Positions 1 through 64,000 are shown, counted from the stretch's first letter. The stretch: 64,000 nt of DNA from Oikopleura dioica (GCA_907165135.1 OU015567.1:868001-932000); one strand, 5' to 3'. The notes: generated by a model from the sequence alone, not told the origin. Numbers and translations: made by a program.

Positions 1-330
1 TTTTTGCGTCAGCGAATCATCGTAGAGAAAGCTCTAACCCTAACCCTAACCCAAATCCTTACCCTAAGATACGCCTCTCTTCGGCTTTTGCCCACCCTAG
101 TCATCCTCCTTCCCCGGAAAAAATCAAACCTTACCTCTTGGATTATGCAAGCCATAAGCGTAGCACTGACTATCGCCCCGACAGGAGATGCCAAACGGAT
201 CTAGTAGTATTAATATAAATCATGACAAGTGATTGATGAAAGCTGACTGTACTTGATTCAAATCGAATGTGCTGATTGTCGATGTTCGCTTTGCCCCACA
301 TAAATTGACCAGAAGGCTCGAACTTAAAAA
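1..330 (-). CDS. 5' exons of an unknown multi-exon gene (gene X), continuing beyond the window start; paralog of 17139-17906
   Basis: GT-AG introns predicted at about 199-250 and 35-133. Exons read MWGKANIDNQHIRFESN|PFGISCRGDSQCYAYGLHNPR. Two differences from the second copy are synonymous in this frame. Downstream frame unresolved. Confidence 0.35.
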
Positions 331-420
331 AAGGGCATTTTCTATCAGGATATCGTGTTCTCGAATAAATAATTGATCGAAACCGGCTCAATTATGAATT
401 GACACCTAATACAAGCAGAA

Positions 421-2678
421 TTAATAAAATATAGAACAAACCAGGATGCAAGCAATACACCCCCGAATCAAGCAGCAAATGGTGCCAGCAATGCATGTTT
501 TTGCCAGAATCTTCGAAAAGACTTTTTTGCGCTTTGGAGCTAGACCGGCCATGGTTCCGAGCATGATTCCCATGGTCTTTTGAGGGGATGAATATACATT
601 TTTTGGATGGACAAGGGTCAGTTCAACACATCCCGGAATATTCGCGAAACCGCAAAGTGCGTAAGTCATTATCGTCTCGGACAGCTCAGACAGCCACATT
701 TGATTGCCATCACAGTCGCACTTATTGGAAAAAGGTCAGCTCAGAACTCATAGAAAAGTTGATGATCACCTTATCTCGTCCAGATTCCCTGTAACCTTTC
801 GCCGTCGCGAGGGATTGAAATGCCATAAATTCTGTGAAGAAAATTTTTTCCCCAAGCAATCGCGCGCAGAATTCAGCTTCAAAGCTTGGCACTCCTAAGA
901 AAAATCTTCTTCAAATCATCTTGCCAAAATCCTACCCATGAGAAGAACAAATGGGCGAAAAACAACTCCAAATATCTTTTCCAGCGTAATGCTTTCAATT
1001 TCAAACAAGCCACTAAGGAAGACCACAATGTCGTTAAGACACTCGATCGCAGCCACGAAAACAATCAGCATAGCTAAAAACATGAATTAATTATTCAATG
1101 ATATTAATTTTTATTACCAGTTATATTCGCGCAAACGGGAAAAGCATCCAATGCTCCTTGTACTGCAGCGCCAAGGAGATTTTGGCCACCTTTGCTTTTC
1201 TCGTCCTCGGTTTTTTTCGTCGTCTTTTGAAAATGGGCTTCGATTAAAAAAAATGATGGAACTTACGAGTCTCGACGGCGTTACTTCTGGAAACATCAAT
1301 TTTCCCACCATCAGTGATCCAGGGGCGGACATAAACGAGCTTGTTATCAATGCTCTAGCATCAATTCCAAGCTTCAAATAAGCGCCAAGAACGGAACCAG
1401 CGATAGAAGAAAAGCCAGAGGTCATGACGCAGAAGATTTCAGAATAAGTCATGTGGTCTTTTTTCGGGTCGAAAAGAGTCCGAAATACCAAATTAAAGGT
1501 TTGTCAAACCCTGAATCTATGTAGGGCCTAATCAAGAGCGGCGACTCGGCGATGCCAACAAAGATGTTTCCGACGCAGGCGACAGCCTCTGATTGGGAGC
1601 AATTACAAGTTGCTGTCAGCGCTACCGACAAAAGCTGAATGACGAAATCCATGATGCCAATGTGATAAAGCATTGAAATCAAGGAAGAAAAGAAGATGAT
1701 CACGGGGCAGACGCCAAAGACGAAATTTGTCAGGTCTCCTTTGTATCCTTTTTAATGATTTCGAAGGTTGCTTTCGGCGAAAAAACCTCGATTGAGTTGT
1801 CAAAACCAACGATCCTGAGAACAGAAAAATTCCTCCTGCATCCGCGAATCGTAAAAGAGCCTTGATTGGCTTGCTGGAAAAAATTTTTAAAAATTTTTGA
1901 GTTTTAAAACGTACCTGAAATTTTCAATAAAAACGAAACCAACTTCAGTTTTTATCACAAAAGCAGCGATGAAAAACTGCAGCAAAAAGCCCACCAAGAT
2001 CGGTCGCCAAACGATTTTGATGATGGAAATGCACATGAGCATACAGATAATCATATAAATCACCACTCCAAATGAAGCGACAACAACATTGAATCTGTAG
2101 TCGCTTTTGTAAAGACTTTCGGCGTAAATTGCGAGCATCAGAAAAAGGCCACCAAAAGCCGAGATTTTTCTGACTTGCTTTTTGTCGACTCCATCGAGGG
2201 CAGTTTCGACCTTTTCTTTGTAAAGATCGTATGATTTGATAGCAAGAACGATCAAGTAAAAGACAAGGAGAAAACTTGAAAAGAGGGGTAACAAGAGTAT
2301 TGAAACTCGATTGAGATTTTCCAGAGCTTTTTCAAACCCTTTTCCTGGCTCGCTCGAAATCCGAGTAGCAGGCAAGTCCTATATACGCGCCGACCAGAAT
2401 CATGATCGCTTTTGATGAATGTTTCTTCATCTCCATTATCTTCCCGATGAAATCCCTGATGACCTCTCTTACTGCTAGAATTTTTGCAAAAACAGGATGA
2501 ATACTCCTTTCTTGCTCATCTTCCTCATCTCGAACTTGCGAATCCGCTTCTTCTTGAGTCAGCTCGAGTCGACCAGTAATCGTTGCTTTCTCACAATTAA
2601 AATCAGAGTTCTAGTGCTGACCTTACTTGTCTTTGTCCCCATGTTTTCAGGTTCATCTTCTTGGATCTCTTCGCTCAT
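421..2678 (-). CDS. SLC28: Concentrative nucleoside transporter (SLC28/CNT family), multi-exon, copy 1
   Basis: Exon ORFs contain FSSIAGSVLGAYLKLG..SSFMSAPGSLMVGKLMFPE, NIFVGIAESPLLIRPY and TYALCGFAN, which are hallmark CNT motifs. ATG (MSEEIQEDE) at 2678, short GT-AG introns. Confidence 0.92.
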
Positions 2679-3136
2679 TATTTTATAATTCACAATTTTC
2701 TTGCTAGTGAAATCGTCAAATTCACTTGATTTTATCGATTTTAAAGCGTTGAAATGATTTACCCTTTTGTGTCATTTTGGAATCATAAACGAACATGCCC
2801 GAGGAAAATTTTGATTGGGATAGCGATTGGGAAGCGGCAAGTCAAAGTGACCTTCCCAATCGAGGATTCACCACTGTATTTTGATAATACAGTCGGAGTC
2901 AAAGATAAGGGAAACCAAGAAAAGAGATTTTTGGCTCAAAATGCCGGGATGTTCGTTCATGAAGATTAGTTCTAGAAAAATATGTACCCAATTTTTTTGC
3001 GCGATCTGAAATAATAATTCTCGGAAGTCGTAAGATTACATCAATTGATTTATATTTTATTGCGATCTCGTTCAATAAAAATCTTACCAACTTCTTTTTT
3101 ACTCTTTTTCCGAACCAATTTCGGATAATTTCATCG

Positions 3137-3639
3137 ATGAAGTGCTCGATTATAAGAACAGAGAAAATATGCACTGGCCATCGACTTCATAGGTAGAAAT
3201 AAAAAGTTGATATAAGAAAGACTCCAAGTCAGTTAATTGTTCAGTCCGTTTCTGACAGACGAAGAAAACAGAAAAATCTATGGCAAGTGCAATCACTCTA
3301 ACGGTCACGGTCATAATTACACCATTCAAGCAGTAATTGAGGTGAGCCACTCTTCCTTAGTTGATTTTCTCTGATTTCTAGGGCGAAATCATAAAAGACA
3401 CGGGAATGGTGATGAACCTCGTCGATCTAAAACGGGCCATGTGGAAAGTGCTGTCTCAGCTCGATCACAAAAATGTGGATAAAGATGTCGAATACTTCAA
3501 AAACTTCCCATCTACCGCTGAAAATATTGCCCCGTGGATTTTCACCGAGCTTTCTCAAGAGCTACCGCCAGGCTCTTATCATCTCAAGAAAATCATACTC
3601 GACGAAACTGATAAAAACCGCGTTGAAATCTATGATTAA
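3137..3639 (+). CDS. PTS: 6-pyruvoyl-tetrahydropterin synthase, 3 exons, copy 1
   Basis: Spliced translation MKCSIIRTEKICTGHRLHS|PFLTDEENRKIYGKCNHSNGHGHNYTIQAVIE|GEIIKDTGMVMNLVDLK..LDHKN..STAENIA..ETDKN. Contains HRLH, the catalytic Cys (KCN) and the GHGHNY zinc-ligand motif. Confidence 0.93.
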
Positions 3640-5577
3640 GACCGGTAGTTTATGAATAAAAAGCCTTTTCTTTGATCGAATTTTAAACAGCATCTTTATT
3701 CAATAGATAAAATCAGGGCAATGAAGCCTTTTGAAAGCCTTTAAGGGGTGGTGGTCAAGAAATATTAATATTATTTTTATATTCTTCGTTAAAAAAATCG
3801 TTTTTTATGATCTTCACCTTTATCTTATAAATTCAACTTTGTACTGAAAAATTTTCAATCAAAAGTTCGAAATTTGAGATTTTTTCGAAATTCTTAGTCT
3901 ATGACTTCGTATTTTTGACAATGGAAAAGATATTTTTATTGCATATAAAAGCTTCTTAAGATCTTCTGAATAATAATTTATATTAAAACAAAAAACAACG
4001 ATTTTCTGCGATTTTCGTAAAGATTTGCGTGGAAATTGAATTAAAATAACGATTTTTCAGGAAGTAACATGTTTTCATTCAATTACTATTTTTTTTCTAA
4101 CGATGCGAACTTTATTAAACATAGCCGCCAACACGCTTAAGGGTTTAAACTTTTCTCTTATTTAGTTTTATTTTGAAAAAAAAATGATAAGGGGATAGGC
4201 TATCCCGGATAGCGTTTTTAAGGTCAAGAGATCGGTCCACTTTGCTGCAATTTTTCACCGTTTTTCCGAAAAAGAGCTGCCCACATAGAATGGACCCTTT
4301 TTAACTTATTTACATTGAGAGAATAAAAGTTTTTTTCGAAAAAAAAATTGAGTTTTTTAGGTTGAAAAAAGTCTTAGTCTCGACCAACCCAACTTTAACT
4401 ACAATTGGGCCGTGAAAATAAATGTGGTAATATGATTCGAACTTTTTAATCTGGTAATCGCGTGTTTTTTTAACTGCATAATTGTCTCCTTGCATAATTG
4501 TAAATTTTTTTAACTGCATTTGGGTCACAGGTAAAATTGTATGTCCCACATTCAGAATGTGACATTCTTTAAAAAGTGCTCGTACAGGCTTAATAGAAAA
4601 GGATATTGATTCATAGTGGTTTTTCTGTCAAAATTTATGAAAAAACCACTGAATGACCCTAAGTTTTAGTCCTCTTCTTCAACCTTGCGAACAAGCTCAG
4701 ATTGCGCCGAAAAAGAAGTTAATTTAACCGTCGATTGAATCTTTTTTTAGGGAAATGATTGCTTGTTAATAAAATTTTGAGAAAGAAGTCCGGAAAATTT
4801 GGACAACTGTCGATTTTTTAGTTTCCCACTTAGATGCCTACAAATCTGAAAAATGTCCTGTTATTTAGTATCCGGCAATTCGGAAACAACTGTATACAGA
4901 TGTTTTCCTTCTTTTCTTATCAAAATCTTTCTTTGTCTTTAAGAAAAATTAAGTTAAAGGCTGATCACGTATCCCAAGAATATTTTTGGCTTCGGAAAAC
5001 GAAGTAAAAAGAGAATGATCTAGTTTTCTCTCAAAAAAATTTTTAAGCGATTTTGATGAGATATTTTTCTCAAGAGCATGTATCAAATTTTTGGACATTT
5101 TTAAGAAATCGTGGGACAAAACATGCCAAAAAATTTCATAATTATTTGTTATTTAGTTTGTCAATGGAAGCTGTTGATAAATGATGAGTAACAGCTAGTG
5201 CTTAACCTTTTCGTTTTTATTTGATACTGTTTCAGACCAGAAATTAGTGGTTAAAAAAATAACATCCAAACAAAGGTTTTAGAAATATCAAAATCATGAT
5301 ATTTACGTAATAAACATACATGATGCAAAACTTAACCATGGCCGGCGAAGATTTGGAACCACCCATCATTACTCCGCCCAACGACACGTGCGATAGTTAA
5401 ATCGTCCAAGTTGAAGATTAACAATCCAATAAATAAAAACTAAGTTCAATTCTCAGGTGTCAGGTTGATACATATTTTCTCACGCGACTCATCGGTTTTG
5501 ACACTGGAATTTGAACTTTTTTTTACTAAGTAAGTATTGTTTATTTTGCATCATAAAGAATAAGAGTAAAACGTTTT

Positions 5578-8500
5578 TTAGTTAATTTCACAATCATATC
5601 CATTGTTTTCATGACCGGTACATGTTTTTGCTTGCTGATTCTTCTCGCAGCATGTTTTTTGCGCTGCCTGAATCAAGCCGACTTTTGGGATGAATAAATG
5701 AAAGAGGCAAATTCCGCATATGACTGTGAATCCAATCGATACTGGCACAAAATCTCCATTTTCAACGCTATTGGAATCACCGAGAATAAGTCGAAAAAGT
5801 GGATCAATAAGCCACATGGTTATTAATGAAGGAGCCATAAGAATGCCATCTGGGGTCGGCAACCTGAGTACAGGGTCAGGCTCAGGGTCAGGGTTCGAAA
5901 ATTTTTTCTCGAAATTTACTCAGGAACTCAGGTCAGGGTTTTTCACTCAGTCAGGTACTCAGGCAAACAGGTCAGGCCTGCTCAGACTCAGGTACTCAGG
6001 TCAGACTCAGGGGCCTGACTCAGGGTAAAACACAGGGTTTTTACGACCAAGTTCACACTTTAAAATTATAAACTTTTCGTTTTGCCCAGATAACTTTCAA
6101 CCTGACAGTCCTGTAATCGGAAAATCCCCATAATGATGGAAAATCAGTGTAATTGGACCCCCCGACGTTGCTAATTGAGCCTTTTTAGTACTTTTTTAAG
6201 GTAACTCAGGCCCTGTGTGAGCAACTCAGGCCTATCTTTTAACTAAGGTCAGGGTCAGGCTCAGGGTTTTTTTTCTCGAGTCTCGACTTTACTCAGGCAC
6301 ACAGGTCAGGGCCTGTGTACTCAGTACTCAGGGGCCTGAGTCAGGGTTTTTCTCAGGTCAGGTTGCCGAGCCCAGAATGCCATAGAGTGTTGCATAATGT
6401 TGAGCGGGAAACATGGTTAATAGAAACTGAAAAATAAAATAGAATAGAAACTTAACTGAGGACTTACTAAATGCGGAGAAGCGTAAACAATTGTCTTTGC
6501 GATAGAAAAAATTATTATCAGCGCGTAAGCGTTTGCATTGTCGTCAAATGATTTCGCCTCAAAAAAGTCTTTTTTTGAATAGAAGTTTTTCTTACTTTAT
6601 AAATCATCTGAGCAGAACAGATTGTGCAGGCGAAGCCAGAATATATCATGATTATAATAAGTGAAACCATTTCTCCATTAATTTTTCCGTTTCTGTTGAT
6701 TTTTTTGCCGATATTGCTGAGTACTTCTGGAAATGTGGCAAAAATTGGTGAAGCAAATAGAAGATAGCCGTAGATTTCGAGAAGATGACTAATATGAGAT
6801 TTAAGTTCGGTCACATCAGCCGAATTTTTTGCGTATGACCATGTCAACCAAGCGTTGATCCAGCCTTATAATGTTAAAAATTTAAAACTAAAAATGAACG
6901 TTACCTTGGATACTTTTTATTCTTGTCGAATAAATTGTAAAAACGACAGAAAAAATTAAGTAAATCGGATTAAAGACATTTTCTTTAATTGATTTTTCTT
7001 TTGAGTTTTTTGTCTTGTTTCTTTCTTCAGATGTTTCCTCAATTGTATTTGCTTGATCGTTAATATTTTTTAATCTGGATATAATGTTGACTTTTGAAAA
7101 CTCGCAAATAGCCCAATCTGCTCCCGGAAAGTCGTAAGGCATCAGAAAAAAGGTTCTTATAAGAGTCACAATTTTAAATTCATATTATGAAATTGCGACT
7201 TTTCTGCTTATTTATTTTTAATATGAATCACAAGAACCTTAATGTTAAAAGAAACTCCGGTCCTTATGTGAACAAAAATCGACAAAGCTGTGAGAATACC
7301 CATCATCATTGCAAGGTTTTCATTTAAAGAAGAAGACAGTTTGCTCATTATCAAAAATGTCGCCACAGATGCATCATAAGTACCGGAAAAAACAACAACA
7401 GAGGCACCTGCGTATTTCCCCATTATTGAAGCACAAAAAGCATTAAGAACCACATAGGCAAGACCAGACCATGCAAAGAGAATGAATCCAGGGAAAAAAA
7501 GAATCTCCGCGAAATTGTAAAGAGACATCAGTAGAAGACCTAGTTTGTAATGACAAAGAGTTTTTTGGAAGGTCAATGATACCCCGATATCCCGATTATT
7601 TTGATATCAGCATTGTTCTTTTTATGATAAAGCAATGATAATATCGATTTAAATATCAAAAAAATTTTATCTTTTTGTCGTTAGTTTTTTGTCGTATTAT
7701 ATAATATATAACTTATATTAATTCATTAAATGAAAATATTCAGTATTTTTATACGTTTACTCTTCACAATTTAAGGAGGGGGTCGACGAGAATCGGAATT
7801 TCCGTGACCAAAAATGCGGAGAAACCTGCCTCGATAGTAAAATTTTTATGTTTCGGATGGAAAGAAAAGCGTTTGAAAAATCAAAAATGTTTACAAAACA
7901 TCGGTCTAGTGTTCACGAATTTTGCATTTTTGCTTGGTAAGCTTTCATTTACTCCGATTTTTATCTGAAATTAATTTTTTTGGGCAATTTTGAGCTTCAT
8001 TACGATGTTAACCAGGCCATAAACTTTCATTTAAGCATTTAATCAGCAAAATCTAAGATAAAATATTTTCGTCCAAATTTGAGGCACTAGCATTTCCTAT
8101 AGATTTTATATACTTTATCAACTTGAAGAATTCGATCCTTTGGCCAGAAAATGGTTTAAGGGGGTACCTAAACTCGACCTAAGTACCCTTAAAAATGCCA
8201 CGCTCGCCGAATGGGTTAAGCGGTGTATTCTGGCGGGTTAGTGTTTAATCAAATATGAAATACAAGCTATCTTATAAAATAAGTTAATTTTTGATATATT
8301 TTGAAAAATGGTAAATTACAGATGTTTTTTGATCATTTTATTGAGGGATTCGGAGTAAGCCCAGGGATGTAAAGGGTCATCCGTATTCCGGTGGTAGTGA
8401 TGGCAGTATGTAGTAGCAACATGTTACTTTATTTCCAACTCTGGACCATAAACCCCATTTATCGACCAAGGAAGGAAACGGACGTAATTTACACAAAAAA

Positions 8501-9143
8501 GGACCTTTTTTACATAGAATACAGACTTATTTTATACAGATCATAAACGGGAAGTATGCAATTAGCCTGGCCCCAAAACCAGGATTCGACCAAAATCGAT
8601 TTTCCATTTTCTTATGTAAAATATGTCCTTGTTCTATGTAAAATGAGTCCGTTTTACTTGATAATACCCGGTCCGATCACATGCACTCACGGGCAAGGGG
8701 CGAGCATGGGAGGGGAGGGCGGGCGAAATCACGCACCAATCTTGCGGAAAGGTTTTTTTCCTCGAAACATATATAGATTATTTTTACTAACCAAAACTTG
8801 TTATCGAGCCATATATTATTCTTGTCCAAAACATCCCAATTCTTTTCAAAATAAGTCCAACTAAAAGTACTCCAATCGTCATCGAAATGATTGCGACAGT
8901 GAACATAGTGTTGTAAAATTTCAGCGCTTCATTGCAGAGAGACTTGTTGGGACTCCAAATATCGTCCGTTCTATTTGAACATATTGTCGAGTAAAAAATT
9001 CCCTGTGATTTAAGCTCATCTTCAATAAATGAAAATCCAAAAATAACACCTAAAAAAAAAGATTTTAATTTTTTATTTAACTTCCCGATAAACAGGCGCC
9101 CGACGAAGCGCTCAAAAACAGGGTTGGGAGAGAGGGCAACCAT
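5578..9143 (-). CDS. SLC43: SLC43-family MFS transporter (SLC43A3/LAT3-like), the only full-length copy in the window
   Basis: GVIFGFSFIEDELKSQGIFY..C..C..FYNTMFTVA, FSGTYDASVATFLIMSKL and MFPAQHYATLYGILMA match the SLC43 pattern (GVIFGW..LK.EGYF; NGAFDSS; FP.EHFGKLFGL). Multi-exon, MITE in the last coding exon. Confidence 0.8.
5850..6375. mobile_element. hAT-like MITE inside an SLC43 coding exon
   Basis: TIRs CTGGGGTCGGCAACCTGA / TCAGGTTGCCGAGCCCAG, 8-bp TSD AATGCCAT (5842-5849, 6376-6383), subterminal (C/G)TCAGG repeats. Confidence 0.88.
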
Positions 9144-9370
9144 GCGTTTTCAGCCCCGCGCGCAGTGCGAGTTAAAGCTTAAAAGGCTTTAAGCTCCTAC
9201 TTGCATAAGTTATAAAGTCTTAACGGTTATGCTGCATTTCTCTTTTCTTCCATGCTAGTCCGGAAAATGGAATCATACTGTACGTATTTTTAAGCAAAAA
9301 AATTGAAATTGTTGAAAAAAATTGGTACCAATTTTTGGTAATGCAGTACCGAGAATCTTTGGTAATTTAG

Positions 9371-9906
9371 ACGAGCGCCCCCGTCGTCCGGGATATTCGA
9401 CTCTACAGTCTATGTGAACATCATCTTGTTCCGTTTTACGGAAAGGCGTATGTAGGGTACATTCCAAATGGAAAGATTATTGGTCTGAGGTAAGCCATTT
9501 ATATGTATGTATTCTCATTTTTGTCATTTAAGCAAAATTGCAAGAATCGTTGACCATTTCGCGCGAAGACTCCAAGTCCAGGAGCGGCTAACTCGTCAGA
9601 TAGCCGAGACTTTGGAGAAACAACTTTCTGCTCCTGGTGTTGCAGTTATGATCGAGTGCGAGTAAATATCAAATATGAGTTTTAACAGCGAGTTAAACCG
9701 CGTTCGAAATTGATTTTGTAGCATGCGTTTTGCAAAATTTCTTTTATTGCGGACATCTTTTAACCGATATTATAAGGCATATGTGTATGACAATGCGCGG
9801 CGTCGAAAAAGAGGGCTCGAAGACAGCGACATCCTGTATGCTTGGCTGCATAAAAGAAGATCAGAAATTACGCCAAGAATTTCTCTCCCTGGTGAAAAAT
9901 AGATAG
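9371..9906 (+). pseudogene. GCH1: GTP cyclohydrolase I, 3' exons only (first exon missing)
   Basis: Near-identical to 11610-12145 ([36 protein letters not shown]). Upstream it is joined directly to SLC43 5' flank at about 9240-9255. Confidence 0.8.
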
Positions 9907-10561
9907 ATACTGTCTTTTATTGACACGATTTTTTACAATAAAGGGACACTTAAAATATTCTTTTGAAATTTGATCATCGTTGTTGAAAAAATTTTTGAAA
10001 AAACGAATAATTTGTCGCAGTACTTTTCTTTTTGAGCTTAAATCAGGTCAGTTAATCATACAAAAGAAAGTTTTTCAATCTCCATGGATACCAAATGAAG
10101 GAATTATGATATTCCTTAGGTTTAAATACGATTGGTTAGGAAAAAGATAAGTCTTAGGGATTAGGGTTAGGCAAAAGAGCTTTCTGATCCAAGCCCTTTC
10201 TGTCCAAAGCCGCCCTTGGTAAGACCTTCGGGGAGGTTGCGGGGGCTTGGTTACGTTAAGGCTGTTTCAATGACTTATTTTTTGTATCATTAAATTAGCC
10301 TGAACATTACGGTTCGGTTTACTACTTGATCAAAGTTTTTCACCTTGACAAATAATTCGTTTTTTAACCTTACGACCACAAATACCAACGATGCTACAAG
10401 CTCAACAAGGGCTAAGCATGATTTATACGATGAATTTGATGATGGGTCAAACTCAACAGAATCAGCAAAATAAGCTGTTGTAAAAAGGTCAGATCCAATT
10501 TATTTCTTCAGATAGACATTTTTGGAAATTAATAAAAATTTCACTCATTTTTCAAGGGAAA

Positions 10562-10655
10562 TTAAGCATCGATGAGCATTTTTCCATTTGGCTGAGATCT
10601 TCCAAGGGCGATGAAGCAAAGAGAAAGGACTGATTCAGCGCCATCTCTGGCAGTT
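10562..10655 (-). pseudogene. Isolated last exon of the CBR1-like SDR
   Basis: Matches 12629-12722 (TARDGAESVLFLCFIALGRSQPNGKMLIDA*), then fused at about 10660 to the GCH1 upstream region. Confidence 0.7.
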
Positions 10656-11151
10656 TTATTTTCAACTATTGAGCCCTTCATCTTGGTGTTCCATATCAAA
10701 GACTCCGAATGTTAAAATATTAATAAAATAAATTTAACAAACTATGAATAGAGATAATTACCTCCAAAAAGCATAATTTCAATCATCACTGATACAAACC
10801 AGATCAATTGTTTCATCATTTTAAGAAGAAAAATCTCCTTTCTCGTGAAATAAAAAAGGAAATCTCAATAATTCTATCCGTTTTTAATAAGCATTAAGCG
10901 TCGTTTTGGAAAGAAAGTCTGAATGAGAAGAGTCGGATTTTACGATTTTTTGATAACGACCATGAGAAATATCGCCCTGCTTATTATCAAAAAATGAGCA
11001 AGAATGTTTTAGCAACCGAAGTGATTTATAACAATTCAAAATATGAATAAACTCGGAGGCGCTATACATGAGAGTCATGGTCATGCGAAATAATAAGATT
11101 TAAAAAGAAGAACTCAAATCAAATTTTGCTAACATCTTTCTTAATCAAAAG

Positions 11152-12145
11152 ATGTCCGACTCAAATCGAGATGTTGCGAACGCTTATAGAAATATCCTTA
11201 GAAATATCGGAGAAAATCCAGATCGAGAAGGATTGATAAAAACACCAGCAAGAGCCGCAAAAGCGATGGAATTTTTCACCAAGGGGTACAAAGAAGACAT
11301 AAACGATATTATGAATGAGGCGATTTTCACGGAAAAAAGTGAAGAAATGGTGATCGTCCGGGGGAACGCTACTCTAAATTACCAATTGGTAATGCATCGC
11401 CAATTTGGATAATTCATTACCAATTTAAGGTAATGCATTACCAAACTTTCCGAAAATGGCCAATTTTCTCAAGTCAAAGAGCCAGTTCGCGCTCCGCGCC
11501 TGTTTGAAAGGATACTTTTGAGATTTATTTACAGTTTGTTTCCAGAAATTATTGAAAAAAATGGTACCAATTTTTGGTAATGCAGTACCGAAAATCTTTG
11601 GTAATTTAGACGAGCGCCCCCGTCGTCCGGGACATTCGACTCTACAGTCTATGTGAACATCATCTTGTTCCGTTTTACGGAAAGGCGTATGTAGGGTACA
11701 TTCCAAATGGAAAGATTATTGGTCTGAGGTAAGCCATTTATATGTATGTATTCTCATTTTTGTCATTTAAGCAAAATTGCAAGAATCGTTGACCATTTCG
11801 CGCGAAGACTCCAAGTCCAGGAGCGGCTAACTCGTCAGATAGCCGAGACTTTGGAGAAACAACTTTCTGCTACTGGTGTTGCAGTTATGATCGAGTGCGA
11901 GTAAATATCAAATATGAGTTTTAACAGCGAGTTAAACCGCGTTCGAAATTGATTTTGTAGCATGCGTTTTGCAAAATTTCTTTGATTGCGGACATCTTTT
12001 AACCGATATTATAAGGCATATGTGTATGACAATGCGCGGCGTCGAAAAAGAGGGCTCGAAGACAGCGACATCCTGTATGCTTGGCTGCATAAAAGAAGAT
12101 CAGAAATTACGCCAAGAATTTCTCTTCCTGGTGAAAAATAGATAG
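11152..12145 (+). CDS. GCH1: GTP cyclohydrolase I, copy 1
   Basis: [33 protein letters not shown] | [33 protein letters not shown] | [29 protein letters not shown] | HMCMTMRG; zinc ligands present. Further upstream exons are possible. Confidence 0.93.
11360..11622. mobile_element. MITE forming GCH1 intron 1 (larger nested versions at about 32436-33239 and 51160-51820)
   Basis: Inverted ends GGGGG(AA)CGCT..TCTAAATTACCAA / TTGGTAATTTAGA..AGCGCCCCC flanked by direct repeat TCGTCC(GGG), which duplicates the V-R codons. Confidence 0.75.
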
Positions 12146-12628
12146 ATACTATCTTTTATTGACACTATTTATTTTAACAATAAAGGGACACTTAAAATAT
12201 TCTTTTGAAATTTGATCATCGTTGTTCAATGTTTTCAAGAAAATAACAGAAATTTAACAGAAATTTCTGTCCAAAGCCGCCCTTGGTAAGACCTTCGGGG
12301 AGGTTGCGGGGGCTTGGTTACGTTAAGGCTGTTTCAATGACTTATTTTTTGTATGAACAAATTAGCCTGAACATTACGGTTTGGTTTACTTCTTGATCAA
12401 AGTTTTTCTCCTTGAAAAATATTTCGTTTTTTAACCTTACGACCACAAATACCAACGATGCTACAAGCTCAACAAGGGCTAAGCATGATTAATACGATGA
12501 ATTTGATGATGGGTCAAATTCAACAGAATCAGCAAAATTAGCTGTTGTAAAAAGGTCAGATCCACTTTATTTCTTCAGATAGACATTTTTGGAAATTAAT
12601 AAAAATTTCACTCATTTTTCAAGGGAAA

Positions 12629-13975
12629 TTAAGCATCGATGAGCATTTTTCCATTTGGCTGAGATCTTCCAAGGGCGATGAAGCAAAGAGAAAGGACTGA
12701 TTCAGCGCCATCTCTGGCAGTTTTAGGCTAAATTTTATGTTTTCCTTGAAATACTCCTTTCTCACCTTTTTGCCAGGAACTCCAGCAGTCATATTAGTAT
12801 CGCAGAATCCAGGGCAAGCGGAATTTATCAGAATATTTTTTCTCTCAGAAACCGACTTTTTGCCGTAGAGCCGGGGTTTGCGAAAATGGAAGAGCGCGGA
12901 AAGAATATGCACTCGGACGCCCCGTGTTTTTCCCGCCGCAGAAGAGGGTGCTCTAAACTTTTGGGGCGCAAAAAGAAGAGGGTTGGCGCGGCGTGAGCGA
13001 AGTATTCGAGCTCTCGCACGCCAAGCCCTCTTTCAATTCATCCCCGGCGATTGAGCAAATAAAAGGACTTTTTGACACGGATTAGAGCTGAAATCAAGGC
13101 AGGGTACGAAGGATAAAAAGGCCCGAAGAAAGTTTTCTTCCCCCTTTTTTACGAATTTGCCGCATTTTTTCCCCGCGGAGAAGAAAGCGGGCGCCCGAGC
13201 GCAAATTCTTTCCGCGCTCTTCCCCTTTTACGAACCCCTGCCGTAGAGCCGAACGAGATTGTTAACGAGTAGCTTCGACATGTCGTAACCTTAAAATATA
13301 ACTGTATTTTCAACAAGTATTTCTTTAAAAACCGATCATCGACGTTTGTTCTGGACTTGGCCAACCATCAGTTTGAGCCTGAGATGGGTTTTTCTGATCT
13401 TCGATGAATCTTCTGGCAATAGTATCTAACTCGTCGAAAGTTGTTTTCGCGAGTGAACTTCTAAAGAAAAATAAATGGATAAGGTGATCAAAAACTTACG
13501 AAGATAGCTTTTGCCCATAATCAAAGACGTAATTTTCCTCAAAGATGTTCGGATTCGGGTTCAAATTGAGCATTCCTCGCAGTCCGAAAAAGCTGGAAAG
13601 GCAGACAATTCGAGCTCCCTCGCGAGCAAGAGGAAACAGTGATTTTAGAGCAGAAGAAATTCCAAAATAATTGACATCGATGGTCAATTTGATACTCTCA
13701 AATGATTTGTCGTTTATTTCTGGCGCAACACCTGCGTTCAAAACCAAAATATCAAAAGAAGACGGTCCCATCTTCTCTGCAAAATTCAGCACACTTTCTT
13801 CGTTGCTTATGTCTAGCTTTTCGACTTGCAATTTACCGCAATTCTCTATTTCCGGGAATCCTTCCGGGTTTCTCGCTGTCGCCACAATTTTTTTAACATC
13901 TTTCTCTCCAATTAAAAGTTTGACGCATTCAAGTCCGATTCCACGATTTCCGCCGACGACGATTGCAGTTTTCAT
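12629..13975 (-). CDS. CBR1: Carbonyl reductase-like short-chain dehydrogenase/reductase (CBR1/SDR21C-like), copy 1
   Basis: VVGGNRGIG cofactor motif, ILVLNAG, VNYFG, RIVCLSS, catalytic YDMSK, INSACPGFCDTNMT and C-terminal TARDGAESV. Includes the CBR-type helical insertion. Confidence 0.82.
12873..13238. mobile_element. GC-rich MITE with 12-bp TSD inside an SDR coding exon (copies at 35315-35575 and 53502-53868)
   Basis: TIRs GGGGTT..AAAA.GGAAGAGCGCGGAAAGAAT at both ends; TSD TGCCGTAGAGCC at 12861-12872 and 13239-13250. Confidence 0.85.
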
Positions 13976-15083
13976 TTCTTTGTATTTTTTACTTTTGGCT
14001 ATTGAAAAAGCTCAAAAATCGATAAAATCGACGTTTGCCGTGCATCGAAGCTGGTTTACGTAATCATCAACATATAATAATCGTTAAAAAGTTGATTTCA
14101 TCAAGAACAAATTTACTCGACGAGAGTTGAACAGTCGGGAAAATAGTTGATATAAGTTGTGGCTTGGAGTTTTTTGAAAAGCAGAATCGTTAAAAGCTCA
14201 AAACGCATCTTTTTGGAACTTGACTTTGAGAAGTGAGAATAAAGAGCTGGTTTAAAATTGCGTTAACATCGTTTCATGCATCAAATTTAATTGCAAATGT
14301 CAAGGACATATTTGAAAGTTTCGAGAGAGTTTTGACTGAAAATAACGAAATCGGTCGAAATGCACTTACAAGTTGGGGTTAACATTTCGTCCCTCAGTTT
14401 CCGATAAATTTCCAGAACTGCCATTTCGGTTTGAAGATCAAAAAAAAAATTATCCGAATGCGAGCTTGAAATTTCTTAGATACTTCTCAACCAATTATCG
14501 CCAAGCATCCAGAGAAAATAGTTTTTAAGGTGTTGAATTGAGTGTTGACTTCTGAGACGGAAGAACCTGTTTCTTCTATCTGTTTGATATTTTGTCCTGT
14601 AAAAAGTTTAAAAAGGTGACTCTCATTTAATAAAATTGATTTTAAAGCAAAACTCATAAGAAATGTAATAGAATTGATTTAAGTCGGCTAAGTTGAACTT
14701 TCTTCTATCCCAAGCTTTTTATGGCCAGTACAATCATTAAAAAGCCGGCTGCTTAATTTTTCGTAATTGACTTCGCCGAACGTACAAAAAATAAACTTTT
14801 TATCTGTAAGAGATACAAAATTTAAACTTATGTAAAAATGATTTGTGATAATTAATAAATGTTAAAATGAGCTTTATGCAAATTTTTGATGAAAAGTCAA
14901 ATTTGTGTACGTAACGCCGACAAATGCTCGTTATACCGCCTCATTTTTCCAGATGTCAATATGTCTAATATTAAGATAAGCTACACATCGGGAAATATTA
15001 GTTTGACACATTTTCATAATGAGAATAAACGAAAATGAGAAGAATAGGATCTCTGTTATTTTCGTCGATAGAAGCAAAGCGAA

Positions 15084-17080
15084 ATGAACACTACGGTATA
15101 CTCTGATTTTTTGTCGCTTGGAAAGAACATCGAAGAGTTTGACCTGCGACACAATTTCGAGAATGTTGATAAATTTAGACCGCCATATAAGGTAACAGAA
15201 AAGATACTCACAAATCAGAAAAAAAAATTAACTCTTCCTAGTGAAAATCGTAGGCCAGACTTTGTCTAATAATGAATTCAGCTTTCTGTCGGAATTGTTG
15301 TTTTTGGAGTTATTTCAAATCTCAGGAACTGGTCCGATTTTTAGACAGAAATTTTTAATGATGGATTTTCGAGATCGCCCAAAAGTATTTTATACTTCAT
15401 CTTCAAGGACAGTGGAGTCGTCAAAACAGCCCTTGCTCCGTATTATCTCAACAAGAGCAATCGCTCTCGAATGATCGATTTCAACTTCTTCTGGCTCTGC
15501 TCCTTCAGCCTCATGGATTTGCTAGCGCAATCGCTGCTCCTTGGCCAGACTTTTCGGGGCGATTCGTTTTCGGGGCGACTTGAAACTTGCCAGATTGCTT
15601 TGAGCCTCGCTCATTTTTCAAGAATAATGATCTCGATTCAAATATTTTTGATTGCTTGCTACAGACTCAATATTATGACGCAAGGACTGACGACGCGTAA
15701 ACGAATGACGAAAAAGCTTATTGATCAAATTTTCTGCTTTCAGATCTTGGGTGGGCAAGTTTTACCCCTTCTCCAATTGATTCTAGCCCCCATCGGCAAT
15801 GGGGCATTGCCTATCAACTTCGAAGATTTTTGTCCGCCTTAGGCTAGGGTTATCCTAACCCTAACCCTCACCCTAATCCTAGGGTAGCTCTAGAGTGACT
15901 TTTGCCCACCCTAAGTTAGGTGACCCTAGCCATGAATGGACTTTTGCCCACCCCAGGAGAGGGTAATCCTAGCCCTGAAATGACTCTAGCCCACCATAAG
16001 CTAGGACGACCCTAGTCCTAAAGTAACTTTTGCCCACCCTTGTTTTAGACTTATATCGCCATGATCATTGCAGGATACGAAGCCTATGAAGCTGGAAAAT
16101 TCGGATCCAGAGGCTTTTTGACGAAATTGGTACATTCAGGGCAAAATCAAAAGCTCTCCTCGAAATCTTCCTCCGTTATTCGGAATATTATTCCGACACT
16201 CCTCGAAACCTCTCCAATGATGCGCTTTTTGACTCCTACTGCTGGCCAAATTCGAAGAAAGATCCTTTGGTTTTCCGAGACTCTGAATATCGATTCGCTT
16301 TCTATACGATTATTCTTCCAATAAGTGGGCTGATGCTTTGCTACTCGAAAATTGTTTTCATGGTCCGAAAGAGCTACAAACTAATCGGTAACTTTCTTTT
16401 CATTCTTTTTTTTGCAAAAATGATTTGAGATAATGCAACTCGATTGACGAGACAAAACAAGCAACGACTCGACGTTGTGCTAACAAAAAAGCTTGTGCTC
16501 GTTTTTCTGACTTATTCTTTTCTTTCCAGTTTTTCTTACCATCGGTGCTTTTCGACTGTTTCGAGTGGTCAGTGCCTCAAAAAGACAATCCAGCCAAAGC
16601 GATCAAAGACATCGTGCAGCTAAGCTTCTCAGTCCACTCCCCGTCAATTCATTCATGCTTATGATCTACTGATTACATTCGAGCACAACAAGCATATCAA
16701 CTCATGCTTTTAAGCTTTTGCTAAAAACAGTAATAATATATAAGACGGGTCTTGGACCAAGACTCTTGGTTCTTGAAATCGCTTTGCAGCTGCACCGCCC
16801 CGGGAGCTCGCCTCGATCGAGCCCAAAAATTCGAGCGATCCCCCGGGGCTGCGCGCCCAGATTTGATGTTAGATTGGTCCGGAAGCAGCTGAACAGGTCT
16901 TTCTCGGAAATCACCGACGATCTTTTTTTCTGGACCATATTCCGGAAAACACTTTATATAAAAAATACTCGCCATCACCCAAGAAAATTTCTTGTATTTA
17001 AATTTTTCAAAAGGGACAACGTATTCGAAAGTTATTGGAAGAAAACGAAAAATGGCTGCGATAAGCATAGCTATTTTTAA
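15084..17080 (+). CDS. Rhodopsin-class (7TM) GPCR, copy 1; 1-nt frameshift near 16118, 3' end uncertain
   Basis: N-terminal NTT sequon, TM1 LSVGIVVFGVISNL, TM2 CSFSLMDLL, TM3 CQIAL..IACYR (DRY equivalent), TM5 YTIVLPISGLMLCYSKI, TM6-like FFLPSV. GGCTTTTTGAC here versus GGCTTTTTCGAC in copy 2. Confidence 0.65.
15750..16038. mobile_element. MITE with internal CTTTTGCCCACCCT and TAACCC-like repeats inside the GPCR TM4 region (copies at 37981-38223 and 46219-46461)
   Basis: TIR GGTGGGCAA / TTGCCCACC, 4-bp direct repeat CTTG on both sides, roughly 55-bp internal repeat unit. Confidence 0.65.
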
Positions 17081-17138
17081 TTTTGCTCATAACTTTCGGT
17101 CCCTAAAGAATGCGCGTTTGAACAATTTGGGATGTGTT

Positions 17139-17906
17139 TCAGACCTTTTGAGTTGGTTTCTTGGGGTTTTTAGTCGGCTCTGGGTGCTTTTTTTCCTCTA
17201 TTTTTGCTTCCGTTGTTTGGATTTTTAAGTCACATTGCTAGAAAAGATAATTAAAAACAACGAGAAAAGAAAAAGAACCGGAATCGACATATTCTTCTGA
17301 GGATGATAGACAGTGCAATGCTAAAAAGAAATAAAAATAGCGAAACATTTGGAAGCCTTACCAAATCGCCAACGAATCTGCTCCTTTCTCCAACAGAATG
17401 AACATGCTTGGCGCTTTTGAAATTGTTGCTTTCGACATATTCTCGCTCATTCGCTGAAAATTCCGATTAGATAATGAATTCATCCTTCTAGGGCGCGCCA
17501 ATCCTCGAAAAAATTGGCCAGTGGAGGGTTGTTAAGGGCTTTCTTGGCCAATCAGCGGCCAGTATCTTTTGCGCCAGCGAATCATTGTAGAGAAAGCTCT
17601 AACCCTAACCCTAGCGCTAACTAAAATCCTAACCCTAACCTACCCCTCTCTTCGTCTTTTGCCCACCCTAGTCATCCTCATTCCCCGGAAAATAGATCTT
17701 TACCTCTTGGATTATGCAAGCCATAAGCGTAGCACTGACTATCGCCCCGACATGAGATGCCAAACGGATCTAGTAGTATTAATTTTAATCATGACAAGTG
17801 ATTGATGAAGGCTGACTGTACTTGATTCGAATCGAATGTGCTGATTGTCGATGTTCGCTTTGCCCCACATAAATTGACCAGAAGGCTCGAACTTAAAAAA
17901 AGGCAT
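17139..17906 (-). CDS. Unknown multi-exon gene X immediately downstream of CNT copy 2
   Basis: Series of short introns with good acceptors (TTTTCAG, TTTTTAG, TTCTAG). Last exons read NEREYVESNNFKSAKHVHSVGERSRFVGDL|HCTVYHPQKNMSIP|QCDLKIQTTEAK..QKV*. Phase across the telomere-repeat intron could not be reconciled. Confidence 0.4.
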
Positions 17907-17988
17907 TTTCTATCAGGATATCGTGTCCTCGAATTAATAATTGATCGAAACCGGCTCAATTATGAATTGACACCTAATACAAGCAGAA

Positions 17989-20259
17989 TTAATGAAAGAT
18001 AGAACAAACCAGGATGCAAGCAATACACCCCCGAATCAAGCAGCAAATGGTGCCAGCAATGCATGTTTTTGCCAGAATCTTCGAAAAGACTTTTTTGCGC
18101 TTTGGAGCGAGACCAGCCATGGTTCCCAGCATGATTCCCATGGTCTTTTGAGGGGATGAATGTACATTTTTTGGATGGACAAGGGTCAGTTCAACACATC
18201 CCGGAATATTCGCGAAACCGCAAAGTGCGTAAGTCATTATCGTCTCGGACAGCTCAGACAACCACATTTGATTGCCATCACAGTCGCACTTATTGGAGAA
18301 AAAGGTCAGCTCAGAACTCAATAAACAAAAGTTGATGATTACCTTATCTCGTCCAGACTCCCTGTAGCCCTTGGCCGTAGCCAGGGATTGAAAAGCCATA
18401 AATTCTGTGAAGAAAATTTTCTCCCCAAGCAATCGCGCGCAGAATTCAGCTTCAAAGCTTGGCACTCCTAATAAGAAAATCTTCGTCAAATCATCATGCC
18501 GCAATCCTACCCATGAGAAGAACAAAAGGGCGAAAAACAACTCCAAATATCTTTTCGAGCGTGATGCTTTCAATTTCAAACAAGCCACTTAGGAACACCA
18601 CAATGTCGTTAAGACACTCGATCGCAGCCACGAAAACAATCAGCATAGCTAAAACTCTCATTAATTATCAAAAAAAAAAGATATATTTTATTACCAGTTA
18701 TATTCGCGCAAACGGGAAAGGCATCCAATGCTCCTTGTACTGCGGCGCCAAGGAGATTTTGACCACCTTTGGTTTTCTCGTCCTCGGTCTTTTTCGTCGT
18801 CTTTAGAATTGGGCTTTGATAAAAAAATCCTAACTAAAAACTTACGAGTCTCGACGGCGTTACTTCTGGAAACATCAATTTGCCGACCATCAGTGATCCA
18901 GGAGCGGACATAAACGAGCTTGTTATCAATGCTCGAGCATCGATTCCGAGCTTCAAATACGCGCCAAGAACGGAACCAGCGATGGAAGAAAAGCCAGAGG
19001 TCATTACACAGAAGATTTCAGAGTAAGTCATGTGGTCTTTTTTCGGGTCGAAAAGAGTCGAAAATACACAATTCAAATTTTGCCAAACCCTTAATCTATG
19101 TAGGGCCTAATCAAAAGCGGCGACTCGGCGATGCCAACAAAGATGTTTCCAACGCAGGCGACAGCTTCTGATTGGGAGCAATTACAAGTTGCTGTCAACG
19201 CTACCGACAAAAGCTGAATGACGAAATCCATGATGCCGATGTGATAAAGCATTGAAATCAAGGAAGAAAAGAAGATGATGACGGGACAGACGCCAAAGAC
19301 GAAATTTGTCAGGTCTCCTTTGTATCCTTTTAAACGATTTTGAAGGTTGTTTTTGGCGAAAAAATGCTCGATTGAGGTGTCAAAACCAACGATCCTGAGA
19401 ACAAAAAGATTCCTCCTGCATCCGCGAATCGGAGAAGGGCCTTGATTGGCTTGCTGAAGAAAAAATTTTATGAGAAATATTGAAAATGAAAAACCAACCT
19501 GAAATTCTCGATGAAAACGAATCCAACTTCAGTTTTTATCACAAAAGCAGCGATGAAAAACTGCAGCAAAAAGCCCACCAAAATCGGTCGCCAAACGATT
19601 TTGATGATGGAAATGCACATTAGCATGGAAATAATCATATAAATCACCACTCCGAAGGAAGCGACAATGACATTGAATCTGTAGTCGCTTTTGTAAAGGC
19701 TTTCCGCGTAAATTGCGAGCATCAGAAAAAGACCACCAAAAGCCGAGATTTTCCTGACTTGCTTTTTGTCAATTCCATTGAGGGCAGTTTCGACCTTTTC
19801 TTTGTAAAGATCGTATGATTTGATAGCGAGAACGATCAAGTACAAGACGAGGAGAAAACTTGAAAAGAGAGATAAAAAAATTGAAGCTCGATTGAAATTT
19901 TCTAGAGCTTTTTCAACCCCTTTTCCTGGCTCGCTCGAAATCCGAGTAGTAAGCAAGTCCAATATACGCGCCGACCAGAATCATGATCGCTTTTGATGAA
20001 TGTTTGTTCATCTCCATTATCTTCCCGATGAAATCCCTGATGACCTCTCTTGCTGCTAGAATTTTTGCAAAAACAGGATGAATACTCCTTTCTTGCTCTT
20101 CCTCCTCATCCCGAACTTGCGAATCAGTCTCCTCTTGAGTTAGCTCGAGTCGGCCAGTAATCGTGGCTTTTTCGCAATTAAATTCAGAGTTCTAGTGCTG
20201 ACCTTACTTGTCTTTGTCCCCATGTTTTCAGGTTCATCTTCTTGGATCTCTTCGCTCAT
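17989..20259 (-). CDS. SLC28: SLC28/CNT nucleoside transporter, copy 2
   Basis: Colinear with 421-2678, same motifs; in the exon checked, substitutions are synonymous. Confidence 0.9.
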
Positions 20260-20718
20260 TATTTTATAATTCACAATTTTCTTGCTAGTGAAATCGTCGA
20301 ATTCACTTGATTTTATCGATTTTAAAGCGTTGAAATGATTTACCCTTCTGTGTCATTTTGGAATCATAAACGAACATGCCCGAGGAAAATTTTGATTGGG
20401 ATAGCGATTGGGAAGCGGCAAGTCAAAGTGACCTTCCCAATCGAGGATTCACCACTGTATTTTGATAATAAAGTCGGAGTCAAAGGTAAGGGAAACCAAG
20501 AAAAAAGATTTTTTGGCTCAAAATGCCGAGATGTTCGTTCATGAAGATTAGTTCTAGAAAAATATGTACCCAATTTTTTTGCGCGATCTGAAATAATAAT
20601 TCTCGGAAGTCATAAGATTACATCAATTGATTTATGTTTTATTGCGATCTCGTTCAATAAAAATCTTACCAACTTCTTTTTTACTCTTATTCCGAACCAA
20701 TTTCGGATAATTTCATCG

Positions 20719-21242
20719 ATGAAGTGCTCGATTATAAGAACAGAGAAAATATGCACTGGCCATCGACTTCATAGGTAGAAATAAGATAGAACAAGAGGTT
20801 AAAATAAAGTTGATATAAGAAAGACTGCAAGTCAGTTAATTGTTCAGTCCGTTTCTGACAGACGAAGAAAACAGAAAAATCTACGGCAAGTGCAATCACT
20901 CTAACGGTCACGGTCATAATTACACCATTCAAGCAGTAATTGAGGTGAGCCACTCTTCCTTAGTTGATTTTCTCTGATTTCTAGGGCGAAATCATAAAAG
21001 ACACGGGAATGGTGATGAACCTCGTCGATCTAAAACGGGCCATGTGGAAAGTGCTGTCTCAGCTCGATCACAAAAATGTGGATAAAGATGTCGAATACTT
21101 CAAAAACTTCCCATCTACCGCTGAAAATATTGCTCGGTGGATTTTCACCGAGCTTTCTCAAGAGCTACCGCCAGGCTCTTATCATCTCAAGAAAATCATA
21201 CTCGACGAAACTGTTAAAAACCGCGTTGAAATCTATGATTAA
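20719..21242 (+). CDS. PTS: 6-pyruvoyl-tetrahydropterin synthase, copy 2
   Basis: Colinear with 3137-3639; differs by P>R (IARWIF) and D>V (ETVKN). Confidence 0.9.
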
Positions 21243-22719
21243 GACCGGTAGTTTATGAATAAAAAGCCTTTTCTTTGATCGAATTTTAAACAGCATCTTT
21301 ATTCAATAGATGAAATCAGGGCAATGAAGCCTTTTGAAAGCCTTTAAGGGGTGGTGGTCAAGAAATATTGATATTATTTTTATATTCTTCGTTAAAATAA
21401 TCGTTTTTTTATGATCTTCACCTTTATCTTATAAATTCAACTTTGTACTGAAAAATTTTCAATCAAAAATTCGAAATTTGAGATTTTTTCGAAATTCTTA
21501 GTCTATGACTTCGCATTTTTGACAATGGAAAAGATATTTTTATTGCATATAAAAGCTTCTTAAGATCTTCTGAATAATAATTTATATTAAAACAAAAAAC
21601 AACGATTTTCTGCGATTTTCGTAAAGATTTGCGTGAAAATTGAATTAAAATGTCGATTTTTCAGGAAGAAACATGTTTTCATTCAATTACTATTTTTTTC
21701 TAACGATGCGAACTTTATTAAACATAGCCGCCCACACGCTTAAGGGTTTAAACTTTCCTCTTATCTAGTTTTATTTAGAAAAAAAAAATGATAAGGGAAT
21801 AGGCTATCCCGGATAGCGTTTTTAAGGTCAAGAGATCGGTCCACTTTGCTGCAATTTTTCACCGTTTTTCCGAAAAAATATCATTTTTAAACAGAGCTGC
21901 CCACATAGAATGGACCCTTTTTAACTTATTTACATTGAGAGAATAAAAGTTTTTTTCGAAAAAAAAATTGAGTTTTTTAGGTTGAAAAAAGTCTTAGTCT
22001 CGACCAACCCCCCTTTAACTACAATTGGGCCGTGAAAATAAATGTGGTAATATGATTCGAAGTTTTTAAGCTGGTAATCGCGTGTTTTTTTAACTGCATA
22101 AAATTATAAAATCTTGAAAGATCTAAGAAGAGTCTCTGATCAACAAAAGTTTTGAAAAATTCTGTCGATATTTAGTTTAACCAAATACGATTTGCATGAT
22201 TTTAATATTAAACTAAGCCTATTTAACCCCTGCCCACATATCGACCTAGCCGTAGATAAATTCTAAAAACCTGAAAATGACAACAAAGGCAAGACAGGGC
22301 AACAGGCCCATCGAAAAAAAACAGTTTCAAGTCTCAATTATCTGAAAATGGCAACAAAGGCAACTAGGGCAACATCCCTTCACAAAAAAAAACAACGCTT
22401 GCTAGAGATTGAGGCGAGAGAAAAGAGAAAAAATGAGGTCTCTGTCAGATTTTGCAGGTCCGCAGCGTGCCTCGAATCGATCATTCTTTCTCCCATCAGA
22501 CAACAGTATATATCTTGAAACAGTGAAATTAGCTGAATAATTAGTCCTCACTTTACTTCGGAAAGCTTATCATTACTCAACTAAGTCGCCAGATTGAATC
22601 TCTTTGAGCTTATTTTTGGGAGGAAAAAACGGGTGTGCGTCGATCCCTACGGTTAAAAATGACCCATTCCTAGGAGGTACACTACTCAGTAGGTAAAATT
22701 GAAGAAAACTCAATGGGTC

Positions 22720-22898
22720 GATATTAGACAAAAATATTTAAAAATTTCACTGACAGTGTAACGAGAAAAAGAAGAAGAAAAGAACTCTCGCTCTTGCTCA
22801 GAATTGTTTCTTAGGTAATGCTTAGGGCGGATGAGAGCCGGATGGTTTCGGACCGGGCGATGCTGGGCGGCGCAGGGCGGCACAATTCAGTACCCCCC
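22720..22898. mobile_element. Partial inverted copy of the GC-rich MITE at 25903-26337
   Basis: GGGCGGCGCAGGGCGGCACAATTCAGTACCCCCC is the reverse complement of the left end of 25903-26337. Confidence 0.6.
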
Positions 22899-23812
22899 GA
22901 ACTTTTTTATTGAATTTTTGGACATAAAATTTTTGGACATTTTTGTTATCTTAAGGGAACTTGGCACACTTTTATACAGCGCTCATATTAAGTTTTGAAA
23001 TTTTTTCCGCGCTAAAATTCTAATTTTCAGGTTTTTATCATGTACAGTTGGTGTCCTTATTTCCGGACAAATTTCGTCCTGATGCCTAAAAATCTGAAAA
23101 ATGTCCTGTTATTTAGTATCCGGCAATTCGGAAACAACTGTATACAGATGTTTTCCCTCTTTTCTTATCAAAATCTTTCTTTGTCTTTAACAAAAATTAA
23201 GTTAAAGGCTGATCACGTATCCCAAGAATATTTTTGGCTTCGGAAAACGAAGTAAAAAGAGAATGATCTAGTTTTCTCTCAAAAAAAATTTTAAGCGATT
23301 TTGATGAGATATTTTTCTCAAGAGCATGTATCAAATTTTTGGACATTTTTAAGAAATCGTGGGACAAAACATGCCAAAAAATTTCATAATTATTTGTTAT
23401 TTAGTTTGTCAATGGAAGCTGTTGATAAATGACGAGTTACAGCTAGTGCTTAACCTCTTCGTTTTTATTTGATACTGTTTGAGACCAGAAATTAGTAGTT
23501 AAAAAAATAACATCCAAACAAAGGTTTTAGAAATATCAAAATCATGACATTTACGTAATAAACATACATGATGCAAAACTAGACCTTGGCCGGCGAAGAT
23601 TTGGAACCTCCCATCATTACTCCGCCCAACGACACGTGCGATAGTTAAATCGTCCAATTAACAGTCCAATAAATAAAATCAAAGTTCAAGATCAGGTGTC
23701 AGGTGGATACTCATTTTCTCACACGACTCATCGACTTTGACACTGGAATTTGAACTTTTTTTTTCCTAACTAAGTATTGTTTATTTTGCATCATTAAGAA
23801 TTAAATCGTTTT

Positions 23813-25812
23813 TCAGTTAATTTCACAATCATATCCATTGTTTTCATGACCGGTACATGTTTTGGCTTGCTGCTTCTTCTCGCAGCATGTTTTTCGCGCT
23901 GCCTGAATCAAGCCGACTTTTGGGATGAATAAATGAAAGAGGCAAATTCCGCATATGACTGTGAATCCAATCGATACAGGCACAAAATCTCCATTTTCAA
24001 CGCTATTGGAATCACCGAGAATAAGTCGAAAAAGTGGATCGATTAGCCACATGGCTATTAATGAAGGAGCCATAAGAATGCCATCTGGGCTCGGCAACCT
24101 GAGTACAGGGTCAGGCTCAGGGTCAGGGTTCGAAAATTTTTTCTCGAAATTTACTCAGGAACTCAGGTCAGGGTTTTTCACTCAGTCAGGTACTCAGGCA
24201 AACAGGTCAGGCCTGCTCAGACTCAGGTACTCAGGTCAGACTCAGGGGCCTGACTCAGGGTAAAACACAGGGTTTTTTCGACCAAGTTCACACTTTAAAA
24301 TTATAACCTTTTCGTTTTGCCCAGATAACTTTCAACCTGACAGTCCTGTAATCGGAAAATCCCCCTAATGATGGAAAATCAGTGTAATTGGACCCCCCGA
24401 CGTTGCTAATTGAGCCTTTTTAGTACTTTTTTAAGGTAACTCAGGCCCTATGTGAGCAACTCAGGCCTGTCTTTTAACTCAGGTCAGGGTCAGGCTCAGG
24501 GTTTTTTTTCTCGAGTCTCGATTTTACTCAGGCACACAGGTCAGGGCCTGTGTACTCAGTACTCAGGGGCCTGAGTCAGGGTTTTTCTCAGGTCAGGTTG
24601 CCGAGCCAAGAATGCCATAGAGTGTTGCATAATGTTGAGCGGGAAACATGGTTAATAAAAACTGAAAAATAAAATAGAATAGAAACTTAACTGAGGACTA
24701 ACTAAATGCGGAGAAGCGTAAACAATTGTCTTTGCGATAGAAAAAATTATTATCAGCGCGTAAGCGTTTGCATTGTCGTCAAATGATTTCGCCTCAAAAA
24801 AGTCTTTTTTTGAATAAAAGTTTTTCTTACTTTATAAATCATCTGAGCAGAACAGATTGTGCAGGCGAAGCCAGAATATATCATGATTATAATAAGTGAA
24901 ACCATTTCTCCATTAATTTTTCCGTTTCTGTTGATTTTTTTGCCGATCTTGCTGAGTACTTCTGGAAATGTGGCAAAAATTGGTGAAGCAAATAGAAGAT
25001 AGCCGTAGATTTCGAGAAGATGACTAATATGAGATTTAAGTTCGGTCACATCAGCCGAATTTTTTGCGTATGACCATGTCAACCAAGCGTTGATCCACCC
25101 TTATAATGTTAAAAATTTAAAACCAAAAATGAACGTTACCTTGGATACTTTTTATTCTTGTCGAATAAATTGTAAAAACGACAGAAAAAATTAAGTAAAT
25201 CGGATGAAAGACATTTTCTTTAATTGATTTTTCTTTTGAGTTTTTTGTCTTGTTTCTTTCTTCAGATGTTTCCTCAATTGTATTTGCTTGATCGTTAATA
25301 TTTTTTAATCTGGATATAATGTTGACTTTTGAAAACTCGCAAATAGCCCAATCTGCTCCCGGAAAGTCGTAAGGCATGAGAAAACAGGTTCTTATAAGAG
25401 TCACAATTTTAAATTCATTTTATGAAATTGCGACTTTTCTGCTTATTTATTTTTTAATATGAATCACAAGAACCTTAATGTTAAAAGAAACTCCGGTCCT
25501 TATGTGAATAAAAATTGACAAAGCTGTGAGAATACCCATCATCATTGCAAGGTTTTCATTTAAAGAAGACGACAATTTGCTCATTATCAAAAATGTCGCC
25601 ACAGATGCATCATAAGTACCGGAAAAAACAACAACAGAGGCACCTGCGTATTTCCCCATTATTGAAGCACAAAAAGTATTAAGAACCACATAGACAAGAC
25701 CAGACCATGCAAAGAGAATGAATCCAGGGAAAAATAGAATCTCCGCGAAATTGTAAAGAGACATCAGTAGAAGACCTAGTTTGTAATGACAAAGAGTTTT
25801 TTGGAAGGTCAA
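23813..25812 (-). pseudogene. SLC43: SLC43 copy 2, lacking exons 1-2
   Basis: Colinear with 5578-7576; upstream, the sequence jumps at about 26417 into GPCR 3' sequence. Confidence 0.72.
24085..24610. mobile_element. hAT-like MITE, same insertion as 5850-6375
   Basis: Same TIRs, TSD AATGCCAT at 24077-24084 and 24611-24618. Confidence 0.88.
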
Positions 25813-25902
25813 TGATACCCCGAAATCCCGATTATTTTGATATCAGCATTGTTCATTTTTTGATAAAGCAATGATAATAACGATTTAAATATCAAAAAAA
25901 TT

Positions 25903-26337
25903 GGGGGGTACTGAATTGTGCCGCCCTGCGCCGCCCAGCGTCGCCCGGTCCGAAACCATCCGGCTCTCATTCGACCCAACTATGACCTAGGAAACTGTTC
26001 TGAACAAGAGCGAGAGTTGGGCCCCGCCAACGCAATGAGTTCTCTACCAGAAAATGCGCGCGTAAGGGCCTCTGGCCTGTCGCGTGCTCAATTAATTAGT
26101 GATTTTATGCCAAAATCTGAGTTTGGTTGCGAATTACTCTACTGGCACCCAAAATTATAGGATTGCTTTTTTTAATTTTCAGACAATATAAATATGTCAG
26201 AATAACTAACTTTTAATGAATATCTTAATAACCCGCTTTTGAAAGACATAATATCTTCGGCTCCGGCGAGACTGGGCGACGCTGGGCGGCGCAGGGCGGC
26301 GAAGGGCGGCGCAGGGCGGCACAATTCAGTGTCTCCC
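25903..26337. mobile_element. GC-rich MITE with 8-bp TSD, present only in this copy
   Basis: TIR GGG..ACTGAATTGTGCCGCCCTGCGCCGCCC, TSD AAAAAATT; empty site visible at about 7655-7672 and 29505-29520. Confidence 0.85.
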
Positions 26338-26416
26338 AAAAAATTTTATCTTTTTGTCGTTAGTTTTTTGTCGTATTATATAATATATAACTTATATTAG
26401 TTCATTAAATGAAAAT

Positions 26417-26930
26417 AGACAATCCAGCCAAAGCGATCAAAGACATCGTGCAGCTAAGCGCTTCTCAGTCCACTCCCCGTCAATTCATTCATGCTTATGA
26501 TCTACTGATTACATTCGAGCACAACAAGCATATCAACCCATGCTTTTAAGCTTTTGCTAAAAACAGTAATAATATAATAGACGGGTCTTGGACCAAGACT
26601 CTTGGTTCTTGAAATCGCTTTGCAGCTGCACCGCCCCGGGAGCTCGCCTCGATCAAGCCCAAAAATTCGAGCGATCCCCCGGGGCTGCATGCCCAGATTT
26701 GATGTTAGATTGGTCCGGAAGCAGCTGAACAGGTCTTTCTCGGAAATCACCGACGATCTTTCTTTCTTGACCATATTCCGGATAACACTTTATATAAAAA
26801 TACTCGCCATCACCCGAGAAAATTACTTGTATTTAAATTTTTCAAAAGGGACAACGTATTCGAAAGTTATTGGAAGAAAGCGAAAAAGCGCTGCTATAAG
26901 CATACCTATTTTTAATTTTGCTCATAACTT
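26417..26930 (+). pseudogene. 3' fragment of the GPCR locus
   Basis: Matches about 16584-17095 and 38756-39268. Confidence 0.6.
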
Positions 26931-27544
26931 TGGAAAAAATGTTCCAATTATATTTATTTTATATTTTTAAGAAAGTTCTACTGATGGCAAATAATTTTGC
27001 CATTGATCAATTTTCTTTAACTTCTTCAGTTTACTAGATTTTTATAAAAAACACACACCCTACAATCAAAAATTTAAAAAAATGACAAATCTGCTAATGA
27101 AATTGAAGTGTGATGAATATAAAAATTGTTTGCCATCACTAGAAAAATCTTTTAAAATAATAATCATAATGATTGAAGCACTATTTCAAAAGTAATGTCA
27201 AAAATACCTTAAAGGCTACTTATAGCAGGGCGATTTTGTTTTCTGGCAATAACTTTTGTTAAAATGCTCTGATTTCAAAAATTCAAAAACTAATAAATAA
27301 GTCTCATGAAGACAAAAAATTTTCGTCAAATCAGATTTTTCGTAGCTTGTACTATTTAGAATTTAACCGCGCTGCGCCGCAGGAATCAACAACGAAGCTT
27401 GCAGCTGTTACAGCTGCTTTTCTTATTTTACCTTATTAAGATACCACGCCGTGTATTATCCAGATTTTCGCGCTAGAATTTTTTCCCTCTAGCGCCTTGG
27501 TAGTATTTATAAACTCTCATTTTGAAATTTTTCCATCACAAAAA

Positions 27545-28616
27545 ATGCCTGCAGCAGATAGGCCACGAAGAGGGCCTCAAGTTCGCGATATTTATGTTCC
27601 TGCTAATAACGAACCAAGGTACAATGCAGCTCAGTTACGACGAATGCGAAACGGAAGACAACAAGAACGACAACGAGAAAATCAAGCCCAGCGAACGAAC
27701 AACCCAGAACGTCCAGAAGAAGTTATCGCCCGAATAACACGCGAAAATGCAAATAATCCCGCCAAAATCGCCAAGAAAATCAAAAAAACTTTAGCCCTCG
27801 TCATGAAAGGGCTTGGAAAACACGAACCTTCACTTCTGTCTCAGAAGCTCCCAATGCATCCTGATGAGTGGATCCCGGTCTTCAGAAGATTCACGGATGA
27901 ACAATGGGGCGCCCATTTCAACCCGGATCATTTTGATTCTGTTGATGATCCAAGGTGAATTTTTAAGAAATCTTTAATTTTCAAAAACATCATTTTTAAT
28001 TCTGAAACGATAATTTTTTATTTTCAGATTCGAATCCGCCGTCAAGAACTTCTTGTTCGTTGAAAGAACCGCTGATTTCGACAATGACTCCATCTTCATG
28101 GCCGAAAAATTCAAGCTGCCCAATCTTCTTGGAGAGGGAATGATCAAGGGACGACAAATTGCAACTCTCGCCGTCCCCGAATGGCAAGAGCACATTTCAG
28201 AAATTGAGCTGCGCCAGATTCTCAACGAATGTGTCGCCACAGCCATCATCACCGCCATCGTCAGCCGCTACGTCTGCCTCCACCCCAAATGCCGACTCCT
28301 CCTCAAGGACGACAAAGCCATTTTCCCCCACATCCGCGATTTTCATCCCGAGCAGCTGAAGGAAAACAGCGTTGGCCGCCGAAAGAGAAAAGCCGCCTGG
28401 AAGTACCGCTCATTAGACAACATGGATGACTGCCCAGCTGGCAAGAAATTCCTCTTTGGATTCAAGGACAAGGACTCCAACTTCTATGAAAAAGTTTCCA
28501 CTTCCGAAACGACCGTTCTCTACACTTCTCGCCACATTAACGCTTCTCCAACCCAGTTCGAGCATCCTATTCCTGTTCACAACTTTCCCGCTCATTACGA
28601 TTCTGACTCTGACTAA
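27545..28616 (+). CDS. Two-exon orphan gene (~335 aa) with one C2H2 zinc finger and a basic NLS-like motif, copy 1
   Basis: Exon 1 27545-27955 (AG|GTGAAT), exon 2 from 28028 (TTTTCAG|) in frame. Contains YVCLHPKCRLLLKDDKAIFPHIRDFH and GRRKRK; TATTTATAAA about 40 nt upstream of the ATG. Confidence 0.8.
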
Positions 28617-28697
28617 ATATTCCCTAATTTCTGTAAATAAATGCAAAAAATTGAAAATAATGCCTTTTTATTTGCAAAAGAAAGCATCATAAAATTC

Positions 28698-28860
28698 AAA
28701 AAACCTCAGCCCCCTCGGCTCCTCCCTTTTTAGGGAGCAGCTGAGGGGGCTTTTTTGCGTTCGGTCAATTTTTTAAGTCGAAAAATCAACTGACAGAACG
28801 CAAAAAAGCCCCCTCCGCCACTCCCTAAAAAGGGAGCATCCGAGGGGGCTGAGGTTTTTT
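28698..28860. repeat. 163-bp foldback palindrome whose two arms are themselves hairpins (copies at 41034-41196 and 47297-47459)
   Basis: AAAAAACCTCAGCCCCCTCGG..CTCCCTTTTTAGGGAG..GAGGGGGCTTTTTTGCGTTC is mirrored by its reverse complement. Confidence 0.9.
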
Positions 28861-28959
28861 AGAGCATTCTTCCTTGATTTCAAATTCTCAAAGCCAATTT
28901 TCTTCCAGAAAACTTATTTTTTCTTAATTTTGACCCAAAATTCGATTTGAAACGATCTC

Positions 28960-29247
28960 GAAATCGGCCATTGTATCGTTTTGTATATCCAAGAAAAATG
29001 TTACCCTTCGCCGATTTCGCCTTGCAAAGTCCGAATTAATCCTTCGCCCGAGCGAGATTCGCTTTTTGCGTTTCGTAAGGGAGATCAGAAACGGGAAGGG
29101 AATTTCTTCTCACTTTCAAATCTTGAGTAAAACTTTGAAAATTCGCGAGAGCAGGGTCACGGCCGCTTTCACCGTGCATTATCAAGACGGAGGATAGCTG
29201 CTCAGTTTCCGTATGATAGTTTCCGTATGAATCCGTATCTACGCATT
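28960..29247 (-). pseudogene. Fragment of the Cys-rich gene, fused to SLC43 exon sequence at about 29247
   Basis: Matches 41290-41560; chimeric ORF 29036-29377 changes from SLC43 (KYAGAS) to ECV..ETEQLSSVLIMHGE. Confidence 0.6.
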
Positions 29248-30845
29248 CAGAGGCACCTGCGTATTTCCCCATTATTGAAGCACAAAAAGCATTAAGAACC
29301 ACATAGGCAAGACCAGACCATGCAAAGAGAATGAATCCAGGGGAAAAAAGAATCTCCGCGAAATTGTAAAGAGACATCAGTAGAAGACCTAGTTTTTAAT
29401 GACAAAGAGTTTTTTGGAAGGTCAATGATACCCCGATTTCCCGATTATTTTGATATCAGCATTGTTCTTTTTATGATAAAGAAATGATAATAACGATTTA
29501 AATATCAAAAAAATTTTATCTTTTTTGTCGTATTATATAATATATAACTTATATTAGTTCATTAAATGAAAATATTCAGTATCTTTATATGTTTACTCTT
29601 CACAATTTAAGGAGGGGGTCGACGAGAATCGGAATTTCCGTGACCAAAAATGCGGAGAAACCTGCCTCGATAGTATAATTTTTATGTTTCGGGTGGTAAG
29701 AAAAGCGTTTGAAAAATCAAAAATGTTTACAAAACATCGGTCTAGTGTTCACGAATTTTGCATTTTTGCTTGGTAAGCTTTCATTTACTCCGATTTTTAT
29801 CTGAAATTAATTTTTTTGGGCAATTTTGAGCTTCATTACGATGTTAACCAGGCCATAAACTTTCATTTAAGCATTTAATCAGCAAAATCTAAGATAAAAA
29901 ATTTTCGTCCAAATTTGAGGCACTAGCATTTCCTATAGATTTTATATACTTTATGAACTTGAAGAATTCGATCCTTTGGCCAGAAAATGGTTTAAGGGGG
30001 TACCTTAACTCGACCTAGGTACCCTTAAAAACGCCACGCTCGCCGAATGGGTTAAGCGGTGTATTCCGGCGGGTTAGTGTTTAATCAAATATGAAATACA
30101 AGCTATCTAATAAAATAAGTTAATTTTTGATATATTTTGAAAAATGGTAAATTACAGATGTTTTTTAATCATTTGATTGAGGGAATCGGAGTAAGCCCAG
30201 GGATGTGGAGGGTCATCCGTATTCCGGTGGTAGTGATGGCAGTATGTAGTAGCAACATGTTACTTTATTTCCAACTCTTGACCATAAACCCCATTTATTG
30301 ACCAAGGAAGAAAACCGACGTAATTTACACAAAAAAGGACCTTTTTTACATAGAATACAGACTTATTTTATACAGATCATAAACGGGAAGTATGCAATTA
30401 GCCTGGCCCCACGATTTTCCATTTTCTTATGTAAAATATGTCCGTTTTACTTGATAATACCCGGTCCGATCACATGCACTTACGGGCAAGGGGCGAGCAT
30501 GGGAGGGGAGGGCGGGCGAAATCACGCACCAATCTTGCGGAAAGGTTTTTTCCCTCGAAACATATATAGATTATTTTTACTAACCAAAACTTGTTATCGA
30601 GCCATATATTATTCTTGTCCAAAACATCCCAATTCTTTTCAAAATTAGTCCAACTAAAAGTACTCCAATCGTCATCGAAATGATTGCGACAGTGAACATA
30701 GTGTTGTAAAATTTCAGCGCTTCATTGCAGAGAGACTTGTTGGGACTCCAAATATCGTCCGTTCTATTTGAACATATTGTCGAGTAAAAAATTCCCTGTG
30801 ATTTAAGCTCATCTTCAATAAATGAAAATCCAAAAATAACACCTT
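29248..30845 (-). pseudogene. SLC43: SLC43 internal fragment (exon 2, intron 2 and part of exon 3)
   Basis: Colinear with about 7399-9050; exon 1 and the 3' half are absent. Confidence 0.7.
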
Positions 30846-31115
30846 AAAAAAAGATTAAAATTTTATATTTAACTTTTAATTTGTTAGGGCTTTCAAATTG
30901 AAAAGCAAATTTCCAATTTGAATTGGAAATGGATTGGTAATTGGCTGGATTGGAAAAAATGCGATTGGATTGGATTTTCAGTTGGTTCGTTTGACCAAAA
31001 ATTTTTTCCAATTGTGAAACCATGATCCTTATTTTTACGAGCAATTATTCAGCTCCTAATTGATAAAAAAATCATCTAAATTTGTTCAATTAAAAATTTT
31101 ATGAATCATTATTAA

Positions 31116-31688
31116 GGACCCACCCGTCATGATTTTAAAATATCGAAATTTAAAATTTTGACCTCGGATTCGGATTCCCTGTGCCGAAAAACCATTTTTT
31201 CGCGCCCTTAATAATCGAGTCAAAGTTTAAGAATTTGTAAGGGCGGTGCGACGCGCTTGGAAGCAAGTTTTTCACATAAAACATAAAAATCACGTTTTTT
31301 TTATTTATTTCATAAACGGAAAGTATTTTTTATCAGAAAATTTGTTGTAACAATTATTCATAGTGCACAATTAAAGAATTTTTTGCTGTTTTTATCAATT
31401 CTATATTAAAAAGAAAAAATCACTTTCGAGTGAACCCTTTACCATATCTTTATTTTTTTTCTGGTGCCCACGACATCAACCTGAGCTATATTTTGAGTCT
31501 TTAAAAATTTTTGATACTTAAGGTTATCCTAGAAATATCGATGTTTGAAACTTGAACGTATTTTTGCGACACCCTTAAGAAGTGCACAAGCGTGCTTTTA
31601 CTTCTGGTGCCCTAGACCAATTATCGGGCTACACAATCACCTCGAAATCACTTTTTGAAAAAGTTATTCCCACATGACGGAGGGGTCC
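31116..31688. mobile_element. TTAA-flanked non-autonomous DNA transposon (Kolobok-like GG..CC ends); copy at 49810-50412, truncated copy at 43546-43718
   Basis: TTAA|GGACCCACCCGTCATG ... CATGACGGAGGGGTCC|TTAA. Confidence 0.75.
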
Positions 31689-32227
31689 TTAATGATAAAA
31701 ATCGAGCAAAAGAGTTAAAGCATTTACCGCGAATTTTTCAACTATTGAGCCCTTCATCTTGGTGTTCCATATCAAAGACTCCGAATGTTAAAATATTAAT
31801 AAAATAAATTTAACAAACTATGAATAGAGATAATTACCTCCAAAAAGCATAATTTCAATCATCACTGATACAAACCAGATCAATTGTTTCATCATTTTAA
31901 GAAGAAAAATCTCCTTTCTCGTGAAATAAAAAAGGAAATCTCAATAATTCTATCCGTTTTTAATAAGCATTAAGCGTCGTTTTGGAAAGAAAGTCTGAAT
32001 CAGAAGAGTCGGATTTTACGATTTTTTGATAACGACCATGAGAAATATCGCCCTGCTTATTATCAAAAAATGAGCAAGAATGTTTTGGCAACCGAAGTGA
32101 TTTATAACAATTCAAAATATGAATAAACTCGGAGGCGCTATACATGAGAGTCATGATCATGCGAAATAATAAGATATAAAAAGAAGAACTCAAATCAAAT
32201 TTTGCTAACATCTTTCTTAATCAAAAG

Positions 32228-33762
32228 ATGTCCGACTCAAATCGAGATGTTGCGAACGCTTATAGAAATATCCTCAGAAATATCGGAGAAAATCCAGATC
32301 GAGAAGGATTGGTAAAAACACCAGCAAGAGCCGCAAAAGCGATGGAATTTTTCACCAAGGGGTACAAAGAAGACATAAACGATATCATGAATGAGGCGAT
32401 TTTCACGGAAAAAAGTGAAGAAATGGTGATCGTCCGGGGGGAACGCTACTCTAAATTACCAATTGGTAATGCATTGCCAATTTGGATAATTCATTACCAA
32501 TTTTAGGTAATGCATTACCAAACTTTCCGAAATTGGCCAATTTTGTCAAGTCAAAGAGCCAGTTCGCGCTCCGCGCCTGTTTGAAAGGATACTTTTGAGA
32601 TTTATTTACAGTTTGTTTCCATTTTTCCGGAGTCCATTTTTCCGGACACTTTTCCGATTATAAAGCATTTAAGTGGGGCACTGCAGAATTGACCTTGGTC
32701 CAATTTTCCGGATATTTTTCAAATTTTATTTACAGACCATCATTTTTTTAATAAAAAATGGAGACCGATGACTAGGTTCGTGAGGACTAGGTTCGTGTGA
32801 CTAGGTTCGTGGGTGCCATTTTGGAAAAAATGGTTCGTGTGACTAGGTTCGTGAAATTTTGATTTTTTTATGTATTTTTTGTATCTTCTCCATTTTAGGG
32901 GCAGTAAGGGAAATGGGTTGATGACTAGGTTCGTGTGACTAGGTTCGTGAAATTTTAAATAGAAAAATTTTGGGGCAGTAAGGGAAACGAACTGATGACT
33001 AGGTTCGTGTGACTAGGTTCGTGAAGACTAGGTTCGTGATGACTAGGTTCGTGTGACTAGGTTCGTGAAGACTAGGTTCCGGACATTTTTTGGAAATCTG
33101 GGGACAAAGCTAGTCCGGAAAAATGGAATCATACTGTACGTATTTTTAAGCAAAAAAATTGAAATTATTGAAAAAAATTGGTACCAATTTTTGGTAATGC
33201 AGTACCGAAAATCTTTGGTAATTTAGACGAGCGCCCCCGTCGTCCGGGACATTCGACTCTACAGTCTATGTGAACATCATCTTGTTCCGTTTTACGGAAA
33301 GGCGTATGTAGGGTACATTCCAAATGGAAAGATTATTGGTCTGAGGTAAGCCATTTATATGTATGTATTCTCATTTTTGTCATTTAAGCAAAATTGCAAG
33401 AATCGTTGACCATTTCGCGCGAAGACTCCAAGTCCAGGAGCGGCTAACTCGTCAGATAGCCGAGACTTTGGAGAAACAACTTTCTGCTCCTGGTGTTGCA
33501 GTTATGATCGAGTGCGAGTAAATATCAAATATGAGTTTTAACAGCGAGTTAAACCGCGTTCGAAATTGATTTTGTAGCATGCGTTTTGCAAAATTTCTTT
33601 TATTGCGGACATCTTTTAACCGATATTATAAGGCATATGTGTATGACAATGCGCGGCGTCGAAAAAGAGGGCTCGAAGACAGCGACATCCTGTATGCTTG
33701 GCTGCATAAAAGAAGATCAGAAATTACGCCAAGAATTTCTCTCGCTGGTGAAAAATAGATAG
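32228..33762 (+). CDS. GCH1: GTP cyclohydrolase I, copy 2
   Basis: Exons near-identical to copy 1; intron 1 is expanded by nested elements. Confidence 0.9.
32769..33079 (+). repeat. Interrupted minisatellite of a ~14-bp unit (GTGACTAGGTTCGT) in GCH1 intron 1
   Basis: More than ten copies of GACTAGGTTCGTG; absent from the other GCH1 copies. Confidence 0.85.
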
Positions 33763-33916
33763 ATACTGTCTTTTATTGACACGATTTTTTACAATAAAGG
33801 GACACTTAAAATATTCTTTTGAAATTTGATCATCGTTGTTCAATGTTTTCAAGAAAATTACAAAAATTTATAATTTATTTTTTCTTGAAATTTTAAGCTA
33901 GGGTAAATCCCTTATA

Positions 33917-34324
33917 CCGTCATTTTCCATCTTAAGAGCGTTTTTCAGATGACAAGGGTAGACCAAAACGCTCTTAAAATGGAAAATTTACGATCAAACT
34001 AGGATGACAGTGGGAAAAAAATGATGAATGAAAATGCGTAAAAAGAATTTTTTCCAAAACTCTAAAAATGCATCTGAGGTCATTTTTACCTATTTATGAT
34101 AAAAAAATTACGATCTTTGAATCAAAGGCTATGATTTCACCTGAAAAAAAGCGTAGAAAACAATTTTTTTCAATGATTTTTCAGGTTGAAATAAACGTTA
34201 TTCTAATTATGAATTAAAAATTCCTTAAAACGCTCTAAAGTTGGGATTTTTTCAGATAACAAAATTTGGAAAATATTGGCAAAAACGCTCTTAAGTTGGG
34301 CGCTCCTAAGATGGAAAACCACGG
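33917..34324. mobile_element. Tc1/mariner-type MITE (TA TSD)
   Basis: TA|CCGTCATTTTCCATCTTAAGAGCG ... CGCTCCTAAGATGGAAAACCACGG|TA; empty site CCCTTATAATTGAG at about 52494-52507. Confidence 0.85.
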
Positions 34325-35069
34325 TAATTGAGCAATTTTTAACCAGAGGGCAATCCTAAGAGTGTGGGTCTTTATCTTGAATTTGCTCTAAACTTTTGCA
34401 CGCAACAGTGTTGGTTTTCTGAAAATTTAGACAGGGCATTGAAAATTCCAATTGACTCTGCCATTGCAAACAATTTTCGAATGGTACCACGGCCCAATAA
34501 CTCGTTGTAACGAAAAATTTATTGAAAAAACGAATAATTTGTCGCAGTACTTTTCTTTTTGAGCTTAAATCAGGTCAGTAAATCATACAAAACAAAGTTT
34601 TTCAATCTCAATGGATACCAAATGAAGTAATTATGATATTATTTAGGTTTAAATACGATTGGTTAGGAAAAAGATAAGTGTTATGGATTAGGGTTAGGCA
34701 AAAGATCTTTCTGATCCAAGCCCTTGGTAAGACCTTCGGAGAGGTTGCGGGGGCTTGGTTACGTTAAGGCTGTTTCAATGACTTATTTTTTGAATCAACA
34801 ACTTAGCCTGAACATAACGGTTTGGTTTACTACTTGATCAAAGTTTTTCACCTTGACAAATAATTCCTTCTTTAACCTAACGACCACAAATACCAACGAT
34901 GCTACAAGCTCAACAAGGGCTAAGCATGATTAATACGATGAATTTGATGATGGGTCAAACTCAACAGAATCAGCAAAATTAGCTGTTATAAATAGGTCAG
35001 ATCCACTTTATTTCTTCAGATAGACAATTTTGGAAATTAATAAAAATTTCACTCATTTTTCAAGGGAAA

Positions 35070-36152
35070 TTAAGCATCGATGAGCATTTTTCCATTTGGC
35101 TGAGATCTTCCAAGGGCGATGAAGCAAAGAGAAAGGACTGATTCAGCGCCATCTCTGGCAGTTTTAGGCTAAATTTTATGTTTTCCTTGAAATACTCCTT
35201 TCTCACCTTTTTGCCAGGAACTCCAGCAGTCATATTAGTATCGCAGAATCCAGGGCAAGCGGAATTTATCAGAATATTTTTTTCTCTCAGAAACCGACTT
35301 TTTGCCGTAGAGCCGGGATTTGCCAAAATGGAAGAGCGCGGAAAGAATATGCACTCGGACGCCCCGTGTTTTTCCCGCCGCAGAAGAGGGTGGTCTAAAC
35401 TTCAAATTTTTCATTTTAGGTCTTGAAGTGGAGATTTTCCCCGCCTTGGAGAAAAAGGCCCGAAGAAAGTTTTCTTCCCCCTTTTTTACGAATTTGCCGC
35501 ATTTTTTCCCCGCGGAGAAGAAAGCGGGCGCCCGAGCGCAAATTCTTTCCGCGCTCTTCCCCTTTTACGAACCCCTGCCGTAGAGCCGAACGAGATTGTT
35601 AACGAGTAGCTTCGACATGTCGTAACCTTAAAATATAACTGTATTTTCAACAAGTATTTCTTTAAAAACCGATCATCGACGTTTGTTCTGCACTTGGCCA
35701 ACCATCAGTTTGAGCCTGAGATGGGTTTTTCTGATCTTCGATGAATCTTCTGGCAATAGTATCTAATTCGTCGAAAGTTGTTTTCGCGAGTGAACTTCTA
35801 TAGAAAAATAAATGGATAAGGTGATCAAAAACTTACGAAGATAGCTTTTGCCCATAATCAAAGACGTAATTTTCCTCAAAGATGTTCGGATTCGGGTTCA
35901 AATTGAGCATTCCTCGCAGTCCGAAAAAGCTGGAAAGGACGGTCCCATCTTCTCTGCAAAATTCAGCACACTTTCTTCGTTGCTTATGTCTAGCTTTTCG
36001 ACTTGCAATTTACCGCAATTCTCTATTTCCGGGAATCCCTCCGGGTTTCTCGCTGTCGCCACAATTTTTTTAACATCTTTCTCTCCAATTAAAAGTTTGA
36101 CGCATTCAAGTCCGATTCCACGATTTCCGCCGACGACGATTGCAGTTTTCAT
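35070..36152 (-). pseudogene. CBR1: CBR1-like SDR copy with a 160-bp frameshifting deletion in exon 1
   Basis: Sequence equivalent to 13601-13760 is missing (GGAAAG|GACGGT); ORF ends MGPSFPAFSDCEECSI*. Confidence 0.82.
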
Positions 36153-37315
36153 TTCTTTGTATTTTTTACTTTTGGCTATTGAAAAAGCTCAAAAATCGAT
36201 GGGCGAAATGAGAGAAATATAAAAATAAAATCGACGTTTGCCGTGCATCGAAGCTGGTTTACGTAATCATCAACATAAAATAATCGTTAAAAAGTTGATT
36301 TCATCAACAACAAATTAACTCGACGAGAGTTGAACAGTCGGGAAAATAGTTGATATAAGTTGTGGCTTGGAGTTTTTTGAAAAGCAGAATCGTTAAAAGC
36401 TCGAAACGCATCTTTTTGGAACTTGACTTTGAGAAGTGAGAATAAAGAGCTGGTTTAAAATTGCGTTAACATCGTTTCATGCATCAAATTTAATTGCAAG
36501 TGTCAAGGACATATTTGAAAGTTTCGAGAGAGTTTTGACTGAAAATAACGAAATCGGTCGAAATGCACTTACAAGTTGGGGTTAACATTTCGTCCCTCGG
36601 TTTCCGATAAATTTCCAGAACTGCAATTTCGGTTTGAAGATCCAAAAAGATTATCCGAATGCTAGCCTGAAATTTCTTAGATACTTCTCAACCAATTATC
36701 GCCAATCATCCAGAGAAAATAGTGTTGAATTGAGTGTTGATTTCTGACACGGAAGAACCTGTTTCTTCTATCTGTTTGATATTTTGTCCTGTAAAAAGTT
36801 TTAAAAGATGACTCTAATTTAATAAAATTGATTTTAAAGCAAAACTCATAAGAAATGTAATAGAATTGATTAAAGTCGGCTAAGTTGAACTTTCTTCTAT
36901 CCAAAGCTTTTTATGGCCAGTACAATCATTAAAAAGCCGGCTGCTTAATTTTTCGTAATTGACTTCGCCGATCGGGCAGACAAAAGTCGCGGGGACACTG
37001 CCTCAAATGCTAACAGGCATAACGTACAAAAAATAAACTTTTTATCTGTAAGAGATACAAAATTTAAAGTTATGTAAAAATGATTAATAAATGTTAAAAT
37101 GAGCTTTATACAAATTTTTGATGAAAAGTCAAATTTGTGTACGTAACGCCGACAAATGCTCGTTATACCGCCTCATTTTTCCAGATGTCAATATGTCTAA
37201 TATTAAGATAAGCTACACATCGGGAAATATTAGTTTGACACATTTTCATAATGAGAATAAACGAAAATGAGAAGAATAGGATCTCTGTTATTTTCGTCGA
37301 TAGAAGCAAAGCGAA

Positions 37316-39253
37316 ATGAACACTACGGTATACTCTGATTTTTTGTCGCTTGGAAAGAACATGGAAGAGTTTGACATGCGACACAATTTCGGGAATGTTG
37401 ATAAATTTAAACCGCCATATAAGGTAACAGAAAAGATACTCACAAATCAGAAAAAAAATTAACTCTTCCTAGTGAAAATCGTAGGCCAGACTTTGTCTAA
37501 TAATGAATTCAGCTTTCTGTCGGAATTGTTGTTTTTGGAGTTATTTCAAATCTCAGGAACTGGTCCGATTTTGAGACAGAAATTTTTAATGATGGATTTT
37601 CGAGATCACCCAAAAGTATTTTATACTTCATCTTCAAGGACAGTGGAGTCGTCAAAACAGCCCTTGCTCCGTATTATCTCAACAAGAGCAATCGCTCTCG
37701 AATGATCGATTTCAACTTCTTCTGGCTCTGCTCCTTCAGCCTCATGGATTTGTTAGCGCAATCGCTGCTCCTTGGCCAGACTTTTCGGGGCGATTCGTTT
37801 TCGGGACGACTGGAAACTTGTCAGATTGCTTTGAGCCTCGCTCATTTTTCAAGAATAATGATCTCGATTCAAATATTTTTGATTGCTTGCTACAGACTCA
37901 ATATTATGACACAAGGACTGACGACGCGAAAACGAATGACGAAAAAGCTTATTGATCAAATTTTCTGTTTTCAGATCTTGGGTGGGTCTAGATCAGGTTA
38001 GGGGGGGTTAGATCAGGTCTAAACTTTAGAGTCTAAAGTGACTCTTGCCCGCCCTTAGCTTGGTGACCCAAGCCCTAGAGTGACTTTTGCCCACCCTTCG
38101 TTAGATGACCTTAGCCATGAAAGGACTTTTGCCCACCCTAGGCTAGGGTAACCCTCGCCCTGAAGTGCCTCTTGCCCACCATAGGCTAGGACGACCCTAG
38201 CCCTAAAGTAACTTTTGCCCACCCTTGTTTAAGACTTATGTCGCCATGCTCATAGCTGGATACGAGGCCTATGAAGCCGGCAAATTCGGATCCAGAGGCT
38301 TTTTCGACGAAATCGGTACCTTCAGAGCCAAGTCAAAAGCTCTCCTCGAAATCTTCCTCCGTTACTCGGAATATTATTCCAACACTCCTCGAAACCTCTC
38401 AAATGATGCGCTCTTTGACTCCTACTGCTGGCCGAATTCGAAGAAAGATCCTTTGGTTTTCCGAGACTCTGAATATCGATTCGCTTTCTATACGATTGTT
38501 CTTCCAATAAGTGGACTGATGCTGTGCTACTCGAAAATTGTTTTCATGGTCCGAAAGAGCTACAAACTAATCGGTAAATTTCTTTTCATTCTTTTTTTTT
38601 GCAAAAATGATTTGAGATAATGCAACTCGATTGACGAGACAAAACAAGCAACGACTCGACGTTGTGCTAACAAAAAAGCTTGTGCTCGTTTTTCTGACTT
38701 ATGTTCTTACCATCGGTGCTTTTCGACTGTTTCGAGTGGTCAGTGCCTCAAAAAGACAATCCAGCCAAAGCGATCAAAGACATCATGCAGCTAAGCGCTT
38801 CTCAGTCCACTCCCCGTCAATTCATTCATGCTTATGATCTACTGATTACATTCGAGCACAACAAGCATATCAACTCATGCTTTTAAGCTTTTGCTAAAAA
38901 CAGTAATAATATAATAGACGGGTCTTGGACCAAGACTCTTGGTTCTTGAAATCGCTTTGCAGCTGCACCGCCCGGGGAGCTCGCCTCGATCGAGCCCAAA
39001 AATTCGAGCGATCCCCCGGGGCTGCGCGCCCAGATTTGATGTTAGATTGGTTCGGAAGCAGCTGAACAGGTCTTTCTCGGAAATCACCGACGATCTTTTT
39101 TTCTGGACCATATTCCGGAAAACACTTTGTATAAAAAATACTCGCCATCACCCGAGAAAATTACTTGTATTTAAATTTTTCAAAAGGGACAACGTATTCG
39201 AAAGTTATTGGAAGAAAGCGAAAAAGCGCTGCTTTAACCATAGCTATTTCTAA
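37316..39253 (+). CDS. Rhodopsin-class GPCR, copy 2 (intact through TM5; small deletion removes an acceptor near TM6)
   Basis: Colinear with 15084-17080; ORF 38225-38620 carries ECL2 and TM5 in one frame. Confidence 0.6.
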
Positions 39254-39880
39254 TTTTGCTCATTACTTTGGAAAAAATGATCCACTTATATTATTTTAAT
39301 ATTCTTAAGAAAGTTCTACTGATGGCAAATAATTTTGCCATTGATCAATTTTCATTAACTTCTTCAGTTTACTTAATTTTTACAAAAAACACACACCCTA
39401 CAATCAAAAATTTAAAAAATGACAAATCTGTTAATGAAATTGAAGTGTAGTGAATATAAAAATTGTTTGCCATCATTAGAAAAATCTTTTAAAATTATAA
39501 TGATAATGATTGAAGCACTATTTCAAAAGTTATCTCAAAATTACCTAAAAACCTGCTTATAGCAGGGCGATTTTGTTTTCTGGCAATAACTTTTGTTAAA
39601 ATGCTCTGATTTCAAAAACTCAAAAATTAATAAATAAGTCTCATGAAGACAAAAAATTTTAGTCAAATGTGATTTTTCGTAGCTTGTACTATTTAGAATT
39701 TAACCGCGCTGCGCCGCAGGAATCAACAACGAAGCTTGCAGCTATTACAGCTGCTTTTCTTATTTTACCTTATAAAGATACCACGCCGTGTATTATCCAG
39801 ATTTTCGCGCTAGAATTTTTACCCTCTAGCGCCTTGGTAGTATTTATAAACTCTCATTTTGAAATCTTTCCATCACAAAA

Positions 39881-40952
39881 ATGCCTGCAGCAGATAGGCC
39901 ACGAAGAGGGCCTCAAGCTCGCGATATTTATGTTCCTGCTAATAACGAACCAAGGTACAATGCAGCTCAGTTACGACGAATGCGAAACGGAAGACAACAA
40001 GAACGACAACGAGAAAATCAAGCCCAGCGAACGAACAACCCAGAACGTCCAGAAGAAGTTATCGCCCGAATAAGACGCGAAAATGCAAATAATCCCGCCA
40101 AAATCGCCAAGAAAATCAAAAAAACTTTAGCCCTCGTCATGAAAGGGCTTGGAAAACACGAACCTTCACTTCTGTCTCAGAAGCTCCCAATGCATCCTGA
40201 TGAGTGGATCCCGGTCTTCAGAAGATTCACGGATGAACAATGGGGCGCCCATTTCAACCCGGATCATTTTGATTCTGTTGATGATCCAAGGTGAATTTTT
40301 AAGAAATCTTTAATTTTCAAAAACATCATTTTTAATTCTGAAACTATAATTTTTTATTTTCAGATTCGAATCCGCCGTCAAGAACTTCTTGTTCGTCGAA
40401 AGAACCGCTGATTTCGACAATGACTCCATCTTCATGGCCGAAAAATTCAAGCTGCCCAATCTTCTTGGAGAGGGAATGATCAAGGGACGACAAATTGCAA
40501 CTCTCGCCGTCCCCGAATGGCAAGAGCACATTTCAGAAATTGAGCTGCGCCAGATTCTCAACGAATGTGTCGCCACAGCCATCATCACCGCCATCGTCAG
40601 CCGCTACGTCTGCCTCCACCCCAAATGCCGACTCCTCCTCAAGGACGACAAAGCCATTTTCCCTCACATCCGCTATTTTCATCCCGAGCAGTTGAAGGAA
40701 AACAGCGTTGGCCGCCGAAAGAGAAAAGCCGCCTGGAAGTACCGCTCATTAGACAACATGGATGACTGCCCCGCTGGCAAGAAATTCCTCTTTGGATTCA
40801 AGGACAAGGACTCCAACTTCTATGAAAAAGTTTCCACTTCCGAAACGACCGTTCTCTACACTTCTCGCCACATTAACGCTACTCCAACCCAGTTCGAGCA
40901 TCCTATTCCTGTTCACAACTTTCCCGCTCATTACGATTCTGACTCTGACTAA
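39881..40952 (+). CDS. Two-exon orphan C2H2 gene, copy 2
   Basis: Near-identical to 27545-28616, frame intact. Confidence 0.8.
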
Positions 40953-41289
40953 ATATTTCCTAATTTCTGTAAATAAATGCAAAAAATTGAAAATAATGCC
41001 TTTATATTTGCAAAAGAAAGCATCATAAAATTCAAAAAACCTCAGCCCCCTCGGCTCCTCCCTTTTTAGGGAGCAGCTGAGGGGGCTTTTTTGCGTTCGG
41101 TCAATTTTTTAAGTCGAAAAATCAACTGACAGAACGCAAAAAAGCCCCCTCCGCCACTCCCTGAAAAGGGAGCAGCCGAGGGGGCTGGGGTTTTTTAGAG
41201 CATTCTTCCTTGATTTAAAATTCTCAAAGCCAATTTTCCTCCAGAAAACTTATTTTTTCTTTATTTTGACCCAAAATTCGATTTGAAAC

Positions 41290-42200
41290 GATCTCGAAAT
41301 CGGCCATTGTATCGTTTTGTATATCCAAGAAAAATGTTACCCTTCGCCGATTTCGCCTTGCAAAGTCCGAATTCATCCTTCGCCCGAGCGAGATTCGCTT
41401 TTTGCGTTTCGTAAGGGAGATCAGAAACGGGAAGGGAATTTCTTCTCACTTTCAAATCTTGAGTTAAACTTTGAAAATTCGCGAGAGCAGGGTTACGGCC
41501 GTTTTCACCGTGCATTATCAAGACGGAGGATAGCTGCTCAGTTTCCGTATATACGCATTCATAATTGGGACAGGGACAACCGTTTGGGCAGTTTTCGTTG
41601 CAGGGGCAGTCGAGAATGTTCTGTGAGTATTCCCACGTACAGAGAGTGAGACAACTCGAGTTCCCGCCGCAGCTCCCGATGCATTGAACTCAATTTGAGC
41701 AGCTCTTGCTCAAGGTCCGCCAGGCATTTTATATGGTCCTCATTTTCTTCAGGAAAAGCACAAATGTCGCAAATATCAGCAGGACAATCCTCGCAGCCTG
41801 TAGGGCAATCAATGTGGCAAGGACATCCATCAATACAGTCAAATCCTTCCCGGACGCAGGAGTTTTCGCAAAGTGCATCCCCATTTTGACAATCGTTCAA
41901 GCATGCCAAAAGATCATCGCTACAGCTTGTTGAGCAGATTTCACCGAGATCAAGGTCCGTGCAAGTTTCGTTGAGCTTCGGAAGCTGGTCGAAAAAACTT
42001 TCTCTTGCGAAATTATCAAAAACGGGAAGAACCATTTTTTGCATTTTCTGAGGCGATTTCAAGCGATTCAATGCGGCAGCTGATTATTTCTCAGAATAAA
42101 AAAGAGACTTCAGTGAAATTTTAAACATTTATTTACTTATTCTTTGTTCAACTGAGGCAGGACAGTAGCAGGCTTCTTTTATTTCGAGCCTGTTAAAATT
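41290..42200 (-). pseudogene. Cys-rich secreted-type protein of the Oikopleura multi-copy family, frameshifted (copy at 47553-48463)
   Basis: CSTSCSDDLLACLNDC..CPCHIDCPTGCEDC..CAFPEENEDHIKC, then in a shifted frame CIGSCGGNSSCLTLC..CPCNENCPNGCPCPNYEC..SVLIM. Confidence 0.7.
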
Positions 42201-42869
42201 TATTAAGAATTTATGTACAGTTTTGTTTGATTGTTTTTTATTTATATATACCGTATATAATATACGTCCTTGGCTATCGTTTTTTGTTTTTTTTTTGTCT
42301 GGGCGTTTTGTCGTTGAGTAGCTACAGTATTTTCCGGATTGGACTATTTCGATTGATGATTTTTTGAGGATTTTTGGAGTTTCTTTTTGAACAAATCAGG
42401 TCTTTTTTAACTTAGATTTGAGGCATCAAGGCAATTCCATATTTTCGTTTATCAGGAATCAGTTTTGGTTAAGTTGAAAATAAATTTGTTGAACTTTTAC
42501 TTGTATTGCGTTTTTGAGTGGACTTCTCAGCAGTTCTTCAGCTCTCGGTTGTGCGCTTCGATGGATTTTAAATTACTGTCGAAAAGATCGCGCCATTTTA
42601 GCGAGTTTGAATGGCGGTCGATTTTGAATTTTCTTCGCGAACCATGTCTAAATGGGAGTTTAGCCTTCCCATAAACGATTTTCCATTTTCTTATGTAAAA
42701 TATGTCCTTGTTCTATGTAAAATGAGTCCGTTTTACTTGATAATACCCGGTCCGATCACATGCACTCACGGGCAAGGGGCGAGCATGGGAGGGGAGGGCG
42801 GGCGAAATCACGCACCAATCTTGCGGAAAGGTTTTTTTCCTCGAAACATATATAGATTATTTTTACTAA

Positions 42870-43209
42870 CCAAAACTTGTTATCGAGCCATATATTATTC
42901 TTGTCCAAAACATACCAATTCTTTTCAAAATAAGTACTCCAATCGTCATCGAAATGATTGCGACAGTGAACATAGTGTTGTAAAATTTCAGCGCTTCATT
43001 GCAGAGAGACTTGTTGGGACTCCAAATATCGTCCGTTCTATTTGAACATATTGTCGAGTAAAAAATTCCCTGTGATTTAAGCTCATCTTCAATAAATGAA
43101 AATCCAAAAATAACACCTAAAAAAAAGATTTTAATTTTTTATTTAACTTCCCGATAAACAGGCGCCCGACGAAGCGCTCAAAAACAGGGTTGGGAGAGAG
43201 GGCCACCAT
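42870..43209 (-). pseudogene. SLC43: SLC43 exons 1-2 only (copy at 49133-49472)
   Basis: Matches 8790-9143 with a 12-nt deletion. Confidence 0.7.
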
Positions 43210-43719
43210 GCATTTTCAGCCCCGCGCGCAGTGCGAGTAAAAGCTTGAAAGGCTTTAAGCTCTTATTTGCATAAGTTATAAAGTCTAAACGGTTATGCTG
43301 CATTTATAATTTGTTAGGGCTTTCAACTTGAAAAGCAAATTTCTAATTTGAATTGGAAATGGATTGGTAATTGGCTGGATTGGAAAAAATGCGATTGGAT
43401 TGGATTGTCAGTTGGTTCGATTGACCAAAAATTTTTTTCCAATTGTGCAACCATGATCCTTATTTTTACGAGCAATTATTCAGCTCCTAATTGATGAAAA
43501 AATCATTTAAATTTGTTCAATTAAAAATTTTATGAATCATTATTAAGGACCCACCCGTCAAGATTTTAAATATCGAAATTTAAAATTTTGACCTCGGATT
43601 CGGATTCCCTGTGCCGAAAAACCATTTTTTCGCGCCATTTAATATCCGCCTATCTCCACTCTATCACCCTTAATAATCGAGTCAAAGTTTAAGAATTTGT
43701 AAGGGCGGTGCGACGCGCT

Positions 43720-44389
43720 ATTTTCAACAAGTATTTCTTAAAAAACCGATCATCGACGTTTGTTCTGGACTTGGCCAACCATCAGTTTGAGCCTGAGATG
43801 GGTTTTTCTGATCTTCGATGAATCTTCTGGCAATAGTATCTAACTCGTCGAAAGTTGTTTTCGCGAGTGAACTTCTAAAGAAAAATTAATGGATAAGGTG
43901 ATCAAAAACTTACGAAGATAGCTTTTGCCCATAATCAAAGACGTAATTCTCCTCAAAGATGTTCGGATTCGGGTTCAAATTGAGCATTCCTCGCAGTCCG
44001 AAAAAGCTGGAAAGGCAGACAATTCGAGCTCCCTCGCGAGCAAGAGGAAACAGTGATTTTAGAGCAGAAGAAATTCCAAAATAATTGACATCGATGGTCA
44101 ATTTGATACTCTCAAATGATTTGTCATTTATTTCTGGCGCAACACCTGCGTTCAAAACCAAAATATCAAAAGAAGACGGTCCCATCTTCTCTGCAAAATT
44201 CAGCACACTTTCTTCGTTGCTTATGTCTAGCCTTTCGACTTGCAATTTTCCGCAATTCTCTATTTCCGGGAATCCTTCCGGGTTTCTCGCTGTCGCCACA
44301 ATTTTTTTAACATCTTTCTCTCCAATTAAAAGTTTGACGCATTCAAGTCCGATTCCACGATTTCCGCCGACGACGATTGCAGTTTTCAT
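43720..44389 (-). pseudogene. CBR1: CBR1-like SDR, 5' half only (catalytic YxxxK exon missing)
   Basis: Exons 1-2 intact, truncated at junction GCGACGCGC|TATTTTCAAC (about 43719). Confidence 0.8.
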
Positions 44390-45553
44390 TTCTTTGTATT
44401 TTTTACTTTTGGCTATTGAAAAAGCTCAAAAATCGATGGGCGAAATGAGAGAAATATAAAAATAAAATCGACGTTTGCCGTGCATCGAAGCTGGTTTACG
44501 TAATCATCAACATAAAATAATCGTTAAAAAGTTGATTTCATCGAGAACAAATTTACTCGACGAGAGTTGAACAGTCGGGAAAATAGTTGATATAAGTTGT
44601 GGCTTGGAGTTTTTTGAAAAGCAGAATCGTTAAAAGCTCAAAACGCATCTTTTTGGAACTTGACTTTGGGAAGTGAGAATAAAGAGCTGGTTTAAAATTG
44701 CGTTAACATCGTTTCATGCATCAAATTTAATTGCAAGTGTCAAGGACATATTTGAAAGTTTCGAGAGAGTTTTGACTGAAAATAACGAAATCGGTCGAAA
44801 TGCACTTACAAGTTGGGGTTAACATTTCGTCCCTCGGTTTCCGATAAATTTCCAGAACTGCAATTTCGGTTTGAAGATCCAAAAAGATTATCCGAATGCT
44901 AGCCTGAAATTTCTTAGATACTTCTCAACCAATTATCGCCAATCATCCAGAGAAAATAGTGTTGAATTGAGTGTTGATTTCTGACACGGAAGAACCTGTT
45001 TCTTCTATCTGTTTGATATTTTGTCCTGTAAAAAGTTTTAAAAAGATGACTCTAATTTAATAAAATTGATTTTAAAGCAAAACTCATAAGAAATGTAATA
45101 GAATTGATTAAAGTCGGCTAAGTTGAACTTTCTTCTATCCAAAGCTTTTTATGGCCAGTACAATCATTAAAAAGCCGGCTGCTTAATTTTTCGTAATTGA
45201 CTTCGCCGATCGGGCAGACAAAAGTCGCGGGGACACTGCCTCAAATGCTAACAGGCATAACGTACAAAAAATAAACTTTTTATCTGTAAGAGATACAAAA
45301 TTTAAAGTTATGTAAAAATGATTAATAAATGTTAAAATGAGCTTTATACAAATTTTTGATGAAAAGTCAAATTTGTGTACGTAACGCCGACAAATGCTCG
45401 TTATACCGCCTCATTTTTCCAGATGTCAATATGTCTAATATTAAGATAAGCTACACATCGGGAAATATTAGTTTGACACATTTTCATAATGAGAATAAAC
45501 GAAAATGAGAAGAATAGGATCTCTGTTATTTTCGTCGATAGAAGCAAAGCGAA

Positions 45554-46580
45554 ATGAACACTACGGTATACTCTGATTTTTTGTCGCTTGGAAAGAACAT
45601 GGAAGAGTTTGACATGCGACACAATTTCGGGAATGTTGATAAATTTAAACCGCCATATAAGGTAACAGAAAAGATACTCACAAATCAGAAAAAAAATTAA
45701 CTCTTCCTAGTGAAAATCGTAGGCCAGACTTTGTCTAATAATGAATTCAGCTTTCTGTCGGAATTGTTGTTTTTGGAGTTATTTCAAATCTCAGGAACTG
45801 GTCCGATTTTGAGACAGAAATTTTTAATGATGGATTTTCGAGATCACCCAAAAGTATTTTATACTTCATCTTCAAGGACAGTGGAGTCGTCAAAACAGCC
45901 CTTGCTCCGTATTATCTCAACAAGAGCAATCGCTCTCGAATGATCGATTTCAACTTCTTCTGGCTCTGCTCCTTCAGCCTCATGGATTTGTTAGCGCAAT
46001 CGCTGCTCCTTGGCCAGACTTTTCGGGGCGATTCGTTTTCGGGACGACTGGAAACTTGTCAGATTGCTTTGAGCCTCGCTCATTTTTCAAGAATAATGAT
46101 CTCGATTCAAATATTTTTGATTGCTTGCTACAGACTCAATATTATGACACAAGGACTGACGACGCGAAAACGAATGACGAAAAAGCTTATTGATCAAATT
46201 TTCTGTTTTCAGATCTTGGGTGGGTCTAGATCAGGTTAGGGGGGGTTAGATCAGGTCTAAACTTTAGAGTCTAAAGTGACTCTTGCCCGCCCTTAGCTTG
46301 GTGACCCAAGCCCTAGAGTGACTTTTGCCCACCCTTCGTTAGATGACCTTAGCCATGAAAGGACTTTTGCCCACCCTAGGCTAGGGTAACCCTCGCCCTG
46401 AAGTGCCTCTTGCCCACCATAGGCTAGGACGACCCTAGCCCTAAAGTAACTTTTGCCCACCCTTGTTTAAGACTTATGTCGCCATGCTCATAGCTGGATA
46501 CGAGGCCTATGAAGCCGGCAAATTCGGATCCAGAGGCTTTTTCGACGAAATCGGTACCTTCAGAGCCAAGTCAAAAGCTC
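45554..46580 (+). pseudogene. GPCR 5' half, truncated in ECL2 and fused to the intron of the C2H2 gene
   Basis: Matches 37316-38342, then switches to 40318 sequence. Confidence 0.7.
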
Positions 46581-46626
46581 CAAAAACATCATTTTTAATT
46601 CTGAAACTATAATTTTTTATTTTCAG

Positions 46627-47215
46627 ATTCGAATCCGCCGTCAAGAACTTCTTGTTCGTCGAAAGAACCGCTGATTTCGACAATGACTCCATCTTCATGG
46701 CCGAAAAATTCAAGCTGCCCAATCTTCTTGGAGAGGGAATGATCAAGGGACGACAAATTGCAACTCTCGCCGTCCCCGAATGGCAAGAGCACATTTCAGA
46801 AATTGAGCTGCGCCAGATTCTCAACGAATGTGTCGCCACAGCCATCATCACCGCCATCGTCAGCCGCTACGTCTGCCTCCACCCCAAATGCCGACTCCTC
46901 CTCAAGGACGACAAAGCCATTTTCCCTCACATCCGCTATTTTCATCCCGAGCAGTTGAAGGAAAACAGCGTTGGCCGCCGAAAGAGAAAAGCCGCCTGGA
47001 AGTACCGCTCATTAGACAACATGGATGACTGCCCCGCTGGCAAGAAATTCCTCTTTGGATTCAAGGACAAGGACTCCAACTTCTATGAAAAAGTTTCCAC
47101 TTCCGAAACGACCGTTCTCTACACTTCTCGCCACATTAACGCTACTCCAACCCAGTTCGAGCATCCTATTCCTGTTCACAACTTTCCCGCTCATTACGAT
47201 TCTGACTCTGACTAA
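46627..47215 (+). pseudogene. Exon 2 of the orphan C2H2 gene, now downstream of GPCR 5' exons
   Basis: Identical ORF to 40389-40952 with its acceptor retained. Confidence 0.7.
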
Positions 47216-50200
47216 ATATTTCCTAATTTCTGTAAATAAATGCAAAAAATTGAAAATAATGCCTTTATATTTGCAAAAGAAAGCATCATAAAATTCAAAA
47301 AACCTCAGCCCCCTCGGCTCCTCCCTTTTTAGGGAGCAGCTGAGGGGGCTTTTTTGCGTTCGGTCAATTTTTTAAGTCGAAAAATCAACTGACAGAACGC
47401 AAAAAAGCCCCCTCCGCCACTCCCTGAAAAGGGAGCAGCCGAGGGGGCTGGGGTTTTTTAGAGCATTCTTCCTTGATTTAAAATTCTCAAAGCCAATTTT
47501 CCTCCAGAAAACTTATTTTTTCTTTATTTTGACCCAAAATTCGATTTGAAACGATCTCGAAATCGGCCATTGTATCGTTTTGTATATCCAAGAAAAATGT
47601 TACCCTTCGCCGATTTCGCCTTGCAAAGTCCGAATTCATCCTTCGCCCGAGCGAGATTCGCTTTTTGCGTTTCGTAAGGGAGATCAGAAACGGGAAGGGA
47701 ATTTCTTCTCACTTTCAAATCTTGAGTTAAACTTTGAAAATTCGCGAGAGCAGGGTTACGGCCGTTTTCACCGTGCATTATCAAGACGGAGGATAGCTGC
47801 TCAGTTTCCGTATATACGCATTCATAATTGGGACAGGGACAACCGTTTGGGCAGTTTTCGTTGCAGGGGCAGTCGAGAATGTTCTGTGAGTATTCCCACG
47901 TACAGAGAGTGAGACAACTCGAGTTCCCGCCGCAGCTCCCGATGCATTGAACTCAATTTGAGCAGCTCTTGCTCAAGGTCCGCCAGGCATTTTATATGGT
48001 CCTCATTTTCTTCAGGAAAAGCACAAATGTCGCAAATATCAGCAGGACAATCCTCGCAGCCTGTAGGGCAATCAATGTGGCAAGGACATCCATCAATACA
48101 GTCAAATCCTTCCCGGACGCAGGAGTTTTCGCAAAGTGCATCCCCATTTTGACAATCGTTCAAGCATGCCAAAAGATCATCGCTACAGCTTGTTGAGCAG
48201 ATTTCACCGAGATCAAGGTCCGTGCAAGTTTCGTTGAGCTTCGGAAGCTGGTCGAAAAAACTTTCTCTTGCGAAATTATCAAAAACGGGAAGAACCATTT
48301 TTTGCATTTTCTGAGGCGATTTCAAGCGATTCAATGCGGCAGCTGATTATTTCTCAGAATAAAAAAGAGACTTCAGTGAAATTTTAAACATTTATTTACT
48401 TATTCTTTGTTCAACTGAGGCAGGACAGTAGCAGGCTTCTTTTATTTCGAGCCTGTTAAAATTTATTAAGAATTTATGTACAGTTTTGTTTGATTGTTTT
48501 TTATTTATATATACCGTATATAATATACGTCCTTGGCTATCGTTTTTTGTTTTTTTTTTGTCTGGGCGTTTTGTCGTTGAGTAGCTACAGTATTTTCCGG
48601 ATTGGACTATTTCGATTGATGATTTTTTGAGGATTTTTGGAGTTTCTTTTTGAACAAATCAGGTCTTTTTTAACTTAGATTTGAGGCATCAAGGCAATTC
48701 CATATTTTCGTTTATCAGGAATCAGTTTTGGTTAAGTTGAAAATAAATTTGTTGAACTTCTACTTGTATTGCGTTTTTGAGTGGACTTCTCAGCAGTTCT
48801 TCAGCTCTCGGTTGTGCGCTTCGATGGATTTTAAATTACTGTCGAAAAGATCGCGCCATTTTAGCGAGTTTGAATGGCGGTCGATTTTGAATTTTCTTCG
48901 CGAACCATGTCTAAATGGGAGTTTAGCCTTCCCATAAACGATTTTCCATTTTCTTATGTAAAATATGTCCTTGTTCTATGTAAAATGAGTCCGTTTTACT
49001 TGATAATACCCGGTCCGATCACATGCACTCACGGGCAAGGGGCGAGCATGGGAGGGGAGGGCGGGCGAAATCACGCACCAATCTTGCGGAAAGGTTTTTT
49101 TCCTCGAAACATATATAGATTATTTTTACTAACCAAAACTTGTTATCGAGCCATATATTATTCTTGTCCAAAACATACCAATTCTTTTCAAAATAAGTAC
49201 TCCAATCGTCATCGAAATGATTGCGACAGTGAACATAGTGTTGTAAAATTTCAGCGCTTCATTGCAGAGAGACTTGTTGGGACTCCAAATATCGTCCGTT
49301 CTATTTGAACATATTGTCGAGTAAAAAATTCCCTGTGATTTAAGCTCATCTTCAATAAATGAAAATCCAAAAATAACACCTAAAAAAAAGATTTTAATTT
49401 TTTATTTAACTTCCCGATAAACAGGCGCCCGACGAAGCGCTCAAAAACAGGGTTGGGAGAGAGGGCCACCATGCATTTTCAGCCCCGCGCGCAGTGCGAG
49501 TAAAAGCTTGAAAGGCTTTAAGCTCTTATTTGCATAAGTTATAAAGTCTAAACGGTTATGCTGCATTTATAATTTGTTAGGGCTTTCAACTTGAAAAGCA
49601 AATTTCTAATTTGAATTGGAAATGGATTGGTAATTGGCTGGATTGGAAAAAATGCGATTGGATTGGATTGTCAGTTGGTTCGATTGACCAAAAATTTTTT
49701 TCCAATTGTGCAACCATGATCCTTATTTTTACGAGCAATTATTCAGCTCCTAATTGATGAAAAAATCATTTAAATTTGTTCAATTAAACATTTTATGAAT
49801 CATTATTAAGGACCCACCCGTCAAGATTTTAAATATCGAAATTTAAAATTTTGACCTCGGATTCGGATTCCCTGTGCCGAAAAACCATTTTTTCGCGCCA
49901 TTTAATATCCGCCTATCTCCACTCTATCACCCTTAATAATCGAGTCAAAGTTTAAGAATTTGTAAGGGTGGTGCGACGCGCTTGGAAGCAAGTTTTTCAC
50001 ATAAAACATAAAAATCACGTTTTTTTATTTATTTCATAAACGGAAAGTATTTTTTATCAGAAAATTTGTTGTAACAATTATTCATAGTGCACAATTAAAG
50101 AATTTTTCGCTGTTTTTATCAATTCTATATTAAAAAGAAAAAATCACTTTCGAGTGAACCCTTTACCATATCTTTATTTTTTTTCTGGTGCCCACGACAT

Positions 50201-50951
50201 CAACCTGAGCTATATTTTGAGTCGTTAAAAATTTTTGATACTTAAGGTTATCCTAGAAATATCGATGTTTGAAACTTGAACGTATTGTTGCGACACCCTT
50301 AAGAAGTGCACAAGCGTGCTTTTACTTCTGGTGCCCTAGACCAACTATCGGGCTACACAATCATCTCGAAATCACTTTTTGAAAAAGTTATTCCCACATT
50401 ACGGAGGGGTCCTTAATGATAAAAATCGAGCAAAAGAGTTAAAGCATTTACCGCAAATTTTTCAACTATTGAGCCCTTCATCTTGGTGTTCCGTATCAAA
50501 GACTCCGAATGTTAAAATATTAATAAAATAAATTTAACAAACTATGAATAGAGATAATTACCTCCAAAAAGCATAATTTCAATCATCACTGATACAAACC
50601 AGATCAATTGTTTCATCATTTTAAGAAGAAAAATCTCCTTTCTCGTGTAATAAAAAAGGAAATCTCAATAATTCTATCCGTTTTTAATAAGCATTCAGCG
50701 TCGTTTAGGAAAGAAAGTCTGAATCAGAAGAGTCGGATTTTACGATTTTTTGATAACGACCATGAGAAATATCGCCCTGTTTATTATCAAAAAATGAGCA
50801 AGAATGTTTTAGCAACCGAAGTGATTTATAACAATTCAAAATATGAATAAACTCGGAGGCGCTATACATGAGAGTCATGATCATGCGAAATAATAAGATA
50901 TATAAAGAAGAACTCAAACCAAATTTTGCTAACATCTTTCTTAATCAAAAG

Positions 50952-52344
50952 ATGTCCGACTCAAATCGAGATGTTGCGAACGCTTATAGAAATATCCTCA
51001 GAAATATCGGAGAAAATCCAGATCGAGAAGGATTGGTAAAAACACCAGCAAGAGCCGCAAAAGCGATGGAATTTTTCACCAAGGGGTACAAAGAAGACAT
51101 AAACGATATTTTGAATGAGGCGATTTTCACGGAAAAAAGTGAAGAAATGGTGATCGTCCGGGGGGAACGCTACTCTAAATTACCAATTGGTAATGCATCG
51201 CCAATTTGGATAATTCATTACCAATTTTAGGTAATGCATTACCAAACTTTTCGAAAATGGCCAATTTTGTCAAGTCAAAGAGCCAGTTCGCGCTCCGCGC
51301 CTGTTCGAAAGAATACTTTTGAGATTTATTTACAGTTTGTTTCCATTTTTCCGGAGTCCATTTTCCGGACACTTTTCCGATTATAAAGCATTTAAGTGGG
51401 GCACTGCAGAATTGACCTTGGTTCAATTTTCCGGACATTTTTCAAATTATATTTACAGACCATCATTTTTCTAATAAAAAATGATCACTTGACGGTTCAA
51501 TGTACTTCTTTTTGGGCACTTAGTGAGCAAATTTGCGAGGTTTTTAGCTAGAAGTTTACTTCGCGGTAAATCGACTTCTTGACTGAGAAGTGTCCGTTTC
51601 TCGAAAAAATTTAAGTATACTTGGTGGGACATGCATTTTTATTCAGGGTACCCAATTTTCCGGACATTTTTTGGAAATCTGGGGACAAAGCTAGTCCGGA
51701 AAAATGGAATCATACTGTACGTATTTTTAAGCAAAAAAATTGAAATTATTGAAAAAAAATTGGTACCAATTTTTGGTAATGCAGTACCGAAAATCTTTGG
51801 TAATTTAGACGAGCGCCCCCGTCGTCCGGGACATTCGACTCTACAGTCTATGTGAACATCATCTTGTTCCGTTTTACGGAAAGGCGTATGTAGGGTACAT
51901 TCCGAATGGAAAGATTATTGGTCTGAGGTTAGCCATTTATATGTATGTATTCTCATTTTTGTCATTTAAGCAAAATTGCAAGAATCGTTGACCATTTCGC
52001 GCGAAGACTCCAAGTCCAGGAGCGGCTAACTCGTCAGATAGCCGAGACTTTGGAGAAACAACTTTCTGCTACTGGTGTTGCAGTTATGATCGAGTGCGAG
52101 TAAATATCGAATATGAGTTTTAACAGCGAGTTAAACCGCGTTCGAAATTGATTTTGAAGCATGCGTTTTGCAAAATTTCTTTTATTGCGGACATCTTTTA
52201 ACCGATATTATAAGGCATATGTGTATGACAATGCGCGGCGTCGAAAAAGAGGGCTCGAAGACAGCGACATCCTGTATGCTTGGCTGCATAAAAGAAGATC
52301 AGAAATTACGCCAAGAATTTCTCTCGCTGGTGAAAAATAGATAG
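50952..52344 (+). CDS. GCH1: GTP cyclohydrolase I, copy 3
   Basis: Exons near-identical to copies 1 and 2. Confidence 0.9.
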
Positions 52345-53257
52345 ATACTGTCTTTTATTGACACGATTAATTTTAACAATAAAGGGACACTTAAAATATT
52401 CTTTTGAAATTTGATCATCGTTGTTCAATGTTTTCAAGAAAATAACAGAAATTTATAATTTATTTTTTCTTGAAATTTTAAGCTAGGGTAAATCCCTTAT
52501 AATTGAGCAATTTTTAACCAGAGGGCAATCCTAAGAGTGTGGGTCTTTATCTTGAATTTGCTCTTAACTTTTGCACGCAACAGTGTTGGTTTTCTGAAAA
52601 TTTAGACAGGGCATTGAAAATTCCAATTGACTCTGCCATTGCAAACAATTTTCGAATGGTACCACGGCCCAATAACTCGTTGTAACGAAAAATTTATTGT
52701 AAAAACGTATAATTTGTCGCAGTTCTTTTCTTTTTGAGCTTAAATCAGGTCAGTAAATCATACAAAACAAAGTTTTTCAATCTCCATGGATACCTAATGA
52801 AGTAATTATGATATTCCTTAGGTTTAAATACGATTGGTTAGGAAAAAGATAAGTGTTAGGGATTAGGGTTAGGCAAAAGAGCTTTCTGATCCAAGCCCTT
52901 TCTGTCCAAAGCCGCCCTTGGTAAGACCTTCGGGGAGGTTGCGGGGGCTTGGTACCGTTAAGGCTGCTTCAATGACTTATTTTTTGTATCAGCAAATTAG
53001 CCTGAACATTACGGTTTGGTTTACTACTTGATCAAAGTTTTTCACCTTGACAAATAATTCGTTTTTTAACCTTACGACCACAAATACCAACGATGCTACA
53101 AGCTCAACAAGGGCTAAGCATGATTAATACGATGAATTTGATGATGGGTCAAACTCAACAGAATCAGCAAAATTTGCTGTTGTAAATAGGTCAGATCCAC
53201 TTTATTTCTTCAGATTTTTGGAAATTAATAAAAATTTCGTTCATTTTTCAAGGGAAA

Positions 53258-54605
53258 TTAAGCATCGATGAGCATTTTTCCATTTGGCTGAGATCTTCCA
53301 AGGGCGATGAAGCAAAGAGAAAGGACTGATTCAGCGCCATCTCTGGCAGTTTTAGGCTAAATTTTATGTTTTCCTTGAAATACTCCTTTCTCACCTTTTT
53401 GCCAGGAACTCCAGCAGTCATATTAGTATCGCAGAATCCAGGGCAAGCGGAATTTATCAGAATATTCTTTCTCTCAGAAACCGACTTTTTGCCGTAGAGC
53501 CGGGGTTTGCCAAAATGGAAGAGCGCGGAAAGAATATGCACTCGGACGCCCCGTGTTTTTCCCGCCGCAGAAGAGGGTGCTCTAAACTTTTGGGGCGCAA
53601 AAAATTTGAGGGTTCGCGCGGCGTAAGCGAAGTATTCGAGCTCTCGCACGTAAAGCCCTCTTTCAATTCATCCCCGGCGATTGAGCAAATAAAAGGACTT
53701 TTTGACACGGATTAGAGCTGAAATCAAGGCAGGGTACGAAGGGTAAAAAGGCCCGAAGAAAGTTTTCTTCCCCCTTTTTTACGAATTTGCCGCATTTTTT
53801 CCCCGCGGAGAAGAAAGCGGGCGCCCGAGCGCAAATTCTTTCCGCGCTCTTCCCCTTTTACGAACCCCTGCCGTAGAGCCGAACGAGATTGTTAACGAGT
53901 AGCTTCGACATGTCGTAACCTTAAAATATAACTGTATTTTCAACAAGTATTTCTTTAAAAACCGATCATCGACGTTTGTTCTGGACTTGGCCAACCATCA
54001 GTTTGAGCCTGAGATGGGTTTTTCTGATCTTCGATGAATCTTCTGGCAATAGTATCTAACTCGTCGAAAGTTGTTTTCGCGAGTGAACTTCTAAAGAAAA
54101 ATAAATGGATAAGGTGATCAAAAACTTACGAAGATAGCTTTTGCCCATAATCAAAGACGTAATTTTCCTCAAAGATGTTCGGATTCGGGTTCAAATTGAG
54201 CATTCCTCGCAGTCCGAAAAAGCTGGAAAGGCAGACAATTCGAGCTCCCTCGCGAGCAAGAGGAAACAGTGATTTTAGAGCAGAAGAAATTCCAAAATAA
54301 TTGACATCGATGGTCAATTTGATACTCTCAAATGATTTGTCATTTATTTCTGGCGCAACACCTGCGTTCAAAACCAAAATATCAAAAGAAGACGGTCCCA
54401 TCTTCTCTGCAAAATTCAGCACACTTTCTTCGTTGCTTATGTCTAGCTTTTCGACCTGCAATTTACCGCAATTCTCTATTTCCGGGAATCCTTCCGGGTT
54501 TCTCGCTGTCGCCACAATTTTTTTAACATCTTTCTCTCCAATTAAAAGTTTGACGCATTCAAGTCCGATTCCACGATTTCCGCCGACGACGATTGCAGTT
54601 TTCAT
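53258..54605 (-). CDS. CBR1: CBR1-like SDR, second full-length copy
   Basis: All exons present, same motifs as 12629-13975. Confidence 0.82.
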
Positions 54606-55249
54606 TTCTTTGTATTTTTTACTTTTGGCTATTGAAAAAGCTCAAAATCGATGGGCGAAATGAGAGAAATATAAAAATAAAATCGACGTTTGCCGTGCAT
54701 CGAAGCTGGTTTACGTAATCATCAACATAAAATAATCGTTAAAAAGTTGATTTCATCAAGAACAAATTTACTCGACGAGAGTTGAACAGTCGGGAAAATA
54801 GTTGATATAAGTTGTGGCTTGGAGTTTTTTGAAAAGCAGAATCGTTAAAAGCTCGAAACGCATCTTTTTGTTTTATGTTTAATATATAGTTTAATAGTTT
54901 TATGATTCTTAAAGCAGTGTTATTATGATTTTTATCAAAAAGGGTTAGAGAAACACAGATTTTCGACTTTTCGATAACCAAAATCGTTTTTTGCTGATTT
55001 CTGAGGCAAAAAAATATGAAAAATGGACAAGAAAATTGTGGCTCTAGAAAATTTTTTTAGGAACGGTTCCTAATTTTCCATTTTCTTATGTAAAATATGT
55101 CCTTGTTCTATGTAAAATGAGTCCGTTTTACTTGATAATACCCGGTCCGATCACATGCACTCACGGGCAAGGGGCGAGCATGGGAGGGGAGGGCGGGCGA
55201 AATCACGCACTAATCTTGCGGAAAGGTTTTTTCTCTCGAAACATATATA

Positions 55250-55637
55250 CAGTTTTTTTCCTCTTTTGTGGACCCCAAGTTTGTGGACATTTGAAGGGGG
55301 TTCCGTGGGACACTATTGCAAAGATAATGTTCCAATTTTGTGGACATTTTCCCTGATAAGAAAATTTTAGAGCCAAAAATGGCATATTTTTTTCAAAAAT
55401 CAAGGGTTATTTTCAAGAAATGAAGGACTAAAGCATTTAAATTTGTCGAAAAAAGATAAACACAAGCAAGAGAAAGGCGTTTCGAGGATGAAATTCGCCA
55501 TTTTTCCATAAAAACTTATATTTGAAAAATTTAAATATACTACGGCGGGACATTTTTTTGGGAACCCTTGCCCACTTTTGTGGACATTTTTCCTAAAATT
55601 TGGGACAAAAAATGTCCACAAAAGAGGAAAATAACTG
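55250..55637. mobile_element. Tc1/mariner-type MITE (TA TSD)
   Basis: TA|CAGTTTTTTTCCTCTTTTGTGGAC ... GTCCACAAAAGAGGAAAATAACTG|TA; empty site ACATATATAGATT at about 8768, 30560, 42846. Confidence 0.85.
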
Positions 55638-55650
55638 TAGATTATTTTTA

Positions 55651-56004
55651 CTAACCAAAACTTGTTATCGAGCCATATATTATTCTTGTCCAAAACATCC
55701 CAATTCTTTTCAAAATAAGTCCAACAAAAAGTACTCCAATCGTCATCGAAATGATTGCGACAGTGAACATAGTGTTGTAAAATTTCAGCGCTTCATTGCA
55801 GAGAGACTTGTTGGGACTCCAAATATCGTCCGTTCTATTTGAACATATTGTCGAGTAAAAAATTCCCTGTGATTTAAGCTCATCTTCAATAAATGAAAAT
55901 CCAAAAATAACACCTAAAAAAAATTTTAAATTTTTATTTAACTTCCCGATAAACAGGCGCCCGACGAAGCGCTCAAAAACAGGGTTGGGAGAGAGGGCAA
56001 CCAT
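55651..56004 (-). pseudogene. SLC43: SLC43 exons 1-2 only
   Basis: ORF nearly identical to 8787-9143; downstream exons absent. Confidence 0.7.
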
Positions 56005-56298
56005 GCGTTTTCAGCCCCGCGCGCAGTGCGAGTTAAAGCTTAAAAGGCTTTAAGCTCTTACTTGCATAAGTTATAAAGTCTTAACGGTTATGCTGCATTT
56101 ATAATTTGTTAGGGCTTTCAAATTGAAAAGCAAATTTCCAATTTGAATTGGAAATGGATTGGTAGTTGGCTGGATTGGAAAAATGCGATTGGATTGGATT
56201 GTCAGTTGGTTCGATTGACCAAAAATTTTTTTCCAATTGTGCAACCATGATCCTTATTTTTACGAGCAATTATTCAGCTCCTAATTGATAAAAAAAAT

Positions 56299-56539
56299 TG
56301 TACTAGTGGTTTTTCTCGTCAAACTGCAGTATCGGTGCCGGAAATCAAGGAAGACAAAACAACTGTATATATATCTCGGATTGGTATTTTATTTGAGCCT
56401 GTGGCTCAGGGACTCAGTGAGTGAAGAGTGAGAGCATGCAGCAAGGGGAAGGGTAGAAACGGTCTTATCGGTAAAGGTAGGCGAGCGCTCGCAGACAGAG
56501 ATAGCTGCAATAGCTGACTGATGAGAACTAACCCTTACA
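56299..56539 (-). repeat. 3' LTR (241 bp)
   Basis: In element orientation begins TGTAAGGG and ends ACTAGTACA; contains AATAAA; directly preceded by the PPT. Confidence 0.85.
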
Positions 56540-56806
56540 AATCCCTCCCCTTCTTAAAAAGGAAATCAGAGTACAGTAAAATAGAACTAAGAAAGAATAA
56601 TGCCAAGCCATGCGATAACGAGTCCACTGAAAATAACCATTTCGACTGTCAATTCCAAGGATAAACCAAGCCGCGAGCAAAATGATCGACAAATGATTCC
56701 AACCATATGTGAACGTTGTAACCATGTAAAGCAGGGACCTTTCCATATAAGTCAAGTCCAACAAGCGAGCGAAAGATAAAGAAAATGAAACCCTAATCAT
56801 GACCAT
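56528..56806 (-). CDS. ORF5, small hydrophobic protein (92 aa from the TAATG start; 109 aa from 56857)
   Basis: Two hydrophobic segments (LSIILLAAWFILGI; YSFLVLFYCTLISFL); ATG overlaps the ORF4 stop; stop lies just inside the LTR. Confidence 0.5.
   Translation of the reverse strand: MVMIRVSFSLSFARLLDLTYMERSLLYMVTTFTYGWNHLSIILLAAWFILGIDSRNGYFQWTRYRMAWHYSFLVLFYCTLISFLRRGGICKG
56540..56555 (-). other. Polypurine tract
   Basis: AAGAAGGGGAGGGATT immediately 5' of the LTR TG. Confidence 0.85.
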
Positions 56807-57669
56807 TAGTATCTTCCCCGCCATGGTCGGCCTGTTTCGGGATAAGTTCGAGTCCAACGACCCCTCCCTCTGTTTTGGTTTCGACCGAAACTTTGGCCTC
56901 GATTGCCCGGATGCCGATGTCTCCCTCCCCGGGAACGACGATCATTGTACTCCCTTGAATCATTTGGGGGAGGCAAAGCCCTTTCTTGCCTCCTTGGTCC
57001 AGCGTCAATTTTGGCCCCGATCACGAGCTCTTCAAAACCCCGTTGTCCCCGGTCACTAGACCAAATTGCCTCGAATGAATTTTGTTGCTCATAACCCTCC
57101 ATGTCACTACTTATCATGACAAAATGGATTGGAGTGGATTCTCGAAACTGAAGTTTCATGAATAGGCCTGTTCTTTCGCTGTCTCCCGCAAGCGGAAATC
57201 TGCCAACAATCGTCAATAAACCCCGCGGCCGATTGTTTCCACTCGGTCGCCTTATTGTGGTGGCTCGTCCGGTGAGCTCTTGATAGCCAATGAGGCTCAT
57301 TTCCCCATAAATCCCCATCCATGAGCCCACTACTATGGTTTCGTTGTAGCTGAGTGGCCATTTCGGAATTAAGGCCATGATATCATTCATCTGTTGAGCT
57401 AAGGTAACGGCACTTGACTCTCGCACATCATAAACATTATCGCTAAACATCAGTACCGATCCAGGTTCGGTTTGTGTGGCCTGGTCATTCATAACGATTT
57501 TCGATTCGGGCATCTGCGTGGCAATTGTGTGAAGGCCCGTTTGGTCCATTTCAAGTTCCAATTCTAGCACTCTATCGACGTTTTGTGGTTCCTCAATCAT
57601 AATTGCTGAAAACATCTTTTTAAAAAAAATCATAGATTGCTGTATAAAAAGAAGAATAGAAAGCCCCAT
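56806..57669 (-). CDS. ORF4, accessory protein of unknown function (~287 aa from first ATG)
   Basis: Long open frame between env and LTR; acidic N-terminal half, beta-rich core, Arg/Gly-rich C-terminal tail. Confidence 0.75.
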   Translation of the reverse strand: MGLSILLFIQQSMIFFKKMFSAIMIEEPQNVDRVLELELEMDQTGLHTIATQMPESKIVMNDQATQTEPGSVLMFSDNVYDVRESSAVTLAQQMNDIMALIPKWPLSYNETIVVGSWMGIYGEMSLIGYQELTGRATTIRRPSGNNRPRGLLTIVGRFPLAGDSERTGLFMKLQFRESTPIHFVMISSDMEGYEQQNSFEAIWSSDRGQRGFEELVIGAKIDAGPRRQERALPPPNDSREYNDRRSRGGRHRHPGNRGQSFGRNQNRGRGRWTRTYPETGRPWRGRY

Positions 57670-57826
57670 TTTTCGAGAGAGTGCGATAAAGAGATGAATA
57701 TGTGAAAATGAAAAAAAAAATACCCTCAAAATTGAATCAGAAAAATATCATTGAAAATTTTAAGGACATCCCCATAAAATCACAAAAATCCTTGTGACTG
57801 ATGACAAATATAGATTTAAAAATATT

Positions 57827-59626
57827 TTATTTTCTAATTGATGGATTTCGAGTAAAATTCGCGTCCGACTCGGTGATTATTTCCCCAGAAGCGACGTCAG
57901 GCTGACTTCTCTCAGACATCTCGATTTCTTCGGATCCGATCTGATTCTTAAACTTCACACAATTTTGATTTTTGCGACAAAAACATTTAAAACAACATTT
58001 TCTCAAGATCTTGCGCCCCTTTTTCGTAAAGAACAATATCCGAATGAATAATATTATAACTATAAGTATGAGCACAATATACACGCTTATTTTAAAAGTT
58101 TCCTCAAAGTCATCGGACATAAACGCATTGTACCATTTCGCTTTTATGCTTTCATTTTCCCTCTGATCAAAATTATTACTAATTTCTTTCAAATTCTTAT
58201 CGATATCGGACATTTTCACTTCTTGAAAATCATCATTTTTCCACTGAATTCTTGTAAAATTATTCGAAAAATCAAAATTGTCGCTAATGGAAAGAGTAAT
58301 GTTTTCGCCATTGACAATTGGAGCGTCAGAAAAAATAGTATGTCGACATTCAATCGCAGTTGTTTCGCCCCCAATGACGATTAATGAAACATTTTTTGCC
58401 TCGATAAATTTCCCCTTCGCCTTTTGCGTTGGATATTTCTTAAATGATTTTTTAGATAGCTTTGGTTTTGAAAAATGGCTCACAATGACAGTATTACTCT
58501 TCATATTACGATTAAACACGCAATCCATATCCGATTTGATGATTGAATGCCTGCAAAAACCCTCAAGATTCTCTCCGAAAAGAAATGCCATTGGACAATG
58601 ATCCATGAGATTATCATAAATCACTTTATTATTGCAAAATCGAGTTCCATCTTCCCTCTTTGCAGAATTTTGCAGATCCAAAACTTGATTAGAATGAGAT
58701 AGAATCCCTATTTCTTTTGGAATTTCATAATGATCAAAACGATAAGATCCGTCAACGTAATCCCTCGGAATTGGGACGGAAGTAACTTCATATGTCTCGG
58801 AAATTTCTTCTAAAGATGGAATTTCGTAGTTAATATAATATCTTGTTCCCAAAAGGCCGTCTGAATTCTTGACGATTTTTTTACTTTGAAGGGAAAATCC
58901 AGAATAAGAAAAATATTTACTACAACCCTCTTGGAACTGATCTCCGTTATTCTCAGTGCAAATTTTTATGATCATGTCCGTAACTCTTGAATCCGGAGCT
59001 TTAAGAATGAGTTTTGTTTCGAGAATTTCAAGTTGACCCAAATAGCTAGTAACCACATTAAAAAGCACTTGATTAAGCCTGAACTCCTGGAACTCCCTCA
59101 TTGTGATGCAAATTCCTTCCTTAAGCAGATTGAATTCACCTTGGTCCCTTTCCAATACTACAGAGATTTGATCAACAACATCAGTCAACCTCCTTGAATC
59201 GAGCTCATCAGCTCTCAACAGTTCCCTCGTTTTTTGAATTTCCTGCTCGAGAAAATTTTCCCGAACGTTACTTTGCAAATAATTAAAAGTGCTTATCCCA
59301 AAAAGAACTGAACTCTGGAGAGAACGGCGATTTCTATTTTTGGAACCAAACATTTCCCATTTTCCCAAGAGCATTTTATTGATCAATTCTGTATTTTCTG
59401 TGGAGTTCATAGTTTCAATTATATTTCCAATGCATTCAATATGTTGATGTTCCGATTTTTCGAATATCTCGGTGTCCGGATAGAATTCAATGCTCAGTAC
59501 GCCAGTTCCTTGACCAGTTACGAGGTAACCTTTACCGGTATTTGTGAGATATGCCCCTTTCTCCATAACGGACCCCGATAAAACTGCAATCGCCAAAAAT
59601 ATGAATCCATAATGCGGTTTTCTCAT
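57827..59626 (-). CDS. env: Envelope glycoprotein (class I fusion protein-like)
   Basis: Signal peptide, RNRR|SLQSSVLFGIS furin site and fusion peptide, heptad region, Cys-rich ectodomain, TM ISVYIVLILIVIILFIRILFF, cytoplasmic CCFKCFC. Confidence 0.88.
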   Translation of the reverse strand: MRKPHYGFIFLAIAVLSGSVMEKGAYLTNTGKGYLVTGQGTGVLSIEFYPDTEIFEKSEHQHIECIGNIIETMNSTENTELINKMLLGKWEMFGSKNRNRRSLQSSVLFGISTFNYLQSNVRENFLEQEIQKTRELLRADELDSRRLTDVVDQISVVLERDQGEFNLLKEGICITMREFQEFRLNQVLFNVVTSYLGQLEILETKLILKAPDSRVTDMIIKICTENNGDQFQEGCSKYFSYSGFSLQSKKIVKNSDGLLGTRYYINYEIPSLEEISETYEVTSVPIPRDYVDGSYRFDHYEIPKEIGILSHSNQVLDLQNSAKREDGTRFCNNKVIYDNLMDHCPMAFLFGENLEGFCRHSIIKSDMDCVFNRNMKSNTVIVSHFSKPKLSKKSFKKYPTQKAKGKFIEAKNVSLIVIGGETTAIECRHTIFSDAPIVNGENITLSISDNFDFSNNFTRIQWKNDDFQEVKMSDIDKNLKEISNNFDQRENESIKAKWYNAFMSDDFEETFKISVYIVLILIVIILFIRILFFTKKGRKILRKCCFKCFCRKNQNCVKFKNQIGSEEIEMSERSQPDVASGEIITESDANFTRNPSIRK

Positions 59627-59676
59627 TTTTTACCCCTTCGAAGATTATAGCCAGTCGGGAATTCGTACTCAGGAAT

Positions 59677-62600
59677 CTAAAAATTTATATTATCTAAAGG
59701 CGAAGCAACCATTTTCTCAAAATCCTTATTTCTTTGACTCTCTAACACAGTTCGACCACTTCCAAGGAATTCCTGCAACCTCTCTTTCTCAATAAAAATC
59801 TTAAATAAATGACGACTGTTACGATTATAATGGACTCCAGTATTAAGATCTTCAATTGTAAGAGCACTCTTTAAGCCCACTTTTACAACTCTGAAAGGCC
59901 CCTTGACTTTATTAGCTGTAACTCCTACTGGGTCTCGTAACATGCAGATATCTCCAATCTGAAATTTTGGCTGTTGCTCTTGAGATTTGAACAAATATCT
60001 TTCAATTTTTTGCCCCATAAGCCAATTTTGGAGTTTTTCAAGGTAAATCAGCTTTTCGCTCGGTAAAATCGCCCTTTCATCATTCAAATATAGAGGTAAG
60101 TAATTCGGTGGGTCGAGATTTGAAAAAACTTGATTCGGCGTTAAGTTCCCCAAGTCCCTTTTCGGGCTATGATTCAAAAATGCCGTAGCCAACTGCACTT
60201 TATATTCAATATTTGATGCCGAAAAAGTTGTGCATCGAAGTCGTTCCCTCAATTCTTTATGGCTCCTTTCACACAAATTTGAACGGCTATTATATGGCGA
60301 ATTTAATGCCCTGTTTATATTGAGAACCTTAAGTGCTTCCCGCACCGCCGCGCTGACAAACTCTTTGCCGTTATCATTTATAACAATCGAGTAACTTCCA
60401 CCCAACTCGGCTAAAACGACTACAATCTTAGGAACCATTTCCTCGCTACTTTTATTTCTGACTTTCTTGATAAAAAGTTTTCTGCTGAATTCGTCAACAA
60501 AAGAGATAAATAGATTACTTTTTCCCTCATTCGTTCTGATGTCAACGACATCCAAATGGATTTTCTCAAGTGACTTTAAAGCAGGCTCCCTCAAATACTG
60601 CTGCTTTTCAAAAGAATGTTTAGTTGTCATGCGAATCTTGCAGTACGTACAATATCTAAGGACTTCATCAATGATTCGCTGCTTATTTTTTATTAAAATC
60701 TTGTACGTTCTCACTTTTGTTAAAATCTCCTGCCGACTAGCATGCATGCAACCCACATGCAAAAATTGAACGACCTCTTTCGCTTGAGATGGTGGGATCA
60801 TTAGCAAATTCGCCCCCGATTTCACCCTTTGAAATAAAAGATCGTTTTGCAAAGCGTACTCCTTATCTCCAATCGTTCGGAACTCGCCGTTTGACTTCTC
60901 ATTAATTTCCTTAAAATCTTCCCTCTGCGCCTTTATGAGATTTTTAATGTCGATCTCGTAAACGACCTTTCCAATTTCTGTCAAATTATTAACACAAGAA
61001 AGCTCAAGCTCTAAATTTTTCGGACTGAAAATTCGCGGATTTATTTCATCAATGATAAAATTGCTATTTCGGCTTATAAAATCGACGACGTTGATAACCT
61101 CCGATGTCCCTGCACAGTGTAAAATTCTAAGGTTCGGAAAATCCAATAACACGGCAAACGCCTTTCGAACCCTCGTTTGCCCGGCGCCTCTAAAGTTTAT
61201 ATTTTTGAGTACCTCAGTCAAAGACTTGTGATCCACAATAGCCAGTAAAGGCATATCTTTCGGCAATATATCTGAAAACGACTGCAAGCAGGTCGATAGC
61301 GCAATAAGTTCCCTGGACCTGGCCGAGAGCAGTATCTCCTGCTCGTCCAGCTTTCTACTACAAAATGCCGCGAACTGAATATCGCTCACTTCATTATCAT
61401 ATAAATGACAATTTCCAAGTGCTCCCCCAGTAGCGTAAAGTGAGGAATCGCTTGCCACGAAACAATAGTTCCCATCTGTCCCGTTAAAATATTTTAAATG
61501 GATCATTTGCACTCCATTTTCTTTGATTCGCCTTTTTAATTCATCAATGTCCGCCTTAATCTGTTCAGTGAGCATATACTTTTTCCCTTTGCCAGATTCC
61601 TTCGCGAGCGAAGTAAGCAACTCAGAAGCACCTCGAATAAGACGATTAAAATAATTTACAGTCCCTAGCCACCTCTGTGCCTCTTTCGACGTTTCCGGAT
61701 ATTTAAGATTCAAAATACCCTCGATCTTTTTCAAGTCCGCACGATAACCTTTCTCAGAGATCAAGAAGCCCAAAAATTTTGTATCCGCTTTATAAAAGCT
61801 GCATTTTTTCAATGAAACAACCACGTTTTCTTCCTTGAACAAAGTAAAAATCTTATCAATCGCTTTATTGAAATGTTTCCCAACGGTTATAACCAGGATA
61901 TCATCCATATAACAGATGACCCGAAAAAAGTTTTTCTCTTTGACCTCAATTTTCGCGAAAAGTTTACTTATAAAAGCTGTAAACGTCGACGGCGATGTCG
62001 CCAAACCTAGCGACATTTTTAGATACTCAAACTGCTTGTCATTAAATATAAAAGAAGTATATTCCCTCTTTCCTTGTCTTAAAGCGAGAGTATAAAAAGC
62101 ATTACGAATATCGATGCTGGAAAAATATATTTGTTCCCCTGGAAAATCAGATTTCAACTCCGTAATATATCTCGAAATAGTGGTAAGGATCGTTCTTATG
62201 GTCTGAATTGGCCACCTCGGCAGAATTAACCTCTCATTAAGCGATTTTTGTCCCCTCGATGCCCCGCTATAATTTTGAACGATTCTAATTGACCCGTCAG
62301 ATTTTGGAACAGTTAGCAGAGGGGCGTTCCATCCAGAATTTCCCAATCTTATTATCCCAGCAGTCTCCATCTCCGATAATTTTCCCTCTACAGCTGGTAA
62401 TTGACTATTGTCCATATTATACGGTTTAGCAAAAGTAGGAACCCCTGCATCATCAATAACAAGGTCTGCAACAAAACTACAACTGTATCCACAATCACTC
62501 GAATTTCTTGAATAAATCCAATGATGCTTATTGAGAACAACTATAAGCCCCGGTTTATACTCTTGAGGAGCTCCTTCTGCGGCTGCTAGAATTTCTGCTG

Positions 62601-63426
62601 AAATATCTGACTCATTGACTAATTGATTACGCCGCTCGCGCCAGATTTCGATTTCTTTTTCATGAACAACCCTCTCAAAATTTTCTATTTGTCCCATCTC
62701 CCTTAGGAAATTTATTTGATTCCGCTCAACTATTTCTAAAATTGGAAAATTTTCGCTTACAAGTACCCCAATGCCCGTGTGATTTTCAAGTTTAATTAAC
62801 GTCCTTGATGAGTCAAGTTCTCGATTTAAGTTCGCGTAAATTCCATTTTCAAGGAGCTCGAAATCTGTATCAGTAAAAACTTTCTTTAATTGATGATTGA
62901 TTCTGGCCCATGCGTGACCATGCGGTGGAACATAAACATCTGCCCTCACTAAAATGCACTTTCCTCTCTTGCTCATGTCTGGATTATCTAAAATAACCCA
63001 CGGATACTCCTCATAATCATCTTCGACTATTTGCATATTATTCAAATACAGAACCCTCGAATTCAGAACACGTTTAAGATCAATAAATTTCAGAACATCA
63101 AACCCCAAAATCCCATCATATGAAAGATCATTATTCCAGATGTTAATTTCAACATTACTACAACAAACTGAACTATCCAAGCCTTCAATTCGGATGTCAC
63201 AATCAATTTTCTCTATTACTCTACACATTGTTGAACCCGCCGCGTTTCCGATGCATAACGCACGTTTTCTTGGACAGAATTTAATAGAAGAACCCTCAAG
63301 AAGACCCTTTTTGACAAAACTTTTCTCAGAACCAGTATCAACTAAAAAACAAAATGGCCCCTTCTCGACTTTTGATATCCCTAAAAATTGACATATCGTT
63401 ACCAAAACGGTTGGTAACGAGCTCAT
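59677..63426 (-). CDS. pol: Pol polyprotein (protease, RT, RNase H, integrase)
   Basis: LVDTGS; SSIDIRNAF, GLATSPSTF, YMDDILV; ASDSS..RELIAL..VDHKSL; HHCC, HLDVVD..NDNGKEF..ERSHKEL, KGPF. Confidence 0.97.
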   Translation of the reverse strand: MSSLPTVLVTICQFLGISKVEKGPFCFLVDTGSEKSFVKKGLLEGSSIKFCPRKRALCIGNAAGSTMCRVIEKIDCDIRIEGLDSSVCCSNVEINIWNNDLSYDGILGFDVLKFIDLKRVLNSRVLYLNNMQIVEDDYEEYPWVILDNPDMSKRGKCILVRADVYVPPHGHAWARINHQLKKVFTDTDFELLENGIYANLNRELDSSRTLIKLENHTGIGVLVSENFPILEIVERNQINFLREMGQIENFERVVHEKEIEIWRERRNQLVNESDISAEILAAAEGAPQEYKPGLIVVLNKHHWIYSRNSSDCGYSCSFVADLVIDDAGVPTFAKPYNMDNSQLPAVEGKLSEMETAGIIRLGNSGWNAPLLTVPKSDGSIRIVQNYSGASRGQKSLNERLILPRWPIQTIRTILTTISRYITELKSDFPGEQIYFSSIDIRNAFYTLALRQGKREYTSFIFNDKQFEYLKMSLGLATSPSTFTAFISKLFAKIEVKEKNFFRVICYMDDILVITVGKHFNKAIDKIFTLFKEENVVVSLKKCSFYKADTKFLGFLISEKGYRADLKKIEGILNLKYPETSKEAQRWLGTVNYFNRLIRGASELLTSLAKESGKGKKYMLTEQIKADIDELKRRIKENGVQMIHLKYFNGTDGNYCFVASDSSLYATGGALGNCHLYDNEVSDIQFAAFCSRKLDEQEILLSARSRELIALSTCLQSFSDILPKDMPLLAIVDHKSLTEVLKNINFRGAGQTRVRKAFAVLLDFPNLRILHCAGTSEVINVVDFISRNSNFIIDEINPRIFSPKNLELELSCVNNLTEIGKVVYEIDIKNLIKAQREDFKEINEKSNGEFRTIGDKEYALQNDLLFQRVKSGANLLMIPPSQAKEVVQFLHVGCMHASRQEILTKVRTYKILIKNKQRIIDEVLRYCTYCKIRMTTKHSFEKQQYLREPALKSLEKIHLDVVDIRTNEGKSNLFISFVDEFSRKLFIKKVRNKSSEEMVPKIVVVLAELGGSYSIVINDNGKEFVSAAVREALKVLNINRALNSPYNSRSNLCERSHKELRERLRCTTFSASNIEYKVQLATAFLNHSPKRDLGNLTPNQVFSNLDPPNYLPLYLNDERAILPSEKLIYLEKLQNWLMGQKIERYLFKSQEQQPKFQIGDICMLRDPVGVTANKVKGPFRVVKVGLKSALTIEDLNTGVHYNRNSRHLFKIFIEKERLQEFLGSGRTVLESQRNKDFEKMVASPLDNINF

Positions 63427-63434
63427 ATTGCTGA

Positions 63435-64000
63435 TTAATCCCTCTTCTGAGCTCTTTCAGGACATTCTTGAATCCAGTGCCCTGGAACGTTACAAATTCT
63501 ACAAATATATCCGGCTGGTGGGACAGTCGACTTCTTTTCTTCTTTGCGTTCTCCTTGAGAAGAGGAGTCCTTCTGAGGTCTACGTAATGGCTTCGTACAA
63601 TCCTGAACTCGGTGTGATGAATCTCCACATCTGAAACATCCGCTTTTCGACTTATAAAAACACTCTCTCGCCGTGTGATTTGCCCTTCCGCAAACGTAGC
63701 ATTTATTGCGCAACGATTCAATCCCGCGACTCGTTGGTCTGTCACCCTTTTTCTCGCCCCATTTTTTCGCCTTCAGGGCGTTCGTTTCCGAATCAGTTTC
63801 ATCCTTCAAATTATTCACACTTGATTCAGCGGGGGTACTGTCTATTATTTGCTGGGCAAATCGAATGATTTCTTCCGGGTTTCTATCCTCGCACCCGATT
63901 CGGAAAAGAATTTGATTGGAGATCGACTTAGGCAATTTCCCCTTGAACTCGCGTAACGTAATTGCATCAATTGCGCTTTCCCCATTCTTTCCATCAATAT
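63435..64000 (-). CDS. gag: Gag C-terminus with three CCHC zinc knuckles (open to the window edge)
   Basis: CYVCGRANHTAREC, CFRCGDSSHRVQDC, CRICNVPGHWIQEC. Confidence 0.9.
   Translation of the reverse strand, partial: IDGKNGESAIDAITLREFKGKLPKSISNQILFRIGCEDRNPEEIIRFAQQIIDSTPAESSVNNLKDETDSETNALKAKKWGEKKGDRPTSRGIESLRNKCYVCGRANHTARECFYKSKSGCFRCGDSSHRVQDCTKPLRRPQKDSSSQGERKEEKKSTVPPAGYICRICNVPGHWIQECPERAQKRD

Follow-up and report, generated by a model that had tools for sequence, protein, structure and literature searches.

Results

Gene content of the locus

The window analysed here, a stretch of 64,000 nucleotides of Oikopleura dioica OKI2018_I69 (chr2:868,001-932,000), lies on the repeat-rich short arm of the chromosome. 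At its left end five genes follow one another on alternating strands (-,+,-,+,-): a CNT/SLC28 transporter, PTPS, an SLC43-family MFS gene, GCH1 and a CBR1-type SDR (Table 1). A previous sequence-only reading of the same DNA had claimed five adjacent genes, and all of them were found, consecutive and alternating in strand; they are true neighbours in the Okinawa lineage. The limits it gave (421-13975) are correct on the right but not on the left, where the annotated CNT gene extends 594 nt beyond the window start. Its CNT/SLC28, PTPS, GCH1 and CBR1-like SDR identities stand, whereas the SLC43A3 subtype has to be reduced to a family-level match. An LTR retroelement adjoins the block.

Table 1 Features of the window, in window coordinates
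Feature	Position	Strand	Basis or remark
CNT/SLC28 copy 1	1-2678, continues 594 nt left of window	-	Pfam, PDB, public annotation
CNT-PTPS spacer, head-to-head	2679-3136		Gene coordinates
PTPS copy 1, chr2.g4115	Exons 3137-3192, 3245-3341, 3382-3639	+	136 aa, intact
SLC43-family MFS gene copy 1	5578-9143	-	PDB and Atlas similarity; without public annotation
TIR element in SLC43 copy 1	~5849-6376		
Partial duplicate between SLC43 and GCH1	9254-10658		97-99% identical to 11545-12725 and 33109-33840
GCH1 copy 1	Exons 11152-11361, 11631-11728, 11772-11900, 12016-12145	+	188 aa; without public annotation
TIR element with 8-bp target-site duplication, in GCH1 coding exon	11362-11630		TIRs 11362-11385, 11598-11621
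SDR copy 1, chr2.g4116	Exons 13975-13500, 13460-13333, 13289-13239 joined to 12860-12766, 12727-12629	-	282 aa
TIR element with ~12 bp target-site duplication, in SDR exon 3	12861-13238		67-nt TIRs
Conserved non-coding block upstream of SDR	14160-14303		86% identical to L021 352-497
Unit B	17139-36200		Order and strands as unit A
Unit B CNT	17139-19962	-	Stops in middle exons
Unit B PTPS, g4118	20719-21242	+	Intact
Unit B SLC43	23816-30876	-	Broken by insertion ~25902-29248
Unit B GCH1	32228-33762	+	
Unit B SDR	35063-36152	-	Internal deletion
Partial units	42669-56100		
SLC43 exon-1 fragments	42869-43209, 49132-49472, 55654-56004		
SDR exons 1-3, g4121	43719-44389		
GCH1 copy 3	50952-52344	+	
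SDR copy, g4123	~53258-54605	-	Protein identical to copy 1

In CNT copy 1 the Pfam domains Nucleos_tra2_N (PF01773), Gate (PF07670) and Nucleos_tra2_C (PF07662) occur in this order on successive exons (421-2375), and the best PDB matches were CNT3 (8tzd, 6ksw) and vcCNT, with E values of 1e-13 to 1e-15. The publicly annotated product is 729 aa long and contains the N and C domains. The HP1 nucleoside-binding motif aligns but reads G-I-A-E, compared with G-Q-T-E in CNT3 and vcCNT; the AGSVLGAY stretch downstream of it is conserved. The purine-selective CNT2 has G-M-T-E at this motif, and the G-I-A-E change provides a lead towards a possibly altered or purine-type specificity. The spacer between CNT and PTPS is a candidate bidirectional promoter.

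PTPS copy 1 matched the Pfam family PTPS (PF01242) with an E value of 4e-16. Its PDB matches to the human (3i2b, E 8e-36) and rat (1b66, E 3e-35) enzymes were far stronger than those to QueD-type chains (~5e-6), and the motifs HRL, GKCN..NGHGHNY, LDHKN and ETD, which we take to be the catalytic Cys and zinc-binding His residues, are identical to those of human PTPS in the alignment. By these similarities the gene encodes a full-length PTPS of the eukaryotic/animal type rather than QueD.

The SLC43-family gene had no Pfam match. For one exon the best PDB match was ENBT1/SLC43A3 (9l38), collinear at 122-179 but with an E value of only 0.16, and two further exons had no PDB match. The nearest Atlas cluster of exon 1 was LAT4-like (score 0.95, 193 shared features), the remaining Atlas matches being generic MFS. 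These matches support a predicted SLC43-family transporter, of either a nucleobase or an amino acid subtype, without singling out SLC43A3. No gene is called at this locus in the public annotation.

GCH1 copy 1 matched GTP_cyclohydroI (PF01227) on exons 1, 3 and 4 (profile positions 2-64 and 95-178), and its 188-aa translation contains the zinc-site motifs CEHH and HMCM. In comparison with the Oikopleura sequence L009 its omega was 0.07. A further GCH1 did not come to light: the best match in the representative library was 68% identical (a weak negative). For PTPS another locus, g6273, exists outside the block; the sequence-only reading had called for a search for both.

The top PDB match of the SDR was human CBR1 (1wma, E 1.8e-11), as the earlier CBR1-like assignment had it, with an alignment running through the CBR1-specific insert up to DGWPS. 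The 282-aa translation has a Pfam adh_short match and contains YDMSK and NSACPGFCDTNM; the Gly-rich cofactor motif, NAG, the catalytic Ser, YxxxK and a CBR1-specific insert before the catalytic Tyr, all expected of the CBR1 type, were found. Membership of the SPR family was considered and rejected: no SPR chain occurred among the PDB matches at E <= 1e-6, nor among the best 60 at 1e-3. CBR1-type enzymes are generalists, and an SDR outside the SPR family may still act like SPR. That carbonyl reductase can in part replace sepiapterin reductase is accepted (PMC4423366). The omega of the SDR against its counterparts in L007 and L021 was 0.10-0.11. The conserved block upstream of it has stop codons in all frames, the SDR dS being ~0.8 in the same comparison, and predates the juxtaposition of the genes.

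Duplicated units

The block is one unit (unit A) of a mosaic of segmental duplicates exceeding 64 kb, the copies being 94-99.9% identical. The CNT-PTPS-SLC43-GCH1-SDR unit was duplicated in tandem and is present twice in the window, which altogether holds two CNT, two PTPS, three full and one partial GCH1, and four SDR copies; a number of these are broken. The partial duplicate between SLC43 and GCH1 comprises, besides GCH1 exons 2-4 (+), the right-hand portion of the GCH1 TIR element and the SDR 3' end (-). The units differ in structure, with TIR elements of 269, 810 and 668 nt and with distinct truncations and insertions. Near-identical CNT-PTPS sequence was found in DNA runs of three studies. 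The sequence-only reading had overlooked the tandem amplification, the broken copies, the TIR elements in exons and the fact that the block PTPS is a derived copy.

TIR elements in coding exons

Three genes of the block, SLC43, GCH1 and the SDR, carry TIR elements within coding exons, those in GCH1 and the SDR with target-site duplications. The GCH1 frame is intact only when the 269-nt element and its target-site duplication are taken out, and that of the SDR only after removal of the 378-nt element; the public annotation cuts chr2.g4116 short at the element, giving a 203-aa product. After this removal the frame was open in 3/3 full GCH1 copies in the window and in two SDR copies. In other lineages the exons are uninterrupted (GCH1 in P0033/L009 and L018, SDR exon 3 in L007 and L021), and the GCH1 element is missing there. 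The insertions are common to all copies in the window and are therefore older than the duplications.

As read from the sequence, neither the GCH1 nor the SDR element can be excised exactly with GT-AG sites, but in-frame G*-AG solutions exist. In OKI2018_I69, 11% of introns are non-canonical (PMC8008620). The TIR elements would be spliced out of the transcript as newly gained introns, with G*-AG as the probable type. Fritillaria has non-canonical introns derived from MITEs. Introners are likewise transposon-derived introns (Huff et al. 2016, cited in PMC13326754). The elements studied here resemble both in being TIR elements with target-site duplications in coding exons of constrained genes, and in that the element's own TIR offers a possible acceptor AG. 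They differ in that exact removal would need non-GT-AG sites, or removal would leave small in-frame changes, and in that their splicing is predicted from sequence.

Origin of the block and linkage in other lineages

PTPS copy 1 and its long-arm paralogue g6273 differ with a dS of 0.47 and a dN of 0.028 (omega 0.06). Homology between the two loci is confined to ~700 bp, beginning at 3009 so that the last 128 nt of the CNT-PTPS spacer are co-duplicated, and the introns are retained. Because of this limited homology and the kept introns, the block PTPS is a DNA-level duplicate of ~700 bp of the conserved g6273, maintained by purifying selection. The g6273 locus is conserved between Okinawa and Bergen, its downstream neighbour being common to Bergen (L016) and L004; neither CNT, SLC43, GCH1 nor SDR occurs within 10 kb of it.

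Linkage was compared in Bergen and in marine-metagenome Oikopleura contigs. In the latter, GCH1 adjoins an F-box-like gene, without SDR or SLC43, and a Q-rich ORF rather than GCH1 comes after the SDR. Conserved linkage, raised in the sequence-only reading, is thus absent: the neighbours of PTPS, GCH1 and SDR differ in other Oikopleura lineages, and the block genes are linked in no other lineage reached. The block is young and confined to one lineage, having formed at about the time when the Bergen-type lineage split off or later, and was duplicated in tandem. For the short arms, Plessy et al. (PMC11067885) reported the highest levels of breakpoints, repeats and dN/dS and a lack of preservation that extends to operons; neighbourhoods there are therefore transient.

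Chance, selection and expression

In a simulation with random order of 17,260 genes, two PTS loci and ten candidate reductases, GCH1 and one PTS locus fell within a 5-gene window with a frequency of ~1e-3, and GCH1, a PTS locus and a candidate reductase with ~5e-6. With SLC43 counted at the family level, all five genes of the block are purine- or pterin-related, which is far beyond chance; the earlier proposal of a non-random association is borne out in this respect.

After the duplications the pooled omega was ~0.26 (P = 3e-9 against neutrality) and that of the three TIR-bearing genes alone 0.30 (P = 0.002), values based on few substitutions, which cannot tell which copy is constrained. They point to purifying selection on the block copies. 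No motif was common to all three promoter regions. An index of RNA runs gave no run matching either of two stretches queried, and four raw RNA runs, of uncertain lineage, had zero reads on 10700-16500, which speaks neither for nor against expression.

Discussion

The arrangement is consistent with a recently assembled and amplified pterin module of the Okinawa lineage whose members are functionally coupled, a reading that we consider evenly poised between right and wrong. GCH1 and then PTPS catalyse the two committed steps by which pterins are made from GTP. The place of these two in the pathway is certain, and that of the SDR is plausible from its similarity to CBR1. Imported guanosine or guanine, the presumed transporter substrates, would feed GTP, GCH1 and PTPS would make 6-pyruvoyl-tetrahydropterin, and one or more of the side-chain reductions could fall to the carbonyl reductase. 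The benefit of linkage and amplification might lie in gene dosage, or in a common chromatin environment or bidirectional promoters (CNT<->PTPS and SLC43<->GCH1). The linkage is not conserved across lineages, which is still compatible with a cluster that formed after the lineages had split.

It is quite possible, although we lean away from it, that working genes were brought together by short-arm rearrangement and duplication, that their adjacency and co-amplification are meaningless and that the link to purines and pterins was drawn post hoc. In other lineages PTPS, GCH1 and the SDR each have a different neighbourhood, short arms are richest in breakpoints and microsynteny, operons included, is lost (PMC11067885), and tandem duplication copies whatever is present. 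The SDR moreover retains an upstream block older than the juxtaposition, the promoters have no motif in common, and a GCH1 and PTS pair alone is expected somewhere by chance over all pathway pairs and scanned genomes, as estimated from the simulation. Fortuitous neighbours would, however, have to include three enzymes of a single pathway, the SDR being a candidate member, among five consecutive genes, next to two genes that are both nucleoside- or nucleobase-type transporters (SLC43 at the family level), and an extra PTPS within about 8-9 kb of GCH1, kept under purifying selection while its parent was also kept.

The TIR insertions predate the duplications, yet the genes bearing them have since been constrained, and three full GCH1 and two SDR copies are open once the element is removed. 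This makes it unlikely that the locus is a graveyard of duplicates, in which the exonic insertions inactivated SLC43, GCH1 and SDR, the copies decay and functional genes, if any, are elsewhere; the weak negative for a further GCH1 points the same way. Such decay would agree with the interrupted exons and the impossible GT-AG removal, with the clearly broken CNT copy 2, SLC43 copy 2, SDR copy 2 and partial GCH1, with an annotation that lacks GCH1 and SLC43 and truncates the SDR, with the index lacking a matching RNA run, and with the neighbouring LTR retroelement. An assembly artefact, in which haplotypes were left uncollapsed or Nanopore contigs wrongly joined and each gene truly has one copy, is highly improbable in spite of the near identity of the repeated units and the fact that heterozygous subtelomeric regions can give duplicated sequence (PMC8008620). 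A single scaffold carries at least three full copies of GCH1 and four of the SDR, more than two haplotypes could supply, the units are structurally different, the five-gene adjacency spans less than 14 kb, well under read length, and near-identical CNT-PTPS sequence recurs in the DNA runs of three studies.

The coupled pterin module can be taken further, tentatively and with some doubt, as a metabolic gene cluster caught at birth, in which a PTPS copy, GCH1, an SPR-substituting reductase and two purine-type transporters were assembled in one O. dioica lineage over about the past 25 million years, amplified and furnished with TIR introns. If so, transporter-enzyme head-to-head pairs would have been amplified for a high output of pterin as pigment, fluorophore, antioxidant or cofactor, and TIR transposons in the exons of three block genes would have become new introns with non-canonical splicing. 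Metabolic gene clusters occur in fungi, plants and bacteria, with few examples in animals, such as the octocoral terpenoid clusters. The block resembles them in the adjacency of non-homologous pathway genes and transporters, in the recruitment of one member by gene duplication, and in being lineage-specific within a dynamic, repeat-rich chromosome region. Unlike them, it consists of primary-metabolism rather than specialised tailoring enzymes, has alternating strands and no operon, and its co-regulation and product are putative.

The first two enzymes, GCH1 and PTPS, with their family signatures, are shared with the animal BH4 pathway (GCH1, PTS, SPR) of vertebrates, Drosophila and C. elegans. 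There the genes lie scattered over the genome; C. elegans, for instance, has cat-4 on chromosome V but ptps-1 on chromosome I. Here they are found within 9 kb, linked with two transporters and amplified, with no SPR-type SDR at the locus; the rarity of such linkage among animals, as the sequence-only reading put it, is supported. In bacteria, folE occurs with queD/ptpS in co-transcribed operons leading to folate or queuosine. There too GTP cyclohydrolase I adjoins a PTPS-family enzyme, but the PTPS of Oikopleura is of the eukaryotic type. Amplified copy number of gch1 is described in Plasmodium falciparum (PMC4005822); in both organisms the first enzyme of the pterin pathway is raised in copy number, but Plasmodium amplifies a single gene under antifolate pressure and Oikopleura a multi-gene unit.

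Gene content and order of the block

The window was 100 % identical to OU015567.1, 868,001-932,000, and is located on the short arm of chromosome 2 (1-5.7 Mb). The sequence-only reading had described five consecutive genes at its left end (unit A: CNT/SLC28, PTPS, an SLC43-like gene, GCH1 and an SDR), and this observation was confirmed, with the amendments that an extra partial copy is present and that the whole block is duplicated. The strands alternate (- + - + -), with CNT and PTPS head to head (approximately 460 nt between them), SLC43 and GCH1 also head to head, and GCH1 and SDR tail to tail (approximately 480 nt between them). As the OKI2018_I69 genome contains 17,260 genes, one per 3.7 kb genome-wide (PMC8008620), five genes in 13.5 kb represent an ordinary density. 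The 5.4 kb beyond CNT on the left flank contained no Pfam-recognisable ORF, the next gene being netrin-like, and the ORFs at 14-17 kb of the window had neither a Pfam nor an Atlas assignment; the flanks contribute no pterin-related gene.

Features of the block and its surroundings (positions in the window)
Feature	Position	Strand	Remarks
CNT/SLC28 copy 1	starts 2678, ends 594 nt left of window	-	729-aa product, public annotation
PTPS copy 1, chr2.g4115	3137-3639	+	three exons, GT-AG introns, intact 136 aa
SLC43-like MFS transporter	5578-9143	-	third gene of unit A
TIR element in SLC43 coding exon	5849-6376		TIRs 5849-5867 and 6358-6376
Fragment of GCH1 exons 2-4 and SDR 3' end	9254-10658		SLC43-GCH1 spacer, unit A only
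GCH1 copy 1	11152-12145	+	four coding segments, 188 aa
TIR element in GCH1 coding exon	11362-11630		8-bp target-site duplication
SDR copy 1	12629-13975	-	282 aa
TIR element in SDR coding exon	12861-13238		67-nt TIRs, ~12 bp target-site duplication
Conserved non-coding block	14160-14303		~200-330 nt upstream of SDR start; stops in all frames
LTR retroelement pol ORF	59677-63426	-	protease, RT, RNase H and integrase domains

The CNT exons match in succession the Pfam domains Nucleos_tra2_N, Gate and Nucleos_tra2_C, and the CNT3 and vcCNT structures in the PDB (E 1e-13 to 1e-15). The HP1 nucleoside-binding motif (1449-1703, minus strand) reads G-I-A-E, compared to G-Q-T-E in CNT3 and vcCNT, which suggests an altered, possibly purine-type, specificity. 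The best PDB match of PTPS was human PTPS (E 8e-36), with identical catalytic motifs. That of the SDR was human CBR1 (E 1.8e-11), the alignment extending through the CBR1-specific insert, and no sepiapterin reductase was found among its PDB matches. One exon of the SLC43-like gene had ENBT1/SLC43A3 as its best PDB match, collinear in position and weak (E 0.16), and the Atlas cluster nearest to exon 1 was named LAT4-like; two further exons gave no PDB matches, and there were no Pfam matches. Membership of the SLC43 family is accepted as probable; the SLC43A3-type nucleobase transport proposed earlier was left without support. An exhaustive representative search with GCH1 exon 1 gave an environmental fragment of 68 % identity as the top match, and a word-indexed search for GCH1 elsewhere, or for an annotated O. 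dioica GCH1, gave short environmental fragments only; on either search another locus may exist.

The non-coding block upstream of the SDR was 86 % identical to that of another Oikopleura lineage (L021) whose SDR differs by a dS of approximately 0.8, and probably represents a promoter or regulatory sequence that is older than the cluster. No k-mer of 9-12 nt occurred in all three of the CNT-PTPS spacer, the SLC43-GCH1 spacer and the sequence upstream of the SDR. A 15-nt stretch, AAAATCGATAAAATC, occurs in the CNT-PTPS spacer (2376-3136) and upstream of the SDR (13976-14500) and is missing from the SLC43-GCH1 spacer; it is probably shared by chance.

Tandem amplification

Self-comparison showed the entire 64 kb to be a mosaic of segmental duplicates of 93-99.9 % identity, an amplification that the sequence-only reading had overlooked. 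A second block (unit B, 17.1-36.2 kb) has its genes in the same order and on the same strands as unit A, and the dS of the block duplication is approximately 0.02-0.08. A copy census made with exon translations gave two CNT copies (the second with stops in the middle exons), two intact PTPS genes (g4115 and g4118), one complete SLC43 together with one split by an insertion of approximately 3.3 kb and three exon-1 fragments, three full and one partial GCH1, and four SDR copies, two of which encode an identical 282-aa protein while one has an internal deletion and one is truncated. Part of the GCH1-SDR fragment (9254-9984) was closest to GCH1 copy 2 (99.3 %). The fifth SDR annotated on chromosome 2, g4124, matched no SDR site of the window.

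Origin of the linkage

A third Okinawa PTPS gene, g6273, is located at 8.28 Mb on the long arm, and none of CNT, SLC43, GCH1 or SDR occurs within 10 kb of it. Its downstream neighbour is common to the Bergen PTPS (CBY22524; L016) and to a metagenome contig from the North Atlantic (L004; 97.8 % identity with Bergen), and g6273 is therefore regarded as the ancestral PTPS locus. The homology between the cluster PTPS and g6273 covers only about 700 bp, introns and 128 nt upstream included, with 81.6 % identity; on this alignment the cluster gene is a DNA-level duplicate. Capture by a transposon was considered and rejected, as there were no credible TIRs beside the 700-bp duplicated segment. The two genes differ by a dS of 0.47 (omega 0.06), compared to 0.71 between g6273 and the Bergen-type gene, and the divergence is mostly on the cluster PTPS branch (branch omega approximately 0.07). 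From dS 0.47 compared to 0.71 we estimate that the duplication took place after or around the lineage split, which is dated to approximately 25 Mya (Plessy et al., PMC11067885).

In the marine contigs L018-L020 (3.4-4.7 kb) an F-box-like gene is upstream of GCH1, and no SDR or SLC43 was found in the 2.1 kb downstream or 1.9 kb upstream. The L021 SDR (85 %-identical lineage) has the upstream non-coding block and the 3' UTR as in Okinawa, and a Q-rich ORF comes after it in the place that GCH1 occupies in Okinawa. Since PTPS, GCH1 and SDR have other neighbours in these lineages, conserved linkage is refuted, and the block was assembled in the Okinawa lineage.

Elements within exons and selective constraint

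The coding exons of SLC43, GCH1 and SDR contain three mutually unrelated TIR elements (transposon-type insertions with terminal inverted repeats and target-site duplications). The GCH1 exon is continuous without the element in P0033/L009, a locus of another lineage, and in L018, as is the SDR exon in L007 and L021. The public OKI2018_I69 annotation (loci L002, L003 and L022) leaves all GCH1 and SLC43 copies of the window without a model, and its SDR models, of 203-208 aa, stop within or at the TIR element. The GCH1 element is 269, 810 (~32438-33247) and 668 nt (~51162-51829) long in the three copies, respectively, and copies 2 and 3 have one additional G at its left junction; this implies nested insertion or deletion events later than the block duplication.

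Splicing of the GT-AG type that would take out the GCH1 or SDR element exactly, with one copy of the duplication, was rejected, as each position along the target-site duplications was checked and none gave an intron ending in AG. In-frame G*-AG solutions were found: in GCH1 a GG donor directly after an Arg codon with the AG in the right TIR, adding 7 residues, and in SDR a GG-AG intron changing Lys-Lys to Arg. Removal of this kind would fit a genome in which 11 % of the introns are non-canonical (PMC8008620). The three elements are candidates for newly gained introns, either as G*-AG introns or with the TIR providing the acceptor.

Between lineages omega was 0.07 for GCH1 (L009; dS 1.2) and 0.10-0.11 for SDR (L007 and L021; dS 0.76-0.83). 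The TIR insertions are common to all copies and hence older than the block duplications, so that the substitutions between copies date from after insertion. GCH1, SDR and SLC43 together had 14.5 synonymous and 15.5 non-synonymous changes (omega approximately 0.30, P = 0.002, neutral expectation 78 % non-synonymous) and all five genes, with CNT and PTPS added, had a pooled omega of approximately 0.26 (P = 3e-9), values that come from few substitutions and do not identify the constrained copy. Even so, these values speak against an array of dead genes and in favour of the elements being excised from the mRNA, and the genes of the block look functional. Four RNA runs (three bulk and one single-cell) gave essentially no reads on 10700-16500 at a likeness of at least 90 %, which is no evidence of silence as the runs may come from another lineage, and in index searches no RNA dataset matched either of two query stretches.

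Discussion

In random gene orders GCH1 and one of the two PTS loci fell within a five-gene window with a probability of approximately 1e-3, and of approximately 5e-6 when one of ten candidate reductases was added. One enzyme pair by itself would be unsurprising when every pathway pair and every scanned genome is taken into account. Three pathway enzymes together with two nucleoside/nucleobase-type transporters are difficult to explain by chance, however generously one corrects for post-hoc selection; the tandem copies that arose afterwards do not add independent evidence. The interpretation proposed earlier is supported in part, by an association that looks non-random (random gene orders) and by genes that look functional (omega), while conserved linkage is refuted by the other neighbours in other lineages.

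We consider the chances about even that the block is a recently assembled, amplified and functionally coupled pterin module. It is also possible, though we hold this more tentatively, that the genes are fortuitous neighbours in a hyper-dynamic region: the short arms of O. dioica have lower GC and more repeats (PMC8008620), and the highest dN/dS and most breakpoints in the lineage comparison (PMC11067885), and the random gene orders are the evidence on the other side. A graveyard of dead genes, in which the copies are decaying duplicates, seems unlikely; the stops, truncations and fragments among the copies are set against the omega of approximately 0.30 and 0.26 between them. Least probable is that the near-identical array is an assembly artefact.

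To our knowledge, pathway genes are clustered very rarely in animals, how such clusters originate is an open question, and we know of no animal genome more scrambled than that of O. dioica. If the genes are co-expressed, a pterin module of this kind would provide a case study of cluster birth with dated steps, i.e. the PTPS duplicate (dS 0.47), the block duplication and sister lineages without the linkage. The locus could also show a carbonyl reductase replacing SPR in an animal, and three young transposon insertions in exons of constrained genes are test material for intron gain. Without co-expression, the locus would serve as a warning that striking functional neighbourhoods may form and be amplified without meaning.

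Other sequences in the array

A 187-aa ORF without Pfam or Atlas assignment is repeated on the plus strand at 28053-28616, 40389-40952 and 46652-47215, and is annotated once, as a 172-aa gene; one copy is part of the insertion dividing the second SLC43 copy. At its right edge the array has an LTR retroelement (56299-64000), with further long ORFs at 56806-59626.
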